Origin: Candidatus Woesearchaeota archaeon
GTDB taxonomy: Archaea; Nanobdellota; Nanobdellia; Woesearchaeales; ARS49
Assembly (NCBI GenBank): GCA_019323015.1
Contig: JAHWHY010000006.1
Coordinates: forward strand, 1,008 to 65,007
Length of the DNA stretch: 64,000 bases
Direction of reading: 5' to 3'
A program made the translations under genes and the position numbers. Below are positions 1-64,000 of this stretch, in pieces; positions within the stretch are counted from its first letter, which is position 1, and the number at the start of each line of letters is the position of its first letter. The notes below the pieces were generated by a model. The model had not been told where the DNA came from, ran no database searches, and saw only the letters and a program-made list of their open reading frames with translations.

Positions 1-172
1 AGATGTTTCAATTCCCTGCGTCCCTCATCCTTTCGGATTCAAGGGGAAGTCCCATTCGGAAATCCTCGGTTCAAAAGCTGCATACGCTTCGCCGAGGCTT
101 AACGCAGTTAGCCGCGTCCTTCATCAGCGTCTAGAACCTAGTCTTCCACCTGATAGGATTCGAATCTCACCT
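1..172 (-). rRNA. 23S rRNA, 5' end (gene runs off the left edge)
   Basis: Reverse complement reads ...GCTGATGAAGGACGCGGCTAACTGCGTTAAGC...ATTTCCGAATGGG...GGGAATTGAAACATCT, matching the conserved 5' domain of 23S. The 5' end is estimated around position 172. Confidence 0.85.
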
Positions 173-423
173 AAAAGATTAGATGGCCAGTATTTTTGGT
201 CTATGCACGGTGTCATAAGGAAACATGATTTGTGAAGATTGGTTTCCCTCTCCTTTCACACATGATTGGGTAATCATGCGTAATTGTTTAATTGGTAAAT
301 GTGATTTTTTGATTTCATGGAATTGTTTTTTTCCATGACTGTGAATTCCCGATTTCAGGTTGCCTTCACACTCGCGGTCTTGTACCGCGCGGTTTTGTCT
401 CAAATTTTTTTTAAAAATTTGAA

Positions 424-497
424 TGGACCCGTCGGGATTCGAACCCGAAGCCTCCGCCTTGCAAGGGCGGCGCTCTACCAGGTTGAGCTACGGGCCC
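424..497 (-). tRNA. tRNA-Ala (anticodon TGC) in the 16S-23S spacer
   Basis: Cloverleaf on the minus strand with anticodon loop cuTGCaa, a G3:U70 acceptor pair and a GGTTCGAATCC T-arm. This is the classic archaeal 16S-tRNAAla-23S arrangement. Confidence 0.9.
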
Positions 498-556
498 GGT
501 AATTTTGTGAATATGAAGAGAGAGAGCAGAATCAATTTCGGTATTGGAAAAAAAAT

Positions 557-2187
<1,631 letters not shown>

Positions 2188-2527
2188 CGATGTCTCGTTT
2201 GAGACGTACCACTTACGGCCGATTATTTTGAAATTGACTTGAGCTGCTCTCTCTCGTGTACAAAACTTTAGTTTTGACAGTCATATTTAGCGTTGATCGC
2301 TTGTGTCCTCAGCTTTCCCGAGGATAGAAGTTGCGCCGGAAAAATTTACCGACTTTCTATTGGAGATGATTTCACGAATGACTCTAAGAATTTGGTGGTG
2401 ATTTATAAACCTTTTGGTTGTAGTATAGTAAAAAGTATCCTCAGTAAATTGTGGTGCTTTGCACAGTTTGTGCTGCGCAGTTTTTGTATAGATACGTTTT
2501 TATAATCCTTTCCTTTAATTTTTAACA

Positions 2528-3052
2528 ATGGTGCATTTATACCTTACAGGGCCGTATGGTGCAGGAAAAAGCACGACTGCTGTTGCATTGGCTAATCTTC
2601 TTAATTGGCCTTGCATTGACCCGGACCAGGTGTTTATCGAAGAATTTGGTGACATAGGCAAATTTATTCAGCAGCATGGTTGGAGGAAGATGATAGAGAA
2701 ATCCTCTGGTATTTTGAGAGCTCTACCAAAAGGTAATTTCGTGATTCCGCAGGTTTTATTTGGCAATAAGGACGGAGAGGACATAAAGGAAAAAGATGCC
2801 CAGTTTTGTCAAAAAAATGGGGTGTTGATATTGATTCTGCCTGACAGGGCTATAAAGAGAAGCGCAGAGATTTGTTATGCTAGAGAGCAAAAAAGAGAAT
2901 ATCGTATCTCTTTTGAAGAGGTCTTGGAGCGCCATAAATATAGTATTCCTCTTCTGAAAAAGTATGCAGATATTATCGTGTATGATAATGTCTCTCCAGA
3001 AAATGCTGCACTTAAAATAAAATCAGAACTTCAAAAAAGAAAAATAATCTAA
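2528..3052 (+). CDS. P-loop nucleotide/nucleoside kinase family protein (shikimate/gluconate-kinase-like fold)
   Basis: Walker A GPYGAGKST at residues 8-16 and a DPD motif shortly after, in a 174-aa protein. TATA-like TTTTTATAA ~25 nt upstream. Confidence 0.55.
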   Translation: MVHLYLTGPYGAGKSTTAVALANLLNWPCIDPDQVFIEEFGDIGKFIQQHGWRKMIEKSSGILRALPKGNFVIPQVLFGNKDGEDIKEKDAQFCQKNGVLILILPDRAIKRSAEICYAREQKREYRISFEEVLERHKYSIPLLKKYADIIVYDNVSPENAALKIKSELQKRKII

Positions 3053-3058
3053 CTAGAG

Positions 3059-3172
3059 TTATTTCTTGCCTGCTCGCTGAGCTCTCTTTCTCTTGTCTTT
3101 CTTCATGCGCTTTCTCTGCCATTTCCAGCGCATCTGTCCTTTCTTTTTCCAGCGTCTTGAACTTCGCTTCAT
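3059..3172 (-). CDS. 37-aa extremely basic peptide resembling ribosomal protein L41e
   Basis: My own translation gives MKRSSRRWKKKGQMRWKWQRKRMKKDKRKRAQRAGKK. The W/K/R-rich composition and the RWKKKG.MRWKW pattern recall archaeal/eukaryotic L41e. Absent from the ORF track because it is under 60 aa. Confidence 0.4.
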   Translation of the reverse strand: MKRSSRRWKKKGQMRWKWQRKRMKKDKRKRAQRAGKK

Positions 3173-3292
3173 TTTTTTATTATTTTCGAAGTTTGAGATT
3201 AGAAAATCTTTGATTTTCTTAATCTACTGCTTCTTTTCATTGTTTATCGAATAAGATTTGGGCTTTGTTTAAAAGCCTTTTGTTAATATAAA

Positions 3293-3367
3293 TGCTCCCG
3301 CGGGGATTCGAACCCCGGTCCCGGCATCGAAAGTGCCGGATGATTGGCCGGACTACACCACAGGAGC
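3293..3367 (-). tRNA. tRNA-Glu (anticodon TTC)
   Basis: Reverse complement GCTCCTGTGGTGTAGTCCGGCCAATCAT CCGGCA cTTTCGa TGCCGG ... GGGGTTCGAATCCCCGCGGGAGC. Acceptor 7 bp, no intron. Confidence 0.85.
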
Positions 3368-3424
3368 ATATTCAGTCCAGTGTTGAAAAGTTCTATTCTG
3401 TTTTTAAAGCTTTTGAATAAAAAG

Positions 3425-3570
3425 TGGGCCCGCTGGGACTTTCAATGACCGAAGGGAGTTGAATTCCCTCGAACACATTTGAACCCAGGACCTCTGGCTC
3501 GCTTAGACGAGTTTTGTTTAAAACGTGGCCATATAAGACCAGCGCTCTAACCAAGCTGAGCTACGGGCCC
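3425..3570 (-). tRNA. tRNA with two introns (146 nt); anticodon reads TAT, so putatively tRNA-Ile(UAU)
   Basis: Reverse complement GGGCCCGTAGCTCAGCTTGGTTAGAGCG CTGGT cuTATa[32-nt intron]a GCCAG AGGTC CTGGG TTCAAAT[39-nt intron GTG...ATTGAAAG]T CCCAG CGGGCCC A. The first intron is at the canonical 37/38 site and the second between the T-loop and the 3' T-stem. Confidence 0.65.
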
Positions 3571-3628
3571 GTCTTCGTATAGAGAACTTGGAATTGTTTT
3601 TAAAAGTTTCTGTATTTAGAAAAGAACT

Positions 3629-4183
3629 TTGTGTATGCGTCACTTTAAATATTCTGCAATTTTGATAGGGTATATGCTTAAAAAAATAAAGAATCTGGTT
3701 GAAAAGAAAATCAAAGGCGGGCAGGTTGATATAAATAATTGCTGGCTCATCGATGGATTGAGTATATCCAGTCAAGAGGATTTTCTGATTTTTATTATTG
3801 AACATGTTCCTGACGACAGTGTCTGGGCAATTGAAGGTTGCTTTGACGATAACATGCTGAATGAGCTGAGGAAATACAAGACAGAGGATTCTGTCAAAGT
3901 TTTTCAGGCCTGTATTTCACAATGCACTGAATCAGGCTGGAATGATCCTATTCGTGCTAAAGTTCTTCTAAGCAAAGAAAACAAGCCCAAGATTATCGAG
4001 ATTATCAAGAAGCACAGCTTATGCTCTTTGATACATCACCACATATATTATAAAAGCATATTTTACTTTACCACATATGATAATTTTTCTGCATATGTTG
4101 CAGTGTCAAAAAAGTTTGACAATAAAGTTATGAATGATTACGCGGAAAAGAATAATATTAAATTTATTGAGCCTACTTTCTAG
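3629..4183 (+). CDS. hypothetical protein
   Basis: 184-aa ORF with no recognisable motifs. The start is uncertain; an internal Met at ~3674 is possible. Confidence 0.35.
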   Translation: MCMRHFKYSAILIGYMLKKIKNLVEKKIKGGQVDINNCWLIDGLSISSQEDFLIFIIEHVPDDSVWAIEGCFDDNMLNELRKYKTEDSVKVFQACISQCTESGWNDPIRAKVLLSKENKPKIIEIIKKHSLCSLIHHHIYYKSIFYFTTYDNFSAYVAVSKKFDNKVMNDYAEKNNIKFIEPTF

Positions 4184-4195
4184 AGATTTACTGCT

Positions 4196-4405
4196 TCAAG
4201 AAGTTTGAATTGATTGGCATTCCCATTGCGGTTCGCATTCTTTACTGCATCCTAAGAATACGGGACGCGTTCCTTCTGTACAAGTAATATCTTTATGTAC
4301 ACAATATTCTCCTTTGCAGCAACTATTGTCCTCTTTTTCATAACATTGTACAGTACAGCCTGCTACAATAAGGGCTAAAATCAAAAGTAAAAATGTTCTT
4401 TTCAT
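4196..4405 (-). CDS. small secreted Cys-rich lipoprotein (69 aa)
   Basis: Re-called from the internal Met MKRTFLLLILALIVAGC..., because the upstream part of the 119-aa ORF overlaps two tRNA genes. Signal peptide plus lipobox IVAGC, then 12 Cys in 50 residues including a CC doublet. Confidence 0.55.
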   Translation of the reverse strand: MKRTFLLLILALIVAGCTVQCYEKEDNSCCKGEYCVHKDITCTEGTRPVFLGCSKECEPQWECQSIQTS

Positions 4406-4444
4406 AAGCTTTTCAAAAAGGATGTCATATAAATATGTTTGTAT

Positions 4445-4514
4445 GCGCCAGCCGGGAATCGAACCCAGGCCACAACGTTGGCAACGTCGTATTGTACCAT
4501 TCAACCACTGGCGC
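4445..4514 (-). tRNA. tRNA-Gly (anticodon GCC)
   Basis: Reverse complement GCGCCAGTGGTTGAATGGTACAATA CGACG ttGCCaa CGTTG TGGCCTGGGTTCGATTCCCGGCTGGCGC. Confidence 0.85.
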
Positions 4515-4523
4515 AAAACTGAA

Positions 4524-4653
4524 TGGGCCCGGAGGGAATCGAACCCTCGACCCACACCTTTCTAAAGGCACTGGCCTTGGAAAGACCAGCAAAAATCGCA
4601 GATTTTTGCGCTGCCTTGTAAGGGTGTTGTCATAGCCGCTAGACCACGGGCCC
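4524..4653 (-). tRNA. tRNA-Val (anticodon TAC) with a ~58-nt canonical-position intron
   Basis: Reverse complement GGGCCCGTGGTCTAGCGGCTATGACA ACACC cuTACa[intron]a GGTGT GGGTC GAGGGTTCGATTCCCTC CGGGCCC A. Confidence 0.8.
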
Positions 4654-4759
4654 ATAAGTGTGAGGAAATATTATTGGTTTAAAAGGTTTACGCTATCTCG
4701 CGAATATAGAATGCAAATCGTTTTCGCGCTTGCAGCCTTGTGCTGCACTTGTTTGGATT

Positions 4760-4780
4760 CTAGCCTTTCTTAAAGGCTAG
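4760..4780. promoter_or_regulatory. 21-bp perfect palindrome in a divergent promoter region (tRNA-Val / Cys-lipoprotein array)
   Basis: CTAGCCTTT-CTT-AAAGGCTAG. Confidence 0.4.
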
Positions 4781-4870
4781 TTTGAAAGGTTTACTGTTCC
4801 CTGCGTAATTTGAGTAATGTTTATATAATAGAACGTCTGTAACAGTCTTAATATTAAAAAAGGTGATATT

Positions 4871-5230
4871 ATGCGAAAAGTTATTTTGCTAACACTTCTT
4901 GTTTGTCTAGCTTTGTTTGCTATTGGCTGCAAGTCAGGGGCTGCTGTTTATGGCAGATATCCTGGAAGCACAGACAAGGTTTATGTTCCAGAGTACCAGC
5001 ATCGTGCAGTTTTTTATCCAGTTGACATGTGCTGTGTGCTTGGAGACAGGCTTTATTGTGAAACTCCTCAAGAGATAGAGAACTGTTTAAGTCAGGGGGG
5101 CAGGCTTGCAAAGCCAGGAACAATCCCTACCTGCTGCGAGATTGGCGGTGAGATTAAGGGAAATATAGTGGAATCATTTACGTTTTACGACTGCCGTTCT
5201 AGAGGAGGACGTGTTGTTCCTTGTAGATAA
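4871..5230 (+). CDS. secreted Cys-rich lipoprotein, paralog 1 (119 aa)
   Basis: Signal peptide plus lipobox (LFAIGC) and 11 Cys with the pattern CC..C..QGG...CC...C..GG...C. SD AAAGGTGA and TATA GTTTATATAAT upstream. Confidence 0.7.
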   Translation: MRKVILLTLLVCLALFAIGCKSGAAVYGRYPGSTDKVYVPEYQHRAVFYPVDMCCVLGDRLYCETPQEIENCLSQGGRLAKPGTIPTCCEIGGEIKGNIVESFTFYDCRSRGGRVVPCR

Positions 5231-5242
5231 ATAGGTGATAAA

Positions 5243-5620
5243 ATGAGAAAAATAATCTTAACAACTTTAGTGCTGGCATGCTTGGCTGTGTTAGTCGGCT
5301 GCATGACAGGAGAAGCTATTAGAGGTCCGCAGGGTTATCCTGCAAGAGATGATATGACTTACAGGCCTGCTTATGAACAGCCTGTGCAGATGATTCCAAC
5401 GCCGACACCAGCTCCTGTTTGCTGTGAGCTTCGCTGTGAAACTGTTTGCGGAAGTTCTGGTGATCCTGCTGTAAGCAATTGTTTTGCTGCAGGCGGAAGA
5501 GCTATGCAGTGGGGTTTTGAATTTACCTGCTGTTACTTTGATAACACGCCGACATCTGAACATTCGTGGACAGAGTGTTTAAGGCAGGGCGGACATCCTA
5601 TCTCAATGAGGGTGCAATAA
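5243..5620 (+). CDS. secreted Cys-rich lipoprotein, paralog 2 (125 aa)
   Basis: Lipobox LVGC and the same repeated CC...C..GG module (CCELRC...CFAAGG / CCYF...CLRQGG). Confidence 0.7.
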   Translation: MRKIILTTLVLACLAVLVGCMTGEAIRGPQGYPARDDMTYRPAYEQPVQMIPTPTPAPVCCELRCETVCGSSGDPAVSNCFAAGGRAMQWGFEFTCCYFDNTPTSEHSWTECLRQGGHPISMRVQ

Positions 5621-5949
5621 TGAGATTCGCAATACCGCTCGTGCTTATTTTGTGCCTTATCTTGATAGGGTGTGAGACAAGCGGACAAGCATACCAAATG
5701 CCTGCAAAAGAGCAAGAGATTTATCAGCTTCAGTCTGCAAAAATCTGCTGCGCAGTCAAGAACCTGCGTGGCGAATTTGTTTACACTGTTGCTGAAAATG
5801 ATGCTGCATGCACTAATCTGCGAGGTATGGTGACAAACTGTCCTCGTGTCTGCTGTAATGTTAACGGCCAGATCTTCGGGGAATACAGCATTAACTTCTG
5901 CTTAATAAGAGAAGGCGTTCCTGTGCAGTGCCCTGCCCTGCGCTGGTAA
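5620..5949 (+). CDS. secreted Cys-rich lipoprotein, paralog 3 (109 aa)
   Basis: Start re-called at MRFAIPLVLILCLILIGC, giving a TAATG overlap with paralog 2. Pattern CC...C.NLRG...CC...C.REG...C. Confidence 0.6.
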   Translation: MRFAIPLVLILCLILIGCETSGQAYQMPAKEQEIYQLQSAKICCAVKNLRGEFVYTVAENDAACTNLRGMVTNCPRVCCNVNGQIFGEYSINFCLIREGVPVQCPALRW

Positions 5950-6006
5950 TATTTTTTTCTTCTTTCTTCAATAAGTTTTATATAGTATATATCAATAGCA
6001 AATTCT

Positions 6007-6753
6007 ATGGAGGATCGGCTTTTTCAGATGCTTGTTGAGGAGAATGAGATTAGCTGGAAGGCCATTATCTATGATCTTATCCGTAAGGAAGAGATGGATC
6101 CTTGGAATGTCAATGTTTCTTTATTGTCTCAGAAATACATTGAGCGATTGAAAGAATTAAAGCAGATGGATTTGAAAGTAAGCGGCAAGGTCTTGCTTGC
6201 TGCAGCTATTCTCTTAAAAATCAAGTCAAAAAGATTAGTTGGGGAAGACCTGAATGAGTTTGACAGGCTTTTGGCTGCAACTGATGTTGATGAGGATGAG
6301 TTTTATGACGGTCTTGCTGATGAATTAAGGAGGGGTGAGGAGCGTGCAATGTATGAAGGCATTGAATTGATGCCTAGAACTCCGCAGCCTAGAAAAAGAA
6401 AAGTTTCTGTGTATGATTTGGTCAAGGCTCTTGAGCAGGCCCTGGAAGTCAAGAAAAGAAGGGTGTTTAATTCTATTAGAGAGTCTAATGTAAAGGTTCC
6501 TGAGAAAAAGTTTGATATTAGCGAGGCAATTAAGGGAATTTATGGAAAAATTCTAAGCTTGTTTAAGTCAAAAAAAGAAGAGCAGATTGCTTTTAGCGAG
6601 CTGGTTCCTTCTGAATCAAGAAAAGATCATGTTTACACGTTTATTCCGCTTTTGCATTTATTCAATGAGGATAAGATTCATCTAGAGCAAAAAGAGCATT
6701 TTGGAGAAATTAATATCAAACTAAGAGGTGGTGATAAGAATGACTCTGACTAA
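6007..6753 (+). CDS. scpA: segregation and condensation protein A (ScpA kleisin)
   Basis: N-terminal DPWNV..L...Y...L......L...GKVLLAAAILLKIK pattern and an acidic middle; ~250 aa. Confidence 0.65.
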   Translation: MEDRLFQMLVEENEISWKAIIYDLIRKEEMDPWNVNVSLLSQKYIERLKELKQMDLKVSGKVLLAAAILLKIKSKRLVGEDLNEFDRLLAATDVDEDEFYDGLADELRRGEERAMYEGIELMPRTPQPRKRKVSVYDLVKALEQALEVKKRRVFNSIRESNVKVPEKKFDISEAIKGIYGKILSLFKSKKEEQIAFSELVPSESRKDHVYTFIPLLHLFNEDKIHLEQKEHFGEINIKLRGGDKNDSD

Positions 6754-6910
6754 GGATGATAAGATGGTGTTGAGAGAGATGGTTAAGCATGAACTTGCGA
6801 ATTTTGAGAAGACGCAGAAAAGCTTGTTTGTTGCAATGCCCCTAAGTTTTTTAAAGGGAGAACATGAATATAAGCATTACCTAGAGAAACTATTGAAGAA
6901 ATTGGAGTGA
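6728..6910 (+). CDS. hypothetical small protein
   Basis: 60-aa ORF overlapping the scpA 3' end; nothing beyond ORF context. Confidence 0.25.
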   Translation: MVIRMTLTKDDKMVLREMVKHELANFEKTQKSLFVAMPLSFLKGEHEYKHYLEKLLKKLE

Positions 6911-6914
6911 TATT

Positions 6915-7331
6915 ATGGCTAAGAAAGAAGAAGATGCTCAAATAATGCAGCAGAAGTATATGGAGATGCAGATGCTTGACCAGCAGTTAAAGCAGGTTCA
7001 GCAGCAGCTGCATGCAGTTGAGCAGCAGTCAATGGAAGTGGAGTCTGTGATAGATGCGCTTGGAAACATATCCAAGGTAGAGCCTGGTTCAGATATTTTG
7101 GTTCCATTGAGCTCTGGTATTTTTATCAAGGCAAAGATTCAGGATAACAAGGAATTGCTTGTCAATGTCGGCGGCAACACTACTGTGAATAAGTCTGTTC
7201 CAGAGGTGCAGGAGATGCTGAAAAAGCAGGTTGCAGAGCTGGAAAAAGTCAAGAAAGACTTGACAGAGCATTTCACAAAGTTTGCTGACAAGATGCAGAC
7301 GCTTCAGGCAGAGTTGATGAAAGGAGAATAA
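6915..7331 (+). CDS. pfdA: prefoldin alpha subunit
   Basis: 138 aa with a Q-rich coiled coil, two beta-hairpins (ILVPLSSGIFIKAKI / LLVNVGGNTTV) and a second coiled coil. It sits directly upstream of ftsY, a conserved archaeal neighbourhood. Confidence 0.75.
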   Translation: MAKKEEDAQIMQQKYMEMQMLDQQLKQVQQQLHAVEQQSMEVESVIDALGNISKVEPGSDILVPLSSGIFIKAKIQDNKELLVNVGGNTTVNKSVPEVQEMLKKQVAELEKVKKDLTEHFTKFADKMQTLQAELMKGE

Positions 7332-7336
7332 GGAAC

Positions 7337-8722
7337 ATGTTTGGCTTTCTAAAGAAGAAACTTAAGGGAGCTCTCGACAAATTTACAAAGAAGGTCGAGG
7401 AAGAGGCTCCTGAAGAAGAGATAGAGGTCAAGAAAGAAGTAGAGGTAACGCCAGAAGAAGTTAAAAAAGAAGCTAAGGCTGAAGAAAAGCCAAAAGAAGA
7501 AGTTAAAGAAAAGCCAAAAGAGGAAGTCCAGAAAGAGCCTGAAGAAAAAATTTCTAAGGAAAAAGAAAAGATTGTTGAAGAAGTTAAAGAAGAGATTCCA
7601 GATATTGTTGAAGAAGTAAAGGAAGAGCCTAAAGAGGAAATCAAGAAAGAAGTTGAAGAAGAGATTCCAGAAATAATTGAAGAAGAAGTTAAAGAAGAGC
7701 CAAAGGTTGAAGAAAAACCTGTTGAAAAACCTAAAGAAGTTCCAAAACCCGAGCCAAAAGTTGAAAAACCTGCTCCTAAACCAGAGGTTAAGGTTGAGAA
7801 ACCAAAACCAGTTGTTAAAGAGGCTCCAAAAGAGGAAGAGCCTAAGAAAAAAGGATTTTTTTCATTTATCACTGAAAAAATTACTACAAAGAAAATTTCA
7901 GAATCACAATTTGATGATTTGTTTTGGGATTTAGAGCTGGCTATGCTTGAAAACAACGTGGCAGTGGAAGTTATTGAGAAAATTAAGTCAGATCTTAAGA
8001 CGACTCTTACAACAGCGAATATTCCTAGAGGAAAGGTTGAGGAAACTGTTATGAATTCTTTGAAACAGTCTGTTAGTGAATTGTTTGATGTTGACCAGAT
8101 TGATTTGCTTGCAAAACTAAAGGAAAAAAAGCCATTAGTGATTTGTTTTGTTGGAATCAATGGTTCTGGAAAAACAACTTCAATTGCAAAGGTTGCTAAT
8201 ATGTTCTTAAAAAATAAGGCTTCTGTTGTTCTTGCTGCTGCAGACACTTTTCGGGCTGCTGCAATTGATCAATTGCAGTTACATGCAGATAAATTGGGTG
8301 TAAAACTAATCAAGCATGATTATGGCGCTGATGCAGCTGCTGTTGCTTTTGATGCTGTTAAGCATGCAGAGGCAAAGGACAGGGATGTTGTCTTGATTGA
8401 TACTGCTGGCAGGCTTCATTCTGATCATAATCTTGTTGAGGAGATGAAGAAGATTGTTAGGGTCTCAAAGCCAGATTTGATTGTTTTTGTTGGAGAAAGC
8501 ATAACTGGAAATGACTGCACAGAACAGGCTCAGAAGTTTGATGAGGCTGTTGGCATTGATGGAATTATCTTGTCAAAAGCAGATGTTGATGAAAAAGGCG
8601 GTGCAGCTATCAGTGTTTCCTATGTTACAAAGAAGCCTATTCTCTATATGGGTGTTGGTCAGGAATATGCTGATTTGGCTCCTTTTGACAAAGAGCAGCT
8701 TCTTGCTACATTATTTTCATAA
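7337..8722 (+). CDS. ftsY: signal recognition particle receptor FtsY with a long K/E-rich N-terminal repeat extension
   Basis: C-terminal NG domain with GINGSGKTT, DTAGR and GESITGND motifs. The N-terminal ~170 aa are EEVK/EEPK repeats. Confidence 0.9.
   Translation: MFGFLKKKLKGALDKFTKKVEEEAPEEEIEVKKEVEVTPEEVKKEAKAEEKPKEEVKEKPKEEVQKEPEEKISKEKEKIVEEVKEEIPDIVEEVKEEPKEEIKKEVEEEIPEIIEEEVKEEPKVEEKPVEKPKEVPKPEPKVEKPAPKPEVKVEKPKPVVKEAPKEEEPKKKGFFSFITEKITTKKISESQFDDLFWDLELAMLENNVAVEVIEKIKSDLKTTLTTANIPRGKVEETVMNSLKQSVSELFDVDQIDLLAKLKEKKPLVICFVGINGSGKTTSIAKVANMFLKNKASVVLAAADTFRAAAIDQLQLHADKLGVKLIKHDYGADAAAVAFDAVKHAEAKDRDVVLIDTAGRLHSDHNLVEEMKKIVRVSKPDLIVFVGESITGNDCTEQAQKFDEAVGIDGIILSKADVDEKGGAAISVSYVTKKPILYMGVGQEYADLAPFDKEQLLATLFS
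7380..7860 (+). repeat. low-complexity K/E/P codon repeat inside ftsY
   Basis: Reiterated gaagaagttaaagaa / aaagaagagcc units. This is also what produces the spurious antisense Ser-rich ORF 7273-8247. Confidence 0.7.
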
Positions 8723-8752
8723 TCTGGCAAAACCTTTTTTTTGGCAGGTTCT

Positions 8753-8772
8753 AAAATCACTATAGTGATTTT
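8753..8772. promoter_or_regulatory. 20-bp perfect palindrome between ftsY and the DUF4870 gene
   Basis: AAAATCACTATAGTGATTTT. Confidence 0.4.
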
Positions 8773-8833
8773 AGTAAAGTTTATAAAGGATTTATTCAAT
8801 TTTTCTCTATTATAACTAAAGGGGGTAATACAA

Positions 8834-9154
8834 ATGACTAAAGACATAGAAGAAGGTAAAATATTTGCGTTTTTGGCTTATTTGCTTAGCATAATTGGTT
8901 TCTTGATCGTGCTTTTGGCAAAGAAGGACAACAAGTTTGCTATGTACCACGCAAAGCAGTCACTTGTTTTGTTTATTGTGTACATGATTGGATGGGCGAT
9001 TCTTGTGTTCATACCTTTTCTTGGATGGGGCCTGCTGCCTGTTTGGTGGGTTATAATGGTGATAATGACCATTATTGGAATAATTAATGCTTTTTCAGGC
9101 AAGGAAAAGCCATTGCCGATCATCGGCAAGTATGCTAAGAAAATTAAAATTTAA
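8834..9154 (+). CDS. DUF4870-family small membrane protein
   Basis: LAYLLSIIGFLI ... FAMYHAKQS ... two TM helices. SD AAAGGGGG upstream. Confidence 0.55.
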   Translation: MTKDIEEGKIFAFLAYLLSIIGFLIVLLAKKDNKFAMYHAKQSLVLFIVYMIGWAILVFIPFLGWGLLPVWWVIMVIMTIIGIINAFSGKEKPLPIIGKYAKKIKI

Positions 9155-9165
9155 TTTTTTTATTT

Positions 9166-17238: not shown

Positions 17239-17649
17239 TCATTCCAGGGAATTTTTTATGGCCTGATGTATAGCATTCATCTCTTCATCTGGCAATTTGC
17301 CGTGAGGCCAGGTTTTCAGGCCGTCATTGTTGAATCTTGGAATGACGTGAAGATGAAAGTGAAAAACAGCTTGTCCTGCTGCTGCTCCGTTGTTTTGCCC
17401 TATGTTAAAGCCGTCTGCTTTAGTAGCTTCTTTCACTGCTTTTGAGACTTTTTTAGCTACTTTTGCAAGCTCTGCTAGCGTATCATCAGGCATGTCCAGA
17501 ATGTCTGTGTGATGCTCTTTTGGTATAACCAGTGTATGTCCTTTATGCACAGGCATTATATCAAGAAATGCAAGTATTTTGTCATCCTCATATACTTTCT
17601 GGCAAGGAATCTCTCCTTTTACAATCTTGCAGAATATGCAGTCTTCCAT
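17239..17649 (-). CDS. HIT-family (histidine triad) nucleotide hydrolase
   Basis: HFHLHVIPR triad motif and an N-terminal CxxC. Confidence 0.75.
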   Translation of the reverse strand: MEDCIFCKIVKGEIPCQKVYEDDKILAFLDIMPVHKGHTLVIPKEHHTDILDMPDDTLAELAKVAKKVSKAVKEATKADGFNIGQNNGAAAGQAVFHFHLHVIPRFNNDGLKTWPHGKLPDEEMNAIHQAIKNSLE

Positions 17650-17654
17650 TTAAC

Positions 17655-18401
17655 TCACCTCAAATGCTTATCAAACCATACCACTACAGGTTCTATTGCT
17701 TTTTTGTCAAATATGTGTGTTTCTTCAACGATTTTAATTGGCAGTTTTGCTGCTTTTGCTATTTTTTGTGCTTGTGCTTGTGCTACAATGTGATCATTTA
17801 GGCCATGCACTAGCAGAAACGGTATTTTTATTTTTTTAGCTAGGTTAAGTATGTCATATTTCTTGAAGTCTTTTAAGAATTCATACTTTAGCTGGCCTCC
17901 TTCAACTTCTGCCATTCCCTTGTTTGCCCATGCTTCGCATTCTTTTTTGTTTTTTATGCATGCTCTCATTGGCTTTATTGGATCATAGAATGCTCCGATT
18001 GCTGCAGCTGCTTTTATTTTAGTGTCTTTTGCTGCTTCAATTATTGCTGCAACAGCTCCGATGCTGTGGCCTACTAATCCTAATTTTTTTCTGTCTACTT
18101 TGTTAAGGGAATAAAGTGCTTCTATTGCAGATTGTATGTCCATGATTATCTGCGTCACTGTCGTATCTTCATAATTTCCTTCGCTCTTGCCATGTCCGCT
18201 ATAGTCAAATCTTAATACTATGAATCCTTTTTTGGATAATGCTTCAGAAAGATCAACTTTGTTTTGCGCATCCTTGTTTCCGCCTAAGCCGTGGCACACG
18301 ATAACAGCAGGATATTTTAGTTTATATTTTTCTTCAGGAACATAAAGGTCTCCCATTAGTGTCTGTCCTTTGTTGTTCTTGAAGCTTATTTCTTTTTTCA
18401 T
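17655..18401 (-). CDS. alpha/beta-fold hydrolase
   Basis: GHSIG nucleophile elbow; 248 aa. Confidence 0.65.
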   Translation of the reverse strand: MKKEISFKNNKGQTLMGDLYVPEEKYKLKYPAVIVCHGLGGNKDAQNKVDLSEALSKKGFIVLRFDYSGHGKSEGNYEDTTVTQIIMDIQSAIEALYSLNKVDRKKLGLVGHSIGAVAAIIEAAKDTKIKAAAAIGAFYDPIKPMRACIKNKKECEAWANKGMAEVEGGQLKYEFLKDFKKYDILNLAKKIKIPFLLVHGLNDHIVAQAQAQKIAKAAKLPIKIVEETHIFDKKAIEPVVVWFDKHLR

Positions 18402-19036
18402 GGTAGAACAGTATCTAGTTCTGTAAGGTCTTTTATCTTTTCAGGCCACTCTCTTGAGCCTTTTCTGTCTACTAGAATTGCGTTTACTCCTGCATTTTTT
18501 GCTCCCTCTATGTCTGTTGGGATGCTGTCTCCTACCATCAATGCATCTTCTTTCTTTACTTTTAGTTTTTTGAGCGTGTTTTCGAAAAGTTCTTTGTCTG
18601 TCTTCAGATAACCTGTTTCCCAGCTTAATGCAACCACATCAAAGTATTTTCCTAGTCCAAATTTTTCAATTACAGGCTCTACAGAATTATTTGGAGAGTT
18701 TGATACTATTGCTAGTTTGTATTTTTTCTTTTTCAGTTCTTCTAAGACATTGATTGTTTCTGGGTATAATTTAGCTAATAGCTTGTTTTTATTCCAGACA
18801 CCTATTAGTTTGTCTATTATGAATGGTTTTGGCTCTATGTTAAATGCCTGGCAGACCTCTGTAAAGGCGCTTGTCTGGTCTTCATGAGGTTTTGTCATTA
18901 GCACTGATTCTGTTTTTATCACAAAGTCTGAGAATTTCATTCTAACTCGAAGTATGTTATATGTCTGCCTCAGAGGAGAATAAGTTCCGTTTTCTACTAA
19001 TGTTCCCCAAAAATCAAATAATACTGCTTTTGCCAT
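18398..19036 (-). CDS. HAD-superfamily hydrolase
   Basis: DFWGTL motif I and a GDSxxD motif near the C-terminus. Confidence 0.65.
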   Translation of the reverse strand: MAKAVLFDFWGTLVENGTYSPLRQTYNILRVRMKFSDFVIKTESVLMTKPHEDQTSAFTEVCQAFNIEPKPFIIDKLIGVWNKNKLLAKLYPETINVLEELKKKKYKLAIVSNSPNNSVEPVIEKFGLGKYFDVVALSWETGYLKTDKELFENTLKKLKVKKEDALMVGDSIPTDIEGAKNAGVNAILVDRKGSREWPEKIKDLTELDTVLP

Positions 19037-19093
19037 TTTCCCCCAATACAGTAATGATTACTTGTCCTTTAAAAAGGTATCGATATAAAAGCA

Positions 19094-19197
19094 TGGACTG
19101 GGCGGGACTTTCAATAAAGGGCTTGAAGCCCCTCACATTTGAACCCGCAGCCTCTCCGCTGCCAGCGGAGCGTTCTACCAGGTTGAACTACCAGCCC
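19094..19197 (-). tRNA. tRNA-Ala (anticodon GGC) with a 29-nt intron between the T-loop and the 3' T-stem
   Basis: Reverse complement GGGCTGG TAGTTCAACCTGGTAGAAC G CTCCG cuGGCag CGGAG AGGCT GCGGG TTCAAAT[GTGAGGGGCTTCAAGCCCTTTATTGAAAG]T CCCGC CCAGTCC A. Carries the G3:U70 Ala identity pair. Confidence 0.75.
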
Positions 19198-19251
19198 ACA
19201 GGTCAAAAATACCGAATTTTATTTATAAAACCTCTGCTTTTAGGCCTAAAT

Positions 19252-19671
19252 ATGAAGATAGAGGAAAGCAGGATACTGTACCAGCCAAGGGTCATCTGGC
19301 TGATCATCAGCGAGTGGATGGATACTCTTGCGATATTCATGAATTCAAGAGTGTATATGCTTGTTGACAAGAACAAGCTTATTTCTATTTGTTGCATCAA
19401 GAATTTTGGCAAGGTTAAAGAGTTGGGTGTTGTCATAACAACAAAAAAGTTCAGGAAAAAAGGTTATATGGCAAAGCTGTTGAATCAGGTGCTTAAGTAT
19501 TATGGCACGCTTTATTTGATTTGTCTGAAACAGCTTGAGAATTATTACAAAAAATTTGGTTTTAAGACAATAAGAAAAGCTCCTTGGCCATTGCGAATTC
19601 GTGCAGGCCCATATAATTTCTTTGCAAACTTGTTTGGTTGGGAAAAAATTGTTTACATGAAGAGAAAATAG
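19252..19671 (+). CDS. GNAT-family N-acetyltransferase (putative)
   Basis: Start re-called at MKIEESR because the upstream part of the ORF overlaps the tRNA. ~139 aa with a GNAT-like KKGYMAKLLNQ / YYKKFGF core. Confidence 0.45.
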   Translation: MKIEESRILYQPRVIWLIISEWMDTLAIFMNSRVYMLVDKNKLISICCIKNFGKVKELGVVITTKKFRKKGYMAKLLNQVLKYYGTLYLICLKQLENYYKKFGFKTIRKAPWPLRIRAGPYNFFANLFGWEKIVYMKRK

Positions 19672-19890
19672 CTATTTTCTTACTGCTAATCGTATATCTC
19701 CGTCATTTACTGTTTTTCTTCCTGCGTGTTTTGAGATCTTTACTGCCTGGCTTGCTATGTCCTGTGCTTTATCTTCTATTATTTCAACAAGAACGTCTAG
19801 TGCATCTGAACTAATCCTCTGCGCACCTGCCTGCATCATTATTCTTGCAAGCGGTGCTTTAGGAATAGTCGTGGCTCTTTTAACTGCCAT
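19672..19890 (-). CDS. archaeal histone (HMf/HTa family histone fold)
   Basis: 72 aa: PKAPLARIMMQAGAQRISSDA...AVKISKHAGRKTVNDGDIRLAVRK, a canonical archaeal histone. TATA ATATATAAAT and SD GGGGGAT upstream. Confidence 0.85.
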   Translation of the reverse strand: MAVKRATTIPKAPLARIMMQAGAQRISSDALDVLVEIIEDKAQDIASQAVKISKHAGRKTVNDGDIRLAVRK

Positions 19891-19966
19891 GATTATAAGA
19901 TCCCCCTTTGGTCTTTGGTAAAGTATTTAAAAATGAGCTTATTTATATATCTTTCTATTAGTATTC

Positions 19967-20875
19967 TTACTTAAGTTTCTGTAAATATCTAACAGCTTCT
20001 AGCAAGGCAACGCATCCTTCTCCTGCTGCTACGATTATTTGCTTTTCTACTCCGTCATTCACGTCTCCTGCTGCAAATATTCCTGGAACACTTGTCTGCA
20101 TCTCTTTGTTTGCTATGATTTCTCCTTTGTCATTCTTTTCAACAATATCGATGAACTGTGTGTTTGGTATTAATCCTATCTCTATGAATACGCCGTCTGT
20201 TTTCAAGCTTTTTTTCTCTTTATTATGTTCATATTCAATTCCTTTCACGAATTTGTCTCCTGTTATTGCTTTTGTGTCTGCTTTTGTTATGATTTCAAGG
20301 TTTTTCATTGCTTTAAGTTTATCTAATAGCACTGGTTCTCCCTGTATTTTGTCTCCCCAAACCAGCATGTAGATTTTCTTGGCGTATTTTTCGAGTATCA
20401 TTGCTGCCTCTATTGCAGAATTTCCTCCGCCGATTACAGCAACTGTTTTTCCTTTGTATAATGGAGCGTCGCATGTTGCGCAGTATGTTACTCCTTTGCC
20501 GTATAGTTCTTTTTCTCCAGGCACGTTCAGGTGTCTTGGTTGTTTTCCAGAGGCAATTATCACTGTTTTTGTCTGGTATGTTCCTTTTTTTGTTTTTAAC
20601 TCAAAGTTTTTGCCTTTTTTCTTGACAGCTTCCACCGGCTCCTGCTCGCGGACCTCTATCTTGTATTCTTTTAGGTGTTCCTGGAATTTTTCAACTAATT
20701 GCTCTCCTGACAGTGTGTGGAAGCCTAGGTAGTTTTCTACTTCTGTGCTCCAGAGTGTCTGTCCGCCTATGTTTCCTGTTAGAACTATGAAGTTGATTTT
20801 TTGTCTTGCTGCGTATATTGCAGCGCTTAGGCCTGCAGGCCCTCCGCCTATTATCACAAGGTCGTATACGACCAT
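19967..20875 (-). CDS. trxB: thioredoxin reductase
   Basis: GGGPAG FAD motif, CATCDA redox-active disulfide and GGGNSA NADPH motif. Confidence 0.8.
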   Translation of the reverse strand: MVVYDLVIIGGGPAGLSAAIYAARQKINFIVLTGNIGGQTLWSTEVENYLGFHTLSGEQLVEKFQEHLKEYKIEVREQEPVEAVKKKGKNFELKTKKGTYQTKTVIIASGKQPRHLNVPGEKELYGKGVTYCATCDAPLYKGKTVAVIGGGNSAIEAAMILEKYAKKIYMLVWGDKIQGEPVLLDKLKAMKNLEIITKADTKAITGDKFVKGIEYEHNKEKKSLKTDGVFIEIGLIPNTQFIDIVEKNDKGEIIANKEMQTSVPGIFAAGDVNDGVEKQIIVAAGEGCVALLEAVRYLQKLK

Positions 20876-20887
20876 AATATCACCCTT

Positions 20888-21235
20888 TTATTTTACAATG
20901 ATTTTAGCAGATTCTCCTTCTCCCATCTCTATTGCTCCGCCTGTATATACTATTGTGCTGTTTGCTACTTGCGGCGGTTGTGTTTGTGCTGCTGTTGTTA
21001 TTGGAGGCACTGTTGTGTTTTGTGTATTGTTTTCAATGCTTGTGTTGCTTTCTGTTTTATTTTCCAGTATTTTTGGAGGCATAACTGTTATTTCCTGCTT
21101 TACCTCAACTTCAGGCTCTTTTGGTACTGTCTTGCTCTCTGTTTCATTCATGCCTGCCAATTCTTCTGCTGGCGGAACACATGCTATTACCAGAAGTAAT
21201 AGGCTTATTGCTGTTAGTATATGTATTGCTTTCAT
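20888..21235 (-). CDS. secreted lipoprotein, T/N/P-rich, hypothetical
   Basis: Signal peptide plus VIAC lipobox. Confidence 0.5.
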   Translation of the reverse strand: MKAIHILTAISLLLLVIACVPPAEELAGMNETESKTVPKEPEVEVKQEITVMPPKILENKTESNTSIENNTQNTTVPPITTAAQTQPPQVANSTIVYTGGAIEMGEGESAKIIVK

Positions 21236-21256
21236 ACAGCTTGGTTTAGAAGGGAT

Positions 21257-22105
21257 TTATTTAAACTTTTCTGCCTGGTTTAAGAACTCTACAAAGGAAT
21301 TGATGTGCTTTAAGTATTTCTTAAATGCCTCTTGTAACATCTCTGGCGTGATTTTTCGGTCAGGGTGCGGCTTTAGTATCATTTCTTCTATATATTTTTG
21401 TTTTTCTAGAATGTCTGACTTGAAGTTTTGCGGGTCTCTTAGAAGTTCTATTGCGCGGAATATCTGCTGTATCATTCCGCTTGTGTGGGTCTGTTCTATG
21501 TGGTTCTTAAGCTTTTCATAATCAAATTTTTCGCCAGGGAACTTGTTGAAGTATATCCATGCAAGCTGCTTGCTGAATGCTCTCATCTCAGCGTTGTCCA
21601 TTATGTAAAACAAGTACCCCTCAAATTCGCCTGTTGGAAAGCTTTCTGTATGGTGGAATATGTGATCGCATTCATGGTATATGCTTGTTATGACCAATGT
21701 TAGATTGTGTTCTAGCTGTCCTTGGTTCTCTGACTCATCTATTATTCCCGTCATGATGGATATTCCTGCATATTCGTCATCTATGATGTCGCAATGGGCA
21801 TATGCCGAGCCCCAGGATTTTCCTATGGGTATGCTTATGGGCTTTTTGCAGATATCTGGAAAATTTTCCAGCAAGTAGGGATCAGTTACCCAGAATTTCT
21901 TCATCTTGTCATTTTTTTCCCAAACCTGGAATATGCACTTTCGAAAGGGTATGGGCTTTTTTTCTTCAAATTTTTTCTTGGCAAATATCTTTGCTGCAGC
22001 GCGGAACTTGTCTGCAATAAAATTTGCAAACAGTATTGATGCCTCCTCTTCTTTGGTGTATTTTATTAATCCCAGTTCTTTTGCAATGTCGCGAAACAAT
22101 TCCAT
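21257..22105 (-). CDS. hypothetical protein with an HExxH motif (putative zinc metallohydrolase)
   Basis: YHECDHIFHH. No other recognisable domain. Lies directly downstream of lgt. Confidence 0.4.
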   Translation of the reverse strand: MELFRDIAKELGLIKYTKEEEASILFANFIADKFRAAAKIFAKKKFEEKKPIPFRKCIFQVWEKNDKMKKFWVTDPYLLENFPDICKKPISIPIGKSWGSAYAHCDIIDDEYAGISIMTGIIDESENQGQLEHNLTLVITSIYHECDHIFHHTESFPTGEFEGYLFYIMDNAEMRAFSKQLAWIYFNKFPGEKFDYEKLKNHIEQTHTSGMIQQIFRAIELLRDPQNFKSDILEKQKYIEEMILKPHPDRKITPEMLQEAFKKYLKHINSFVEFLNQAEKFK

Positions 22106-22147
22106 GATAAGAAGCAGATGGTTCTGGCTTATTAATTTTTCTATGTT

Positions 22148-22897
22148 CTACTTTCTAATCCTGTACAGCAAATAAACTCCTGCTATGAACATAGGAATAT
22201 TCAGGCACTGTCCCATTGTTAATGGGCCTATCATTAGTTCTGGTTCTCTGACATACTCTGTCAAGAATCTGAAGACAGAATATAATATCAAGAACCATCC
22301 AAGAAGATATCCTGGTTTTCTCTTGAGGTTGCGTTGAAAAAACAAGAATCCAAATATTACTAAATTATATGCTGCTTCATAAAGTTGTGATGGGTGCCTG
22401 AAGCCTTCTGCAGAGGGAAACTTTACTCCCCAAGGTAAGGAAGTAACCCTTCCATACAGTTCTCCATTGATGAAATTGCCGATTCTTCCAAACACTTGTG
22501 CAAGAGCTAATGGAACAACAAAGACATCGCATAATTGAAGAAAGCTTATTTTTTTCTTTCTTGAAAACGCATATCCTGCTATCAAGACTCCTATTAATCC
22601 GCCATGAAAACTCAAGCCGCCGTGCCATATTGCTATTATTTCAGAAGGGTTTGCAATATAGTAAGACGGATTATAGAATATGATCTCCCCTAGTCGTGCT
22701 CCTATAATCAATGCTGCTACAAGCCAGATCATCAGGTCATCAAGGTCTTTCAGTGTAATCTTAAGTGTCTTCTTCTTTACAGCTGCTCTTGCATAAAGAT
22801 AGATTACAATAAAGCTTAGGACATACATCAAGCCGTACCATCTTACTTCTAGAGGCCCTAATGAAAGAATCACTGGATTTAGATTATGAGTCCACAT
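22148..22897 (-). CDS. lgt: prolipoprotein diacylglyceryl transferase
   Basis: Exact match to the Lgt PROSITE signature G-R-x-[GA]-N-[FYW]-[LIVMF]-N-x-E-x(2)-G as GRIGNFINGELYG, plus RWYGLMY and HPSQLYEA motifs. 7 predicted TM helices. Confidence 0.8.
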   Translation of the reverse strand: MWTHNLNPVILSLGPLEVRWYGLMYVLSFIVIYLYARAAVKKKTLKITLKDLDDLMIWLVAALIIGARLGEIIFYNPSYYIANPSEIIAIWHGGLSFHGGLIGVLIAGYAFSRKKKISFLQLCDVFVVPLALAQVFGRIGNFINGELYGRVTSLPWGVKFPSAEGFRHPSQLYEAAYNLVIFGFLFFQRNLKRKPGYLLGWFLILYSVFRFLTEYVREPELMIGPLTMGQCLNIPMFIAGVYLLYRIRK

Positions 22898-22898
22898 T

Positions 22899-23690
22899 TT
22901 ACATCTTTTGTATTGTTAATGATATATAAATCCTTGCTATTGTCATTGCAGGAAGCAATAAGATAAATCCAATTATGATTCCTGCTAAAGGATGTATAGA
23001 AGCCAGTAATTTTATCACGATATTAAGCGCGAGTAAATATACTGCAATCAATAATATTGATGGCAATAACTGCTTTATCTTGCTTGTGCCGGTGCTTATG
23101 CTTTTTCTGAGATTTAGTTTTATATAGGATATGACTGCAAAGTATGCTATGAATATCAGGTAAAACACCAGTACAACATTTAGTGTGTTTGATGCTTGTG
23201 TCTGCATTAGTGTGCTTATGAGTATTTTTCTTATGTCTACAACAAGCCCTAATGCATAGTAAAGTGCAAAAAGGATAAACCATAATATGTTTAAGAGCAG
23301 GAATTTTTTGAGGTAATCAAGATACTTTATTTTCTTTCCAGTGAGCTGTAAAGCTATTTTCCAATTAACTGCCTGAAAGATACAATAAGTCAGGTATGTT
23401 GTGGCTGCGAGTATTAATAAAAGCCAGATTATGTTGTTGAAGTATGGTGCAATCACTTCTGATGATAGTGCAGAGAACATGCTTTGGCTATCTCTTGTTG
23501 CTGTTTTTACTGCCTCTCCTGCGTGTGCTCCTATTATGTTGACATTAGCCATTAATTTGAGGTATATTGGTGCTGTTGCAAAGCCGTAAACAAAAAAGAA
23601 CAGAATGTCAAGGAATATGCTTAGAAAAAACAGTTTTTTGTTGTCATATGCTGTTCTGATGGCTTTTTTTAGCAGTGTGGTCTCTTTCAT
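22899..23690 (-). CDS. polytopic membrane protein, hypothetical
   Basis: Start re-called at MKETTLLKK, giving a 4-nt overlap with the upstream small gene. 6-7 TM helices. Confidence 0.45.
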   Translation of the reverse strand: MKETTLLKKAIRTAYDNKKLFFLSIFLDILFFFVYGFATAPIYLKLMANVNIIGAHAGEAVKTATRDSQSMFSALSSEVIAPYFNNIIWLLLILAATTYLTYCIFQAVNWKIALQLTGKKIKYLDYLKKFLLLNILWFILFALYYALGLVVDIRKILISTLMQTQASNTLNVVLVFYLIFIAYFAVISYIKLNLRKSISTGTSKIKQLLPSILLIAVYLLALNIVIKLLASIHPLAGIIIGFILLLPAMTIARIYISLTIQKM

Positions 23691-23821
23691 GCTATTGACT
23701 CTATTAGTGCTTGTGCTCCTGGCGTGGGAAAGAGAATGTCCAGGTTTGCTATGACCCACGCGAGCACGACTATGATAATTAAAAGTATAATAATAAGAAA
23801 AATATCTTCTTTTTTAGCCAT
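23687..23821 (-). CDS. 44-aa single-TM membrane protein
   Basis: MAKKEDIFLIIILLIIIVVLAWVIANL.... Operonic spacing with its neighbours. Confidence 0.35.
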   Translation of the reverse strand: MAKKEDIFLIIILLIIIVVLAWVIANLDILFPTPGAQALIESIA

Positions 23822-23823
23822 GT

Positions 23824-24012
23824 TTATAACATTCCAGTGAAATACATGACCAGCACTACTACCACAACAAGTGCTATTATTCCCCAAATTGCCAGCTTGA
23901 TCTCAGGAGCACAGGTTGTTGACTCAACTCTATAAACTGGTGCTGGTTTTGGCCTGAATTTTAATTTTGGTTTTGACTTTTTAGTTTTCCTTCTTTTTTT
24001 CTTCTTAGCCAT
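23824..24012 (-). CDS. 62-aa protein with a polybasic N-terminus and a C-terminal TM
   Basis: MAKKKKRRKTKKSKPKLKFRPK...IWGIIALVVVVVLVMYF. Confidence 0.4.
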   Translation of the reverse strand: MAKKKKRRKTKKSKPKLKFRPKPAPVYRVESTTCAPEIKLAIWGIIALVVVVVLVMYFTGML

Positions 24013-24050
24013 TACTATTACACCCCCTTTTTTACTTAAATATAAAGTTT

Positions 24051-25112
24051 CTATTTAAAAATGTTTCTATCTTTGTAGAGTGTTTTTGCAAATGGGTAAA
24101 GGATTGCCTTTATGATGTCTGGCCTGTACCATTTTGCAAAGAAGGCAAGTGCATCTGTTTTTTCTGCTTTTTTTAGTATTGACACATATTGTTCACTGCT
24201 GGCATAGGAATATCGCAGGCGGTTTGAGATTCCTTGTTTTAGAATTGCCCCAAATTCGTCTTTCCATAGAGTGTCGTAATTTTTGTGTTCTATTATGCTT
24301 TTTGCCGCGAGATAGCCTGAAGTTATGGCATACATTATTCCAAAGCCGAAAAGATAGTCTTGGAATCCTGCTGCTTCTCCGGCATAGCGTCTTTTGTTCT
24401 TGATGGCAGAATCTCTTATCTGGAAGTTTATGCCGCAGCCAATGGGCTTTTTGTTTTGAATCTTGAATTTCTTGAGTTTCTGGAATCTTTTGATTGTTTT
24501 ATCAACTAATTTTTGTGCGTTTTTTTTCTGGTCACTGAAAATGCAGGTGATCAGGCATGCTTGCTTGTTGACCACGATAAGGTAAGCATATAACTCAGGG
24601 GATAGTTTGTCATCTGCAATAGACATTACTGTGTTTGGCAGGTCTGTCTTGAATTTAATGCCTTCCCCCACTGCTATGTGTTTTGCTGCGCCTGTTGCAA
24701 CAATGTCTGCCTTGCTTTCAGGCAGTCTTTTCTTGAATATTATTTTCACTCCTGCTTCTAGTGCCTGTTTTTTCAAGGACGCGTCTAATGTGCCTTTTGC
24801 ATTTCCTCTCTGGATAAGATAGCAGATTGGCTTTTTGGATTTAAGCAGGTATTTTCTGGATTTATAATCATACATCTCAAATGATTTCATGGGCGTATAC
24901 TTGAACAAGGGCTTTATGTTCATTCTTTTCAGTGCTTTTAAAGTGTCTTCATCTGTTGTCCAGTTCTCAAGTCCCTGAAAGTCACCGTTTGACTTGAAGC
25001 CCACGTCAGAATTTTGTTCATATACTGTTGCTTTGTATCCTGCTTTTGCAAGATTGATTGCAGCAGAAAGTCCTGCAGGCCCTGCTCCTGCTATTTTTAT
25101 CTCTTTTTTCAT
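24051..25112 (-). CDS. geranylgeranyl reductase-family FAD-dependent oxidoreductase
   Basis: GAGPAGLSAA Rossmann/FAD motif; 353 aa. Family typical of archaeal lipid saturation. Confidence 0.65.
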   Translation of the reverse strand: MKKEIKIAGAGPAGLSAAINLAKAGYKATVYEQNSDVGFKSNGDFQGLENWTTDEDTLKALKRMNIKPLFKYTPMKSFEMYDYKSRKYLLKSKKPICYLIQRGNAKGTLDASLKKQALEAGVKIIFKKRLPESKADIVATGAAKHIAVGEGIKFKTDLPNTVMSIADDKLSPELYAYLIVVNKQACLITCIFSDQKKNAQKLVDKTIKRFQKLKKFKIQNKKPIGCGINFQIRDSAIKNKRRYAGEAAGFQDYLFGFGIMYAITSGYLAAKSIIEHKNYDTLWKDEFGAILKQGISNRLRYSYASSEQYVSILKKAEKTDALAFFAKWYRPDIIKAILYPFAKTLYKDRNIFK

Positions 25113-25186
25113 AGCATTAAGAATAATTTTGTACTATAAAAACTTATCTCAGAAAAACTTATATACTCTTTTGTATTAATAAGATT

Positions 25187-25510
25187 ATGCATGAGGGGTT
25201 TATTGCTCAGGAATTGATTGACAAGGCTAAGGCACAGGGCACTGTGAAGAAGATTGTGGTTGAAGTGGGTGACTTGGCTCACTTGCCTGCAGATGAATTA
25301 AAAGAGGCCCTGGAAAAAAGAGTTGATTGGAAGATTGAGATAATCAAGGTTCCTGGTCTTGTTGAGTGCAGGTGCGGTTACAAGGGGGTGCCTAAGATTC
25401 TTGAGAAAGCTCATGATTTAACGCTTTTTGAGTGCCCCCAGTGTCATAACATTCCTTTTAAGATTTTGAAAGGAGAGGATATTGTCCTTAAGGATGTGGT
25501 GGTTGAATAA
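25187..25510 (+). CDS. hypA: hydrogenase nickel-insertion protein HypA
   Basis: MHE N-terminus and C-terminal CxxC...CxxC zinc site; 107 aa. Confidence 0.8.
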   Translation: MHEGFIAQELIDKAKAQGTVKKIVVEVGDLAHLPADELKEALEKRVDWKIEIIKVPGLVECRCGYKGVPKILEKAHDLTLFECPQCHNIPFKILKGEDIVLKDVVVE

Positions 25511-25728
25511 TGTGTTTGGCTATTCCTGGGAAGATAATAGAAATAAAAGGCAGCACTGCTGTCATTGATTATGGTTTTGAGAAAAGAGAAGCTAATGCTT
25601 CTTTGATTGATGACTTGAAGGTGGGGGATTTTGTGATTGTTAATGCAGGCTTTGTGATGGACAAGGTTCCTGAAGAGCAGGCTTTGAAATCACTTGAAGC
25701 TTGGAAAAATGCTGGAAAAAATGGTTGA
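25510..25728 (+). CDS. hypC: hydrogenase assembly chaperone HypC
   Basis: MCLAIPGKIIEI N-terminus; 72 aa. Confidence 0.85.
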   Translation: MCLAIPGKIIEIKGSTAVIDYGFEKREANASLIDDLKVGDFVIVNAGFVMDKVPEEQALKSLEAWKNAGKNG

Positions 25729-26173
25729 GACTCGTGAAGAAGTTTTTTTTAATTATGCTCGGCAATGCCTTTCTTTTTTGAAAGGAAATGCCAGAGTTCC
25801 TGAGGCTGTTTATGAGCAGTTGGTCAGGCATAGGGAAGAAGGGACTGTTCCTGCCTGGGATTTGATAGAAAAAGCATTTATTAATGCAATTCCAGAATAC
25901 TGGAAATTTGTAAGAGCTAATAAATTGGATGAGTATTCTCCTGATTCTGTGCGCAGGTTCTGGCTTGAGCACCATAATACTTATGCAAACAAGGAATGTC
26001 ATGTTTTTGTTGGTTTGGTTGAATCAATTAGTGATGATGGGAATGGCAGCCCTGTTTATACAGTTAAATGCCCTGGCTTTTGCAGGAAATTTTCAGGCAA
26101 GTGGTTTAGGGATGCTAAGTTTGGTGACAGGATTTCTGTGCATTTAGGTTTTGCCTCAGAGAAATTAAAATGA
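25721..26173 (+). CDS. hypothetical protein embedded in the hydrogenase maturation cluster
   Basis: Start re-called at MVETREE (8-nt overlap with hypC). 150 aa with a C-terminal CPGFC pair. No recognisable family. Confidence 0.5.
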   Translation: MVETREEVFFNYARQCLSFLKGNARVPEAVYEQLVRHREEGTVPAWDLIEKAFINAIPEYWKFVRANKLDEYSPDSVRRFWLEHHNTYANKECHVFVGLVESISDDGNGSPVYTVKCPGFCRKFSGKWFRDAKFGDRISVHLGFASEKLK

Positions 26174-26535
26174 AATTGCTTTGTTTTGGGAATGAGTTTA
26201 TTGAAGAGGATTCTCTTGCCAAAGAGCTGGCAGATGAATTAAAGATCGAGGGTGTTGAATTCATTAAATGTGACTCTCTGAATGGCATTAAAGGGGATGT
26301 CATTGTACTTGATGTTGTAAAGGGTTTAGAAGAAGTTAAGTTAATCCCTTTGGATAAGGTTAAGGATTTTCATCCAGTCTCTATGCATGATTTTGACTTA
26401 GGCACTGAGTTGAAATTAAGAAAATCAATCGGCGAGATAAATAATGTCACAATCATTGGCATTCCTATGCAGGGTGACAAGGAAAATATAAAGCAGGGAA
26501 TCATAAAACTTATAAATGAGTTAAGAAAAAAATAA
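26170..26535 (+). CDS. hydrogenase maturation endopeptidase (HycI/HybD family)
   Basis: N-terminal GNEF...D metal-binding start and the conserved His in VSMHDFDLG; 121 aa. Confidence 0.65.
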   Translation: MKLLCFGNEFIEEDSLAKELADELKIEGVEFIKCDSLNGIKGDVIVLDVVKGLEEVKLIPLDKVKDFHPVSMHDFDLGTELKLRKSIGEINNVTIIGIPMQGDKENIKQGIIKLINELRKK

Positions 26536-26541
26536 TGTGGG

Positions 26542-27054
26542 GTGAATATTATGACTACTAAAGAAAATCTTCAGGAGGCTTTTGCAGGAGAAAGCCAGGC
26601 TAACAGGAAATACTTGTTTTTTGCAGATAAGGCTGAGATGGAGGGCAGAAAGCAGATTGCAAGGTTGTTTAGGGCTGCTGCTGCTTCTGAGACTGCTCAT
26701 GCAAGGAATCACTTGAATGTCTTGAAAGGCATTAAGACTACGGAGGATAACTTGGTTGATGCTTTTGAGGGCGAGAAGTATGAGTCTGAGAAGATGTATC
26801 CGAGATTTATCAAGGAAGCTGAAGAGGCAAGTGATAATGATGCAATAAGGACGTTTAAGTGGGCTATTGCTGCTGAAAAGATTCATGAGCGGGAATACGA
26901 GAAAGCATTGAAGGCAATTAAAGAGAAAAAGGATTTAGAGCCGACTAATTATCATGTCTGCGAGTGCTGCGGTTACACTATTGTGGGTGATGAGATTCCG
27001 GACATCTGCCCTGTTTGCAGTGCTCCTAAGGAGATGTTCAAGGAAATCAAATAA
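26542..27054 (+). CDS. rubrerythrin
   Basis: Di-iron ExxH motifs (ESQANRKYLFFADKAE...ASETAHARNH) plus a C-terminal rubredoxin-like CxxC...CxxC. Confidence 0.8.
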   Translation: MNIMTTKENLQEAFAGESQANRKYLFFADKAEMEGRKQIARLFRAAAASETAHARNHLNVLKGIKTTEDNLVDAFEGEKYESEKMYPRFIKEAEEASDNDAIRTFKWAIAAEKIHEREYEKALKAIKEKKDLEPTNYHVCECCGYTIVGDEIPDICPVCSAPKEMFKEIK

Positions 27055-27123
27055 CCCCACTCAATAATGACAACAAATTATTTTAAAGAAAACCGCTTTT
27101 TAGGAGTTGCATAGTGATTTTCT

Positions 27124-27217
27124 AAAAGCATTGATGGGAGAATTTAGACTGATGCGAGCGTTTGATCTTCGGATTAATTGTCTTGTTGAAGTTTAGACTT
27201 CGGACATCAATGCTTTT
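27124..27217. terminator. long-range inverted repeat in a convergent intergenic region (rubrerythrin / hydrogenase large subunit)
   Basis: AAAAGCATTGATG ...67 nt... CATCAATGCTTTT, with internal TTTAGACT(T/G)...CGG repeats. Read as a bidirectional terminator or structured RNA. Confidence 0.35.
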
Positions 27218-27221
27218 ATTA

Positions 27222-28496
27222 CTATTCCCAAATAATCTCCAGAAAGTGTGTTGCACAACTAATGCAGGGATCATATGCTCTTATCAGTTTCTCTATCTCT
27301 AATTGTATTTCTTCTTTTGGTTTGTCTAGTAATGAAGGCAAGAAGTTCTTTATGTCTTCTTCTAGGTTTGGGAGGTTTTGTGTAGTGGGTGTTGTTATGT
27401 TAATGAAGTTAGTAAAGCCTTTGTTGTCATATTTATACTTGTGAAATACAATTCCTCTTGGTGCTTCGTTTGCTCCTATGCCGGTTCCTGCTTTTGGCTT
27501 TATCTCAATAGGTTTTTCTGGCTTAAAGTCATTTCCTTCAATTAATTCTATTGCTTTCTTGAGTCCTTCATATATTTCTACTGCTTGTGCTGGGTTGTTC
27601 ATGAAGGGGTTGTGTTTTCTTGGGATTATGCATCTGCACATATCTTTTGATTCTTTTGATAATTGATTATAATTGTTCAGTATTCTTGACCATGCTCCTA
27701 CCATGTAGCTTCCTTCTTTTGTTTTTGCAAACTCTGCTGTTGAGCCTTGCTTAAAGAATTCCTTGAAATACTGTTCATAGTCTGTTACTGCTATGCATTC
27801 TTTGCCCCCGCTGCATGTTATCTGGTCTTCTGGGCAGAAAAAGCAGTTTTTCTTGGCCTTTAGTGCATAGTGTTTTGTTTCGCGTGTAAAGTCTGGGTAT
27901 TCCAGCCCGCAGAACAGGTGTGCTGTTTTTTCTGCGTCTGCAAGGCTTGCTTTTGCGCTTTTTAGCAGGCTTTTGAATTCTTCTGGTTTTGGTATTGCTA
28001 CAAAACCGCCGGGCGTTAAAGTAAAAGGGTGGATGTCTCTTCCTCCTATCACTCTTACTATGTCATTGGCTGTTTGTTTTATTTTTAGTGCTGTTTTTAC
28101 CTTATCTGGATGTTTTTGTGCCATCTGCACTGCGTTTGGAAAACCGACATAATCTGGCAGTGTCAAGAAATAAAGATGCAGGACATGGCTCTGTATTGTT
28201 CCGCCGATGTTGAGTATCTCTCTTAATAGTTCTGTTTGTTCAGTTACTTGCACGCCCATTGCTTTTTCAGTTGCTTTTACAGAAGTCAGGCCATGAACCG
28301 GGGAGCATATTCCGCAGATACGGGAAGCAATATGATTTACGTCATTGTATTTTTTGTCTTTTAGTAAGCCTTCAAAGTATCTTGAGCCCTCAAATATGCT
28401 TAAGTCTACTTTTTTGATTTCTCCTTTGTCTACCTTGATGTGGAGTTTTGCATGTCCTTCTATTTTTGTTATGTGGTTAAGGTTTATTTTTGCCAT
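27222..28496 (-). CDS. [NiFe] hydrogenase large subunit (group 3-like, 424 aa)
   Basis: N-terminal L1 motif RICGICSPVH and C-terminal L2 motif DPCISCATH. Confidence 0.8.
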   Translation of the reverse strand: MAKINLNHITKIEGHAKLHIKVDKGEIKKVDLSIFEGSRYFEGLLKDKKYNDVNHIASRICGICSPVHGLTSVKATEKAMGVQVTEQTELLREILNIGGTIQSHVLHLYFLTLPDYVGFPNAVQMAQKHPDKVKTALKIKQTANDIVRVIGGRDIHPFTLTPGGFVAIPKPEEFKSLLKSAKASLADAEKTAHLFCGLEYPDFTRETKHYALKAKKNCFFCPEDQITCSGGKECIAVTDYEQYFKEFFKQGSTAEFAKTKEGSYMVGAWSRILNNYNQLSKESKDMCRCIIPRKHNPFMNNPAQAVEIYEGLKKAIELIEGNDFKPEKPIEIKPKAGTGIGANEAPRGIVFHKYKYDNKGFTNFINITTPTTQNLPNLEEDIKNFLPSLLDKPKEEIQLEIEKLIRAYDPCISCATHFLEIIWE

Positions 28497-29232
28497 TTTT
28501 TTCTATGTTTTGGAACATGTTCAGTCTTTCCATTATTTCTTTTTCATCAAGACCAAATGATTTAAACAGTTTTATTTCAGCTTCATAGTCTGTTTTTGGT
28601 CTTGGTCCTCTGCATCCCATGCATTCAAAGTTTGCTTTTGTGCATATTGCGTCGCATCCTCCGTGTGTTACTGGTCCTAAACAGATTTTTTTCTGTCTTA
28701 AGAAGCATTCTGGTGTGCCTTGTCTTGGGCATTGTGCGCATACAGGGCCTTCAAATTCTTTCATTATTTTGCCTTTCAGGAATTGGTTAAGGAAATTCAT
28801 GAATTCTTCTTTTATGATTGGGCAGCCGTACATGTAATAGTCTACTTTTACATATTCTCCTATTCCTGCTGCTGGTATTGAGTCTTTGAGCATTCTTTGG
28901 TTGTAGACGTATTTCTCAAGCTCTTTGTTTTCCACAAAGTTTCGCATTGCTGGTACTCCTCCGTGGCACGCGCATGCCCCTAGTGCAACAAGAGTCTTGC
29001 TTTTCTTTCGTATTTCTTTTAGTTTCTGTACTTCTTTTTTTGTGGTTATTGCTCCTTCTACAAACATCAGGTCAAATTTTGCTTTTCTGTTCTTTTCTTT
29101 CAGAAGATGGAAGTATTGGACATCAAACTTCTTGAAGATGTCCATTAGTTTCTCAATGAAAAGTATTGTGAACTGGCATCCCTGGTCGCATGTAAATGAT
29201 ACAATGCCTAGTACTGGCTTTTTGTCACCCAT
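28477..29232 (-). CDS. [NiFe] hydrogenase small subunit (group 3 delta-like, 251 aa)
   Basis: FTCDQGCQ and GACACHGG Fe-S cysteine motifs plus C-terminal CxxC clusters. 20-nt overlap with the large subunit gene. Confidence 0.75.
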   Translation of the reverse strand: MGDKKPVLGIVSFTCDQGCQFTILFIEKLMDIFKKFDVQYFHLLKEKNRKAKFDLMFVEGAITTKKEVQKLKEIRKKSKTLVALGACACHGGVPAMRNFVENKELEKYVYNQRMLKDSIPAAGIGEYVKVDYYMYGCPIIKEEFMNFLNQFLKGKIMKEFEGPVCAQCPRQGTPECFLRQKKICLGPVTHGGCDAICTKANFECMGCRGPRPKTDYEAEIKLFKSFGLDEKEIMERLNMFQNIEKNGKNKP

Positions 29233-29276
29233 TTTAATTAAGAAAAAAGAAAAAGAGTATATTAACTTTTTGATTG
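29229..29276. repeat. 47-bp direct repeat copy 1 (promoter/5'UTR, ending in the start codon of 28477-29232)
   Basis: CCCATTTTAaTTAAGAAAAAAGAAAAAGAGTATATTAACTTTTTGATT, identical except 1 nt to 30350-30397. Confidence 0.8.
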
Positions 29277-29281
29277 TTCAG

Positions 29282-29396
29282 CGCCGGAGGCGGGAGTTTC
29301 ATCACTCCCACCTAAGTGAATTTGAACCCGCAAGATGCAGGGTTTGCATCACCTGATCCTAAGTCAGGCTCCTTACCTGATTCGGACCACTCCGGC
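29282..29396 (-). tRNA. tRNA-Leu (anticodon TAG), type II, with a ~25-nt T-loop/T-stem intron
   Basis: Reverse complement GCCGGAG TG GTCCGAATCAGGTAAGGAG CCTGA cuTAGga TCAGG TGATGCAAACCCTGCATCT TGCGGG TTCAAAT[TCACTTAGGTGGGAGTGATGAAACT]CCCGC CTCCGGC G. Confidence 0.7.
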
Positions 29397-29445
29397 TTTG
29401 CTGAAATTCCACAAAGCTTATATACTTCGTGAACATAATTGTTTA

Positions 29446-29497
29446 TGCAGGGTTAACATCACCTGGTCTAAGTCTGGCGCCTTGCCAGATTCGGCCA
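29446..29497 (-). pseudogene. degenerate partial tRNA-Leu-like copy (D-loop to variable-arm region only)
   Basis: CCGAATCTGGCAAGGCGCCAGACTTAGACCAGGTGATGTTAACCCTGCA aligns to the intact tRNA-Leu segment CCGAATCAGGTAAGGAGCCTGACTTAGGATCAGGTGATGCAAACCCTGCA. It lacks an acceptor and T-arm, and its anticodon stem is no longer complementary. Confidence 0.5.
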
Positions 29498-29611
29498 TTT
29501 CTTTTTTTTATACTGATTTTATTCTTTATATGTTTTCATAAGAAAAAGCAGTAATATTTTCAAAAGAATCAGAAGATTTTTTGAAGAAGAAATTATATTT
29601 GCGGTTTTGAT

Positions 29612-30352
29612 TTAATTATATGTATTTTCTTTAGAAATCCTGTAATAATCATATTTGATGCTGCAATTTGTGAAGTTTTTTGCAATCTGGTTCATTCCTT
29701 CTGAATCAAGGTCTTCTGCTTCTGCAGGCCTTATGTTATCTGCTGTTATTTTTAGTGTATTGCCTTCTTTTTTAATATCAAGGGTCCAGGCATGCATTTT
29801 GTGTGCAGAGAATGAGTTGCAAGCCAGGAAAGGGTACTTTTCAACAGCAATTCCTTCAGTTGTGTATGGCTCCACTTCCAGTGACCAAATATATCCTCTG
29901 AAATTGCCTCCTGCTCCAGTATGCTTTATAGAATATGTGTAGGTGTGGTTGATATGTTTCCAAAAGTATATGCTTTTGTCTATATTTTCGCAGATTTTTT
30001 TGTCTTTGAACAGTTTTGTCTTAAGAATTGCTTCTGTTATGATGCTTGGCGGCAGGTCTTTGAACAATACTTCATTAAAGCATCCTTGTTTGAATTCTTT
30101 TTCAAGTTTTTCTGTTTCTTTTTTAGAAAAGCCCAATTCATTTAGAACAGCATAAGGCTCATCAAATAATTTTTTCCCTGTAGAATCATAGCATTTTGTG
30201 TGTGTCTTGCCATCCCAAGTATTAAAAGCAGAGTTGCAGGCGAAAATTGCTTCTTTAATCCCTTCATATTCGCTCTCTTGCTGTTCTTTGGCAGTGCATC
30301 CTGCCAGTACTGCTGCTAAGCATATGAATAATATTAAATATCTTGCCCCCAT
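29612..30352 (-). CDS. secreted lipoprotein, hypothetical (246 aa)
   Basis: Signal peptide plus LAGC lipobox; preceded by the 47-bp repeat copy 2. Confidence 0.6.
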   Translation of the reverse strand: MGARYLILFICLAAVLAGCTAKEQQESEYEGIKEAIFACNSAFNTWDGKTHTKCYDSTGKKLFDEPYAVLNELGFSKKETEKLEKEFKQGCFNEVLFKDLPPSIITEAILKTKLFKDKKICENIDKSIYFWKHINHTYTYSIKHTGAGGNFRGYIWSLEVEPYTTEGIAVEKYPFLACNSFSAHKMHAWTLDIKKEGNTLKITADNIRPAEAEDLDSEGMNQIAKNFTNCSIKYDYYRISKENTYN

Positions 30353-30397
30353 TTTACTTAAGAAAAAAGAAAAAGAGTATATTAACTTTTTGATTTG
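30350..30397. repeat. 47-bp direct repeat copy 2 (promoter/5'UTR, ending in the start codon of 29612-30352)
   Basis: CCCATTTTAcTTAAGAAAAAAGAAAAAGAGTATATTAACTTTTTGATT. Confidence 0.8.
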
Positions 30398-30609
30398 CTT
30401 CTTCCTATCAGGTATCCAACCAGCATGAATATCAGCACAACTATTGCATAGGATATTATCAGTGATGCAAGAGGCATTTCAGGCAGTCCCAGCATTGCCA
30501 TTGAATATCCCATTATATATCCTATTCCATAGTTGATGTAATATGCCAGAAATAATACTGCAACAAACAATATTCCAAATATTAATCCGTATTTTGTGTA
30601 TTTGTTCAT
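30382..30609 (-). CDS. small 2-TM membrane protein
   Basis: Start re-called at MNKYTKYG, 1 nt downstream of the gltB-like gene stop. Confidence 0.4.
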   Translation of the reverse strand: MNKYTKYGLIFGILFVAVLFLAYYINYGIGYIMGYSMAMLGLPEMPLASLIISYAIVVLIFMLVGYLIGRSKSKS

Positions 30610-30610
30610 T

Positions 30611-31912
30611 TCATAACACGTCCTTCGGTTCTGTCGTAATTCCAAACAGGTTCTTTGCCTCTTTTGATAATGCAAATAAGGATTTTCTTTTCCCTACTAT
30701 TTTTGAGGCAGTGTCTACTTTTTGTGTTACTGCTGCCATTCTCAGCTCTTCGCCTAATGCTGCGCAGAAATTCTCTATGCCGTTTTCTTGTTTTGCGGCT
30801 ATTAAGAATGGCCTTCCCATTGCTACTCCGTCTGCTCCTAGCATCATTGCTTTTGCAACATCAAAGCCTGTTGAATAACCGCCTGCCAGTATTATGTCAA
30901 AGCTTGGTCTTTTCTTCAAGACAGCGAATAATGCTCCTGAAGGCATGTTCATTTCATTCATGACTAGCCATGGGCTCATTCCTGTTCCGCCTCCAAAGCC
31001 GTCTACTGTGAGTATTTCTATTGGAAGGTCTTCCTCTTTCTTGATTTTATCTAATTCCTCAATTAATTTAATTATGCCGATTCCCATTCCTGTTTTTACC
31101 CATAGCGGCTTGCCATAGCTTGCATATTCTTTTAGTGTTTCTCTTAGTGATTCTGAAGTTAAGGTTCCTGGGAATGCGTGTCTTTCATATTTGCCATTGC
31201 CTTTGTCTATCACTAAATACCCTGCTTTTTTGAATTTTTCAGCCATCTCTTCTCCTTCAAACTGTATCTCTCCGCCTAATCCTTGTTTTGCTCCTTGTCC
31301 TAGCTTGAATTCTATTGCATCTGCGCCCCATTCTGCAGCCAGTTTAGCTAATCCTAATTTGTGCTCGTTTGCATTTACCTGTATGACGATTGCGCCATAG
31401 TCTTCTTTCTGGTTTTTCTTGTAGATGTCTATTGTGTGCTTTAGTTTTTCCTCCCCAAAGGTTATCAAGTAATTCTCTCCTAAGACTCTTGCTATTCCTG
31501 CTTTTGCAGCTCCGATTGTCAATTCATCATTCTTGTCAGATGCTACTTTTGTTGAGCCCATTCCTGCAATAACTAATGGAACAGTGCACTTGAAGCCCCC
31601 TAGTTTTGATTCTGAGCTTGTTTTTGTGAAGAATAATCCTTCGCCATATAGTTCTGGCATTATCTGGAGGTCTTCCATGTTTGGTATTCTTTTTTCTGCG
31701 CCAAATTGTGTTGTGCCAAATGGCCCTGGAAATAATGTTCTTCCTGTCTTTGCCTTTTTACCCACTTCGCACATCCCGCACATTATGCAGTTTGAGCATA
31801 GCCCGCTCATTGCAGCGTGGTCTGGAGCATATAGTTTAGTGCCGGTTATCATGCATGCGTTCTTGTGGAATCGCATGCCTTCTAGAGTTGCATGTTCTTT
31901 TTTGTCTGTCAT
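30611..31912 (-). CDS. FMN-binding glutamate-synthase-domain family protein (GltB domain 2-like, archaeal type)
   Basis: N-terminal Cys cluster CSNCIMCGMC, then a TIM-barrel FMN region with GGTGMSP / AGGYSTGFDVAKA / GADGVAMGRPF motifs. Confidence 0.65.
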   Translation of the reverse strand: MTDKKEHATLEGMRFHKNACMITGTKLYAPDHAAMSGLCSNCIMCGMCEVGKKAKTGRTLFPGPFGTTQFGAEKRIPNMEDLQIMPELYGEGLFFTKTSSESKLGGFKCTVPLVIAGMGSTKVASDKNDELTIGAAKAGIARVLGENYLITFGEEKLKHTIDIYKKNQKEDYGAIVIQVNANEHKLGLAKLAAEWGADAIEFKLGQGAKQGLGGEIQFEGEEMAEKFKKAGYLVIDKGNGKYERHAFPGTLTSESLRETLKEYASYGKPLWVKTGMGIGIIKLIEELDKIKKEEDLPIEILTVDGFGGGTGMSPWLVMNEMNMPSGALFAVLKKRPSFDIILAGGYSTGFDVAKAMMLGADGVAMGRPFLIAAKQENGIENFCAALGEELRMAAVTQKVDTASKIVGKRKSLFALSKEAKNLFGITTEPKDVL

Positions 31913-31960
31913 TGTAAGAAAAAGGGTTGTTGCTTGCTTTATTAATTTTGTGGTATTGTA

Positions 31961-32767
31961 TTATTCTATCTCAAATATCTCTTGCCATAATGCGATATGC
32001 ACTGGCAGGGTTCTTCTTATATTTGCAATTAAATCTGTTGTTCTTGTGTATTTTGGCTCAAATATTTGGTAAGATTCAAGAAATGCTGCGCAGTCTGGGA
32101 TGTGGTTTCCGCCTACCAAGTGTAGTATCCTGTCTTGTCGCAGCCCATATATTAATTTGTAGAATCCATATGCATATGCTCCATATCTTATTAAGATGGG
32201 GATGTTAATGACTGGCGCGCCTGGTATCTGGATGAATTTATTTTCTGCTGCACGAATTTCTGCTTCATGGGATTTTACAAAATTCTGCGTAGAAACATTT
32301 GACCTGTAGTCTCCTATGTATGCTGTTATTTTTATGCCAAAGTCAATGGCGCGTTCTATTACATAGATTAATCTTAAGGTGTACATTTTGCCTGGTGTTA
32401 ATGTGCTTTTTCTGGAGAAATCAACCTCTACTGTGAGTTCAAACAGTTTTTTTCTGAGATTCAATAAGGCATTTGATTGTGCAGAGTTTTGTTTTTGCAG
32501 TAATTCATTTGTTTTTTCATAAAAGTCAACAATATCTCTAAAACTTAATTTGTTTTTTTCAGCAACATAATCTAATTTAGGAAATTTTTCATATATTGCG
32601 CAGTATTCATTGAATAATTCAAATTCCTTGCTCCATTCAGGAGAACTTTCAGAGATAAGTGCAATGCTTTTTGCGCTGTTAAAATCCCCCATTTCAAGAA
32701 TGTATGGGTCATCGTGTATGTCAGGAATAAATACAACTGGCTTGTTGATGCGTTTTATTGCCATCAC
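31961..32767 (-). CDS. hypothetical protein
   Basis: 268-aa ORF with no recognised motif. Confidence 0.4.
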   Translation of the reverse strand: MMAIKRINKPVVFIPDIHDDPYILEMGDFNSAKSIALISESSPEWSKEFELFNEYCAIYEKFPKLDYVAEKNKLSFRDIVDFYEKTNELLQKQNSAQSNALLNLRKKLFELTVEVDFSRKSTLTPGKMYTLRLIYVIERAIDFGIKITAYIGDYRSNVSTQNFVKSHEAEIRAAENKFIQIPGAPVINIPILIRYGAYAYGFYKLIYGLRQDRILHLVGGNHIPDCAAFLESYQIFEPKYTRTTDLIANIRRTLPVHIALWQEIFEIE

Positions 32768-32840
32768 TCTCTTTAAAAATATTGTTTATATTAAACTTTC
32801 TATAGCAAAGTTTATAAGTGCATTTGTCTGCGAACAGCAT

Positions 32841-33113
32841 ATGATAACCTTCCTGGGAGTTATAGGAATGGCCTTGATTCTTCTAGCTTTTTTCATGAAT
32901 CAGACTCATAGATGGAAAGATGATGACTTAATATATGATATTACTAATCTTGCAGGCGGTGTTTTACTGGTTGTGTATGCTGTTTACTTGAATAGCTGGC
33001 CTTTTTTCATACTTAATTGTGTCTGGGTGGTTGTTTCTGCAAGGGATGTTTATCTTGATTTAAGGAAAGTAAAGAAAACAAAGAAGAGCCATCTTTGGCA
33101 TACAAAAAAGTAA
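32841..33113 (+). CDS. small membrane protein (3 TM)
   Basis: Start re-called at MITFLGVIGMALILLAFF. Confidence 0.4.
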   Translation: MITFLGVIGMALILLAFFMNQTHRWKDDDLIYDITNLAGGVLLVVYAVYLNSWPFFILNCVWVVVSARDVYLDLRKVKKTKKSHLWHTKK

Positions 33114-33114
33114 A

Positions 33115-33375
33115 ATGGCTAAAAAGAAAGTCAAGAAAAAAGCAAAGGTGATTGTTTACTCTACTCCTACCTGTCCTTGGTGCAGGAAAGCAAAAGAGTT
33201 TTTGAAAGAGAAAAAGATTGCTTTCAAGGATTATGATGTTAGTGTTGATGATAATGCAAGGGATGAGATGATCAAGAAGTCAGACCAGATGGGTGTTCCT
33301 GTTTTGGATATCAATGGAATAATTATTGTTGGTTATGATGAAGATGCAATAAAAGCTGCATTAAAGAAGAACTGA
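33115..33375 (+). CDS. glutaredoxin-like protein
   Basis: CPWC active site in a thioredoxin-fold context (VIVYSTPTCPWCRKAKEFL); 86 aa. Confidence 0.75.
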   Translation: MAKKKVKKKAKVIVYSTPTCPWCRKAKEFLKEKKIAFKDYDVSVDDNARDEMIKKSDQMGVPVLDINGIIIVGYDEDAIKAALKKN

Positions 33376-33401
33376 CCGCAAGAATTATATATGTGTAGCT
33401 T

Positions 33402-34592
33402 GTGTTTAATATTGAAAAGAGGTGTTTTATGGTTGAGATTTCAGAGAGGGGGCAGGAGCTTCCTGACTTGGAGATTGAAAAACTGATAGAGATTGCTGTA
33501 GAGCATCCTGAGATTATTTCTTTAGGTCCTGGTGAGCCTGATTTTGACTTGCATCAGGATTTGGTGAAGCACACAAAAAAGGTTGCGCATTTAGTGAATC
33601 ATTATGCTCCTGCAGGTGGATTAAAAGAGCTAAGAGAGGCGCTTGCAAAAAAATTAAGAAAAGACAATAAGATAAAGACAGATCCAGACAATATTGTTGT
33701 TACCTGTGGAAGCCAGGATGCTTTGGTTCTTGGTGCTGCATGCTGTCTTGATGTTTCTGAGCAGATTATTCTTCCTAATCCTGGTTACATGGCTTTTCTT
33801 TCAACTTTTGAGTTGTTTAATGCTAATCCTAGGTTTGTTGAATTAAAGGAAGAAGATGATTATGCGATGAATCCTGATTTGATTAAGAAAGCGATTGACA
33901 AGAAAAAGACAAAAGTTTTGCTGATTAATTCTCCTTCAAACCCGACAGGCAATGTCATGACAAAGAAGATTTTAGAGGAGGTTGCTGATATTGTTGTTGA
34001 TAATGACTTGTATGTTTTTTCAGATGAAGCTTATGAAAAGATTTTGTTTGATGATGCAAAGCATTACTCTATTGGTTCTTTCAATGGCATGAAGGATTAT
34101 GCAGTTACTTTTCAGACTTTTTCAAAGAGTTTTGCTATGTGCGGCCACAGGCTTGGCTATGTTGCAGCTCCGCCTGAGCTTGCAGAGGCAATTAAAAAGA
34201 CTCATGTTCTTACGACTGTTTGCGCGCCTACTATCTCTCAGTTGATTGGCATCAAGGCTTTGAAGATGGGTGAAAAGCATGCAAAGCAGATGGTAAAAGA
34301 GTATACAAGGAGAAGAAAATTGATTGTTCCTCGCTTGAATGAGATGGGCATAAGTTGTCCTATGCCTAAGGGCGCGTTTTATGCTTTTGGTAATATTCAG
34401 TATTATGACAAGAGCAGCAAGAGGTTTGTCTTGAATATGATTAAGAAGGCAAAGGTTGCTGCTGTTCCTGGAATTGATTTTGGCACTGCAGGAGAAGGTC
34501 ATGTGCGGTTTTCTTTTGCTACAGATTATAAATTAATACAAAAAGCACTTGATAGGATGGAGCCATGGCTAAAAAAATACAAGAAGAGATGA
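33402..34592 (+). CDS. class I/II (aspartate-type) aminotransferase, PLP-dependent
   Basis: NPSNPTGN motif and SFSKSFAMCGHRLGY (PLP lysine region). Confidence 0.8.
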   Translation: MFNIEKRCFMVEISERGQELPDLEIEKLIEIAVEHPEIISLGPGEPDFDLHQDLVKHTKKVAHLVNHYAPAGGLKELREALAKKLRKDNKIKTDPDNIVVTCGSQDALVLGAACCLDVSEQIILPNPGYMAFLSTFELFNANPRFVELKEEDDYAMNPDLIKKAIDKKKTKVLLINSPSNPTGNVMTKKILEEVADIVVDNDLYVFSDEAYEKILFDDAKHYSIGSFNGMKDYAVTFQTFSKSFAMCGHRLGYVAAPPELAEAIKKTHVLTTVCAPTISQLIGIKALKMGEKHAKQMVKEYTRRRKLIVPRLNEMGISCPMPKGAFYAFGNIQYYDKSSKRFVLNMIKKAKVAAVPGIDFGTAGEGHVRFSFATDYKLIQKALDRMEPWLKKYKKR

Positions 34593-35119
34593 TTGCAGTA
34601 AGGCTGCATGGAAGAGGCGGTCAGGGTGTTAAGAAAGCTGCCCAGATTTTAGCTAGGGCTGCGTATCTTGCAGGTTATTATACTCAGGATTTTGCCTTGT
34701 ATGGTGCAGAACGTAGAGGTGCTCCTGTCACTAGTTTTGTTAGGCTTAGCAAGAAGCCTATAAATACAAGGGGTTATGTCTGGAATCCTGATTTCATCAT
34801 TGTTCTTGATGATACTCTGGAGTTGTCCTGTCACATGCAGGGAAGAAAAAAGACTACAAAGGAATTGATTAATACTGAAAAAGATTTGAAAATAAAGGTT
34901 GATTACTGCAGGGTTGATGCTACTGGTGTTGCTGTTCAGGTGCTTGGCAAGAACATTCCGAATATTGCTTTATTAGGTGCTTTTGTGAAGATTTTTGAGC
35001 CTATTACTTTGGAGCATCTTGCAAAGGCTGTTGAGATTGAATTAGGCAAGAGGCATCCAGAGGCTGTGAAGAAAAACATGCAGGCTGCAAAGATTTGTTA
35101 TGAAAAGGTGGTATGTTGA
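34589..35119 (+). CDS. porG: pyruvate/2-oxoacid:ferredoxin oxidoreductase gamma subunit
   Basis: RLHGRGGQGV motif. Start could alternatively be at 34565. Confidence 0.8.
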   Translation: MIAVRLHGRGGQGVKKAAQILARAAYLAGYYTQDFALYGAERRGAPVTSFVRLSKKPINTRGYVWNPDFIIVLDDTLELSCHMQGRKKTTKELINTEKDLKIKVDYCRVDATGVAVQVLGKNIPNIALLGAFVKIFEPITLEHLAKAVEIELGKRHPEAVKKNMQAAKICYEKVVC

Positions 35120-35424
35120 GCAAGTTAATCAAGGAAAAGGATATTAAGAATCTTGGGAAAAAAGGTGTTCCTTATGCTGTTGAAAAGCAGCAATTAGTTG
35201 AGCGTGCTAATTGGAGGACTTTTAAGCCTGTTATTGATTACTCTAAGTGTATTAAGTGTGGTTTGTGCTGGCTACATTGTCCTGATGCGGCTTATGATGT
35301 TAATGAGGAGGGTTTTCCTGTCTGTAATGGAAAGGTGTGCAAGGGTTGCTTGCTTTGTGTTGATATCTGTCCTGTTAAGTGTATTTCAGTTGAGCAAGAA
35401 AGGGGGAAGTTGCATAAAAAATGA
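35113..35424 (+). CDS. porD: pyruvate:ferredoxin oxidoreductase delta subunit (2x[4Fe-4S] ferredoxin)
   Basis: CIKCGLCWLHCP and CKGCLLCVDICP motifs. Confidence 0.8.
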   Translation: MLSKLIKEKDIKNLGKKGVPYAVEKQQLVERANWRTFKPVIDYSKCIKCGLCWLHCPDAAYDVNEEGFPVCNGKVCKGCLLCVDICPVKCISVEQERGKLHKK

Positions 35425-36560
35425 TTGACATACTTGATGGCAATGCATGTGCAGCATGGGGTGCTAGAAGAGCTAAAGTTCAGTGTGTTCCTGTTTTTCC
35501 TATAACTCCTACTACTGAGATTATTGAGACTATTGCTGCATGGAAGGCAAAGGGAGAGTTTCCTGGAGAGTTTGTTGTGCTTGATTCAGAGCATAGTGCT
35601 GCTTCTGCTGCTCTTGGTGCCTCTATGACTGGTGCAAGGACTTTTACTGCTACTTCATCTCAGGGCTTGTTGTTGATGCATGAGATCCTTCCTATTATTT
35701 CTGGGTGTAGGACTCCTATGGTTATGACTACTGTGTCTAGATGTCTTTCTGCTCCTATTGGCTTGTGGCCTGATCATAATGATACTTTGGCTATGCGTGA
35801 TGCTGGCTGGATTATGTTGATTTGTGAGACTAATCAGGAGGTTTTTGATAGTGTGATTATGGGTTATAAGATTTCTGAGAATCCTAAGATTCTTTTGCCT
35901 GTTATTGTAAACATGGATGGTTTTGTTCATTCTTATACTAGGACAGAGGTTGATGTTCCTGAGCAGAAGATGGTTGATAAGTTCCTTCCTCATCCTGAAT
36001 TAGAAATAAGATTAGATGTCAAGAAGCCGATGACTCTTGGTATTCCTGCAATGGGCCTGGATTACATGAGGTATAGGCAGCAATTGCATAAGGCTATGCT
36101 TGATTCTTTTGATGTGATTGACAAGGTTCAGAAGGAATGGGCTAAATTGACTGGCAGGAAGTATGAGTTTTTGGATGAGTATAAGACTAAAGATGCTAAG
36201 GCAGTTATTGTCATGATTGGTGCTAATTCAACTATTGCTCGTTCTGCTGTTGATACCATGAGGAAAAAAGGCAAAAAAGTCGGCTTGTTAAGGATTAGAT
36301 TATTCAGGCCTTTTCCTGAAAAACAATTAAGAAACGCTCTTGAGAAAATTGATCATATTGCTGTGATTGACCAGAATATCTGTCCTGGTATGGGTGGTAT
36401 TCTTTATCCAGAGATTAAGATGGCATTAAGTGGAACTAAGAAAGTTGTTGGCAATTATATTCAGGGCTTGGGTGGAAATTTTGTTTCAGAGCAGGATTAT
36501 ATTGATATCTTAGATGATATAATGAAAGCAAAAGCAGATGATAGAAAATGGCAGATGTAG
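35421..36560 (+). CDS. porA: pyruvate:ferredoxin oxidoreductase alpha subunit
   Basis: Length, position within the operon and a conserved PorA-like N-terminus (GNACAAWGA..). Confidence 0.8.
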   Translation: MIDILDGNACAAWGARRAKVQCVPVFPITPTTEIIETIAAWKAKGEFPGEFVVLDSEHSAASAALGASMTGARTFTATSSQGLLLMHEILPIISGCRTPMVMTTVSRCLSAPIGLWPDHNDTLAMRDAGWIMLICETNQEVFDSVIMGYKISENPKILLPVIVNMDGFVHSYTRTEVDVPEQKMVDKFLPHPELEIRLDVKKPMTLGIPAMGLDYMRYRQQLHKAMLDSFDVIDKVQKEWAKLTGRKYEFLDEYKTKDAKAVIVMIGANSTIARSAVDTMRKKGKKVGLLRIRLFRPFPEKQLRNALEKIDHIAVIDQNICPGMGGILYPEIKMALSGTKKVVGNYIQGLGGNFVSEQDYIDILDDIMKAKADDRKWQM

Positions 36561-37456
36561 ATTTTAATATAAAGGAGGAAATGAAGAAACCGCATTTGAT
36601 TACTGGGGGCACTTTTGCTTGTGCTGGATGTAATCCTGTGCTAGGCATTAGGTTGACGCTTATTGCTTTGGGAAAGAATGTGATTATGGTTAATTCTTCT
36701 GGCTGCATGACTCTGACAGCCACATGGCCTTTTACTCCGTATAGGATTCCTTGGGTTCATGGTGCTATTGAAAATGGCGGTTCAGTTGCTGCGGGTATCT
36801 TGATGGGCTTGAAAGCTCTTAAGAAAGATAAAGGAACTCATGTTGTTGTTTATGCTGGTGATGGTGCTACTTATGATATTGGCTTGCAGGCTTTGAGTGG
36901 TATGGTTCACAGGAAAGAAAAAATAATTTACATTTGTTATAATAATTGTCAGTTTGCTAATACTGGCCATCAGGCTTCTAGTGCTACAGAGCAATTTGCA
37001 AGGACTACTACTACTCCTCCTCCTTTGGGCAATCCTTTGCCTAGGAAGAACATGGCTAAGATGATGGCTATGGGTGGTGCAGATTACTGTGCTACTGCTT
37101 GTGTTTCTTTTCCTTTTGATTTTATCAAAAAGTTAAGGAAGGCTGCTAAGGTTGAGGGTTCTGTTTTCATTGATTTATTGTCTCCTTGCGAGCCAGGCTG
37201 GCTTGTCAAGCCTAATGAAACAATTAAGGCAGGCAAACTAATGGTTGAATCCGGCATGTGGCCTTTGTATGAGATTGAGAAAAAGAAAATAACAATCAAT
37301 CATAAGCCTCAGATGATTCCTGTCAAAGAAGCTCTTAAGATGCAGGGTCGTTTCAAGCACTTAACAGAAGAGCAAATCGGCGAAATCCAGGAAACAGTTA
37401 TCAAAGAATGGGAAATGATTACAAAAGGAAGATTCTGGGAAGCTGAGGAGTATTAG
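36548..37456 (+). CDS. porB: pyruvate:ferredoxin oxidoreductase beta subunit (TPP-binding)
   Basis: CAGCNP Fe-S/TPP N-terminus and GDGATYDIG TPP motif. Confidence 0.8.
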   Translation: MADVDFNIKEEMKKPHLITGGTFACAGCNPVLGIRLTLIALGKNVIMVNSSGCMTLTATWPFTPYRIPWVHGAIENGGSVAAGILMGLKALKKDKGTHVVVYAGDGATYDIGLQALSGMVHRKEKIIYICYNNCQFANTGHQASSATEQFARTTTTPPPLGNPLPRKNMAKMMAMGGADYCATACVSFPFDFIKKLRKAAKVEGSVFIDLLSPCEPGWLVKPNETIKAGKLMVESGMWPLYEIEKKKITINHKPQMIPVKEALKMQGRFKHLTEEQIGEIQETVIKEWEMITKGRFWEAEEY

Positions 37457-37464
37457 TTCTTAAT

Positions 37465-37983
37465 TCAATTATTTTCAAAAGACTGTTCCATTGCAGTTAC
37501 AATGCCTGGGCCTCTTTCTCTGCGAGGGAATAACTGGGCGTGCAAATGATCTACTGTTTGTCCTGCATATTCGCCAACATTGATTCCTATATTGTATGCT
37601 ATCCTGTCTGGCTTTAATCTTAAATATTTGTTCTGTAGCATTTTTGTTGCTTTTTCTACTATTTTTTTCCTTACATTTTCATCTGCTGGTCGTGGATCAG
37701 CTCTTAATGATCTGTAAAACCGAACAATCCTCTCTGGATCTGCGTCATATATGTCTCTGATTGCCTGTGCAGTTGCAGGTATTGCATCTACAAATCCCTC
37801 CAACTCTGCCCCTCTTAAGTCTTCAAGGCGCTCAACATGTTCTTTTGCTATTACAATAGAATGTCCTGGTGTTGCAGGCGTGACTGAAAGAATTGCGTAG
37901 GCATGTTCATTCTCAAAGATGATTTTGCCTTCTTCTTTCTTCCAAACATCATACAATTTGCAAAATATGTCGTTTGATTTCAT
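37465..37983 (-). CDS. HIT-like nucleotidyl-transferase/hydrolase (HxHxQ variant branch)
   Basis: VDHLHAQLFPRR motif; 172 aa. Confidence 0.55.
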   Translation of the reverse strand: MKSNDIFCKLYDVWKKEEGKIIFENEHAYAILSVTPATPGHSIVIAKEHVERLEDLRGAELEGFVDAIPATAQAIRDIYDADPERIVRFYRSLRADPRPADENVRKKIVEKATKMLQNKYLRLKPDRIAYNIGINVGEYAGQTVDHLHAQLFPRRERGPGIVTAMEQSFENN

Positions 37984-38001
37984 AGTAAAAAATAAAAAAA
38001 T

Positions 38002-39639
38002 CTATTTCCCATACCCAATTAATTCTGCAACTGGTTCGTCTTCATCCAGCTTCAGGTAGGCGTTTGTTCCATTGTTGTTGAACTGCCTGATGACGTGGAC
38101 GTCGTCGTCGCCTGAGCTTTTGACATACTCAAACCAGCATCTGTTCTCTGGATCCACGTTTGTAACAGTTCTTAATTTGCTGTCTGGTATGTTGTATACC
38201 ATTAGGTCTGTGTTGCTTTCCCAGTCATATGGGCAGAGCAGCAGGTTTTCACTGTCAGGTGTTATGCCTATCAGTGCAAGGTCTGAGCCTTCAACAGAGA
38301 TAACAGCATCTTTCCCACCAGTAACTAGGCTTTCTAGCAATATAACAACATCATTGGTCTCAACATCTCTTGCCTGTATGGCAGCGTATTTTCCGTCATT
38401 TGTGACGAGCACGTTTCCATTGCTGTACTCATCCTCATTGTTGTCTCCTACTTCAGTAAATGCGTGTGTCTGCGGGTCATACAGGTTTATCTGTGATCCT
38501 TCTGTCTGTGTAGACCAGTGTTGTATCACTGCTCTTCCGTCTGCTGAGAATCCTTTGCAGTATGAGTCTTCAACTCCTGCAACCCATTCTAATGGGTCTT
38601 CAAACCATTGTGTTTCAGCATCAAAGATGAATGTCCTGTGGTTCTTGCGGTCCTGGAATGCAGCGACTTTGCCGTCTAGTGACATTCTGTCAAACTGGAA
38701 GTTTTCATTTACAGTTGTCACTGGCGCTATAAAGGTTGGATTTAGTCCGCCTTGTGTTGTGTCAACATACCACCATTCATAGTCTGTGTGATTCGGTCCT
38801 ACTGAGAATTTTGCTATCATGCCTGCTCCGTCATGGGATAATCTGAATTCCCAGCCGAGTCCTCTGTTTGCTGGCAGAATTAATGGTTTTGTCACGTCAT
38901 TTAGTGCGTCATAAACAAATATTTCTTCTTGCACTGGAACCCATTTGCTGAATACAGCTGTGTTTCCTGAGCTTGCAAGCAGGTTCGTGCATTCCTGCTT
39001 GCCTGAACTTATCTGTACAAGAATTCCTTCTGGGAATGTGCTTGTGCCTGGCTTTAGAGCGTATGTTGTGGTTATAAAGTTTTCGTCTTGTTGGCCTATA
39101 AACACTATGTCTCCCAGGGTTCCTTTTATGTCTGAATATAATGCATTTGGAAACAGCTGTTCTGTATCATTAGTTGATACTCTGTGCAAGAATACCTGTC
39201 CGCCATCAACCCCGTCCCAGGCATAGAATAATACTTTGTCTGGTGTGATTGCTCTTGCGTTTTCGCCGATATATGCGAATTCTTCTGATTCAAATAATAC
39301 TGCTCCGCTTTCATCAAATATGTTTAGTCTTACTTTGTCCTTGCCGACTTTTTTCTTGGCTATTACATTGTTTCCTGCAAGGCCTAGTGTGATATTGTCT
39401 TGTTCAGAATTTCTTGAAAGGTTGTGTATTTGTCCGTCTTTGTGCATTGCTGCTTCAATATCGTCTTCAATTGATGTTTTTAATGCAATCCTGCTTCCGT
39501 CTTCAGAAATATCTACAATTTGTGATACGTGCTGTTGTTGTGGTCCCTGAACATCAACGTATTCTGTGACTTTTTCAACACATCCTGGTAATAGTATTGA
39601 TGCTATTGCTGCGATTAATCCTGATTTTTTTCTTTTCAT
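38002..39639 (-). CDS. large secreted lipoprotein (545 aa), probably beta-propeller-type; hypothetical
   Basis: Signal peptide plus LPGC lipobox. Acidic, K-poor composition unlike most proteins in the window. Confidence 0.5.
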   Translation of the reverse strand: MKRKKSGLIAAIASILLPGCVEKVTEYVDVQGPQQQHVSQIVDISEDGSRIALKTSIEDDIEAAMHKDGQIHNLSRNSEQDNITLGLAGNNVIAKKKVGKDKVRLNIFDESGAVLFESEEFAYIGENARAITPDKVLFYAWDGVDGGQVFLHRVSTNDTEQLFPNALYSDIKGTLGDIVFIGQQDENFITTTYALKPGTSTFPEGILVQISSGKQECTNLLASSGNTAVFSKWVPVQEEIFVYDALNDVTKPLILPANRGLGWEFRLSHDGAGMIAKFSVGPNHTDYEWWYVDTTQGGLNPTFIAPVTTVNENFQFDRMSLDGKVAAFQDRKNHRTFIFDAETQWFEDPLEWVAGVEDSYCKGFSADGRAVIQHWSTQTEGSQINLYDPQTHAFTEVGDNNEDEYSNGNVLVTNDGKYAAIQARDVETNDVVILLESLVTGGKDAVISVEGSDLALIGITPDSENLLLCPYDWESNTDLMVYNIPDSKLRTVTNVDPENRCWFEYVKSSGDDDVHVIRQFNNNGTNAYLKLDEDEPVAELIGYGK

Positions 39640-39726
39640 TTTTGTCTTGTCCCCACTATTAATCTTACAGAGGATAAAGAATGCGATCCTTTATAAAGTT
39701 AATGTGTAAATACCACCAAAAGGTGG

Positions 39727-40710
39727 TTACATTAAAAAGAACTGAAGTACAAAGAAAATAGCATATATGGACACTAAGACAATGCCGTGTTTCCAGGTTA
39801 TCTGTTTTTTTGTCATGAAATACAAGCCAAGTAAAACAGTGCCCATCATAATAATACAAGCAAATAATATTGAGTTAAATGCTATCTCTATGGGGTGTAT
39901 TATTGCGATTATTCCAAGAACAAGTGTTGAGTTTGCTATGATTGAGCCTAGTAAATCTCCAAATGCCAAGCTGCTTATTCCTTTCAGTATTGACTTCACT
40001 TCAACCATTACTTCTGGTAAAGAAGTTCCTAAAGCAATTATTGTCAAGCCAACTACATAGGGGGAGATTCCTGCCATTGCAGCTATCTGTGATGCAGAGT
40101 ATATCAGCCAGCGCGCGCCTAATAATAATGCCACAATGCATCCTGCAAAAACAAAGCCATCCCGCCAGAGTGTTTTCAGCTTGACATCTTTCTTCATCTT
40201 GCCCATCTTTCCTTCTTTCAGCCACAAGCTCGCGATGTATGCTCCAAAGCCAGCTAATAATATTATGCCGTCTGGTCTTGTGAGTGCACCATCACTAACA
40301 AGAATCACAGGCAGTGCAGCTAACGCAAGTGTCTGGAAAAATGTTTTTCCCACAATGGGGTGTTCCATTTTTATTGTTCTGCCAACTATTACCATGATAC
40401 CTAATACTAATGTCAAGTCGCTGATATTTGAGCCAACCACAGTGCCAAACACCATGCTGGTTTCTCCTGCAAGTGCTCCTGTTATTGATGCAACTAGTTC
40501 AGGAAGAGATGTGCCTACTGCAACAACTAAAAACCCAATCAAATAATGGCTTATCCCCAACTTCTTGGCATAATTAGAAATCCCGTATATTGCAAGGTCC
40601 GATGATTTTAATACAATTATCAGGCTGAGAACACAGGCTATGGAGTAAAATACAATAGGGTAATTATGGCCAAATTGCTGGCCCAGCTCCATTATGCCTG
40701 CTAATACCAT
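39727..40710 (-). CDS. Na+/Ca2+ exchanger (CaCA family, YrbG-like)
   Basis: Two alpha-repeat motifs, GTSLPELVASI and GTSLPEVMVEV. ~10 TM helices. Confidence 0.8.
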   Translation of the reverse strand: MVLAGIMELGQQFGHNYPIVFYSIACVLSLIIVLKSSDLAIYGISNYAKKLGISHYLIGFLVVAVGTSLPELVASITGALAGETSMVFGTVVGSNISDLTLVLGIMVIVGRTIKMEHPIVGKTFFQTLALAALPVILVSDGALTRPDGIILLAGFGAYIASLWLKEGKMGKMKKDVKLKTLWRDGFVFAGCIVALLLGARWLIYSASQIAAMAGISPYVVGLTIIALGTSLPEVMVEVKSILKGISSLAFGDLLGSIIANSTLVLGIIAIIHPIEIAFNSILFACIIMMGTVLLGLYFMTKKQITWKHGIVLVSIYAIFFVLQFFLM

Positions 40711-40711
40711 T

Positions 40712-43351
40712 TTACACTTTTGTGAATAATTTCACTATCTCTCCAAATATCAGCACTGACGAGCTTATCACAATTGCATAAATCCAGTCTAGTGCAGTTA
40801 GGGATACTGTTCCGAATATTGTGTTCATGAATGGCAAATGTACTACAGCTGCTTGTAATCCAATAGACAGCAGTATTGCTCCTATGAGCCATTTGTTTGA
40901 AAATAATCCTAAACTAAATATTGAATAATCTTCTGATCTCATGTTGATTACGTTGAACATCTGGTACATCATCAGTGTTGTGAATGCGATTGTTTGTGCA
41001 TAAGCAAGGTTTGTCTCTGGATTATACCACTGGAATATTCCTAGTGTTCCCAGCATCATTATTATGCCTATCAGGAAGATCATTATTCCTCTTTTTTTAT
41101 TAACAATCTTCTCTTCTACTTTTCTTGGAGGCCTTTTCATTGTTCTTGGTTCAGCAGGTTCTGAACTAAGAGCCAAGGCAGGTGCTCCGTCTGTAACTAA
41201 ATTGATCCAAAGTATCTGTATTGCAATAAGCGGCAAAGGCATCTTTAATAATATTCCTATGAATATTGTTAGCACCTCTCCCATATTACTTGAAAGAAGG
41301 TATTCAACAAATTTCTTTATGTTTGAGAATATTGTTCTTCCTTCCTCTACTGCACTTACGATTGATGCAAAATTGTCATCTGCGAGGATCATGTCGCTTG
41401 CTTCTTTGGCAACATCTGTTCCTGTTATTCCCATTGCAATTCCTAAGTCTGCTTTTTTCAAGGCAGGAGCGTCATTAACTCCGTCTCCTGTCATGGCGAC
41501 AATGTGTCCTTTTTTCTTTAGTGCCTCGATGATTTTAAGTTTATGAGTTGGGTTTACTCTTGCATAGACAACTATTTCTTCTACAATGTCTTCAAAGTGT
41601 TCCATGTGGTCAAGGTCAAGGCCTGTTATTGCTTTTCCTTTCATGCCTAGCTGTTTTGCTATGGCCATTGCAGTTGACTTGTGGTCCCCTGTTATCATCA
41701 CTACTTTTATTCCTGCTGTCGCGCATTTCTGTATTGCTTCTTTTACTTCTGGCCTTGGAGGGTCTATCATTCCCTGAAGGCCTAAGAATATCATGTTTGT
41801 CTCAACATCTTTTGTAGCTACCTTGCCTTCTACATCTTTGTATGCAAAGCCTAGGACTCTTAGTGCGCCTTTTGCAAACTGTTCATTCACTTCAAGGATT
41901 TTTTCTTTTTGCTGTCTTGATATCCTGATTACTTTTCCGTTTATCAATGCGCGGTTGCACATGCTCAAGACAACCTCTGGCGCTCCTTTTGTGTATGCCT
42001 TGTATTTTGTTCCTACTTTGTTGAGTGTTGTCATGCATTTTCTTTCAGATGTGAATTCTATCTCTCCTAGTCTTTTGCATTTTACCCTGAGGTCTTCTGT
42101 GTCTAGTTTTGCTTTTTTTGCACTTACTAATACTGCTGCCTCTGTTGGGTCTCCTATGACTTCCCATGCTGCATTTTCTTTTTTCAGGCTTGCATTGTTA
42201 TTCAATACTCCTGCTAATAATAATTGCTTGAATTGGTCCGGGTTCCTGCTGAATCTTCCTTCTGGCGAATACCCTGAGCCGCTTACTTCTATTATCTCGT
42301 CATTTGCGTATATTTTCTTTACAGTCATCTCATTGTGTGTCAGTGTTCCTGTTTTATCTGTGCAGATGACTGAGCACGCTCCCAAGGTCTCTACACTTGG
42401 GAGTTTTCTCACAAGGGCGTTTCTTTTTGCCATTGTTTTCACGCCCATTGCTAGTGATACTGTGACTACTGCAGGCAGTCCTTCTGGTATTGCTGCAACA
42501 GCCAAGGCAACTGCTGCAAGGAACATGCTGAACATTGGGTTTCCATACAGCACGCCCACCCCGAATACTATCAGTGCTATTGCTATGACTGCTATTCCAA
42601 GAAAGCCTGATAAGTGCGCCAGTTTTTTCTGCAAAGGTGTTGGCTCTGGTTCTGCTTCTTTGATTAGTTTTGCTATTTTTCCTATCTCTGTCTGCATTCC
42701 TGTTGCTGTGACTATTGCCCTGCCTCTTCCTTGTGTTATTATTGTGCTGCTGAAGATCATGTTTACCCTGTCTGCCACTGCGAGTGCCTTGTGGAATGTT
42801 GTTGTTGCTTTTTTTACTGGCACTGATTCTCCTGTCAATGATGCTTCCTGTGTCTGTAGGTTTATTGAGTCTATTATTCTTGCATCTGCAGGCACTTTTT
42901 CTCCTGTCTCAAGAATAAGCAGGTCTCCTGGCACTAGTTCTCCTGCATCAACTTCTTTCTGCATTCCAGAACGCATGACTATTGCTTTTAGTGATATCAG
43001 TTTTTGCAGTGCTGCGATTGCTTCCTCTGCTTTGTATTCCTGTATAAAGCCAAGGATTGCATTCAGTATTACTATCGCTCCTATTACATATACGTCTGTG
43101 TATTCTTTTACAAAGATTGAGATTAGCATTGCTGCTATTAGTATCCACACTAGCGGGCTCTTGAATTGTCTTGCAAGAATCTGCAATGGATGTATTTTTG
43201 CAGCAGCCTCTATTGTGTTTGGCCCGTATTTCTTGAGCCTTTCCTCTGCCTCTGATTGTGAAAGCCCTTTTTCAGAAGTCTGGAGTTCTTGAAATACCTC
43301 TTTTTCAGACTTTTGATAATATGAGTCCATGTATTTTGCGTAAATTAACAA
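40712..43351 (-). CDS. P-type cation-transporting ATPase (type II, Ca2+/Mg2+-like)
   Basis: Phosphorylation motif CTDKTGTLT and TGDGVNDAPALKKADLGIAMG; 879 aa. Confidence 0.85.
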   Translation of the reverse strand: MLIYAKYMDSYYQKSEKEVFQELQTSEKGLSQSEAEERLKKYGPNTIEAAAKIHPLQILARQFKSPLVWILIAAMLISIFVKEYTDVYVIGAIVILNAILGFIQEYKAEEAIAALQKLISLKAIVMRSGMQKEVDAGELVPGDLLILETGEKVPADARIIDSINLQTQEASLTGESVPVKKATTTFHKALAVADRVNMIFSSTIITQGRGRAIVTATGMQTEIGKIAKLIKEAEPEPTPLQKKLAHLSGFLGIAVIAIALIVFGVGVLYGNPMFSMFLAAVALAVAAIPEGLPAVVTVSLAMGVKTMAKRNALVRKLPSVETLGACSVICTDKTGTLTHNEMTVKKIYANDEIIEVSGSGYSPEGRFSRNPDQFKQLLLAGVLNNNASLKKENAAWEVIGDPTEAAVLVSAKKAKLDTEDLRVKCKRLGEIEFTSERKCMTTLNKVGTKYKAYTKGAPEVVLSMCNRALINGKVIRISRQQKEKILEVNEQFAKGALRVLGFAYKDVEGKVATKDVETNMIFLGLQGMIDPPRPEVKEAIQKCATAGIKVVMITGDHKSTAMAIAKQLGMKGKAITGLDLDHMEHFEDIVEEIVVYARVNPTHKLKIIEALKKKGHIVAMTGDGVNDAPALKKADLGIAMGITGTDVAKEASDMILADDNFASIVSAVEEGRTIFSNIKKFVEYLLSSNMGEVLTIFIGILLKMPLPLIAIQILWINLVTDGAPALALSSEPAEPRTMKRPPRKVEEKIVNKKRGIMIFLIGIIMMLGTLGIFQWYNPETNLAYAQTIAFTTLMMYQMFNVINMRSEDYSIFSLGLFSNKWLIGAILLSIGLQAAVVHLPFMNTIFGTVSLTALDWIYAIVISSSVLIFGEIVKLFTKV

Positions 43352-43371
43352 ATATATAAATGTATTGTCTG

Positions 43372-43977
43372 TTATTTGACAACCTTTAGCTCAAAATAAA
43401 GCTCTGCAATTGGCACGAATCTGCTGATGTATTTTTCATGGATTCTTGTGCCAAAAAGTTTGGAAGGAATGCTTCTTATGAAACCAGTGATGTTGTTTCT
43501 GAATCTGCTCTGTGCTTTTTGTATCCTGAAATCAACTGTGGTGTATCCGCATTCATACAACCCTTTTTTAGAATCAAAATAATCCATGCATCTTGAGGAA
43601 AGATGCCTCCTGTGTGTTGGGTCTTGGTATGAGGATGGCGCAGAAAAGTGAGGGACAGTTATCCTTACCTCTGAGCCTGGCTTGCCTGCCCTGTGGATTT
43701 GCTCCATGCACCATGGCACGTCATCCACGTGCTCCAGGAAGTGGCTTGCAACAATCAAGTCAAAAGAACTTTCTTTTACTGGGAATTGTTTCCCTTTTAT
43801 TACTTCAAATGTGTGTGTTGGATTGCAGCGGGGATTCTGGTCAATTGTGACTACATTGTCTATTCCCGGTCTTCCTTCATACGGGCGAAATCCGCATCCA
43901 ATGTCTAGTATGTCCATACACCCACCAACTATATCCAGAATATGAGGAGCATATAAAAAGCTTGTTATCAACCACAA
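43372..43977 (-). CDS. class I SAM-dependent methyltransferase
   Basis: Motif I ILDIGCGFRPYEG. Confidence 0.6.
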   Translation of the reverse strand: MWLITSFLYAPHILDIVGGCMDILDIGCGFRPYEGRPGIDNVVTIDQNPRCNPTHTFEVIKGKQFPVKESSFDLIVASHFLEHVDDVPWCMEQIHRAGKPGSEVRITVPHFSAPSSYQDPTHRRHLSSRCMDYFDSKKGLYECGYTTVDFRIQKAQSRFRNNITGFIRSIPSKLFGTRIHEKYISRFVPIAELYFELKVVK

Positions 43978-44027
43978 AGTTTAAATGATAGTTCTGTTAT
44001 AGTCTCTGTTAATACAAAAAAGGTGAT

Positions 44028-44885
44028 ATGATGGTTGCTGCTAAAGATCTCATGAAAACCAGTTATGTAAAGGTTGATATGAATGATACGCTTTCTGATT
44101 TGCAGGGCAAACTGCGGTTAAAAAATCAGACTTTTGCTGTTGTTTTTGATAAAAAAAAGTATAAGGGAATAACTGGAAGAAAATGGCTTCTCACTTCAAG
44201 GATTGATCCTTCTAAGACTAAGTTAAGGAACATGACAAAGCGCGCCTCTAAGCGCGGCGCTCCTTTTTTTGTGCCTAAGCTTAAGCCTTCCACTGATTTA
44301 ACAGAGGTTTGCAGGCTGTTTGCAAGCTCTGATACCCGCGCTCTTCCTGTTTTTGACAAGGAAAAGCTTGTTGGTGTTGTGACTGCAAGAGCTGTTATGA
44401 GAAAGATTAAGTCAGAGTACAAGGGCATTCCTGTCACAGAGCTTGCAAGGAAAAAGCTTGCCACTATCAAGCTTAAAGATACCACTGCTGATGCTATCAA
44501 GACAATGAACAGGTCTAAGGTTGACCGGTTGCCTGTTGTTGACAGGTTTGGCAGGCTTGCAGGAATTGTGACTGAGTTTGATATCTTGAAGAGGTTTCAT
44601 AAGTGGCCTCCTACTGGCATGAGGGTGCCTTCTAGTGCAGATCATAATCGCTGGTCAGATCCTGGCTGGGAAGCTGGTGAGAAGCAGAGCATGCTTAAGC
44701 TGCCTGTTGAGAACATAATGACTCCTGACCCAATGGTTTGTTGTGCAAGCATCAAGTGCACTATTGCAGAAGCTATTGATTTATTGATAAAAGATGATGT
44801 TAACAGCGTTATTTTGGTTGACGGCAAAGAGCCTGCAGGTATTCTCACTGTAAAGGATGTTTTGGATGATTATTCAAGAGAATGA
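44028..44885 (+). CDS. CBS-domain protein (two CBS pairs)
   Basis: Repeated CBS-like segments (LPVFDKEKLVGVVT / LPVVDRFGRLAGIVT / ILVDGKEPAGILT). Confidence 0.65.
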   Translation: MMVAAKDLMKTSYVKVDMNDTLSDLQGKLRLKNQTFAVVFDKKKYKGITGRKWLLTSRIDPSKTKLRNMTKRASKRGAPFFVPKLKPSTDLTEVCRLFASSDTRALPVFDKEKLVGVVTARAVMRKIKSEYKGIPVTELARKKLATIKLKDTTADAIKTMNRSKVDRLPVVDRFGRLAGIVTEFDILKRFHKWPPTGMRVPSSADHNRWSDPGWEAGEKQSMLKLPVENIMTPDPMVCCASIKCTIAEAIDLLIKDDVNSVILVDGKEPAGILTVKDVLDDYSRE

Positions 44886-45436
44886 AATTAAAAATTGATG
44901 ATAAGATAAAGGAAACAAGGAGCTATAAGTGTAGCAAATGCGGGCTTGTCAGGGTTTTCACAGAGGGCGAGACTGTTCCTGCTTGCGATGTATGTAATGC
45001 CAAAGGCAAAAAAAATTGGTGGGTGCCAAAAGGAAAGCCTGTGTTGTTTGTCAGCAAGGACGTCAATAAAGAATTTCTTGCAAAAAGGAATTTTAGCGAT
45101 AAATTATCTGATTGGATCACTGATTTTTGCGGCAATATGTGGTTTGTTTATGTTCATATGGTGTGGTTTGCTTTGTGGATTCTGATAAATGCGGGTGTGA
45201 TTCCAGGAATAAGGCCTTTTGATCCTTTTCCTTTCGGTCTTTTGACCTTGATTGTTTCTCTTGAGGCGATTTTGCTTGCGACATTTATCTTGATAAGCCA
45301 GAACAGGCAGGGAGAAGTCAGTGAGATGCGTTCTGAGCTTGATTATCAGCTGGACAGGAAGACAGAAAAGAGGGTGCTTGAGATACTTGAGCAGGTCAGG
45401 GAGATAAATGCCGCTGTCACCAAGAGGAAAAAATAA
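44882..45436 (+). CDS. DUF1003-family membrane protein with an N-terminal zinc ribbon
   Basis: CSKCG...CDVC ribbon, then two TM helices and the LISQNRQ signature. 4-nt overlap with the CBS gene. Confidence 0.5.
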   Translation: MKLKIDDKIKETRSYKCSKCGLVRVFTEGETVPACDVCNAKGKKNWWVPKGKPVLFVSKDVNKEFLAKRNFSDKLSDWITDFCGNMWFVYVHMVWFALWILINAGVIPGIRPFDPFPFGLLTLIVSLEAILLATFILISQNRQGEVSEMRSELDYQLDRKTEKRVLEILEQVREINAAVTKRKK

Positions 45437-45437
45437 G

Positions 45438-46421
45438 ATGTTTGATGTAATTACTGTTGGAAGCGCGACTGTTGATGTTTTTATTTCTTCTAAGTCAAGA
45501 AGTGTTGATTTGTTGTGGAAAGGCAAAAAAGAAGAGGTTTGTTTTCCTGTTGGTGCGAAGATCTTGATTGATTATCTGCATATGGATACTGGCGGTGGTG
45601 GAACAAACACTGCTGTGGCTTTCTCAAGATTAGGTTTGAAGACTGGCTGGGTTGGCAAGATTGGGACTGATATCAATAGCAGTATTGTTCTTGAGCAGAT
45701 GAAGAAGGAAAAAGTGAAATTTTTGGGCAAGGTTCAGCAGGGAGGAAGCACGGGTTTTTCAGTTATTATAATAGGTATTGAGAAAGACAGGACTATTCTT
45801 GCTTACAAGGGAATAAATGATACATTAAAGAAATCTGATGTGAATTTCAATAAGTTAAAAACAAAGTGGATTTACATGGGTTCTATGATGGGCGATAGCC
45901 TGAAGACAGCAGGGCAGATTGCTGATTATGCCAAGAAGAAGAAAATTAAGATAGCTTTCAATCCTAGTTTGTATCTTGCAAAATTAGGATTGAAGCAATT
46001 GAATAAGATAATTTCTGCATGCAATCTTTTGGTTCTTAATATGGAGGAGGCAAAGGCAATTACAAGAAGCAGCAAGCCGGTTGATGATTTATTGAAGCAA
46101 TTGCAGCAAAAGATTCCTTTAGTGATAATAACTAATGGCAAGAAGGGTGCTTATGCATATAATGGAATAAACAAGTATACTTTAAGGATTGGAAAGCAAA
46201 AGGTTGTTGAGACAACTGGTGCAGGTGATAGTTTTGCTTCAGGAATTCTTGCAGGAATCAGTATGGGTTTTGATATTGAGAAATCCCTGCGCCTTGGTTA
46301 TGCAGAGTCTGTCTCTGTTCTAGGATATATCGGCGCTAAAGAGCAGTTGTTATCAAGAACTCAAGCTCTAAAAGCAATGAAGTCAAAAAAATTGTGCAAG
46401 ATTACAAAGAAAAAAATATAA
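45438..46421 (+). CDS. PfkB-family carbohydrate/nucleoside kinase
   Basis: TGAGDSFASG motif and an N-terminal GSATVD motif. Start re-called at MFDVITVG. Confidence 0.75.
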   Translation: MFDVITVGSATVDVFISSKSRSVDLLWKGKKEEVCFPVGAKILIDYLHMDTGGGGTNTAVAFSRLGLKTGWVGKIGTDINSSIVLEQMKKEKVKFLGKVQQGGSTGFSVIIIGIEKDRTILAYKGINDTLKKSDVNFNKLKTKWIYMGSMMGDSLKTAGQIADYAKKKKIKIAFNPSLYLAKLGLKQLNKIISACNLLVLNMEEAKAITRSSKPVDDLLKQLQQKIPLVIITNGKKGAYAYNGINKYTLRIGKQKVVETTGAGDSFASGILAGISMGFDIEKSLRLGYAESVSVLGYIGAKEQLLSRTQALKAMKSKKLCKITKKKI

Positions 46422-46928
46422 TTACTGTTCTAATGGTTTTTCTGCTAATCTTTTCTCTTCTTCCTTGATTGCAGTCATTCGTTGTTCTAATTCAGCGATT
46501 ATTGGGGCTGATTGTTCGTCTGACAAGCACATCACGTATACTGGCATGGGTCCTGTGTGTGTCAAGCCGTTGTATCCTGCCAGTTCAGCGTCTTCTGCGT
46601 ATCTTACGACTGCGTCAATAATGTCTTTTGGTTGTGTAGGCTCAAGCTCTGCATAGTGGCTCTCTGTTTCGCTAAGGTGCAGTTGTACCCCGCGAAAAAC
46701 ATCTTTCATTGTATTTCGCACACGGATAGATAATCTGTCTTGTGATATTGTGATAAAAGGTAATGGCACATCTGGCTGCGGTCTATCTCCTACATTTACT
46801 GCAAATCCTCTTCTTGCAACATAATCAAGGTCTTCAGAATTGTGTGCTTCGTGGATTGCATCTAAGTCTGGCCCGTCAAATCCCATGTATGTGCTATTAT
46901 GTTGTTCATCCATTATTATCTCCCCCAT
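46422..46928 (-). CDS. hypothetical acidic protein with atypical composition
   Basis: 168 aa, Lys-poor and Asp/Glu-rich. Local GC is visibly higher than the flanks. Confidence 0.4.
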   Translation of the reverse strand: MGEIIMDEQHNSTYMGFDGPDLDAIHEAHNSEDLDYVARRGFAVNVGDRPQPDVPLPFITISQDRLSIRVRNTMKDVFRGVQLHLSETESHYAELEPTQPKDIIDAVVRYAEDAELAGYNGLTHTGPMPVYVMCLSDEQSAPIIAELEQRMTAIKEEEKRLAEKPLEQ

Positions 46929-47025
46929 AAATTAATTCAAGGTAATCCTGCATGATTTAAAAAGATTTGTCTTCTTCGTTATATTTATATAATAGCTATT
47001 CTTATTTAAATAAAAAGAGGGTATC

Positions 47026-47856
47026 ATGAATCTTAAAAAATTGCAGGATAAGAATGGCAATTACACTATGCTTGCTTTGGACCAGAGAGGTTCTTTTGTC
47101 AGGGCTTGCACTAAGACTTTAGGAAAAAAGCCGACAAAGAAGCAGGTTACAGAGGCAAAAAAGAGAATCATCAAGGCTATTGGCAAGTACCCGAGCGCAA
47201 TCTTGTTAGATCCTATCTATTGCTTGCCTTTGGCAAAGCTTGTTCCTAAGGCATTATTGTTTTGTGTTGAAAAAAGTGGTTATGTTGAGAAGCCGCAGGG
47301 AAGAAAAACACAATTACAGCCTAATTGGGGTGTTAAGCAGGCTGTAAAAAAAGGTGCTGTTGCAGTTAAGATTAATATCTTGTATAATCCAGAAGCTTCT
47401 AAAGATGTTGTAAAGCATCAGCAGAAGATTGCTGAAAAAGTTGGAAAAGCCTGCAAGAAACACAATGTTCCTTATTTATTGGAGTTTGTTGTTTATCCAT
47501 TAAAAGGAGATTTCAAGAAAAAACTTCCTGATTTGGTTTACAGGTCTGCTAAAGAATTCAGCAAAAAGAAATACAACGCAGCTATACTAAAGCTTCAATA
47601 TCCTGGAAACCTGAAGACCTGTAAAAAGATTACAAAGAATATCAAGCAGCCCTGGATTCTGCTAACAGCAGGCATTCCTTTCAAGGATTTTGCAAAGCAG
47701 TTGAAGATTGCAAAAAAAGGCGGCTGCTCTGGATTCTTGGCAGGCCGTGCTGTGTGGCAGGATGCCCTGAAAATAAAAAGTATTAAAAAGCAGAATGACT
47801 GGTTAAAGACAAAAGGAGTGAAAAACATTAAGACTCTGTTGAGGATTATGCAATGA
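47026..47856 (+). CDS. class I aldolase of the DeoC/LacD (tagatose-bisphosphate aldolase-like) family
   Basis: MLALDQRGS motif and a Lys-rich TIM-barrel pattern; 276 aa. Confidence 0.55.
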   Translation: MNLKKLQDKNGNYTMLALDQRGSFVRACTKTLGKKPTKKQVTEAKKRIIKAIGKYPSAILLDPIYCLPLAKLVPKALLFCVEKSGYVEKPQGRKTQLQPNWGVKQAVKKGAVAVKINILYNPEASKDVVKHQQKIAEKVGKACKKHNVPYLLEFVVYPLKGDFKKKLPDLVYRSAKEFSKKKYNAAILKLQYPGNLKTCKKITKNIKQPWILLTAGIPFKDFAKQLKIAKKGGCSGFLAGRAVWQDALKIKSIKKQNDWLKTKGVKNIKTLLRIMQ

Positions 47857-48302
47857 AAATTTATCTAGGCTCTGATCATGGCGGTTTTAAATTAAAACAG
47901 CACATAAAGAAATATCTTAAGAGATTAAAGTATCAGGTTGTTGACAAGGGAAACACAAAGTATGTCATGACTGATGATTACCCTGATTATGGTTACAAGG
48001 TTGCTAAGGCTGTTCAGAAAGCTAAGGATGCCAAGGGTATTGTTTTCTGTGGCAGTGCAGAAGGCATTTGTATTGCAGCAAATAAGGTGAGAGGCATTCA
48101 TGCGGTTCCTGTGTGGACTCTTGAGAATGCGAGGCTGAGCAGGCAGCATAATAATGCGAATGTTTTGTGCTTGTCTGGCTGGGGCTTGAATCCAAAAAAG
48201 GCTGAGAAGATTGTCAAGACCTGGCTTGAGACTGATTTTACTTTTGAGCCAAGGCATGTTCGCAGATTGAAAAAGATTGCTAGTATTGAAAAACATGGTT
48301 AA
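47853..48302 (+). CDS. rpiB: ribose-5-phosphate isomerase B (RpiB/LacAB family)
   Basis: MKIYLGSDHGGFKLK N-terminus; 149 aa. Confidence 0.8.
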   Translation: MKIYLGSDHGGFKLKQHIKKYLKRLKYQVVDKGNTKYVMTDDYPDYGYKVAKAVQKAKDAKGIVFCGSAEGICIAANKVRGIHAVPVWTLENARLSRQHNNANVLCLSGWGLNPKKAEKIVKTWLETDFTFEPRHVRRLKKIASIEKHG

Positions 48303-48951
48303 GAAACATATTGTTCCTGCTATTCTTGTTAAGAAGAAATCTGATTTAGTCAAGAAACTTAGAGGTGCAGCTCCTTATTGTCAGAGGGTTCAGATTGATA
48401 TAATCGATGGTAAGTTTGCAAACAATAAGACAATCGGTCCAAAGAGCATTAAGGGAGTTAGGACAAAACTAAAGAAGGAAATCCAGTTGATGGTTAAGGA
48501 CATGGATAAGTATGTTGATGCTTTCATAAAACAAAAGCCTTGGATGATTATTTTTCATATTGAGTCCTGTAAAAACAAGAAGCATGTTGATGAATTGATT
48601 AAAAAGATTAAAAAAGCAAAGATTAAGGCAGGCATTGGCTTGAGTCCTAAGACTCCTGCTTCTAAAGTAAAGCCGTTCCTTAAAAAAATTGATTTAGTTC
48701 TGGTTATGACTGTTAAACCAGGATGGGGAGGCCAGAAATTCATCAAGAAGATGCTTCCTAAGATAAGGCAGTTAAGAAAGTGGGATAAAAAAATAGATAT
48801 AGAAGTTGATGGTGGCATAAAGCCTGGCACTGCTTGTCTTGCTGCAAAAGCAGGTGCTAATGTGTTTGTTGCTGGCGGAGCTATCTATAAAGCAAAAAGT
48901 ATAAAAAGTGGTGTGCAACAATTAAAGAATGATGTAAGATGTATGACGTAA
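48295..48951 (+). CDS. rpe: ribulose-phosphate 3-epimerase
   Basis: QIDIIDGKF, VMTVKPGWGGQKF and DIEVDGGIK motifs. Start alternatives are 48277 or 48295. Confidence 0.75.
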   Translation: MVKKHIVPAILVKKKSDLVKKLRGAAPYCQRVQIDIIDGKFANNKTIGPKSIKGVRTKLKKEIQLMVKDMDKYVDAFIKQKPWMIIFHIESCKNKKHVDELIKKIKKAKIKAGIGLSPKTPASKVKPFLKKIDLVLVMTVKPGWGGQKFIKKMLPKIRQLRKWDKKIDIEVDGGIKPGTACLAAKAGANVFVAGGAIYKAKSIKSGVQQLKNDVRCMT

Positions 48952-49841
48952 TTATTATTGGATGCGGGCCAGCAGGCTTGTCTGCTGCGATTTACACTGC
49001 AAGAAGCCAGTTAAAGACTCTTGTTCTTGGTTCTAAGGAGAATTCAATGCTCTGGAAAGCTCATTTCATACAAAACTATTTTGGTGTTGAATTAGAAGGC
49101 AAGGAAATGCTTGAGAAAGGCATTGATCAGGCCAAGAAGCTTGGTGCTGAATTAGTTGAGGCAGAGGTTGTTGGTGCCAAGGGAAAAGATGGTTCTTTTA
49201 CTGTTACAACAGAGGATAATAAAGAGTATGAAGGCAAGACAATTATTATTGCTACTGGTACTGCGTGTGCTCCTGCTGGAATAAAAGGTGAGAAAGAATT
49301 AACTGGAAAAGGCGTGAGCTACTGTGCTATCTGTGATGGTTTTTTCTATAAAGACAAGAAAATAGCAGTTATTGGCAATGGAAATTATGCTGCTCATGAA
49401 GCAATTGAATTATTGTCTTTCACAAAAGACATAACTGTTTTTTCTCAGGGAAAGGATTGGGAGATGTCTCCTGGGTTCAAGAAAGCTCTGGAAAAAAAGA
49501 AAGTTCAGCTAAGAAATGATAAGATTGCTGAGTTCAAGGGCAAGAACGCGCTTGAAGGTTTATTGATTGGTGATAAAGAAGAGAAGTTTGATGGTGTTTT
49601 TGTTGCAATGGGCACTGCTTCTGCCTTGAGTTTTGCGCAAAAATTAGGAATTGAAATTAAAAATAATGCTATTGTGATTGACAGGGAATGCAACACTAAT
49701 GTCAAGGGTGTTTTTGCTGCTGGCAACTGCACAGGATGCTATCCGCAGGTTGCTGTTGATGTTGGCGAAGGTTCTGCTGCTGGCTTGTCTGCAATCAAGC
49801 TGGTTAAAGGCAAGGAAATGCATGTTGATTATTGCACCTAA
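48939..49841 (+). CDS. thioredoxin-reductase-like flavoprotein disulfide oxidoreductase (CAIC variant)
   Basis: GCGPAG FAD motif, CAICDG in place of CATC, and a GNGNYA NAD(P) motif. Confidence 0.6.
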   Translation: MYDVIIIGCGPAGLSAAIYTARSQLKTLVLGSKENSMLWKAHFIQNYFGVELEGKEMLEKGIDQAKKLGAELVEAEVVGAKGKDGSFTVTTEDNKEYEGKTIIIATGTACAPAGIKGEKELTGKGVSYCAICDGFFYKDKKIAVIGNGNYAAHEAIELLSFTKDITVFSQGKDWEMSPGFKKALEKKKVQLRNDKIAEFKGKNALEGLLIGDKEEKFDGVFVAMGTASALSFAQKLGIEIKNNAIVIDRECNTNVKGVFAAGNCTGCYPQVAVDVGEGSAAGLSAIKLVKGKEMHVDYCT

Positions 49842-49903
49842 CACAAACTCAGATGAGTTTGTGGGATAAAAAAATTGCACATTAAAGCACAAGGTTTAAA
49901 CCT

Positions 49904-50767
49904 GTGCAATTATTTTATAAAAAGAGGATGAAAAAATTAACTGATATTAAAGACTTGAAGCTTATGGCTAACACTGTCCGCCAGGATATTATCAGGATGT
50001 TGGTCAAGGCTGGTTCTGGTCACTCTGCAGGCCCGCTGGGCATGGCTGATGTTTTCACAGCGTTATACTTTAATGTTCTTAAGCAGGATCCAAAAAAACC
50101 ATTGGCTCCTAATAGAGACAGGTTGATTCTTTCTAATGGTCATATTGTTCCTGTTCGTTATGCTGCAATGGCAAGGGCAGGTTATTTTCCTGTCAGTGAA
50201 TTGTCAACTTTAAGAAAATATGGGTCTAGATTGCAGGGCCATCCTAGCAGAAGATGGTTTCCTGCTATGGAAGCTGCTACAGGAAGCTTGGGCCAGGGTG
50301 TCTGTCTTGCAGTTGGCATGGCGTTAGCAGCAAAGCTTGACAAGAAAAAACATCATATTTACTGTGTGACTAGTGATGGCGAGCATGATGAGGGCAGCAC
50401 TTGGGAAGCGATTAATGCTGCAAGCAAGTACAAATTAGATAATTTGATTTTCATACTTGATAGGAATCATATCCAGATTTGTGGTTATACATACAATGTC
50501 TGGCCCTTGGAGCCGTTAAAGGCAAAATACAAGGCATTTAATTGGAATGTTATTTCAATCAATGGCAATGATTTTAAGCAGATTCTTAATGCAGTAAAGA
50601 AAGCAAAAAAATCCAAGAAACCAATTATAATAATTGCTAATGTTATTCCTGGTAAAGGTGTTTCATTTATGGAAAACAAGTATGAGTGGCATGGCAAGGC
50701 TCCTGATGAAAAGCAGGCAGAAAAAGCTTTGTCAGAATTAATTGAAGCGAGGGCTAAGATAAGATGA
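49904..50767 (+). CDS. transketolase, N-terminal (TPP-binding) subunit
   Basis: GHSAGPLGMADV and SDGEHDEGSTWEA motifs; split transketolase, first half. Confidence 0.8.
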   Translation: MQLFYKKRMKKLTDIKDLKLMANTVRQDIIRMLVKAGSGHSAGPLGMADVFTALYFNVLKQDPKKPLAPNRDRLILSNGHIVPVRYAAMARAGYFPVSELSTLRKYGSRLQGHPSRRWFPAMEAATGSLGQGVCLAVGMALAAKLDKKKHHIYCVTSDGEHDEGSTWEAINAASKYKLDNLIFILDRNHIQICGYTYNVWPLEPLKAKYKAFNWNVISINGNDFKQILNAVKKAKKSKKPIIIIANVIPGKGVSFMENKYEWHGKAPDEKQAEKALSELIEARAKIR

Positions 50768-51657
50768 AGTCAACAAGAGATGGTTATGGTGAAGTGATTG
50801 TTGAGTTGGCTAAAAAGAACAAGAATATTGTAGCTCTTAGTGCAGATTTAACGCCTAGTGTAAGGTTAGATGCTTTTGCAAAGAAATTTCCTAAGAGATT
50901 TTTCCAGGCAGGTGTTGCAGAGGCTAATATGATTGGCATGGCTGTTGGTCTTGCTTTAGAAGGTAAGATTCCTTTTGTGTCTAGTTTTGCTGTTTTTGTT
51001 CCTAATCGCTGCTTGGATCACATTAGGCAGAGTGTTTGTTACACTAATGCTAATGTAAAGATTGTCTCTACTCATGCTGGGATGATTACAGGTCCTGATG
51101 GTGCTACTCATCAGGCTCTGGAAGATATTGCTGTCATGCGTGCTCTTCCTGACATGACTGTTATTGTTCCTTGTGATTATGACCAGGCAAAAAAAGCAAT
51201 AACTGCTGTTGCCAAGCATAAGGGTCCTGTTTATGTTAGGTTGACTAGGCCTAAGACTCCTGACCTTCCTAAGCAGTCTTTCAAGATTGGCAAGGCTAAT
51301 GTCTTGAGAAAAGGAAAGAATGTCACGATTATTGCCTGTGGTCCTGTTGTTTATGAATCTTTAGAAGCTGGAAAGAAAGTCAATGCTACTGTTATTAATT
51401 GCCACACAATAAAGCCTTTGGATAAAGCAACTATTCTGAAGTATGCAAAGAAATCAAAAAAGATTGTCACTGTTGAAGACCATCAGATAAGGGGCGGCTT
51501 AGGCGGTGCAATAGCAGAATTATTAGGTGAAAACCATCCTGTTAAGTTGAAAAGAATTGGTGCAGATGGTTTTGGTGAGTCTGGTTCTGAAAAGGATTTA
51601 ATGAAGAAGTTTGGATTGACTGTTTCTAATATTGTGAAATATTGCAGATTGAATTGA
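50764..51657 (+). CDS. transketolase, C-terminal subunit
   Basis: Pyrimidine-binding and C-terminal domains (RFFQAGVAEANMIGMA...). 4-nt overlap with the N-terminal subunit gene. Confidence 0.8.
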   Translation: MKSTRDGYGEVIVELAKKNKNIVALSADLTPSVRLDAFAKKFPKRFFQAGVAEANMIGMAVGLALEGKIPFVSSFAVFVPNRCLDHIRQSVCYTNANVKIVSTHAGMITGPDGATHQALEDIAVMRALPDMTVIVPCDYDQAKKAITAVAKHKGPVYVRLTRPKTPDLPKQSFKIGKANVLRKGKNVTIIACGPVVYESLEAGKKVNATVINCHTIKPLDKATILKYAKKSKKIVTVEDHQIRGGLGGAIAELLGENHPVKLKRIGADGFGESGSEKDLMKKFGLTVSNIVKYCRLN

Positions 51658-51694
51658 TATTGTCTGGAAATAATTAAAATTGTAAATAAGAAAT

Positions 51695-52447
51695 TTAGTT
51701 TTGTGCTGCTCTTGTTACATATCCGTATTGGCTCTGTGTGTATGTGAATGGCCTTACATACTGTGCCGGTGCCTGTATCTCTCCTATCAGTACTATGTCA
51801 TCACTTGGTCTTGGGTCATTGTCATTCTTTGGTTCTTTTGTTATGATTACATAATCATACCCATCAAGGTATGTTGTTATCTTGTATGTCAGTGCTCCTA
51901 CTCCGCCGAATATTGCCTTGAAAACTCCAAGGCTTGTCCTGTATCCGGTGCTTGAGGAATATAGCCATGCTTCGTATACTGTGTTGTCATTGTATGAAGG
52001 CGCAATATCTTTTGTGCTGATTATTACTTCTCCTACTGCATTTGATCTTGATTGTGAACTGTAGATTCTTGCTGTTCCTCTTGGCGCGTATGGAGGGTAT
52101 CCTCTTTCATATTCTTCCCAGCCTCCTGGTGGTGCCAGGTATACTGTCTGGTCTATTCTGTATGGTATGCTTCTTTGCTGTGCTCTTACATCGAGGTTTG
52201 TTACTCTGTCAATTCCGCCTCTTAGTGGGTCTGTGTATATGGAGTATGTGTATGGGTAGTCTGATTTGTAGTATGGGTCATATCCTTGCAAAGAGTGCCC
52301 GTATATTTGTTCTTTAGAGCCGTCTGTTTGGCTTTTCAGTACATCGCCGTAATCAACTATCTGCGTGTAAGGGTTATATGCTTCTACTATTGCTATGGCT
52401 GATAAGAACGCCATTACTGCAATTCCGAACATGATTATTTTTTTCAT
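51695..52447 (-). CDS. secreted hypothetical protein, Y/P-rich (paralog of 52444-53241)
   Basis: Signal peptide. The C-terminal half aligns with the upstream neighbour (YEAWL...YVIITKEPKND...DIVLIGEI versus YEAYL...FVMVTKENFPE...DVVLLGEI). Confidence 0.55.
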   Translation of the reverse strand: MKKIIMFGIAVMAFLSAIAIVEAYNPYTQIVDYGDVLKSQTDGSKEQIYGHSLQGYDPYYKSDYPYTYSIYTDPLRGGIDRVTNLDVRAQQRSIPYRIDQTVYLAPPGGWEEYERGYPPYAPRGTARIYSSQSRSNAVGEVIISTKDIAPSYNDNTVYEAWLYSSSTGYRTSLGVFKAIFGGVGALTYKITTYLDGYDYVIITKEPKNDNDPRPSDDIVLIGEIQAPAQYVRPFTYTQSQYGYVTRAAQN

Positions 52448-53241
52448 CTTATCAAGTCAAAGTACCTGTCGTAATATGATTGTGCACTTACAGGAGCCTC
52501 TGTTTTTCTTATTAATGGAATCTCTCCTAATAATACCACATCTCCTTGTGGTCCTTTTTGTCTCTCTGGAAAGTTCTCTTTTGTAACCATCACAAATTCA
52601 TATGGGTATAAGTCATTTGCTATTTCAAATTGCAGCGTGTTTAGCTGGCCTATTCCTGGGGGTATTATTCTTCCTATTGAAAGTGCAAATCCTGTGTCTT
52701 CATCTACAAGATATGCTTCATATATTTCATATGGCTCTAGTTCTGGAAGGTATCCTACTCTTAGGTATATTGTTGATCTTGGCATGTATGAGTGCTGTGT
52801 TTTTTGGCTGTCCCTGTTTGTCACGATTCTTACTGCTCCTGATGGCTGTCTTGGTAATAGCACGCTTCCCTGGTCATATGATGGTGCCTCTATAGGTATC
52901 AGGTCTACGAATTCATCTAGTATCGGGTATCCCCTTACTCTTGGGTCATAGTTTCTTGTTGCCTGAGGATTCCTGCCTTGTATTATCCATTCATTGTATG
53001 GCAGGTTTGAGTCTATTGATGTTGAGCCCTTGAATCCCCCTATTGTCTGTCTGGAGTTTGTTGCGTATTTTATTCCTGTCCAGCCGACTGGCCTGACAAA
53101 CTGGTCTCCGAAGTATATGTCTCTTTTCTTTTCAGCAGAGAAAGTGTCTTTTTTGAAAGGCAGTGTCCATTGCTCTGCTGCAACAGACAAAGCTAGTATT
53201 GAGACAAATATGAGAATCACTAGTAATTTTGCTGTTCGCAT
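52444..53241 (-). CDS. secreted hypothetical protein (paralog of 51695-52447)
   Basis: Signal peptide. 4-nt overlap with its paralog. Confidence 0.55.
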   Translation of the reverse strand: MRTAKLLVILIFVSILALSVAAEQWTLPFKKDTFSAEKKRDIYFGDQFVRPVGWTGIKYATNSRQTIGGFKGSTSIDSNLPYNEWIIQGRNPQATRNYDPRVRGYPILDEFVDLIPIEAPSYDQGSVLLPRQPSGAVRIVTNRDSQKTQHSYMPRSTIYLRVGYLPELEPYEIYEAYLVDEDTGFALSIGRIIPPGIGQLNTLQFEIANDLYPYEFVMVTKENFPERQKGPQGDVVLLGEIPLIRKTEAPVSAQSYYDRYFDLIR

Positions 53242-53423
53242 TAGTTAACCTCTTTTCTTTCTTTATTATTATATAATTCCTTTATAAACTTTATGTTTTT
53301 TTTCAGTAGTAGAAAACTTTAAAATATGCCTTTAAATAGGGGCCTTCTTGTGCCTTTGCCGTATACTTGTGTTGCTTTTGTAATTACACAGCTTTTTATA
53401 CTTTGATTTCTTAGTTTTTATAT

Positions 53424-54272
53424 ATGAATATTGCAGATATTGTTTCAGATAAAAATTGGGGCTTGTTTTCTGAACCTGTGGTTTTTCCCAGTCTTGAGTC
53501 TGAAGGTGATAACATTTATGCCCCTTGTGTATTGCTCGAGGGCAGCAGGTTTAAGATGTGGTATGGGGGGCAGGGAAAGGATGGCCATGACAGGATTCAT
53601 TATGCAGCGTCAAGCAATGGTGTTGATTGGGTGAAGAAGGGTGTTGTATTGGACAATAAAGATTCTTTGCATGTCAATGATCCTTCTGTTGTTTTGGTAG
53701 ACAACACGTATTACATGTATTATAGCAGGGCGCATAAGAAAGATACAGAATGCAGGATATGTCTGGCAACTTCTGTTGATGGCATTGATTGGCAAAAAAG
53801 AGGAGAAGTGCTTGGCGTCAGTGATAGATCCTGGGATTCGCTTGAGGTTGCAAGACCTAGTGTTATTTATGAAGACAAAGTATTTAAGCTGTGGTATGAC
53901 GGTTCTGATGGAAAAGACAGGCATGCGGGTTATGCAGTGTCTGAGGATGGGTTAAATTTCAAGAAGCACAATGATTATGTTTTGGATTCTGTCGGCGCAG
54001 TCAATGTGAATCGTGTAGGTGATAAGTATCTCATGCTTTTTGAGAGCAGAGAAGGAACATGGTGTGCTGTGGGAGATGATGAGCGCAAGTTTAACAGCAA
54101 GCATTTGTTGATTGGCAGGTCTGGTTCAGTGCATGATGTTTTTGGCCATGTAACGCCTTTTCTTTTGCAGGGTGCAGACAGGATTGCTATATTTTTAGGA
54201 ATGGCAGCATCAAAACAATGGTGCAATAACAGAATTGGGCTTGCAGCATTCACAGTTCAAACTCATCAATAA
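53424..54272 (+). CDS. glycoside-hydrolase-like 5-bladed beta-propeller protein (GH43/GH130/DUF377-like)
   Basis: Repeated WYGG / LWYDGSDG blade motifs and DPSVV. Confidence 0.45.
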   Translation: MNIADIVSDKNWGLFSEPVVFPSLESEGDNIYAPCVLLEGSRFKMWYGGQGKDGHDRIHYAASSNGVDWVKKGVVLDNKDSLHVNDPSVVLVDNTYYMYYSRAHKKDTECRICLATSVDGIDWQKRGEVLGVSDRSWDSLEVARPSVIYEDKVFKLWYDGSDGKDRHAGYAVSEDGLNFKKHNDYVLDSVGAVNVNRVGDKYLMLFESREGTWCAVGDDERKFNSKHLLIGRSGSVHDVFGHVTPFLLQGADRIAIFLGMAASKQWCNNRIGLAAFTVQTHQ

Positions 54273-54522
54273 AACCAAGAATTAATTTATACTTTTCCAG
54301 GAATTTGAATCCCCTGTCTGTGAGTGTTATGAATTTCTTTCCTTTCTTGTCCTTTATTTCTTTTACTAATCCTTTTGACAATAATTCTTTGTAATATTCT
54401 GTGAAGCTTTGCGAGGACAGGTTAGAGTATCTAAGCAAGGGTGTTGGTTTTACTGAATTGTGATTATCACTTATAATTTTTAGTATATCGTGAATCACCT
54501 CTATCCTGTCTCGTTTTCTCAT
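54250..54522 (-). CDS. small winged-helix DNA-binding protein (putative regulator)
   Basis: 90 aa with a wHTH-like pattern (LSSQSFTEYYKELLSKGLVKEI). Confidence 0.4.
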   Translation of the reverse strand: MRKRDRIEVIHDILKIISDNHNSVKPTPLLRYSNLSSQSFTEYYKELLSKGLVKEIKDKKGKKFITLTDRGFKFLEKYKLILGFIDEFEL

Positions 54523-54534
54523 TGGCCTTCAAGT

Positions 54535-55194
54535 TTATTTTGTCCACTTGGACACTTTATAGTAGATTATGCCGAATAATGCAATTGATATCACTTCAAG
54601 AGCTATTCTTATCTCAAATCCAAGAACTCTTCCAGGAACCACCAGTATGAGGCTGATGATCCAGAACGCGAACATGAGGAAGTAAAGCAGGGCTGTTCTT
54701 GAGAATTTTGCTTTCTTGCTGCGTAAGACCAGGCTTAATACTATTGCAACGACAAGAAGAACTGCTTGTGTTATCAGGAATATTGGGGGTGATAGTGCTG
54801 CTGCAACTGCTATCAGGACTGCGAGTATGTTTGCTGCAATGAAAAAATCCCTGCTTGAGAATCTTTTCCAGATTGTTGAGTAAATCAGGAAAAGAAGGGC
54901 CATTGTGCTGAAGTATGCTGTAAACAGTATCATTATAGGCATCATTGCCCCTCTTGGTATGTATATGGTGCCAATCCATCTGTCAGTCATTCTTATCAGG
55001 CTGAAGATGAATCTAAAGACATACGCTAGCCCAAAAAACAGAAAAGTGTTCCTGAAATAGGATATTCCTTTATGTTTTGTCAAATCATAGATTTCTTTTG
55101 TCTTGAAGTATATCAAGAAGCAAAGAAACAACACAATCAAGGTATATATCAGTTCTGTCGCGAACCATATTGGATTATGGAACATTGGAGGCAT
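54535..55194 (-). CDS. polytopic membrane protein, hypothetical
   Basis: 6 TM helices. Confidence 0.4.
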   Translation of the reverse strand: MPPMFHNPIWFATELIYTLIVLFLCFLIYFKTKEIYDLTKHKGISYFRNTFLFFGLAYVFRFIFSLIRMTDRWIGTIYIPRGAMMPIMILFTAYFSTMALLFLIYSTIWKRFSSRDFFIAANILAVLIAVAAALSPPIFLITQAVLLVVAIVLSLVLRSKKAKFSRTALLYFLMFAFWIISLILVVPGRVLGFEIRIALEVISIALFGIIYYKVSKWTK

Positions 55195-55306
55195 GTTATC
55201 ACCTATTCATTGCAGGTATTTAAAGCTTTATAAAAACTGTGGACGTTAAGTGCACCTGTTCACTTTACGTCCATCTTATTTATAAAGGGGAGGGGCTAAA
55301 ACAGGT

Positions 55307-64000: not shown

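Follow-up and report, generated by a model that had tools for sequence, protein, structure and literature searches.

The enzymes of archaeal lipoprotein biogenesis were first identified in 2025, in a haloarchaeon (PMC12462473). This AliA/AliB pathway was described in Haloferax volcanii, and the lipidation enzyme AliA (arCOG02177) also occurs in DPANN archaea "with some gaps" (PMC12462473). Lipobox proteins are predicted to be prevalent in DPANN archaea, and archaea other than haloarchaea use mostly Sec to export them (PMC12462473). The three small proteins studied here, P1, P2 and P3, resemble predicted archaeal lipobox lipoproteins in having a signal peptide followed by [L/V/I/A][V/I]GC with an invariant Cys, and they share the lack of a twin-arginine motif with the lipoproteins of non-halophilic archaea. 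Their mature part differs: it is a tiny, Cys-rich orphan domain and not a substrate-binding protein or an enzyme. Most DPANN archaea are uncultivated and are believed to rely on contact with other cells, and to our knowledge their surface proteomes are almost wholly uncharacterised. Our search of the literature on Cys-rich DPANN surface proteins returned nothing relevant.

Two other groups of described proteins invite comparison. Fungal hydrophobins, plant nsLTP/8CM proteins and thionins have, like P1–P3, a secreted domain of about 70 residues with eight Cys, two CC doublets, a pseudo-twofold layout and probably four disulfides. Hydrophobin-type eight-Cys proteins have the Cys order C-CC-C-C-CC-C, whereas the order in P1–P3 is CC-C-C-CC-C-C, with two of the eight positions shifting between subfamilies. 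P1–P3 differ further in being archaeal and predicted to be lipid-anchored, and their heads gave no Pfam match to hydrophobin-type proteins at E <= 1 and no such Foldseek match in the PDB. The second group is bacterial, where small lipoproteins can neutralise lysozymes, proteases and contact-dependent toxins. Lysozyme inhibitors of the MliC/PliC type and T6SS immunity lipoproteins are about 100 residues long, are often encoded in tandem paralogous arrays and act by binding and not by catalysis. P1–P3 resemble them in size and in their tandem array, and would probably act in the same way.

The triplet lies in a 64-kb stretch of DNA, here called the window. The window is archaeal, with an archaeal SSU rRNA gene (558-2183) and the beginning of an LSU rRNA gene, both on the minus strand, and the closest homologues of the triplet proteins bear the source name 'Candidatus Woesearchaeota archaeon'. 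According to the ORF list and the sequence, P1 (119 aa) is encoded at 4871-5230, P2 (125 aa) at 5243-5620 and P3 (109 aa) at 5620-5949, all on the plus strand. P1 and P2 are separated by a 12-nt spacer, and the P2 stop codon shares one base with the P3 ATG in the TAATG at 5618-5622. Both the adjacency of the three ORFs and this overlap agree with a preliminary description of the locus. Different public gene callers place the P3 start differently. We rejected the GTG at 5566, which a mechanical ORF list gives as the start, because the orthologues begin with MR or MK at the position of the ATG at 5620.

P1, P2 and P3 are real, conserved, paralogous genes. They are called in public assemblies, and exact-protein matches exist on contig JAHWHU010000008.1 (GCA_019323035.1) and on several metagenome contigs. 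Each of the three has orthologues, which come from at least five related genomes or metagenomes, with identities of 51-92% for P1. We computed dN/dS by the Nei–Gojobori method on orthologue pairs, with dS ranging from about 0.4 to 1.5 and beyond. The ratio was 0.10-0.19 in most pairs. By gene, it was 0.11-0.28 for P1 (leaving aside a pair that gave 0.50 and another whose dS was saturated), 0.11-0.14 for P2 and 0.10-0.24 for P3. These values are similar to the 0.08-0.24 of the neighbouring prefoldin gene; scpA, another neighbour, gave 0.03-0.13. The paralogues have diverged strongly from one another (21-35% identity). P1 and P2 still find each other by BLASTP (E = 2e-14); the pairwise match of P3 to P2 is weak (E = 9e-4), and P3 is tied to the family by way of a profile.

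The three genes probably form one operon, since a 12-nt spacer and a 1-nt overlap point to a single tricistronic transcript. A promoter-like element, TTTGAGTAATGTTTATATAATAGAACGTCTGTA, lies at 4809-4841 on the plus strand. It occurs once in the window, and in four related loci a near-identical copy precedes the first gene of the family. Within it, TTTATATAA (4820-4828, plus strand) lies about 45 nt ahead of the P1 ATG and, from its position and sequence, appears to be an archaeal TATA box. Shine-Dalgarno sites with the sequence AGGTGAT stand 3-4 nt ahead of the start codons of P1 (4861-4867, conserved in the orthologous loci) and P2 (5233-5239, within the spacer), and a similar site, GAGGGTG, precedes P3 at 5608-5614, within the 3' end of P2; all three are on the plus strand. 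The three sites are complementary to the 16S rRNA 3' end (...GGATCACCTCC), which can itself be read in the window. Directly after the P3 stop comes a T-rich tract, TATTTTTTTCTTCTTTCTTC (5950-5969, plus strand), that contains a run of seven T and is likely an archaeal oligo-T terminator. A terminator scan also marked a weak hairpin with a T tail at 5926-5945. Transcription from the single promoter at about 4809-4841 would yield a tricistronic mRNA on which every cistron is preceded by a Shine-Dalgarno site of its own. Translation of P2 and P3 may be coupled through the TAATG.

All three proteins start with a K/R-containing n-region (MRK or MR), followed by 14-16 hydrophobic residues and then a lipobox, as the preliminary description had claimed. 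The lipobox is AIGC in P1 (Cys20, with the signal peptide at aa 1-19), LVGC in P2 (Cys20) and LIGC in P3 (Cys18). Our test was [L/V/I] at -3, [A/S/T/V/I] at -2, [G/A/S] at -1 and C at +1, with the Cys at position 15-35. LVGC and LIGC are canonical; AIGC, with Ala at -3, agrees only with a broader rule, one like that of PROSITE PS51257, which all three proteins pass. The Pfam model LPAM_1 did not match P1–P3 at E <= 1, and it matched the orthologue P0005 at E = 0.055. All 16 family members keep the G-C of the lipobox, and just after the Cys comes a conserved G-x-A. We consider P1–P3 to be probable Sec-exported lipoproteins, with lipidation itself predicted from the lipobox. Since none of the three has a twin-arginine motif, the precursors would leave the cell unfolded through Sec. 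An enzyme, presumably of the AliA type, would then join a membrane lipid to the invariant lipobox Cys through a thioether bond, and the signal peptide would be cleaved off.

The mature proteins consist of a stalk and a head. The stalk covers the 20-36 residues after the lipobox Cys, of which 30-46% are Pro, Tyr or Gln. It spans approximately aa 21-50 in P1, is Pro/Thr-rich in P2 (TPTPAP) and is short in P3 (ETSGQAYQMP...). AlphaFold2 assigned a pLDDT below 50 to residues 1-32 of mature P1, and the stalk is predicted to be disordered. We picture it as a flexible, Pro/Tyr/Gln-rich segment that would hold a globular head of 69-71 residues above the membrane. In P1 the head, a double module, comprises aa 51-119 (5021-5227).

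Each head has exactly eight Cys. With one more in the h-region and another in the lipobox, each precursor has ten, not the 11-13 given in the preliminary description. Cys makes up 11.3-11.6% of the heads, compared with 1.24% of 54 long ORFs in the window. Six of the head Cys are invariant across 16 members; each module contributes a CC followed by a helix Cys. The remaining two shift position between subfamilies, always as a pair. P1 has one of them after strand 2 and the other at the C-terminus. In P2 they form a CxxxC in module 1, and the C-terminal Cys is absent. In P3, one lies in NCPR, ahead of the second CC, and the other is C-terminal. The split between the modules is 4+4 in P1, 5+3 in P2 and 3(+1)+4 in P3, where the linker Cys is the (+1). 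Each helix Cys is followed by a Gly-containing motif, C-x3-[G/R/E]-G, which is one residue longer than the C-x2-(G/R/E)G first reported.

The two modules are related. We cut the family alignment in two just ahead of the second CC and compared the resulting parts by hhalign. They aligned over 27 columns with a score of 20.0 (P = 1e-4), in a register that matches the CC, the helix Cys and the GG of one module to those of the other. None of 300 column-shuffled versions of module 2 reached a score of 20 (mean 7.8, SD 1.9, maximum 15.7). This bears out the internally duplicated CC...C...GG module of the preliminary description and supports an origin of the head by ancient internal tandem duplication of one module.

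AlphaFold2 modelled the head alone with a ββαβ-ββαβ topology (pLDDT 79.3, pTM 0.56); the input alignment was shallow (13 sequences, hhalign Neff of about 3) and the model is only moderately confident. The first half contains E4-7, E10-12, H16-24 and E28-30, and the second half contains E37-41, E44-50, H52-60 and E64-67. The head would thus be a tandem of ββαβ modules, each with its CC in strand 1 and, in the helix, a Cys that is followed by x3-[G/R/E]-G. Foldseek searches with two models against the PDB, and against BFVD, gave no match at E < 1, and a profile search of PDB sequences returned only a diabody at E = 1.3. The only recognisable small protein in the Foldseek PDB list was the Kazal inhibitor 1cgi_I, which was not significant (E = 6.6, TM 0.28), and P1–P3 did not match the Pfam Kazal model. 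A knottin-, defensin- or granulin-like fold, which the preliminary description had proposed to look for, is not what the model and these searches suggest. Pfam and NCBIfam scans of P1–P3 and of divergent members gave nothing above sub-threshold noise. That noise comprised PROL5-SMR, TTc_toxin_rep, DUF4995 and LptM signal-peptide matches.

The family is an orphan, restricted to one narrow lineage, and is new among predicted archaeal lipoproteins. A word-indexed search of 5.8 billion clusters recovered 10 proteins. HMMER, run exhaustively with a profile over 1.84 billion representatives, gave 6 matches, two of which were rejected. P0012 (805 aa, 12 stretches) and P0013 (530 aa) were discarded as homologues after inspection identified them as low-complexity tandem-repeat translations. 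We also searched one genome per species across 185,579 species. This locus search used the alignment of the P3 group, the family-wide alignment being too divergent for back-translation, and it found the P3 type in two Woesearchaeota MAGs only, both known from the earlier searches, plus one match to the signal peptide alone. There are no further family members elsewhere in the 64-kb window.

In every locus the family occupies the same slot, bordered on one side by the tRNA cluster that adjoins the rRNA operon and on the other by the scpA–prefoldin–ftsY genes. In the window, the upstream border consists of a tRNA-Gly(GCC) gene (4443-4515) and an intron-containing tRNA gene (4524-4653), both on the minus strand, and this arrangement is repeated in loci L006, L008, L011 and L012. 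The downstream border is scpA (6007-6753, plus strand), followed by prefoldin and ftsY; Pfam SMC_ScpA was found in every related locus. The slot holds one to three family copies among close relatives. The window and its closest relatives (16S rRNA about 97% identical) have three genes, and two more distant relatives have a single gene, P3-like in L006 and P1-like in L015. L008 has P1, P3 and a barely recognisable third lipoprotein of 158 aa (3505-3981 of that locus). This ORF has the same architecture and is possibly a remote family member, with an hmmsearch E-value of 0.32 and an hhalign probability of 4.5%. One conserved slot with one to three copies indicates that the family has been passed down vertically and has grown by tandem duplication within the slot. 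We rejected the idea of a foreign tRNA-adjacent island: GC over the triplet is 41-47% compared with a window mean of 40%, and synteny is strictly conserved in the relatives, so that nothing points to a recent transfer.

The triplet sits in a stretch that is rich in small Cys-rich exported proteins. Scanning all 64 kb uniformly for small exported ORFs that have four or more Cys, we obtained eight, all inside 4196-13107; a ninth, at 10742-11080, uses a TTG start. The local concentration claimed in the preliminary description is therefore real, and so are the two additional lipobox ORFs that it listed, a 69-aa lipoprotein at 4196-4405 (minus strand) and a 94-aa lipoprotein with 12 Cys at 12823-13107. 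The start of the latter ORF overlaps the stop of a SIMPL/DUF541 gene. The nine proteins do not fall into two families, as had been thought, but into four mutually unrelated sequence groups. These are the P1–P3 triplet (4871-5949, plus strand), four tandem TM-anchored proteins at 9832-11080 and the two lipoproteins just named as singletons. The proteins at 9832-11080 have an invariant CxxxxC...CxCP and no lipobox, and their N-terminal TM helix looks uncleaved. That family and the 12823-13107 lipoprotein are DPANN-restricted orphans as well. Like P1–P3, they are small, exported, unannotated, even in Cys number and syntenic in the same relatives, but they have no detectable sequence similarity to P1–P3. 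Genes for scpA, prefoldin, ftsY, a DEAD helicase and an ArsR-type regulator lie between the Cys-rich ORFs. Unrelated families interleaved with housekeeping genes do not suggest a specialised extracellular function for the 9-kb stretch as a whole. The statement that the stretch is flanked by tRNA genes is a loose one: such genes stand immediately upstream of the triplet (3292-3368 and the two at the slot border), and the next ones downstream are only at 16359 and 17073.

Several other explanations of the triplet deserve consideration. That P1–P3 are annotated nowhere, that public callers conflict over the P3 start and that a relative, P0010, carries a frameshift might suggest chance ORFs or decaying pseudogenes in a variable tRNA-adjacent region. 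We give this practically no chance. It is effectively refuted already by the dN/dS of 0.10-0.19 at dS of 0.4-1.5, and it also conflicts with the conserved promoter and Shine-Dalgarno sites, the invariant Cys framework and synteny that holds across genomes with about 97% 16S rRNA identity and beyond. A more substantive question is what the Cys do. The head is probably held together by four disulfides, of which the six invariant Cys would form three and the subfamily-specific pair the fourth, as a staple. We favour disulfides because Cys are gained and lost pairwise, because the number of Cys in the mature protein is even in every credible lipobox protein of the window and the related loci (8, 8, 8, 8, 8, 12, 6, 0, 14 and 32) and because the P1–P3 heads have no CxxC knuckles and the family heads no conserved His. 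The main alternative is that the Cys bind Zn, Fe or Cu, for example in two Cys4 sites, one per module, so that the proteins would capture or buffer metals or carry out redox chemistry on the surface of an anaerobe. The 4+4 split of P1 would fit such sites, as would that of P3 with the linker Cys assigned to module 1, and a β-hairpin plus helix is also the layout of small zinc-binding domains. Woesearchaeota are thought to inhabit anoxic sediments, and extracellular disulfides in an anoxic setting require an oxidising system; a likely anoxic habitat thus speaks for metal. We nevertheless find metal binding improbable. The 5+3 split of P2, which has no C-terminal Cys, means that ligand positions are not fixed, there is no conserved His or Asp in the family heads to add to the missing knuckles, and vicinal CC pairs seldom chelate one ion. 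Sec export of an unfolded chain would require the cofactor to be acquired outside the cell. The even number of Cys extends across unrelated exported proteins, as expected with disulfide formation. The Cys density of 11.5% is far under that of metallothioneins, and the heads have neither the fixed CxxC/CxC knuckles nor the approximately 30% Cys by which metallothioneins and zinc ribbons are recognised.

The role of a disulfide-stabilised head is a separate matter. It is probably not an enzyme, since it is too small and has too few conserved polar residues. A binding or adhesion role is the most likely one, as the default reading of the architecture and not of homology. We think it somewhat better than an even bet that P1–P3 are co-transcribed, lineage-specific lipoproteins whose heads are disulfide-stabilised surface modules for binding or shielding. 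Such a rigid head might engage a component of the envelope of a partner cell or host, or some other extracellular ligand. The dN/dS values show no sign of diversifying selection, which is common in host-interaction proteins, and this counts against a host-interaction role. A bolder version of the same idea is that the double ββαβ head is a new disulfide-rich fold on a lipid-anchored stalk that recognises a partner or host surface, and that the G-x-A, which is also present in unrelated lipoproteins of a Nanoarchaeota MAG, is an undescribed DPANN maturation or sorting signal; we regard this combination as improbable as well. It is also improbable that the proteins are surface-anchored inhibitor or immunity proteins, each blocking a different extracellular enzyme or toxin. 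Small, rigid heads that are predicted to be disulfide-rich and lipid-anchored would suit that task, and it would account for tandem diversification to 21-35% identity and for a copy number that varies from one to three between close relatives. A Kazal inhibitor did appear in the Foldseek list, at the non-significant E-value given above. However, no toxin, effector, protease or secretion-system gene adjoins the triplet, there is no homology to known inhibitor or immunity families and no similarity in sequence or fold to the MliC/PliC and T6SS immunity proteins, and the selection is purifying and not arms-race-like. High Cys content and small size could also be read as signs of released Cys-rich effector or antimicrobial peptides of the knottin, defensin or granulin-like kind, with the lipobox a mere coincidence. 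This we consider very unlikely given a lipobox G-C that is invariant in 16/16 members, the conserved G-x-A, a predicted α/β fold with two helices and the failure of P1–P3 to match any knottin, defensin or granulin structure or any Pfam family. RiPP or sactipeptide precursors were rejected as well, as there is no maturase nearby and lipoprotein signal peptides are present.

Taken alone, the triplet is an orphan family in a narrow clade, which makes it useful and not surprising. It provides a compact set of predicted Sec/lipobox substrates from a DPANN archaeon, each about 100 residues long and easily synthesised. These could be used to test the archaeal lipidation machinery on DPANN lipoboxes and to ask whether extracytoplasmic disulfides form in DPANN archaea. 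The head may be a new small disulfide-rich fold and would be worth solving.

In a related locus whose space between the tRNA cluster and scpA holds counterparts of P1 and P3 (L008), we identified a 158-aa ORF (3505–3981, plus strand) that is absent from the public annotation, which instead has a gene call on the opposite strand. The ORF occupies the position held by P2 in other genomes, and it encodes an AVGC lipobox, then a 70-residue stalk of Pro, Gln, Tyr and Ser and a head with the pattern CC...C-x3-GG...C..CC...C...C. Its similarity to the P1–P3 family of predicted Cys-rich lipoproteins is only marginal (BLASTP 2e-4 to P3; hmmsearch 0.32). P0010, a P2 orthologue from a metagenome contig in ENA, is identical to another P2-type protein, P0003, through residue 82 and then runs out of frame. 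Either this allele carries a frameshift or the contig was misassembled.

Three further lipobox ORFs lie on the minus strand of the window. A 69-aa protein (4196–4405; lipobox VAGC) has 8 mature Cys including one CC, and its sequence is unrelated to P1–P3. The gene sits between tRNA-Glu and tRNA-Gly, in a segment that is variable among relatives; the L008 counterpart carries HNH and kinase genes instead. The other two, of 246 aa with 6 mature Cys (29612–30352) and of 115 aa with none (20888–21235), had no match in Pfam.

On the plus strand, a SIMPL/DUF541 gene (12041–12826) is followed directly by a gene (12823–13107, also plus) for a lipobox protein of 94 aa whose mature part contains 12 Cys. 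Because the stop of the SIMPL/DUF541 gene and the ATG of the 94-aa protein overlap by 4 nt, the two genes are probably co-transcribed. The 94-aa protein has 15 homologues, all without annotation; those with a named source come from one Woesearchaeota MAG and one Aenigmatarchaeota MAG. Immediately after this Cys-rich stretch of the window is a minus-strand gene for a 283-aa P-loop protein (13275–14126) with a weak Pfam match to Zot (E = 8e-6), the filamentous-phage assembly ATPase.

Four tandem minus-strand genes (9832–11080) encode proteins of 96–112 aa that carry a TM helix at the N-terminus and lack a lipobox. A C-x4-C ... C-x-C-P motif is invariant across the four, which contain 4 Cys apiece except for the last, with 6. 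Synteny of the group is kept in relatives (L008 8898–10146; two other related loci, L009 5641–6838 and L015 6025–6979). None of the 39 homologues is annotated, and the few that are named by source are from Woesearchaeota MAGs. These proteins could have a zinc-knuckle-like or a two-disulfide surface domain.

Two minus-strand tRNA genes of about 130 nt each (4524–4653 and 17073–17200) were detected by Rfam and missed by ARAGORN in bacterial mode; presumably they contain introns. The 16S rRNA gene (558–2183, minus strand) is 1626 nt long, compared with 1478 positions in the model. Roughly 100 nt of it (approximately 1346–1445) match nothing in the 16S of another related locus, L011, where a separate insert of about 47 nt lies at a different place. 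These extra segments are lineage-specific rRNA insertions.

Directly after the predicted lipidated Cys, all 16 members of the P1–P3 family share an invariant C-x-[S/T]-[S/T]?-G-x-A motif (for example, GC-ETSGQAY), which in the window is encoded at 4928–4951, 5300–5320 and 5671–5694. The same motif follows the Cys of two large lipoproteins from a Nanoarchaeota MAG (L021 3214–4035 and 4032–6353), as GC-QTTGQAY and GC-KTTGQAT, in proteins otherwise unrelated to the family. The post-Cys G-x-A motif may serve as a signal for the maturation or sorting of DPANN lipoproteins.

What the first reader, a model, noticed from the sequence alone, without database searches (positions are those of the whole stretch)
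19094..19197. A recurring class of T-loop introns with conserved ends in three different tRNAs
tRNA-Ala(GGC) here, the double-intron tRNA at 3425-3570 and tRNA-Leu(TAG) at 29282-29396 all carry an insertion at exactly the same place, after T-loop TTCAAAT and before the 3' T-stem. Two of the inserts share their termini. One is GTGAGGGGCTTCAAGCCCTTTATTGAAAG and another is GTGTTCGAGGGAATTCAACTCCCTTCGGTCATTGAAAG. In both the 3' end ATTGAA can pair with the T-loop TTCAAT to form a helix around the splice sites. The third ends ...GATGAAACT. Conserved intron ends at a non-canonical site suggest either a mobile intron family or a shared recognition requirement of the endonuclease.
Basis: seen in the sequence. 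Interest (0 to 1): 0.55.

Follow-up and report, generated by a model that had tools for sequence, protein, structure and literature searches.

The report
T-loop (59/60) spliced introns in tRNAs
Three tRNA genes of an uncultured Woesearchaeota (DPANN) archaeon are each interrupted in the T-loop by a short protein-spliced intron; this kind of intron is already known, and the shared ends are mostly what the splicing enzyme's recognition structure forces.

Summary
tRNA-Ala(GGC) 19094-19197, tRNA-Ile(UAU) 3425-3570 and tRNA-Leu(UAG) 29282-29396, all on the minus strand, carry inserts of 30, 39 and 25 nt between nucleotides 59 and 60.

Each insert forms a strict bulge-helix-bulge (BHB) motif:
- The T-stem is the outer helix.
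- T-loop U54-A57 pairs with the intron's UGAA as the 4-bp central helix.
- A58-A59|U and A-G/C|U60 are the two 3-nt bulges.
- An intron hairpin is the inner helix.

Excision restores 7-nt T-loops and full cloverleafs.

The conserved intron ends are therefore forced by BHB geometry plus the invariant T-loop. In other genomes the intron end co-varies with the T-loop (CUCG with CGAG).

Beyond that constraint, the Ala and Ile introns are significantly alike and resemble a Woesearchaeota intron family found in several different tRNAs. The Leu intron is unrelated.

The window is a Woesearchaeota contig. Introns at 59/60 are documented, and one was cleaved in vitro by the ARMAN-2 endonuclease. Intron families shared between tRNAs are known in Thermoproteales. 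Disrupted tRNAs in DPANN are published.

Verdict: new members of a known kind, with modest interest. Splicing itself and the endonuclease were not testable here.

The parts
19094..19197 (-). tRNA-Ala(GGC) gene. The 5' exon is 19138-19197 (nt 1-59). The 3' exon is 19094-19107 (nt 60-73). It has G3.U70 and A73, and no encoded CCA.
   Evidence: Sequence read. BHB splice plus ARAGORN. Orthologues from relatives (L122, L124) have 1 substitution in 74 exon nt.
19108..19137 (-). 30-nt BHB intron at position 59/60 of tRNA-Ala(GGC). The central-helix strand TGAA is at 19110-19113 and pairs with T54-A57 at 19140-19143. The inner helix is 9-10 bp.
   Evidence: Two one-sided G-C/G.U changes keep the inner helix paired in the L124 orthologue.
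3425..3570 (-). tRNA-Ile(UAU) gene with two introns. Exons are 3532-3570, 3478-3499 and 3425-3438.
   Evidence: The same two-intron layout occurs in L026 and L073, which are Nanoarchaeota/Woesearchaeota MAGs.
3500..3531 (-). 32-nt canonical 37/38 intron of tRNA-Ile(UAU). It is a strict BHB: C32-A35 (CTTA) pairs with TAAG, and the bulges are TA|T and CG|A.
   Evidence: ARAGORN intron call. The pairing was read from the sequence.
3439..3477 (-). 39-nt BHB intron at 59/60 of tRNA-Ile(UAU). TGAA at 3441-3444 pairs with T54-A57 at 3480-3483.
   Evidence: Similar to the Ala intron beyond the forced ends.
29282..29396 (-). tRNA-Leu(UAG) gene, class II with a long variable arm and G73. The 5' exon is 29321-29396. 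The 3' exon is 29282-29295.
29296..29320 (-). 25-nt BHB intron at 59/60 of tRNA-Leu(UAG). TGAA at 29298-29301 pairs with T54-A57 at 29323-29326. The inner helix is TCACT(T)/(G)AGTGA.
   Evidence: No similarity to the other two introns outside the forced positions.

Best explanation

The structure in the precursor can be read from the sequence:
- The 5-bp T-stem is the outer helix.
- T-loop nucleotides U54-U55-C56-A57 pair with the UGAA that sits 2 nt before the intron's 3' end. This is the 4-bp central helix.
- A58-A59 plus the first intron base form the 5' 3-nt bulge.
- The last two intron bases plus U60 form the 3' 3-nt bulge.
- The rest of the intron folds into a hairpin, the inner helix.

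This is the exact structural twin of a canonical 37/38 intron, moved from the anticodon arm to the T-arm.

The processing is inferred. The splicing endonuclease EndA cuts in both bulges, after A59 and before U60. RtcB-type ligase then joins the exons and restores the 7-nt T-loop UUCAAAU. In tRNA-Ile(UAU) the canonical intron is removed independently.

The shared intron ends (5' U, 3' UGAA plus 2 nt) are forced. Positions 54-57 are nearly invariant in all tRNAs, so any 59/60 intron must end this way.

On top of that constraint, the Ala and Ile introns probably share ancestry. They look like copies of one intron in two different tRNA genes, related to a loose intron family seen at 59/60 in several tRNAs of other Woesearchaeota. 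The Leu intron is an unrelated member of the same structural class.
For: 1. The pattern occurs 3 times against 0.00 expected.
2. All three inserts are strict 3-4-3 BHBs, with an outer helix of 5 bp and inner helices of 3-10 bp.
3. Excision gives complete cloverleafs with the expected identity features.
4. The orthologous tRNA-Ala(GGC) in relatives (L122, L124) keeps the exons (1 change in 74 nt), the intron ends and the helix. The intron apex and the gene flanks diverge.
5. tRNA-Ile(UAU) in two other Woesearchaeota/Nanoarchaeota MAGs has both introns at the same sites with unrelated interiors.
6. In loci not selected for it, the intron 3' end co-varies with T-loop 54-57: CTCG with CGAG, TTCG with TGAA (G.U), TTCA with TGGA.
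7. Among 119 genome hits, the 96 with a full T-stem come almost only from archaeal MAGs, and most resolve to tRNAs. 49 of those 96 have a strict inner helix of at least 3 bp, against 3 of the 23 hits without a T-stem, which are mostly from bacterial genomes.
8. From the literature: a 59/60 intron is cleaved in vitro by the ARMAN-2 endonuclease (PMC3239211). DPANN EndA with the L3 loop is associated with disrupted tRNAs, and that survey included a Woesearchaeota genome (PMC5829648).
9. Ala/Ile paralogy: with the forced ends removed, the pair ranks 28 of 4851 pairs of real 59/60 introns, and 0 of 5000 shuffles reach its score. The next-best matches of the Ile intron are members of the Woesearchaeota TATC...GATTTGAAAG family.
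Against: - No RNA data were available, so splicing is inferred and not shown.
- No EndA or RtcB gene lies in the window. The enzyme type of this organism is unknown.
- BHB-like motifs alone are not rare. There are 149 strict ones in the window against 116-159 in shuffles. The argument rests on their exact register inside tRNAs.
- The Ala/Ile similarity could be inflated by shared hairpin constraints and base composition.
- The shared apical TTCAA is not kept in the Ala orthologue of relatives.
- Only 64 kb of the genome was available for a census.
Confidence: 0.9

Rival explanations
1. The shared termini are due to common descent. On this view one mobile intron family has copied itself into the T-loops of all three tRNA genes, and the ends are conserved because they are the element's own ends.
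For: - The Ala and Ile introns are similar beyond the forced positions.
- A recognisable Woesearchaeota family (TATC...GATTTGAAAG) sits at 59/60 in Ala(GGC), Glu(CUC), Phe(GAA) and Cys(GCA) genes of different MAGs.
- There is precedent in Thermoproteales (Fujishima 2010, as cited in PMC4090602 and PMC4033280).
Against: - The Leu intron shares only the BHB-forced bases, although its T-arm is identical to that of Ala.
- Unrelated 59/60 introns from many archaeal phyla have the same ends, and the ends co-vary with the T-loop.
- A metagenome scan for the TGTG...YATTGAAAG termini found only two Ala orthologues and one non-tRNA hit.
- A viral-contig scan found no carriers.

This reading therefore explains at most two of the three introns, and it does not explain the ends themselves.
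Confidence: 0.3
2. The inserts are not removed. They would be expansions of the T-loop or an extra arm kept in the mature tRNA, or else these loci are tRNA pseudogenes.
For: Standard tRNA finders do not call these genes. No RNA evidence for splicing was available.
Against: - All three inserts form a strict BHB in exactly the register that restores a 7-nt T-loop.
- While the insert is present, nucleotides 54-57 are sequestered in the central helix, so the T-loop could not form.
- Exons are under purifying selection while the intron apex and the flanks drift.
- In vitro cleavage of a 59/60 intron is published (PMC3239211).
Confidence: 0.04
3. The inserts are scars of integrative elements, such as att-site remnants or partial T-arm duplications left in the 3' part of tRNA genes.
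For: - The hairpins of the Ala and Ile introns look T-arm-like (GGGGCTTCAAGCCC and GGGAATTCAACTCCC).
- Mobile elements are known to integrate in tRNA 3' halves, and integration has been proposed as a source of introns (PMC3293823).
Against: - There is no direct repeat of any 3' exon, T-arm or intron elsewhere in the window.
- No integrase was found among the ORFs scanned.
- The T-arm-like apex is not conserved in the Ala orthologue.
- The inserts are only 25-39 nt long.
Confidence: 0.03

Closest known systems
[quoted passage not shown]
   Same: Same splice position in the T-loop, same DPANN superphylum, and the same BHB logic. tRNA-Ile(UAU) with a canonical intron is also present there. Cleavage of the 59/60 intron was shown in vitro.
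   Different: - The ARMAN-2 Cys intron is 13 nt with a relaxed hBH motif. The three here are 25-39 nt with strict hBHBh' motifs.
- The ARMAN-2 enzyme is the three-unit epsilon2 EndA. The enzyme of this Woesearchaeote is unknown. The literature suggests alpha4 with an L3 loop for such lineages (PMC5829648).
Non-canonical and multiple tRNA introns of Thermoproteales, with 'intron transposition' (Sugahara 2008 and Fujishima 2010, as summarised in PMC4033280 and PMC4090602)
   Same: - BHB introns outside 37/38 and several introns per tRNA.
- Similar intron sequences in different isoacceptors, as with Ala/Ile here and the Woesearchaeota TATC family.
   Different: - A different superphylum (TACK versus DPANN) and a different endonuclease lineage.
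- The similarity here is modest and limited to one insertion site.
- The scale within this genome is unknown.
Canonical archaeal 37/38 BHB intron
   Same: Identical geometry: a 5-bp stem, a 4-bp helix made from loop positions 1-4 and the intron 3' end, cuts after loop position 6 and before position 7, and an inner hairpin.
   Different: - It is hosted by the T-arm instead of the anticodon arm.
- T-loop 54-57 is invariant, so the intron 3' end has a fixed sequence (YGAA). For 37/38 introns the end varies with the anticodon.
- The T-loop/D-loop tertiary contacts cannot form before splicing.
Intron-rich tRNA sets of Asgard Atabeyarchaeia and Freyarchaeia (PMC11291895)
   Same: Many non-canonical and multiple tRNA introns in uncultured archaea. 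A 59/60 intron was found here in an Atabeyarchaeum genome as well (L117).
   Different: A different lineage. In those genomes 92-95% of tRNAs have introns, whereas 5 of 9 tRNAs in this window do.

Membership tests
Archaeal BHB (EndA-spliced) tRNA intron at position 59/60 | Two 3-nt bulges on opposite strands, separated by a 4-bp helix, at the exon-intron junctions | tested here: met
   The central helix is TTCA:TGAA in all three. The bulges are AA|T and AG|T (Ala, Ile) or AC|T (Leu)..
Archaeal BHB (EndA-spliced) tRNA intron at position 59/60 | Flanking helices on both sides (strict hBHBh') | tested here: met
   The outer helix is the 5-bp T-stem. The inner helix is 10 bp (Ala), 3 bp plus a continuing hairpin (Ile) and 6 bp (Leu)..
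Archaeal BHB (EndA-spliced) tRNA intron at position 59/60 | Excision at the bulges restores a standard tRNA with a 7-nt T-loop, with the splice between nt 59 and 60 | tested here: met
   ARAGORN draws cloverleafs for Ala(GGC), Ile(UAU) and Leu(UAG) after excision. The T-loop is TTCAAAT.
Archaeal BHB (EndA-spliced) tRNA intron at position 59/60 | Exons conserved and intron interior free to vary among orthologues, with the BHB kept | tested here: met
   Ala orthologues L122 and L124. Ile orthologues L026 and L073. No Leu orthologue was obtained.
Archaeal BHB (EndA-spliced) tRNA intron at position 59/60 | The genome encodes the splicing endonuclease EndA and an RtcB-type ligase | not testable with these tools
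   Neither is among the 50 window ORFs scanned with Pfam. The rest of the genome (GCA_019323035.1) could not be reached.
Archaeal BHB (EndA-spliced) tRNA intron at position 59/60 | Spliced mature tRNA and excised intron observed in RNA | not testable with these tools
   No transcript data were available.
Paralogous ('transposed') tRNA intron family, Thermoproteales type | Introns in non-orthologous tRNAs of one genome are similar beyond the BHB-forced bases | tested here: inconclusive
   Met for Ala versus Ile: rank 28 of 4851, and 0 of 5000 shuffles reach the score. Not met for Leu against either (ranks 3887 and 4310 of 4851).
Paralogous ('transposed') tRNA intron family, Thermoproteales type | Many members across the genome and across related genomes, in different isoacceptors | tested here: inconclusive
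   A loose Woesearchaeota family occurs in Ala, Glu, Phe and Cys genes of other MAGs. Only 64 kb of this genome was seen, and the metagenome scan for the exact termini gave only Ala orthologues.
Self-splicing group I or group II intron | A catalytic RNA core of hundreds of nucleotides, recognisable by Rfam models | tested here: not met
   The inserts are 25-39 nt. There is no group I or II hit in the window even at E<=0.5.

The most novel reading that the evidence does not exclude
In Woesearchaeota, 59/60 T-loop introns may form a sequence family that has spread between non-orthologous tRNA genes (Ala, Ile, Glu, Phe, Cys). The spread could occur by gene conversion through the near-identical T-arm flanks, or by reverse splicing.

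That would be a second, independent case of tRNA-intron 'transposition' outside Thermoproteales, specialised to a single insertion site.

A related point is that 59/60 BHB introns also turned up in MAGs labelled with euryarchaeal names (Methanotrichaceae, Methanosarcinales, Thermoplasmata). A review (PMC4090602) describes Euryarchaeota as having only canonical introns. Both readings rest on MAG labels and on short-sequence similarity.
Probability: 0.4. Interest if true: 0.45.

Novelty: new member of a known kind. Interest (0 to 1): 0.3.

Why it matters
Practical value. These essential tRNA genes are invisible to the finders run here: ARAGORN and the Rfam covariance model (tRNAscan-SE was not run). 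Genomes of this lineage would therefore look as if they lack tRNA-Ala(GGC), tRNA-Ile(UAU) and tRNA-Leu(UAG). Gene callers also place a spurious ORF start on the opposite strand of the Ala gene.

Conceptual value. The three introns show cleanly why all 59/60 introns look alike at their 3' end. The cause is the invariant T-loop plus BHB geometry. That gives a simple search rule, which recovered about 100 further cases from many archaeal phyla.

If the Ala/Ile similarity and the Woesearchaeota family reflect real spreading between genes, DPANN archaea would offer a second system, besides Thermoproteales, for studying how BHB introns are gained. The basic mechanism is not new.

Tried and rejected
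1. ARAGORN in its standard modes and Rfam at gathering and at E<=0.5 do not see the three genes. I therefore wrote a BHB-splice-then-ARAGORN scan.

2. RNAfold MFE structures show a 7x7 internal loop rather than the 4-bp helix with two bulges. This is usual for BHBs, so I read the motif by explicit pairing rules instead.

3. Counting strict BHB-like motifs in the window gave no enrichment over shuffles: 149 against 116-159. The motif alone is therefore not evidence. Its register inside tRNAs is.

4. A protein search with the shikimate-kinase-like neighbour of the tRNA-Ile cluster returned a single 933-nt contig and was useless.

5. I tried to get tRNA-Leu orthologues through the adjacent [NiFe]-hydrogenase small subunit. 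Four relatives have no tRNA at that place, so no Leu orthologue was obtained.

6. The metagenome scan for the TGTG...YATTGAAAG termini gave only two Ala orthologues and one non-tRNA hit. No further paralogues were found.

7. The viral-contig scan gave 5 chance hits, none of them in a tRNA.

8. A search for att-like repeats of exon or intron sequence in the window found none.

9. I considered that the T-arm-like apex (TTCAA loop) of the Ala and Ile introns has a function. I rejected this because the Ala orthologue in relatives has a different apex.

10. No EndA or RtcB gene is in the window. The 3-kb contig extension beyond the window holds no tRNA.

11. Marck and Grosjean 2003 and Tocchini-Valentini 2011 are not held in the library.

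Full report
**1. What is there**

The window is archaeal. It holds a 16S rRNA gene, tRNA-Ala(UGC) and the start of a 23S rRNA gene. Its G+C content is 40%.

Its elongation factor 2 (61768-63942, minus strand) has best named relatives at 72-92% identity. All of them are labelled Candidatus Woesearchaeota or Nanoarchaeota. The sequence is identical, where checked, to NCBI assembly GCA_019323035.1 contig JAHWHU010000008.1, and also to a JGI metagenome contig. The host is therefore an uncultured DPANN archaeon of the Woesearchaeota.

All tRNA genes lie on the minus strand. ARAGORN and Rfam find six of them. None of the three genes of the finding is found, even at E<=0.5.

**2. Check of the observation**

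I read the minus strand at the three places. Each has a normal acceptor stem, D-arm, anticodon arm and variable region. Then comes a 5' T-stem followed by TTCAAAT, then extra sequence, then the matching 3' T-stem and the acceptor 3' strand.

The pattern GGGTTCAAAT-N(10-40)-TGAAANTCCC matches these three places and nothing else in the window. None was expected in shuffles.

I wrote a scan with three steps:
- It lists every strict bulge-helix-bulge (BHB) candidate.
- It removes the putative intron.
- It asks ARAGORN whether a tRNA spans the junction.

The scan returned the following, and the cloverleafs are drawn:
- tRNA-Ala(GGC), 30-nt intron at 19108-19137. It shows the G3.U70 alanine identity pair.
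- tRNA-Ile(UAU), 39-nt intron at 3439-3477, plus a canonical 32-nt intron at 3500-3531.
- tRNA-Leu(UAG), 25-nt intron at 29296-29320.

The junction helix is the 4-bp TTCA:TGAA, not TTCAAT:ATTGAA.

**3. Anatomy**

In all three precursors the structure is as follows:
- The T-stem (5 bp) is the outer helix.
- U54-U55-C56-A57 pair with the UGAA that lies two bases before the intron's 3' end.
- A58-A59 plus the first intron base (U) form one 3-nt bulge.
- The last two intron bases (AG, AG, AC) plus U60 form the other bulge.
- The remaining intron folds into a hairpin directly stacked on the central helix. The inner helix is 10, 3 (continuing after a mismatch) and 6 bp.

This is a strict hBHBh' motif. 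Geometrically it is a canonical 37/38 intron transplanted from the anticodon arm to the T-arm: a 5-bp stem and a 7-nt loop, with the intron after the sixth loop base.

The canonical intron of tRNA-Ile(UAU) has the same architecture. There C32-A35 (CUUA) pair with UAAG.

**4. Why the ends are alike**

Positions 54-57 are almost invariant in tRNAs. Any intron at 59/60 that is to be recognised through a BHB must therefore end in YGAA plus two bulge bases.

I tested this on data not selected for it. The loci fetched by the genome scan contained other 59/60 introns that do not fit the search pattern. In these the intron end follows the T-loop:
- CUCG pairs with CGAG (tRNA-Ser, L053).
- UUCG pairs with UGAA through G.U (tRNA-Val and tRNA-Gly, L022).
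- UUCA pairs with UGGA (tRNA-Glu, L033).

The conserved termini are thus a recognition requirement, not a signature of one element.

BHB-like motifs as such are not enriched in the window: 149 against 116-159 in shuffles. The evidence is their exact register inside otherwise complete tRNAs.

**5. Are they functional genes with spliced introns?**

Two metagenome contigs from relatives (L122, L124) carry the orthologous tRNA-Ala(GGC):
- The exons differ at 1 of 74 positions.
- The intron ends and the inner helix are kept. Two one-sided G-C/G.U changes preserve pairing.
- The intron apex is replaced and the gene flanks are unalignable.

tRNA-Ile(UAU) genes of two other Woesearchaeota/Nanoarchaeota MAGs (L026, L073) have both introns at the same two sites. 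Their exons are conserved and their intron interiors are unrelated.

This is the pattern expected of functional genes whose introns are removed. Splicing itself was not observable here. No EndA or RtcB gene lies in the window.

**6. Is there also a mobile or paralogous family?**

I stripped the forced bases and compared all pairs among 96 real 59/60 introns from the genome scan plus the three here.
- The Ala/Ile pair ranks 28th of 4851. Every higher pair is an evident orthologue or family pair. None of 5000 shuffles reaches its score.
- The Leu intron is unrelated to both (ranks 3887 and 4310), although the Leu and Ala T-arms are identical.
- The next-best matches of the Ile intron are members of a loose Woesearchaeota family (TATC...hairpin...GATTTGAAAG). 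Reading the exons by eye, that family sits at 59/60 in Ala(GGC), Glu(CUC), Phe(GAA) and Cys(GCA) genes of different MAGs.

This resembles the 'intron transposition' described for Thermoproteales (Fujishima 2010, as cited in PMC4090602 and PMC4033280). The evidence here is suggestive only, for three reasons:
- The sequences are short hairpins of similar composition.
- A scan of metagenomes for the TGTG...YATTGAAAG termini found no further paralogues.
- Only 64 kb of the genome could be examined.

There is no sign of integration scars or of viral carriage.

**7. Distribution**

I ran the same pattern over one genome per species of GTDB.
- 96 hits have a full T-stem. Apart from one labelled Chitinophagaceae (L070), they come from archaeal MAGs: Woese-, Pace-, Nano-, Micr-, Aenigm- and Nanohaloarchaeota, Thermoplasmata, Methanosarcinales/Methanotrichaceae, several Asgard groups, Bathyarchaeia, Marsarchaeota, Nitrososphaerota and Hadarchaeota. 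Most resolve into tRNAs after excision.
- The 23 hits without a T-stem, mostly from bacterial genomes, behave as chance matches.

So 59/60 is a common intron site across uncultured archaea.

**8. Comparison with what is known**

- 59/60 introns are described in ARMAN-2 (Micrarchaeota), where the endonuclease cut one in vitro. The authors state that ARMAN-2 intron locations overlap the major insertion sites of other archaea (PMC3239211).
- Non-canonical and multiple introns, and similar introns in different tRNAs, are established for Thermoproteales (PMC4033280, PMC4090602).
- Kaneta et al. surveyed DPANN genomes, including a Woesearchaeota genome. They linked alpha4 EndA carrying an L3 loop to increased tRNA gene disruption. 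They noted that incomplete tRNA sets point to undetected disrupted genes (PMC5829648).
- A search of the held library for Woesearchaeota together with tRNA intron found nothing specific on T-loop introns in this lineage.

**9. Verdict**

These are new members of a well-known kind: BHB introns at position 59/60.

The shared ends are explained by endonuclease recognition plus the invariant T-loop. Two of the three introns probably also share ancestry.

Interest is modest. The points worth keeping are:
- the clear covariation rule;
- the fact that such genes escape the tRNA finders run here (ARAGORN and the Rfam model);
- the hint of an intron family spreading among Woesearchaeota tRNAs.

Noticed in passing
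window 1345-1453 and 1179-1225 (minus strand, inside the 16S rRNA gene 558-2183): The 16S rRNA gene carries two inserts, of 109 and 47 nt, at universally conserved sites. One is inside GGATTAGAT|ACCC, the 806R primer site. The other is inside GACTGAA|ACTTAAAGGAATTGGCGG, the 915 region. Both have a 4-bp helix flanked by 3-nt bulges (relaxed BHB), and their removal restores the Rfam consensus. They are probably EndA-spliced rRNA introns, and they would defeat common 16S primers.
   Followed up: partly
window 4523-4654 and 17072-17200 (minus strand): tRNA-Val(UAC) has 57 extra nt and tRNA-Met(CAU) 54 extra nt in the anticodon loop. As single introns neither forms a strict 3-4-3 BHB. Val has a U.U mismatch in the central helix. 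ARAGORN plus my scan also allows nested two-intron solutions. Altogether 5 of the 9 tRNA genes in the window are interrupted.
   Followed up: partly
window 19093-19671 (plus strand): Public gene calls place a 192-aa ORF here, with a weak acetyltransferase hit. Its first ~35 codons are the reverse complement of tRNA-Ala(GGC). The start is probably over-extended because the tRNA was not annotated.
   Followed up: no
window 3425-3570; L026 and L073: This lineage has a tRNA-Ile with a genomically encoded UAU anticodon, also seen in two other Woesearchaeota/Nanoarchaeota MAGs. This suggests AUA is read without the agmatidine (TiaS) route, as reported for ARMAN-2, which also has tRNA-Ile(UAU) (PMC3239211). 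Whether TiaS is absent could not be checked.
   Followed up: no
L051 and L083 (Methanotrichaceae); L016, L022, L033, L042, L047, L091, L104, L113, L115, L119 (labelled Methanosarcinales); L006, L013, L038, L043, L072 (Thermoplasmata/Thermoplasmatales); L058 (Hadarchaeota): BHB introns at 59/60 occur in MAGs labelled with euryarchaeal names. A review (PMC4090602) describes such lineages as having only canonical 37/38 introns. The two Methanotrichaceae MAGs share an orthologous intron; L051 resolved to tRNA-Asn(GUU), while L083 did not resolve to a tRNA. The MAG labels were not verified.
   Followed up: partly
L004, L015, L068, L069, L071, L106, L119, L054, L055: A loose Woesearchaeota family of 59/60 introns (TATC...AGG...CAAATC...CCT...GATTTGAAAG) sits in different tRNAs: Ala GGC, Glu CUC, Phe GAA and Cys GCA. 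The L004 tRNA-Ala(GGC) also has an insert in the D-loop.
   Followed up: partly
L009 and L086 (same Aenigmatarchaeota MAG, JACRMW01, two contigs): Nearly identical 46-nt T-loop inserts with a 12-bp inner helix lie at two loci of one genome. ARAGORN did not resolve the host tRNAs, which may carry further introns.
   Followed up: no
window 27222-30352; L125-L128: tRNA-Leu(UAG) lies 50 nt upstream of a [NiFe]-hydrogenase small/large subunit pair. In four relatives (71-91% identical small subunit) there is no tRNA at that place. In two of them (L126, L127) a 2-thiouracil-desulfurase-like gene takes the place of the window's 246-aa ORF, which has no Pfam hit; the other two have different upstream genes. 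This is a local rearrangement next to the tRNA.
   Followed up: partly
window 29282: tRNA-Leu(UAG) has G at discriminator position 73. From my own knowledge, not checked here, archaeal tRNA-Leu usually has A73. None of the three tRNAs encodes CCA.
   Followed up: no

What the first reader, a model, noticed from the sequence alone, without database searches (positions are those of the whole stretch)
22148..22897. Bacterial-type prolipoprotein diacylglyceryl transferase (Lgt) in an archaeal genome with many lipobox proteins
The 249-aa polytopic protein matches the Lgt PROSITE signature exactly (GRIGNFINGELYG) and has the RWYG and HPSQLYE motifs. Lgt is the first enzyme of bacterial lipoprotein maturation, and Lgt/Lsp/Lnt homologs are generally reported absent from archaea. 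Here it co-occurs with at least 9 predicted lipobox-containing secreted proteins in 64 kb, with boxes LAGC, IVAGC, AIGC, LVGC, LIGC, VTGC, LCGC, LPGC and VIAC. This argues that the organism uses a bacterial-style diacylglyceryl lipid anchor, possibly acquired by HGT. That would be notable for archaeal ether-lipid biology.
Basis: partly seen in the sequence, partly recalled or inferred. Interest (0 to 1): 0.65.

Follow-up and report, generated by a model that had tools for sequence, protein, structure and literature searches.

The report
Bacterial-type lipoprotein enzyme Lgt in archaea
A small symbiotic-type archaeon (Woesearchaeota) carries a genuine, well-conserved copy of Lgt, the bacterial enzyme that fastens secreted proteins to membrane lipid, together with many proteins bearing the matching signal, although the archaeal lipoprotein literature says archaea have no such enzyme.

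Summary
Confirmed. ORF 22148-22897 (-) is a full-length Lgt. It scores 267 bits against Pfam PF01790 and 229 bits against TIGR00544 (cutoff 119). Every experimentally essential E. coli residue is conserved. Its AlphaFold model matches E. coli Lgt (5azb) at TM 0.89.

The gene is resident in an archaeal genome. It lies 20 kb from an archaeal 16S/23S operon and 2.3 kb from a histone gene. Its composition and codon usage are typical of the window. The same arrangement occurs in 10 independently assembled contigs.

It belongs to a large Woesearchaeota/Nanoarchaeota clade, which is monophyletic against the nearest bacterial Lgts (98/100 NJ bootstraps) and under strong purifying selection (dN/dS 0.04). 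This fits one old bacteria-to-archaea transfer followed by vertical inheritance.

All nine lipobox proteins are real, and their Cys is conserved in orthologs down to 24% identity.

Not shown: which lipid is transferred, and which enzyme cleaves the signal peptide. No Lsp was found in the window or in any archaeal flank fetched.

New leads are a Woesearchaeota-specific six-helix membrane protein translationally coupled to lgt, and Lit-family genes near lgt in three related archaeal loci.

Reviews and primary papers (2018-2026) state that archaea lack Lgt homologs. Only automatic database annotations name this one.

The parts
22148..22897 (-). lgt: prolipoprotein diacylglyceryl transferase homolog, 249 aa
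   Evidence: PF01790 267 bits over the full length. TIGR00544 228.7 bits, above the 118.9 cutoff. E. coli Lgt 5azb E=3.9e-44. AF2 model pLDDT 91.3 with Foldseek TM 0.89 to 5azb. Essential residues are invariant.
22899..23690 (-). Conserved lgt-linked polytopic membrane protein ('partner'), 263 aa, no known family
   Evidence: Its stop codon lies 1 nt before the lgt ATG. The family was found only in Woesearchaeota-labelled or unlabelled metagenome proteins (21 hits). It sits directly upstream of lgt in 7 of 15 distinct archaeal loci and in none of 73 bacterial loci. The AF2 model has pLDDT 84.5 and is all-helical. There is no PDB fold match, no Pfam or NCBIfam hit and no profile similarity to Lgt.
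23687..23821 (-). 44-aa single-TM ORF whose TGA overlaps the partner's ATG (ATGA)
   Evidence: Sequence reading. It is called as a gene in independent assemblies L084 and L085.
23824..24012 (-). 62-aa lysine-rich, C-terminally anchored small membrane protein, first gene of the cluster
   Evidence: A TATA-like TTTATATT and a GGGGGTG motif lie upstream. It is conserved in L001 at 66% identity and is called in L084 and L085.
20888..21235 (-). Predicted lipoprotein, 115 aa, lipobox VIAC, whose only Cys is the lipobox Cys. It lies two genes downstream of lgt here and directly downstream in L001; L086 has an uncharacterized 115-aa ORF at that position.
   Evidence: The L001 ortholog keeps VIAC. Synteny is shown.
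4196..4405 (-). Predicted lipoprotein, 69 aa, Cys-rich, lipobox VAGC
   Evidence: Weak Pfam LPAM_1 hit.
4871..5230 (+). Predicted lipoprotein, 119 aa, lipobox AIGC
   Evidence: It is a paralog of the 5243 gene (31% identity).
5243..5620 (+). Predicted lipoprotein, 125 aa, lipobox LVGC
5620..5949 (+). Predicted lipoprotein, 109 aa, lipobox LIGC (start corrected to the ATG that overlaps the previous stop, TAATG)
12823..13107 (+). Predicted lipoprotein, 94 aa, Cys-rich, lipobox VTGC
   Evidence: The L001 ortholog has VAGC.
16630..17013 (-). Predicted lipoprotein, 127 aa, lipobox LCGC
29612..30352 (-). Predicted lipoprotein, 246 aa, lipobox LAGC
   Evidence: All 8 database orthologs (67-100% identity) keep [LI][ATI]GC while the rest of the signal peptide varies.
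38002..39639 (-). Predicted lipoprotein, 545 aa, lipobox LPGC
   Evidence: Eight full-length homologs and a 71-aa N-terminal fragment, down to 24% identity, keep a signal peptide ending in xxGC or xxSC.
558..2183 (-). Archaeal 16S rRNA (context marker that fixes the domain of the contig)
   Evidence: RF01959, 1369 bits. tRNA-Ala lies at 424-497 and the start of archaeal 23S at 1-173.
19672..19890 (-). Archaeal histone (context marker, same strand, 2.3 kb from lgt)
   Evidence: PF00808, 63.6 bits. It is linked to lgt in independent assemblies L084 and L085.

Best explanation
The ORF encodes a functional Lgt-family transferase resident in the chromosome of a Woesearchaeota (DPANN) archaeon.

Origin. 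An ancestor of this archaeal lineage acquired the gene from Bacteria. It has since been inherited vertically and is fully adapted to the host genome.

Proposed mechanism. Proteins with a Sec-type signal peptide ending in a lipobox ([LVIA]-x-[GA]-C) are exported. On the outer face of the membrane, Lgt transfers the glyceryl-lipid moiety of a phosphatidylglycerol-type membrane lipid to the thiol of the lipobox Cys. This forms a thioether anchor and releases glycerol phosphate, using the same catalytic residues as E. coli Lgt (Y26, H103, R143, N146, E151, G154, Y235, R239, E243).

In this lineage Lgt probably does the job that AliA does in haloarchaea. It is co-transcribed, with a 1-nt gap, with a lineage-specific six-helix membrane protein that may act as an accessory factor, for example in lipid or substrate delivery or in signal-peptide handling.

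Shown: family membership, fold, conserved catalytic residues, purifying selection, archaeal residence, a monophyletic archaeal clade, abundant lipobox substrates with a conserved Cys, and gene linkage.

Inferred: enzymatic activity, direction of transfer, replacement of AliA, and the role of the partner.

Unresolved: whether the transferred moiety is ester-linked diacylglyceryl or ether-linked archaeol, and which enzyme removes the signal peptide.
For: Family, motif and fold.

Conservation. All nine essential E. coli residues checked are invariant or nearly invariant across 47 archaeal-clade sequences. dN/dS against the 86%-identical L001 ortholog is 0.043.

Residence in the genome. GC is 38.4% against 40.0+-3.0 for window genes, and codon usage ranks 5th closest to the pool among 26 genes of similar length. 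An archaeal rRNA operon, a histone and aEF1A/aEF2 are on the same contig. The identical protein occurs on 10 contigs from several sources with the same neighbours. L001, a 250-kb Woesearchaeota contig, is syntenic over about 20 kb.

Clade. More than 120 database clusters have >=52% identity, and every named one is Woesearchaeota or Nanoarchaeota. The archaeal sequences are monophyletic against the 74 nearest bacterial Lgts in 98/100 NJ bootstraps. Other members sit next to archaeal-type TyrRS, NucS, KaiC-like or ArlJ-like genes, or aEF1A/aEF2.

Substrates. There are nine lipobox proteins, 9/19 against 1/38 in the control. The Cys is conserved in orthologs. DPANN are predicted to be lipoprotein-rich (PMC12462473).

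Linkage of the partner gene.
Against: - There is no biochemical evidence.
- No Lsp (PF01252) or Lnt was found in the 64-kb window or in the archaeal lgt flanks fetched, so the pathway downstream of Lgt is undefined.
- I could not test whether AliA/AliB homologs are present or absent, so 'replacement of AliA' is conjecture.
- Woesearchaeota are reported to lack their own membrane-lipid synthesis (PMC6586073; PMC8421398), so the donor lipid is unknown. If it is an archaeal ether lipid, its glycerol stereochemistry is opposite to that of the known Lgt substrate.
- The tree is neighbour-joining on a bacterial sample biased toward the query's nearest relatives, so the donor lineage is unresolved.
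Confidence: 0.77

Rival explanations
1. The lgt gene is bacterial DNA that entered the archaeal contig by mis-assembly or mis-binning.
For: Lgt is otherwise a bacterial hallmark. The nearest non-archaeal relatives are Desulfobacterota, Acidobacteria, Nitrospirota and Proteobacteria at 42-51% identity.
Against: - The gene is on the same contig as an archaeal 16S/23S operon, a histone 2.3 kb away and aEF1A/aEF2.
- It has the same neighbours in 10 independently assembled contigs from JGI, Logan, ENA and NCBI, and in a 250-kb contig of a different MAG at 86% identity.
- GC, GC3 and codon usage are typical of the window.
- The start codon is 1 nt from the stop of a Woesearchaeota-specific gene.
Confidence: 0.01
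2. The enzyme is active and transfers an archaeal ether-lipid moiety (archaeol from archaetidylglycerol). It would give the same thioether-archaeol anchor that AliA makes in Haloferax. A bacterial enzyme would have been adapted to lipids of opposite glycerol stereochemistry.
For: - The organism is an archaeon.
- Studied DPANN take archaeal lipids from archaeal hosts (PMC7414124).
- A geranylgeranyl-reductase-like flavoprotein lies 1.2 kb upstream, but the match is weak (TIGR02032, 57 bits, below cutoff).
- Some Woesearchaeota carry isoprenoid (MEP) genes and UbiA prenyltransferases (PMC8204110).
- Five clade-specific substitutions exist, and the bacterial D249 position is relaxed.
Against: - The catalytic and lipid-binding residues are unchanged from Bacteria, with no sign of active-site remodelling. 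By contrast, the native archaeal enzyme AliA is so diverged that it is barely recognisable as Lgt-like.
- Lit-family genes, whose known chemistry needs an ester-linked acyl chain, lie 3-8 kb from lgt in three related archaeal loci.
Confidence: 0.4
3. The enzyme transfers an ester-linked diacylglyceryl from bacterial-type phosphatidylglycerol present in the archaeon's membrane. That lipid would be scavenged from bacterial hosts or the environment, or made with bacterial-type G3P and fatty-acid genes. The pathway would then be bacterial in chemistry as well as in enzyme.
For: - The active site is unmodified.
- Lit-family proteins (PF07314, 93-102 bits on the two scanned here) lie near lgt in L087, L088 and L090.
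- Castelle et al. 2021 report bacterial G3P dehydrogenase and fatty-acid genes in some Woesearchaeota, and murein-lytic domains that suggest bacterial hosts (PMC8204110).
- Woesearchaeota lack GGGPS and DGGGPS (PMC8421398).
Against: - No bacterial-type lipid genes occur in this window.
- No Lit or Lsp occurs in this window.
- The archaeal Lit-family proteins fall far below NCBIfam's Lit equivalog cutoff (39-55 bits against 400) and just under the TIGR01906 cutoff, so their function is uncertain.
- No lipidomic data link ester lipids to Woesearchaeota.
Confidence: 0.37
4. The Lgt homolog has been recruited to a different job, such as lipid head-group remodelling or modification of a non-lipoprotein substrate. 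The lipobox proteins would then be lipidated by an AliA-type enzyme encoded elsewhere in the genome.
For: AliA (arCOG02177) is reported in DPANN 'with some gaps' (PMC12462473). I could not check this genome for it.
Against: - Every residue needed for the canonical reaction is conserved across the whole clade under strong purifying selection.
- A lipobox protein gene lies directly downstream of lgt in L001 and two genes downstream in the window.
- No precedent is known to me for a non-lipoprotein role of an Lgt with an intact signature (own knowledge).
Confidence: 0.08

Closest known systems
E. coli Lgt (phosphatidylglycerol:prolipoprotein diacylglyceryl transferase; PDB 5azb/5azc)
   Same: - Same family, with a full-length HMM match.
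- Same signature motif, and all essential residues tested in E. coli are conserved.
- Same fold (Foldseek E=6.8e-17, TM 0.89, rmsd 2.7 A, 34% identity).
- Lipobox substrates are present.
   Different: - The host is an archaeon.
- The protein is 249 aa against 291 aa. It has only about 17 residues where E. coli has the 40-residue stretch between positions 155 and 195, a short form shared with its nearest bacterial relatives.
- The bacterial D249 position is not conserved.
- The donor lipid is unknown.
- No Lsp or Lnt partner was detected nearby.
Short Lgts of Desulfobacterota, Acidobacteria, Nitrospirota and Proteobacteria MAGs (L007-L080)
   Same: - They are the closest non-archaeal sequences, at 42-51% identity over the full length.
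- They have similar length and the same short stretch at E. coli 155-195.
   Different: - The archaeal sequences form their own clade (98/100 bootstraps), with five clade-specific substitutions.
- None of the bacterial loci has the partner gene upstream.
AliA/AliB (arCOG02177/02178) of Haloferax volcanii, the only experimentally supported archaeal lipoprotein lipidation components
   Same: The predicted role is the same: making a thioether lipid anchor on the lipobox Cys of Sec/Tat substrates in an archaeon (PMC12462473, PMC13631571).
   Different: - AliA attaches archaeol. The lipid here is unknown.
Lit (lipoprotein intramolecular transacylase, PF07314) of Firmicutes
   Same: Family members (PF07314, 93-102 bits on the two scanned here) are encoded 3-8 kb from lgt in three related archaeal loci, L087, L088 and L090.
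   Different: - None is present in this window.
- They score far below NCBIfam's Lit equivalog cutoff.
- Their function in archaea is untested.

Membership tests
Lgt (PF01790 / TIGR00544) | Full-length match to the family profile above the curated threshold | tested here: met
   PF01790 scores 267.3 bits (cutoff 24.9) over model positions 1-239/240. TIGR00544 scores 228.7 bits (cutoff 118.9).
Lgt (PF01790 / TIGR00544) | Lgt signature motif (E. coli G142-G154, GRxGNFxNxExxG) | tested here: met
   GRIGNFINGELYG at residues 137-149. R, N, E and the final G are invariant in 47 archaeal-clade sequences.
Lgt (PF01790 / TIGR00544) | Residues shown to be essential or important in E. coli: Y26, H103, R143, N146, E151, G154, Y235, R239, E243. 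The list comes from my own knowledge of Pailler 2012, Sankaran 1997 and Mao 2016; R143 and R239 are also stated. | tested here: met
   All are present in the window protein (Y21, H98, R138, N141, E146, G149, Y206, R210, E214). Each is conserved in 46-47 of 47 archaeal sequences.
Lgt (PF01790 / TIGR00544) | Seven-helix Lgt fold | tested here: met
   The AF2 model has pLDDT 91.3. Its only significant PDB match is 5azb (E=6.8e-17, TMq 0.89).
Lgt (PF01790 / TIGR00544) | Lipobox-bearing preprolipoprotein substrates encoded in the same genome | tested here: met
   The 64-kb window holds nine. The Cys is conserved in orthologs.
Lgt (PF01790 / TIGR00544) | Catalysis: transfer of sn-1,2-diacylglyceryl from phosphatidylglycerol to the Cys thiol | not testable with these tools
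   This needs an enzyme assay or complementation. The donor lipid in this archaeon is unknown.
Complete bacterial lipoprotein pathway (Lgt-Lsp-(Lnt/Lit)) | Signal peptidase II (Lsp, PF01252) present | tested here: inconclusive
   Pfam scans of the window's membrane proteins found none. Neither tblastn nor a 2-sequence HMM found any, in the window or in any archaeal lgt flank fetched. The same queries did find Lsp in the bacterial locus L027. The rest of the genome was not available.
Complete bacterial lipoprotein pathway (Lgt-Lsp-(Lnt/Lit)) | N-terminal tailoring enzyme (Lnt or Lit) present | tested here: inconclusive
   The window has no Lnt-like protein (large polytopic with a CN_hydrolase domain) and no Lit. 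Lit-family proteins do occur in the related archaeal loci L087, L088 and L090; L087 and L088 pass the Pfam cutoff but all three miss the NCBIfam Lit equivalog cutoff.
AliA/AliB (arCOG02177/02178) | Sequence or profile match to arCOG02177/02178 | not testable with these tools
The two family-less polytopic proteins of the window (22899-23690 and 54535-55194) show no profile similarity to Lgt, which says nothing about AliA.
LolCDE lipoprotein-release transporter | Match to LolC/LolE/LolD equivalog models above cutoff | tested here: not met
   The ABC system at 55307-58664 is MacB-type. It scores 88.8 bits on lolCE (cutoff 362) and 229 bits on LolD (cutoff 308).

The most novel reading that the evidence does not exclude
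Either reading of the donor lipid crosses the 'lipid divide'.

The most novel reading not excluded is this. Woesearchaeota run a chemically bacterial lipoprotein pathway: Lgt, in some lineages Lit, and a still unknown signal peptidase. The pathway would work on ester-linked diacylglycerol phospholipids, so these archaea would keep bacterial-type phospholipids in their membranes. Those lipids would be taken from bacterial hosts or made with acquired G3P and fatty-acid genes. The Woesearchaeota-specific membrane protein fused into the lgt operon would be a new accessory component of this hybrid system.
Probability: 0.33. Interest if true: 0.85.

Novelty: new member of a known kind. Interest (0 to 1): 0.62.

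Why it matters
The archaeal cell-surface field works from the premise that archaea have no Lgt or Lsp homologs and therefore evolved AliA/AliB (PMC6098224; PMC12462473; PMC13631571).

A large DPANN clade with a textbook Lgt under purifying selection, next to its predicted substrates, contradicts that premise for one lineage. It also offers a natural experiment. Either a bacterial Lgt works on archaeal ether lipids of opposite stereochemistry, or these archaea hold bacterial ester phospholipids in their membranes. Both outcomes bear on the lipid divide and on how genome-reduced DPANN symbionts, which cannot make their own lipids, build a cell surface.

The question is directly testable in three ways:
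- complementation of E. coli lgt depletion or Haloferax delta-aliA;
- in vitro assays with PG versus archaetidylglycerol;
- methyl-iodide release of the anchor lipid from enrichment cultures.

The lgt-coupled membrane protein and the nearby Lit-family genes give concrete candidates for further pathway components.

Tried and rejected
1. Lipobox regexes. A loose regex and a PROSITE-like regex were tried as evidence. Both were rejected as non-specific, hitting 10-13 of 214 shadow ORFs. They were replaced by a structured signal-peptide test.
2. Search for Lsp. These found Lsp only in the bacterial locus L027 and nothing archaeal. Sensitivity is limited and the whole genome was not available.
3. 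Partner protein as Lsp-like, Lgt-like or another known fold. There was no PDB match (best E=1.1, CysZ), no hhalign similarity to Lgt and no Pfam or NCBIfam hit. Only one invariant Asp is present, so a two-Asp protease like Lsp is unlikely.
4. The 219-aa 7-TM protein 54535-55194 as Lit, Lsp or Lgt-like. There was no family hit, no hhalign match and no Lit-HMM match.
5. The MacB-type ABC system as LolCDE. Scores were far below cutoff.
8. Supplements of PMC12462473 are not held. The held supplements of PMC8204110 contain no Lgt or Lsp terms.
9. The listing of cluster members returned no taxon names for the unnamed subclade. BLAST of its flanking ORFs against small archaeal and bacterial sets was not decisive. 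Domain assignment instead came from archaeal-type TyrRS, NucS, KaiC-like and ArlJ-like neighbours.
10. Rfam on related loci added only tRNAs.
Full report
**1. The observation**

- It matches Pfam LGT (PF01790) from end to end at 267.3 bits, E=1.4e-79.
- It exceeds the curated cutoff of NCBIfam's lgt equivalog TIGR00544 (228.7 against 118.9 bits).
- It hits E. coli Lgt (5azb) at E=3.9e-44.
- The motif GRIGNFINGELYG aligns with the E. coli signature GRLGNFINGELWG. RWYG contains the equivalent of Y26, and HPSQLYE is present.
- An AlphaFold2 model built on 22 clade members has mean pLDDT 91.3. Its only significant match in the PDB is 5azb (E=6.8e-17, TM-score 0.89 on the query, rmsd 2.7 A, 34% identity).

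**2. Is the contig archaeal and is the gene at home there?**

Archaeal markers in the window:
- A complete archaeal 16S rRNA (558-2183, 1369 bits), tRNA-Ala and the start of an archaeal 23S.
- An archaeal histone at 19672-19890, EF1A- and EF2-type factors, and POR subunits.

Composition of lgt:
- GC is 38.4%, against 40.0+-3.0 for 71 window genes. GC3 is 35.2%, against 37.2+-5.7.
- Its codon usage is among the closest to the pooled usage, ranking 5 of 26 genes of similar length.

Independent assemblies:
- The identical protein is on record on 10 contigs from JGI, Logan, ENA and NCBI. Two of them were read here and have the same gene order, from the hydrogenase maturation genes through lgt to the histone.
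- A 250-kb contig of a different Woesearchaeota MAG (L001, Lgt 86% identical) is syntenic over about 20 kb.
- NCBI names the exact protein 'prolipoprotein diacylglyceryl transferase [Candidatus Woesearchaeota archaeon]'.

Mis-binning or chimerism is therefore excluded for practical purposes.

**3. A clade, not a singleton**

The protein search returned more than 120 clusters at 52-100% identity. Every hit that carries an organism name is Woesearchaeota, Nanoarchaeota or Nanoarchaeia.

Among species-representative genomes the best matches are Woesearchaeota MAGs (86, 62, 56, 50, 46%). Two MAGs are auto-labelled 'Methanosarcinales'. One of these, L003, carries Woesearchaeota-type neighbours and the partner gene. 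After these come Desulfobacterota, Geobacter, Acidobacteria, Nitrospirota and Proteobacteria at 42-51%.

In a neighbour-joining tree of 47 archaeal-clade and 74 bacterial sequences, the archaeal sequences form one clade. That clade was recovered in 98 of 100 bootstrap replicates on a 63-sequence subset.
- Within-clade identity goes down to 38% (median 53%).
- Archaeal-to-bacterial identity peaks at 51% (median 41%).

The unnamed deep subclade (P0082, P0099, P0116, P0119, P0120) is archaeal too. Its loci carry an archaeal-type TyrRS (NF006330, 297 bits, above the 220 cutoff), archaeal-type NucS (NF003270, 236 bits, above 216), KaiC-like ATPases and ArlJ/FlaJ-like proteins. One member sits on a 909,730-bp contig.

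dN/dS between the window gene and L001 is 0.043, with dS saturated at 2.2.

Because Lgt is near-universal in Bacteria (established knowledge) and seen here in a single archaeal clade, the parsimonious reading is one old bacteria-to-archaea transfer followed by vertical descent. The donor lineage is not resolved by this tree.

**4. Catalytic equipment**

The residues known to matter in E. coli are Y26, H103, R143, N146, E151, G154, Y235, R239 and E243. This list is my own knowledge of the mutational and structural work; R143 and R239 are also quoted. All are present in the window protein, and each is conserved in 46-47 of the 47 archaeal sequences.

Differences from the nearest bacterial sequences are few:
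- There are five clade-specific substitutions, at window positions 4, 67, 95, 131 and 181.
- The acidic residue at E. coli D249 is no longer conserved.
- The short stretch at E. coli positions 155-195 (about 17 residues, where E. coli has 40) is shared with the nearest bacterial relatives.

**5. Substrates**

All nine lipobox proteins exist, with textbook signal peptides: M-[KR] near the start, about 12 aliphatic residues, then [LVIA]-x-[GA]-C at position 16-20.

The bare pattern is not specific in this AT-rich sequence. A structured test is specific: 9 of 19 signal-peptide-like called genes against 1 of 38 shadow ORFs.

The Cys is under selection:
- The two orthologs available in L001 keep VIAC and V[TA]GC.
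- All eight orthologs of the 246-aa protein keep [LI][ATI]GC while the rest of the signal peptide drifts.
- Eight full-length homologs of the 545-aa protein and a 71-aa N-terminal fragment, down to 24% identity, keep a signal peptide ending in G-C or S-C.

The lipoprotein at 20888-21235 has a single Cys, the lipobox one. It lies directly downstream of lgt in L001, and L086 has an uncharacterized 115-aa ORF at that position.

None of the nine has a known domain.

**6. The gene cluster**

On the minus strand, in order:
- a 62-aa lysine-rich tail-anchored protein (23824-24012), preceded by a TATA-like box;
- a 44-aa TM ORF (23687-23821) whose stop overlaps the next start (ATGA);
- a 263-aa all-helical membrane protein (22899-23690);
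- one nucleotide;
- lgt.

The 263-aa 'partner':
- It has no Pfam or NCBIfam family.
- It has only 21 database relatives. The named ones are Woesearchaeota 'hypothetical proteins'.
- Its model is confident (pLDDT 84.5), but it has no PDB fold match and no profile similarity to Lgt.
- It lies immediately upstream of lgt, often overlapping it, in 7 of 15 distinct archaeal loci (window, L001, L002, L003, L005, L082, L086). It occurs in none of the 73 bacterial loci.
- Its function is unknown. The tight coupling suggests an accessory role.
- In two other archaeal loci (L004, L081) the overlapping upstream gene is instead a fused ABC exporter.

**7. The rest of the pathway**

No Lsp, Lnt, Lit or Lol component was detected in the window. 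No Lsp was found in any archaeal flank fetched, and the same queries did find Lsp in a bacterial locus. This is inconclusive for the genome as a whole.

Unexpectedly, three archaeal lgt loci of the deep subclade encode a Lit-family membrane protein 3-8 kb from lgt, next to DsbA-like and cupredoxin genes.
- The L087 and L088 proteins score 101.7 and 92.8 bits on PF07314 (cutoff 24); the L090 protein carries a precomputed PF07314 hit.
- They score 71-74 bits on TIGR01906, against a cutoff of 74.8.
- They score only 39-55 bits on the Lit equivalog model, against a cutoff of 400.

In Firmicutes, Lit moves an ester-linked acyl chain from the diacylglyceryl anchor to the Cys amino group (own knowledge; Lit is listed among bacterial tailoring enzymes). 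If the archaeal proteins do the same, the anchor would have to be ester-linked and the signal peptide removed. This is a lead, not a demonstration.

**8. What is known**
[quoted passage not shown] It finds DPANN rich in predicted lipoproteins and AliA present in DPANN 'with some gaps'.
- The 2026 JBC follow-up does not mention archaeal Lgt homologs.
- Searches combining the enzyme name with Woesearchaeota or DPANN found no paper describing it.
- Castelle et al. 2021 catalogue bacterial systems in Woesearchaeota and Pacearchaeota: sigma-70, GroEL, DnaK, the MEP pathway, G3P dehydrogenase and fatty-acid genes, and murein-lytic domains suggesting bacterial hosts. Lgt is not mentioned in the text or in the held supplements.
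- Woesearchaeota are reported to lack key archaeal lipid-synthesis genes.

The gene is therefore 'known' only as an automatic annotation.

**9. Verdict**

It overreaches only in calling the anchor diacylglyceryl.

The protein is a new, archaeal member of a well-known family. It is not a new kind of enzyme. Its interest comes from three things:
- it contradicts a standing statement in the field;
- it may explain the 'gaps' in the DPANN distribution of AliA;
- whichever lipid it uses, something crosses the lipid divide.

Noticed in passing
window 22899-23690 (-); also L001 9208-9999, L002 6677-7441, L003 9220-10020, L005 3374-4096, L082 2390-3211, L086 4385-5194: A Woesearchaeota-specific 263-aa all-helical membrane protein family with no known domain or fold match. 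It is translationally coupled to lgt in 7 of 15 archaeal loci and absent from bacterial lgt loci.
   Followed up: yes
L087 16249-16878, L088 18396-19070, L090 13807-14445: Lit-family (PF07314, lipoprotein intramolecular transacylase) membrane proteins lie 3-8 kb from lgt in three archaeal loci, next to DsbA-like and cupredoxin genes. The window has none.
   Followed up: partly
L004 8250-9995 and L081 8217-10001: In two archaeal loci that lack the partner gene, a fused ABC exporter (ABC_membrane plus ABC_tran, about 590 aa) ends at or overlaps the lgt start codon.
   Followed up: no
window 21257-22105 (-): A 282-aa protein with no family hit and an HECDH (HExxH-type) motif sits between lgt and the VIAC lipoprotein. 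It is absent at this position in L001 and L086, so it is probably an insertion.
   Followed up: no
window 24051-25112 (-): An FAD-dependent oxidoreductase with weak similarity to the geranylgeranyl reductase family (TIGR02032, 57 bits against a cutoff of 159) lies 1.2 kb upstream of lgt. The protein at the same position in L001 is only 28% identical.
   Followed up: partly
window 558-2183 (-): The archaeal 16S match spans 1626 nt for a 1478-position model, so about 150 nt of extra sequence (an insertion or intron) is present.
   Followed up: no
window 4524-4653 (-) and 17073-17200 (-): Rfam tRNA matches of about 130 nt that ARAGORN does not call. They are probably intron-containing archaeal tRNAs. 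L004 has similar 115-nt tRNA matches.
   Followed up: no
window 4196-5949: A cluster of four small (69-125 aa) Cys-rich predicted lipoproteins. Two of them are paralogs (31% identity), and the third and fourth genes overlap by TAATG.
   Followed up: partly
window 55307-58664 (+): A MacB-type ABC system (ATPase, a 459-aa secreted protein with an NPCBM_assoc domain, and a MacB_PCD+FtsX permease). It resembles LolCDE only at the superfamily level, with scores far below the Lol cutoffs.
   Followed up: partly
window 25187-29232: [NiFe]-hydrogenase large and small subunits with HypA/HypC-type maturation genes and a rubrerythrin lie next to the lgt cluster, with the same order in L001 and L084.
   Followed up: no
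L003 and L006: Two MAG contigs labelled 'uncultured Methanosarcinales archaeon' fall inside the Woesearchaeota Lgt clade. L003 also carries the partner gene and neighbours 57-71% identical to window proteins, so its label looks wrong. L006 was not resolved.
   Followed up: partly
L088 8032-8625 and 11189-11830: Two DedA/VTT-domain membrane proteins, a family linked to lipid flipping, flank lgt in one archaeal locus.
   Followed up: no
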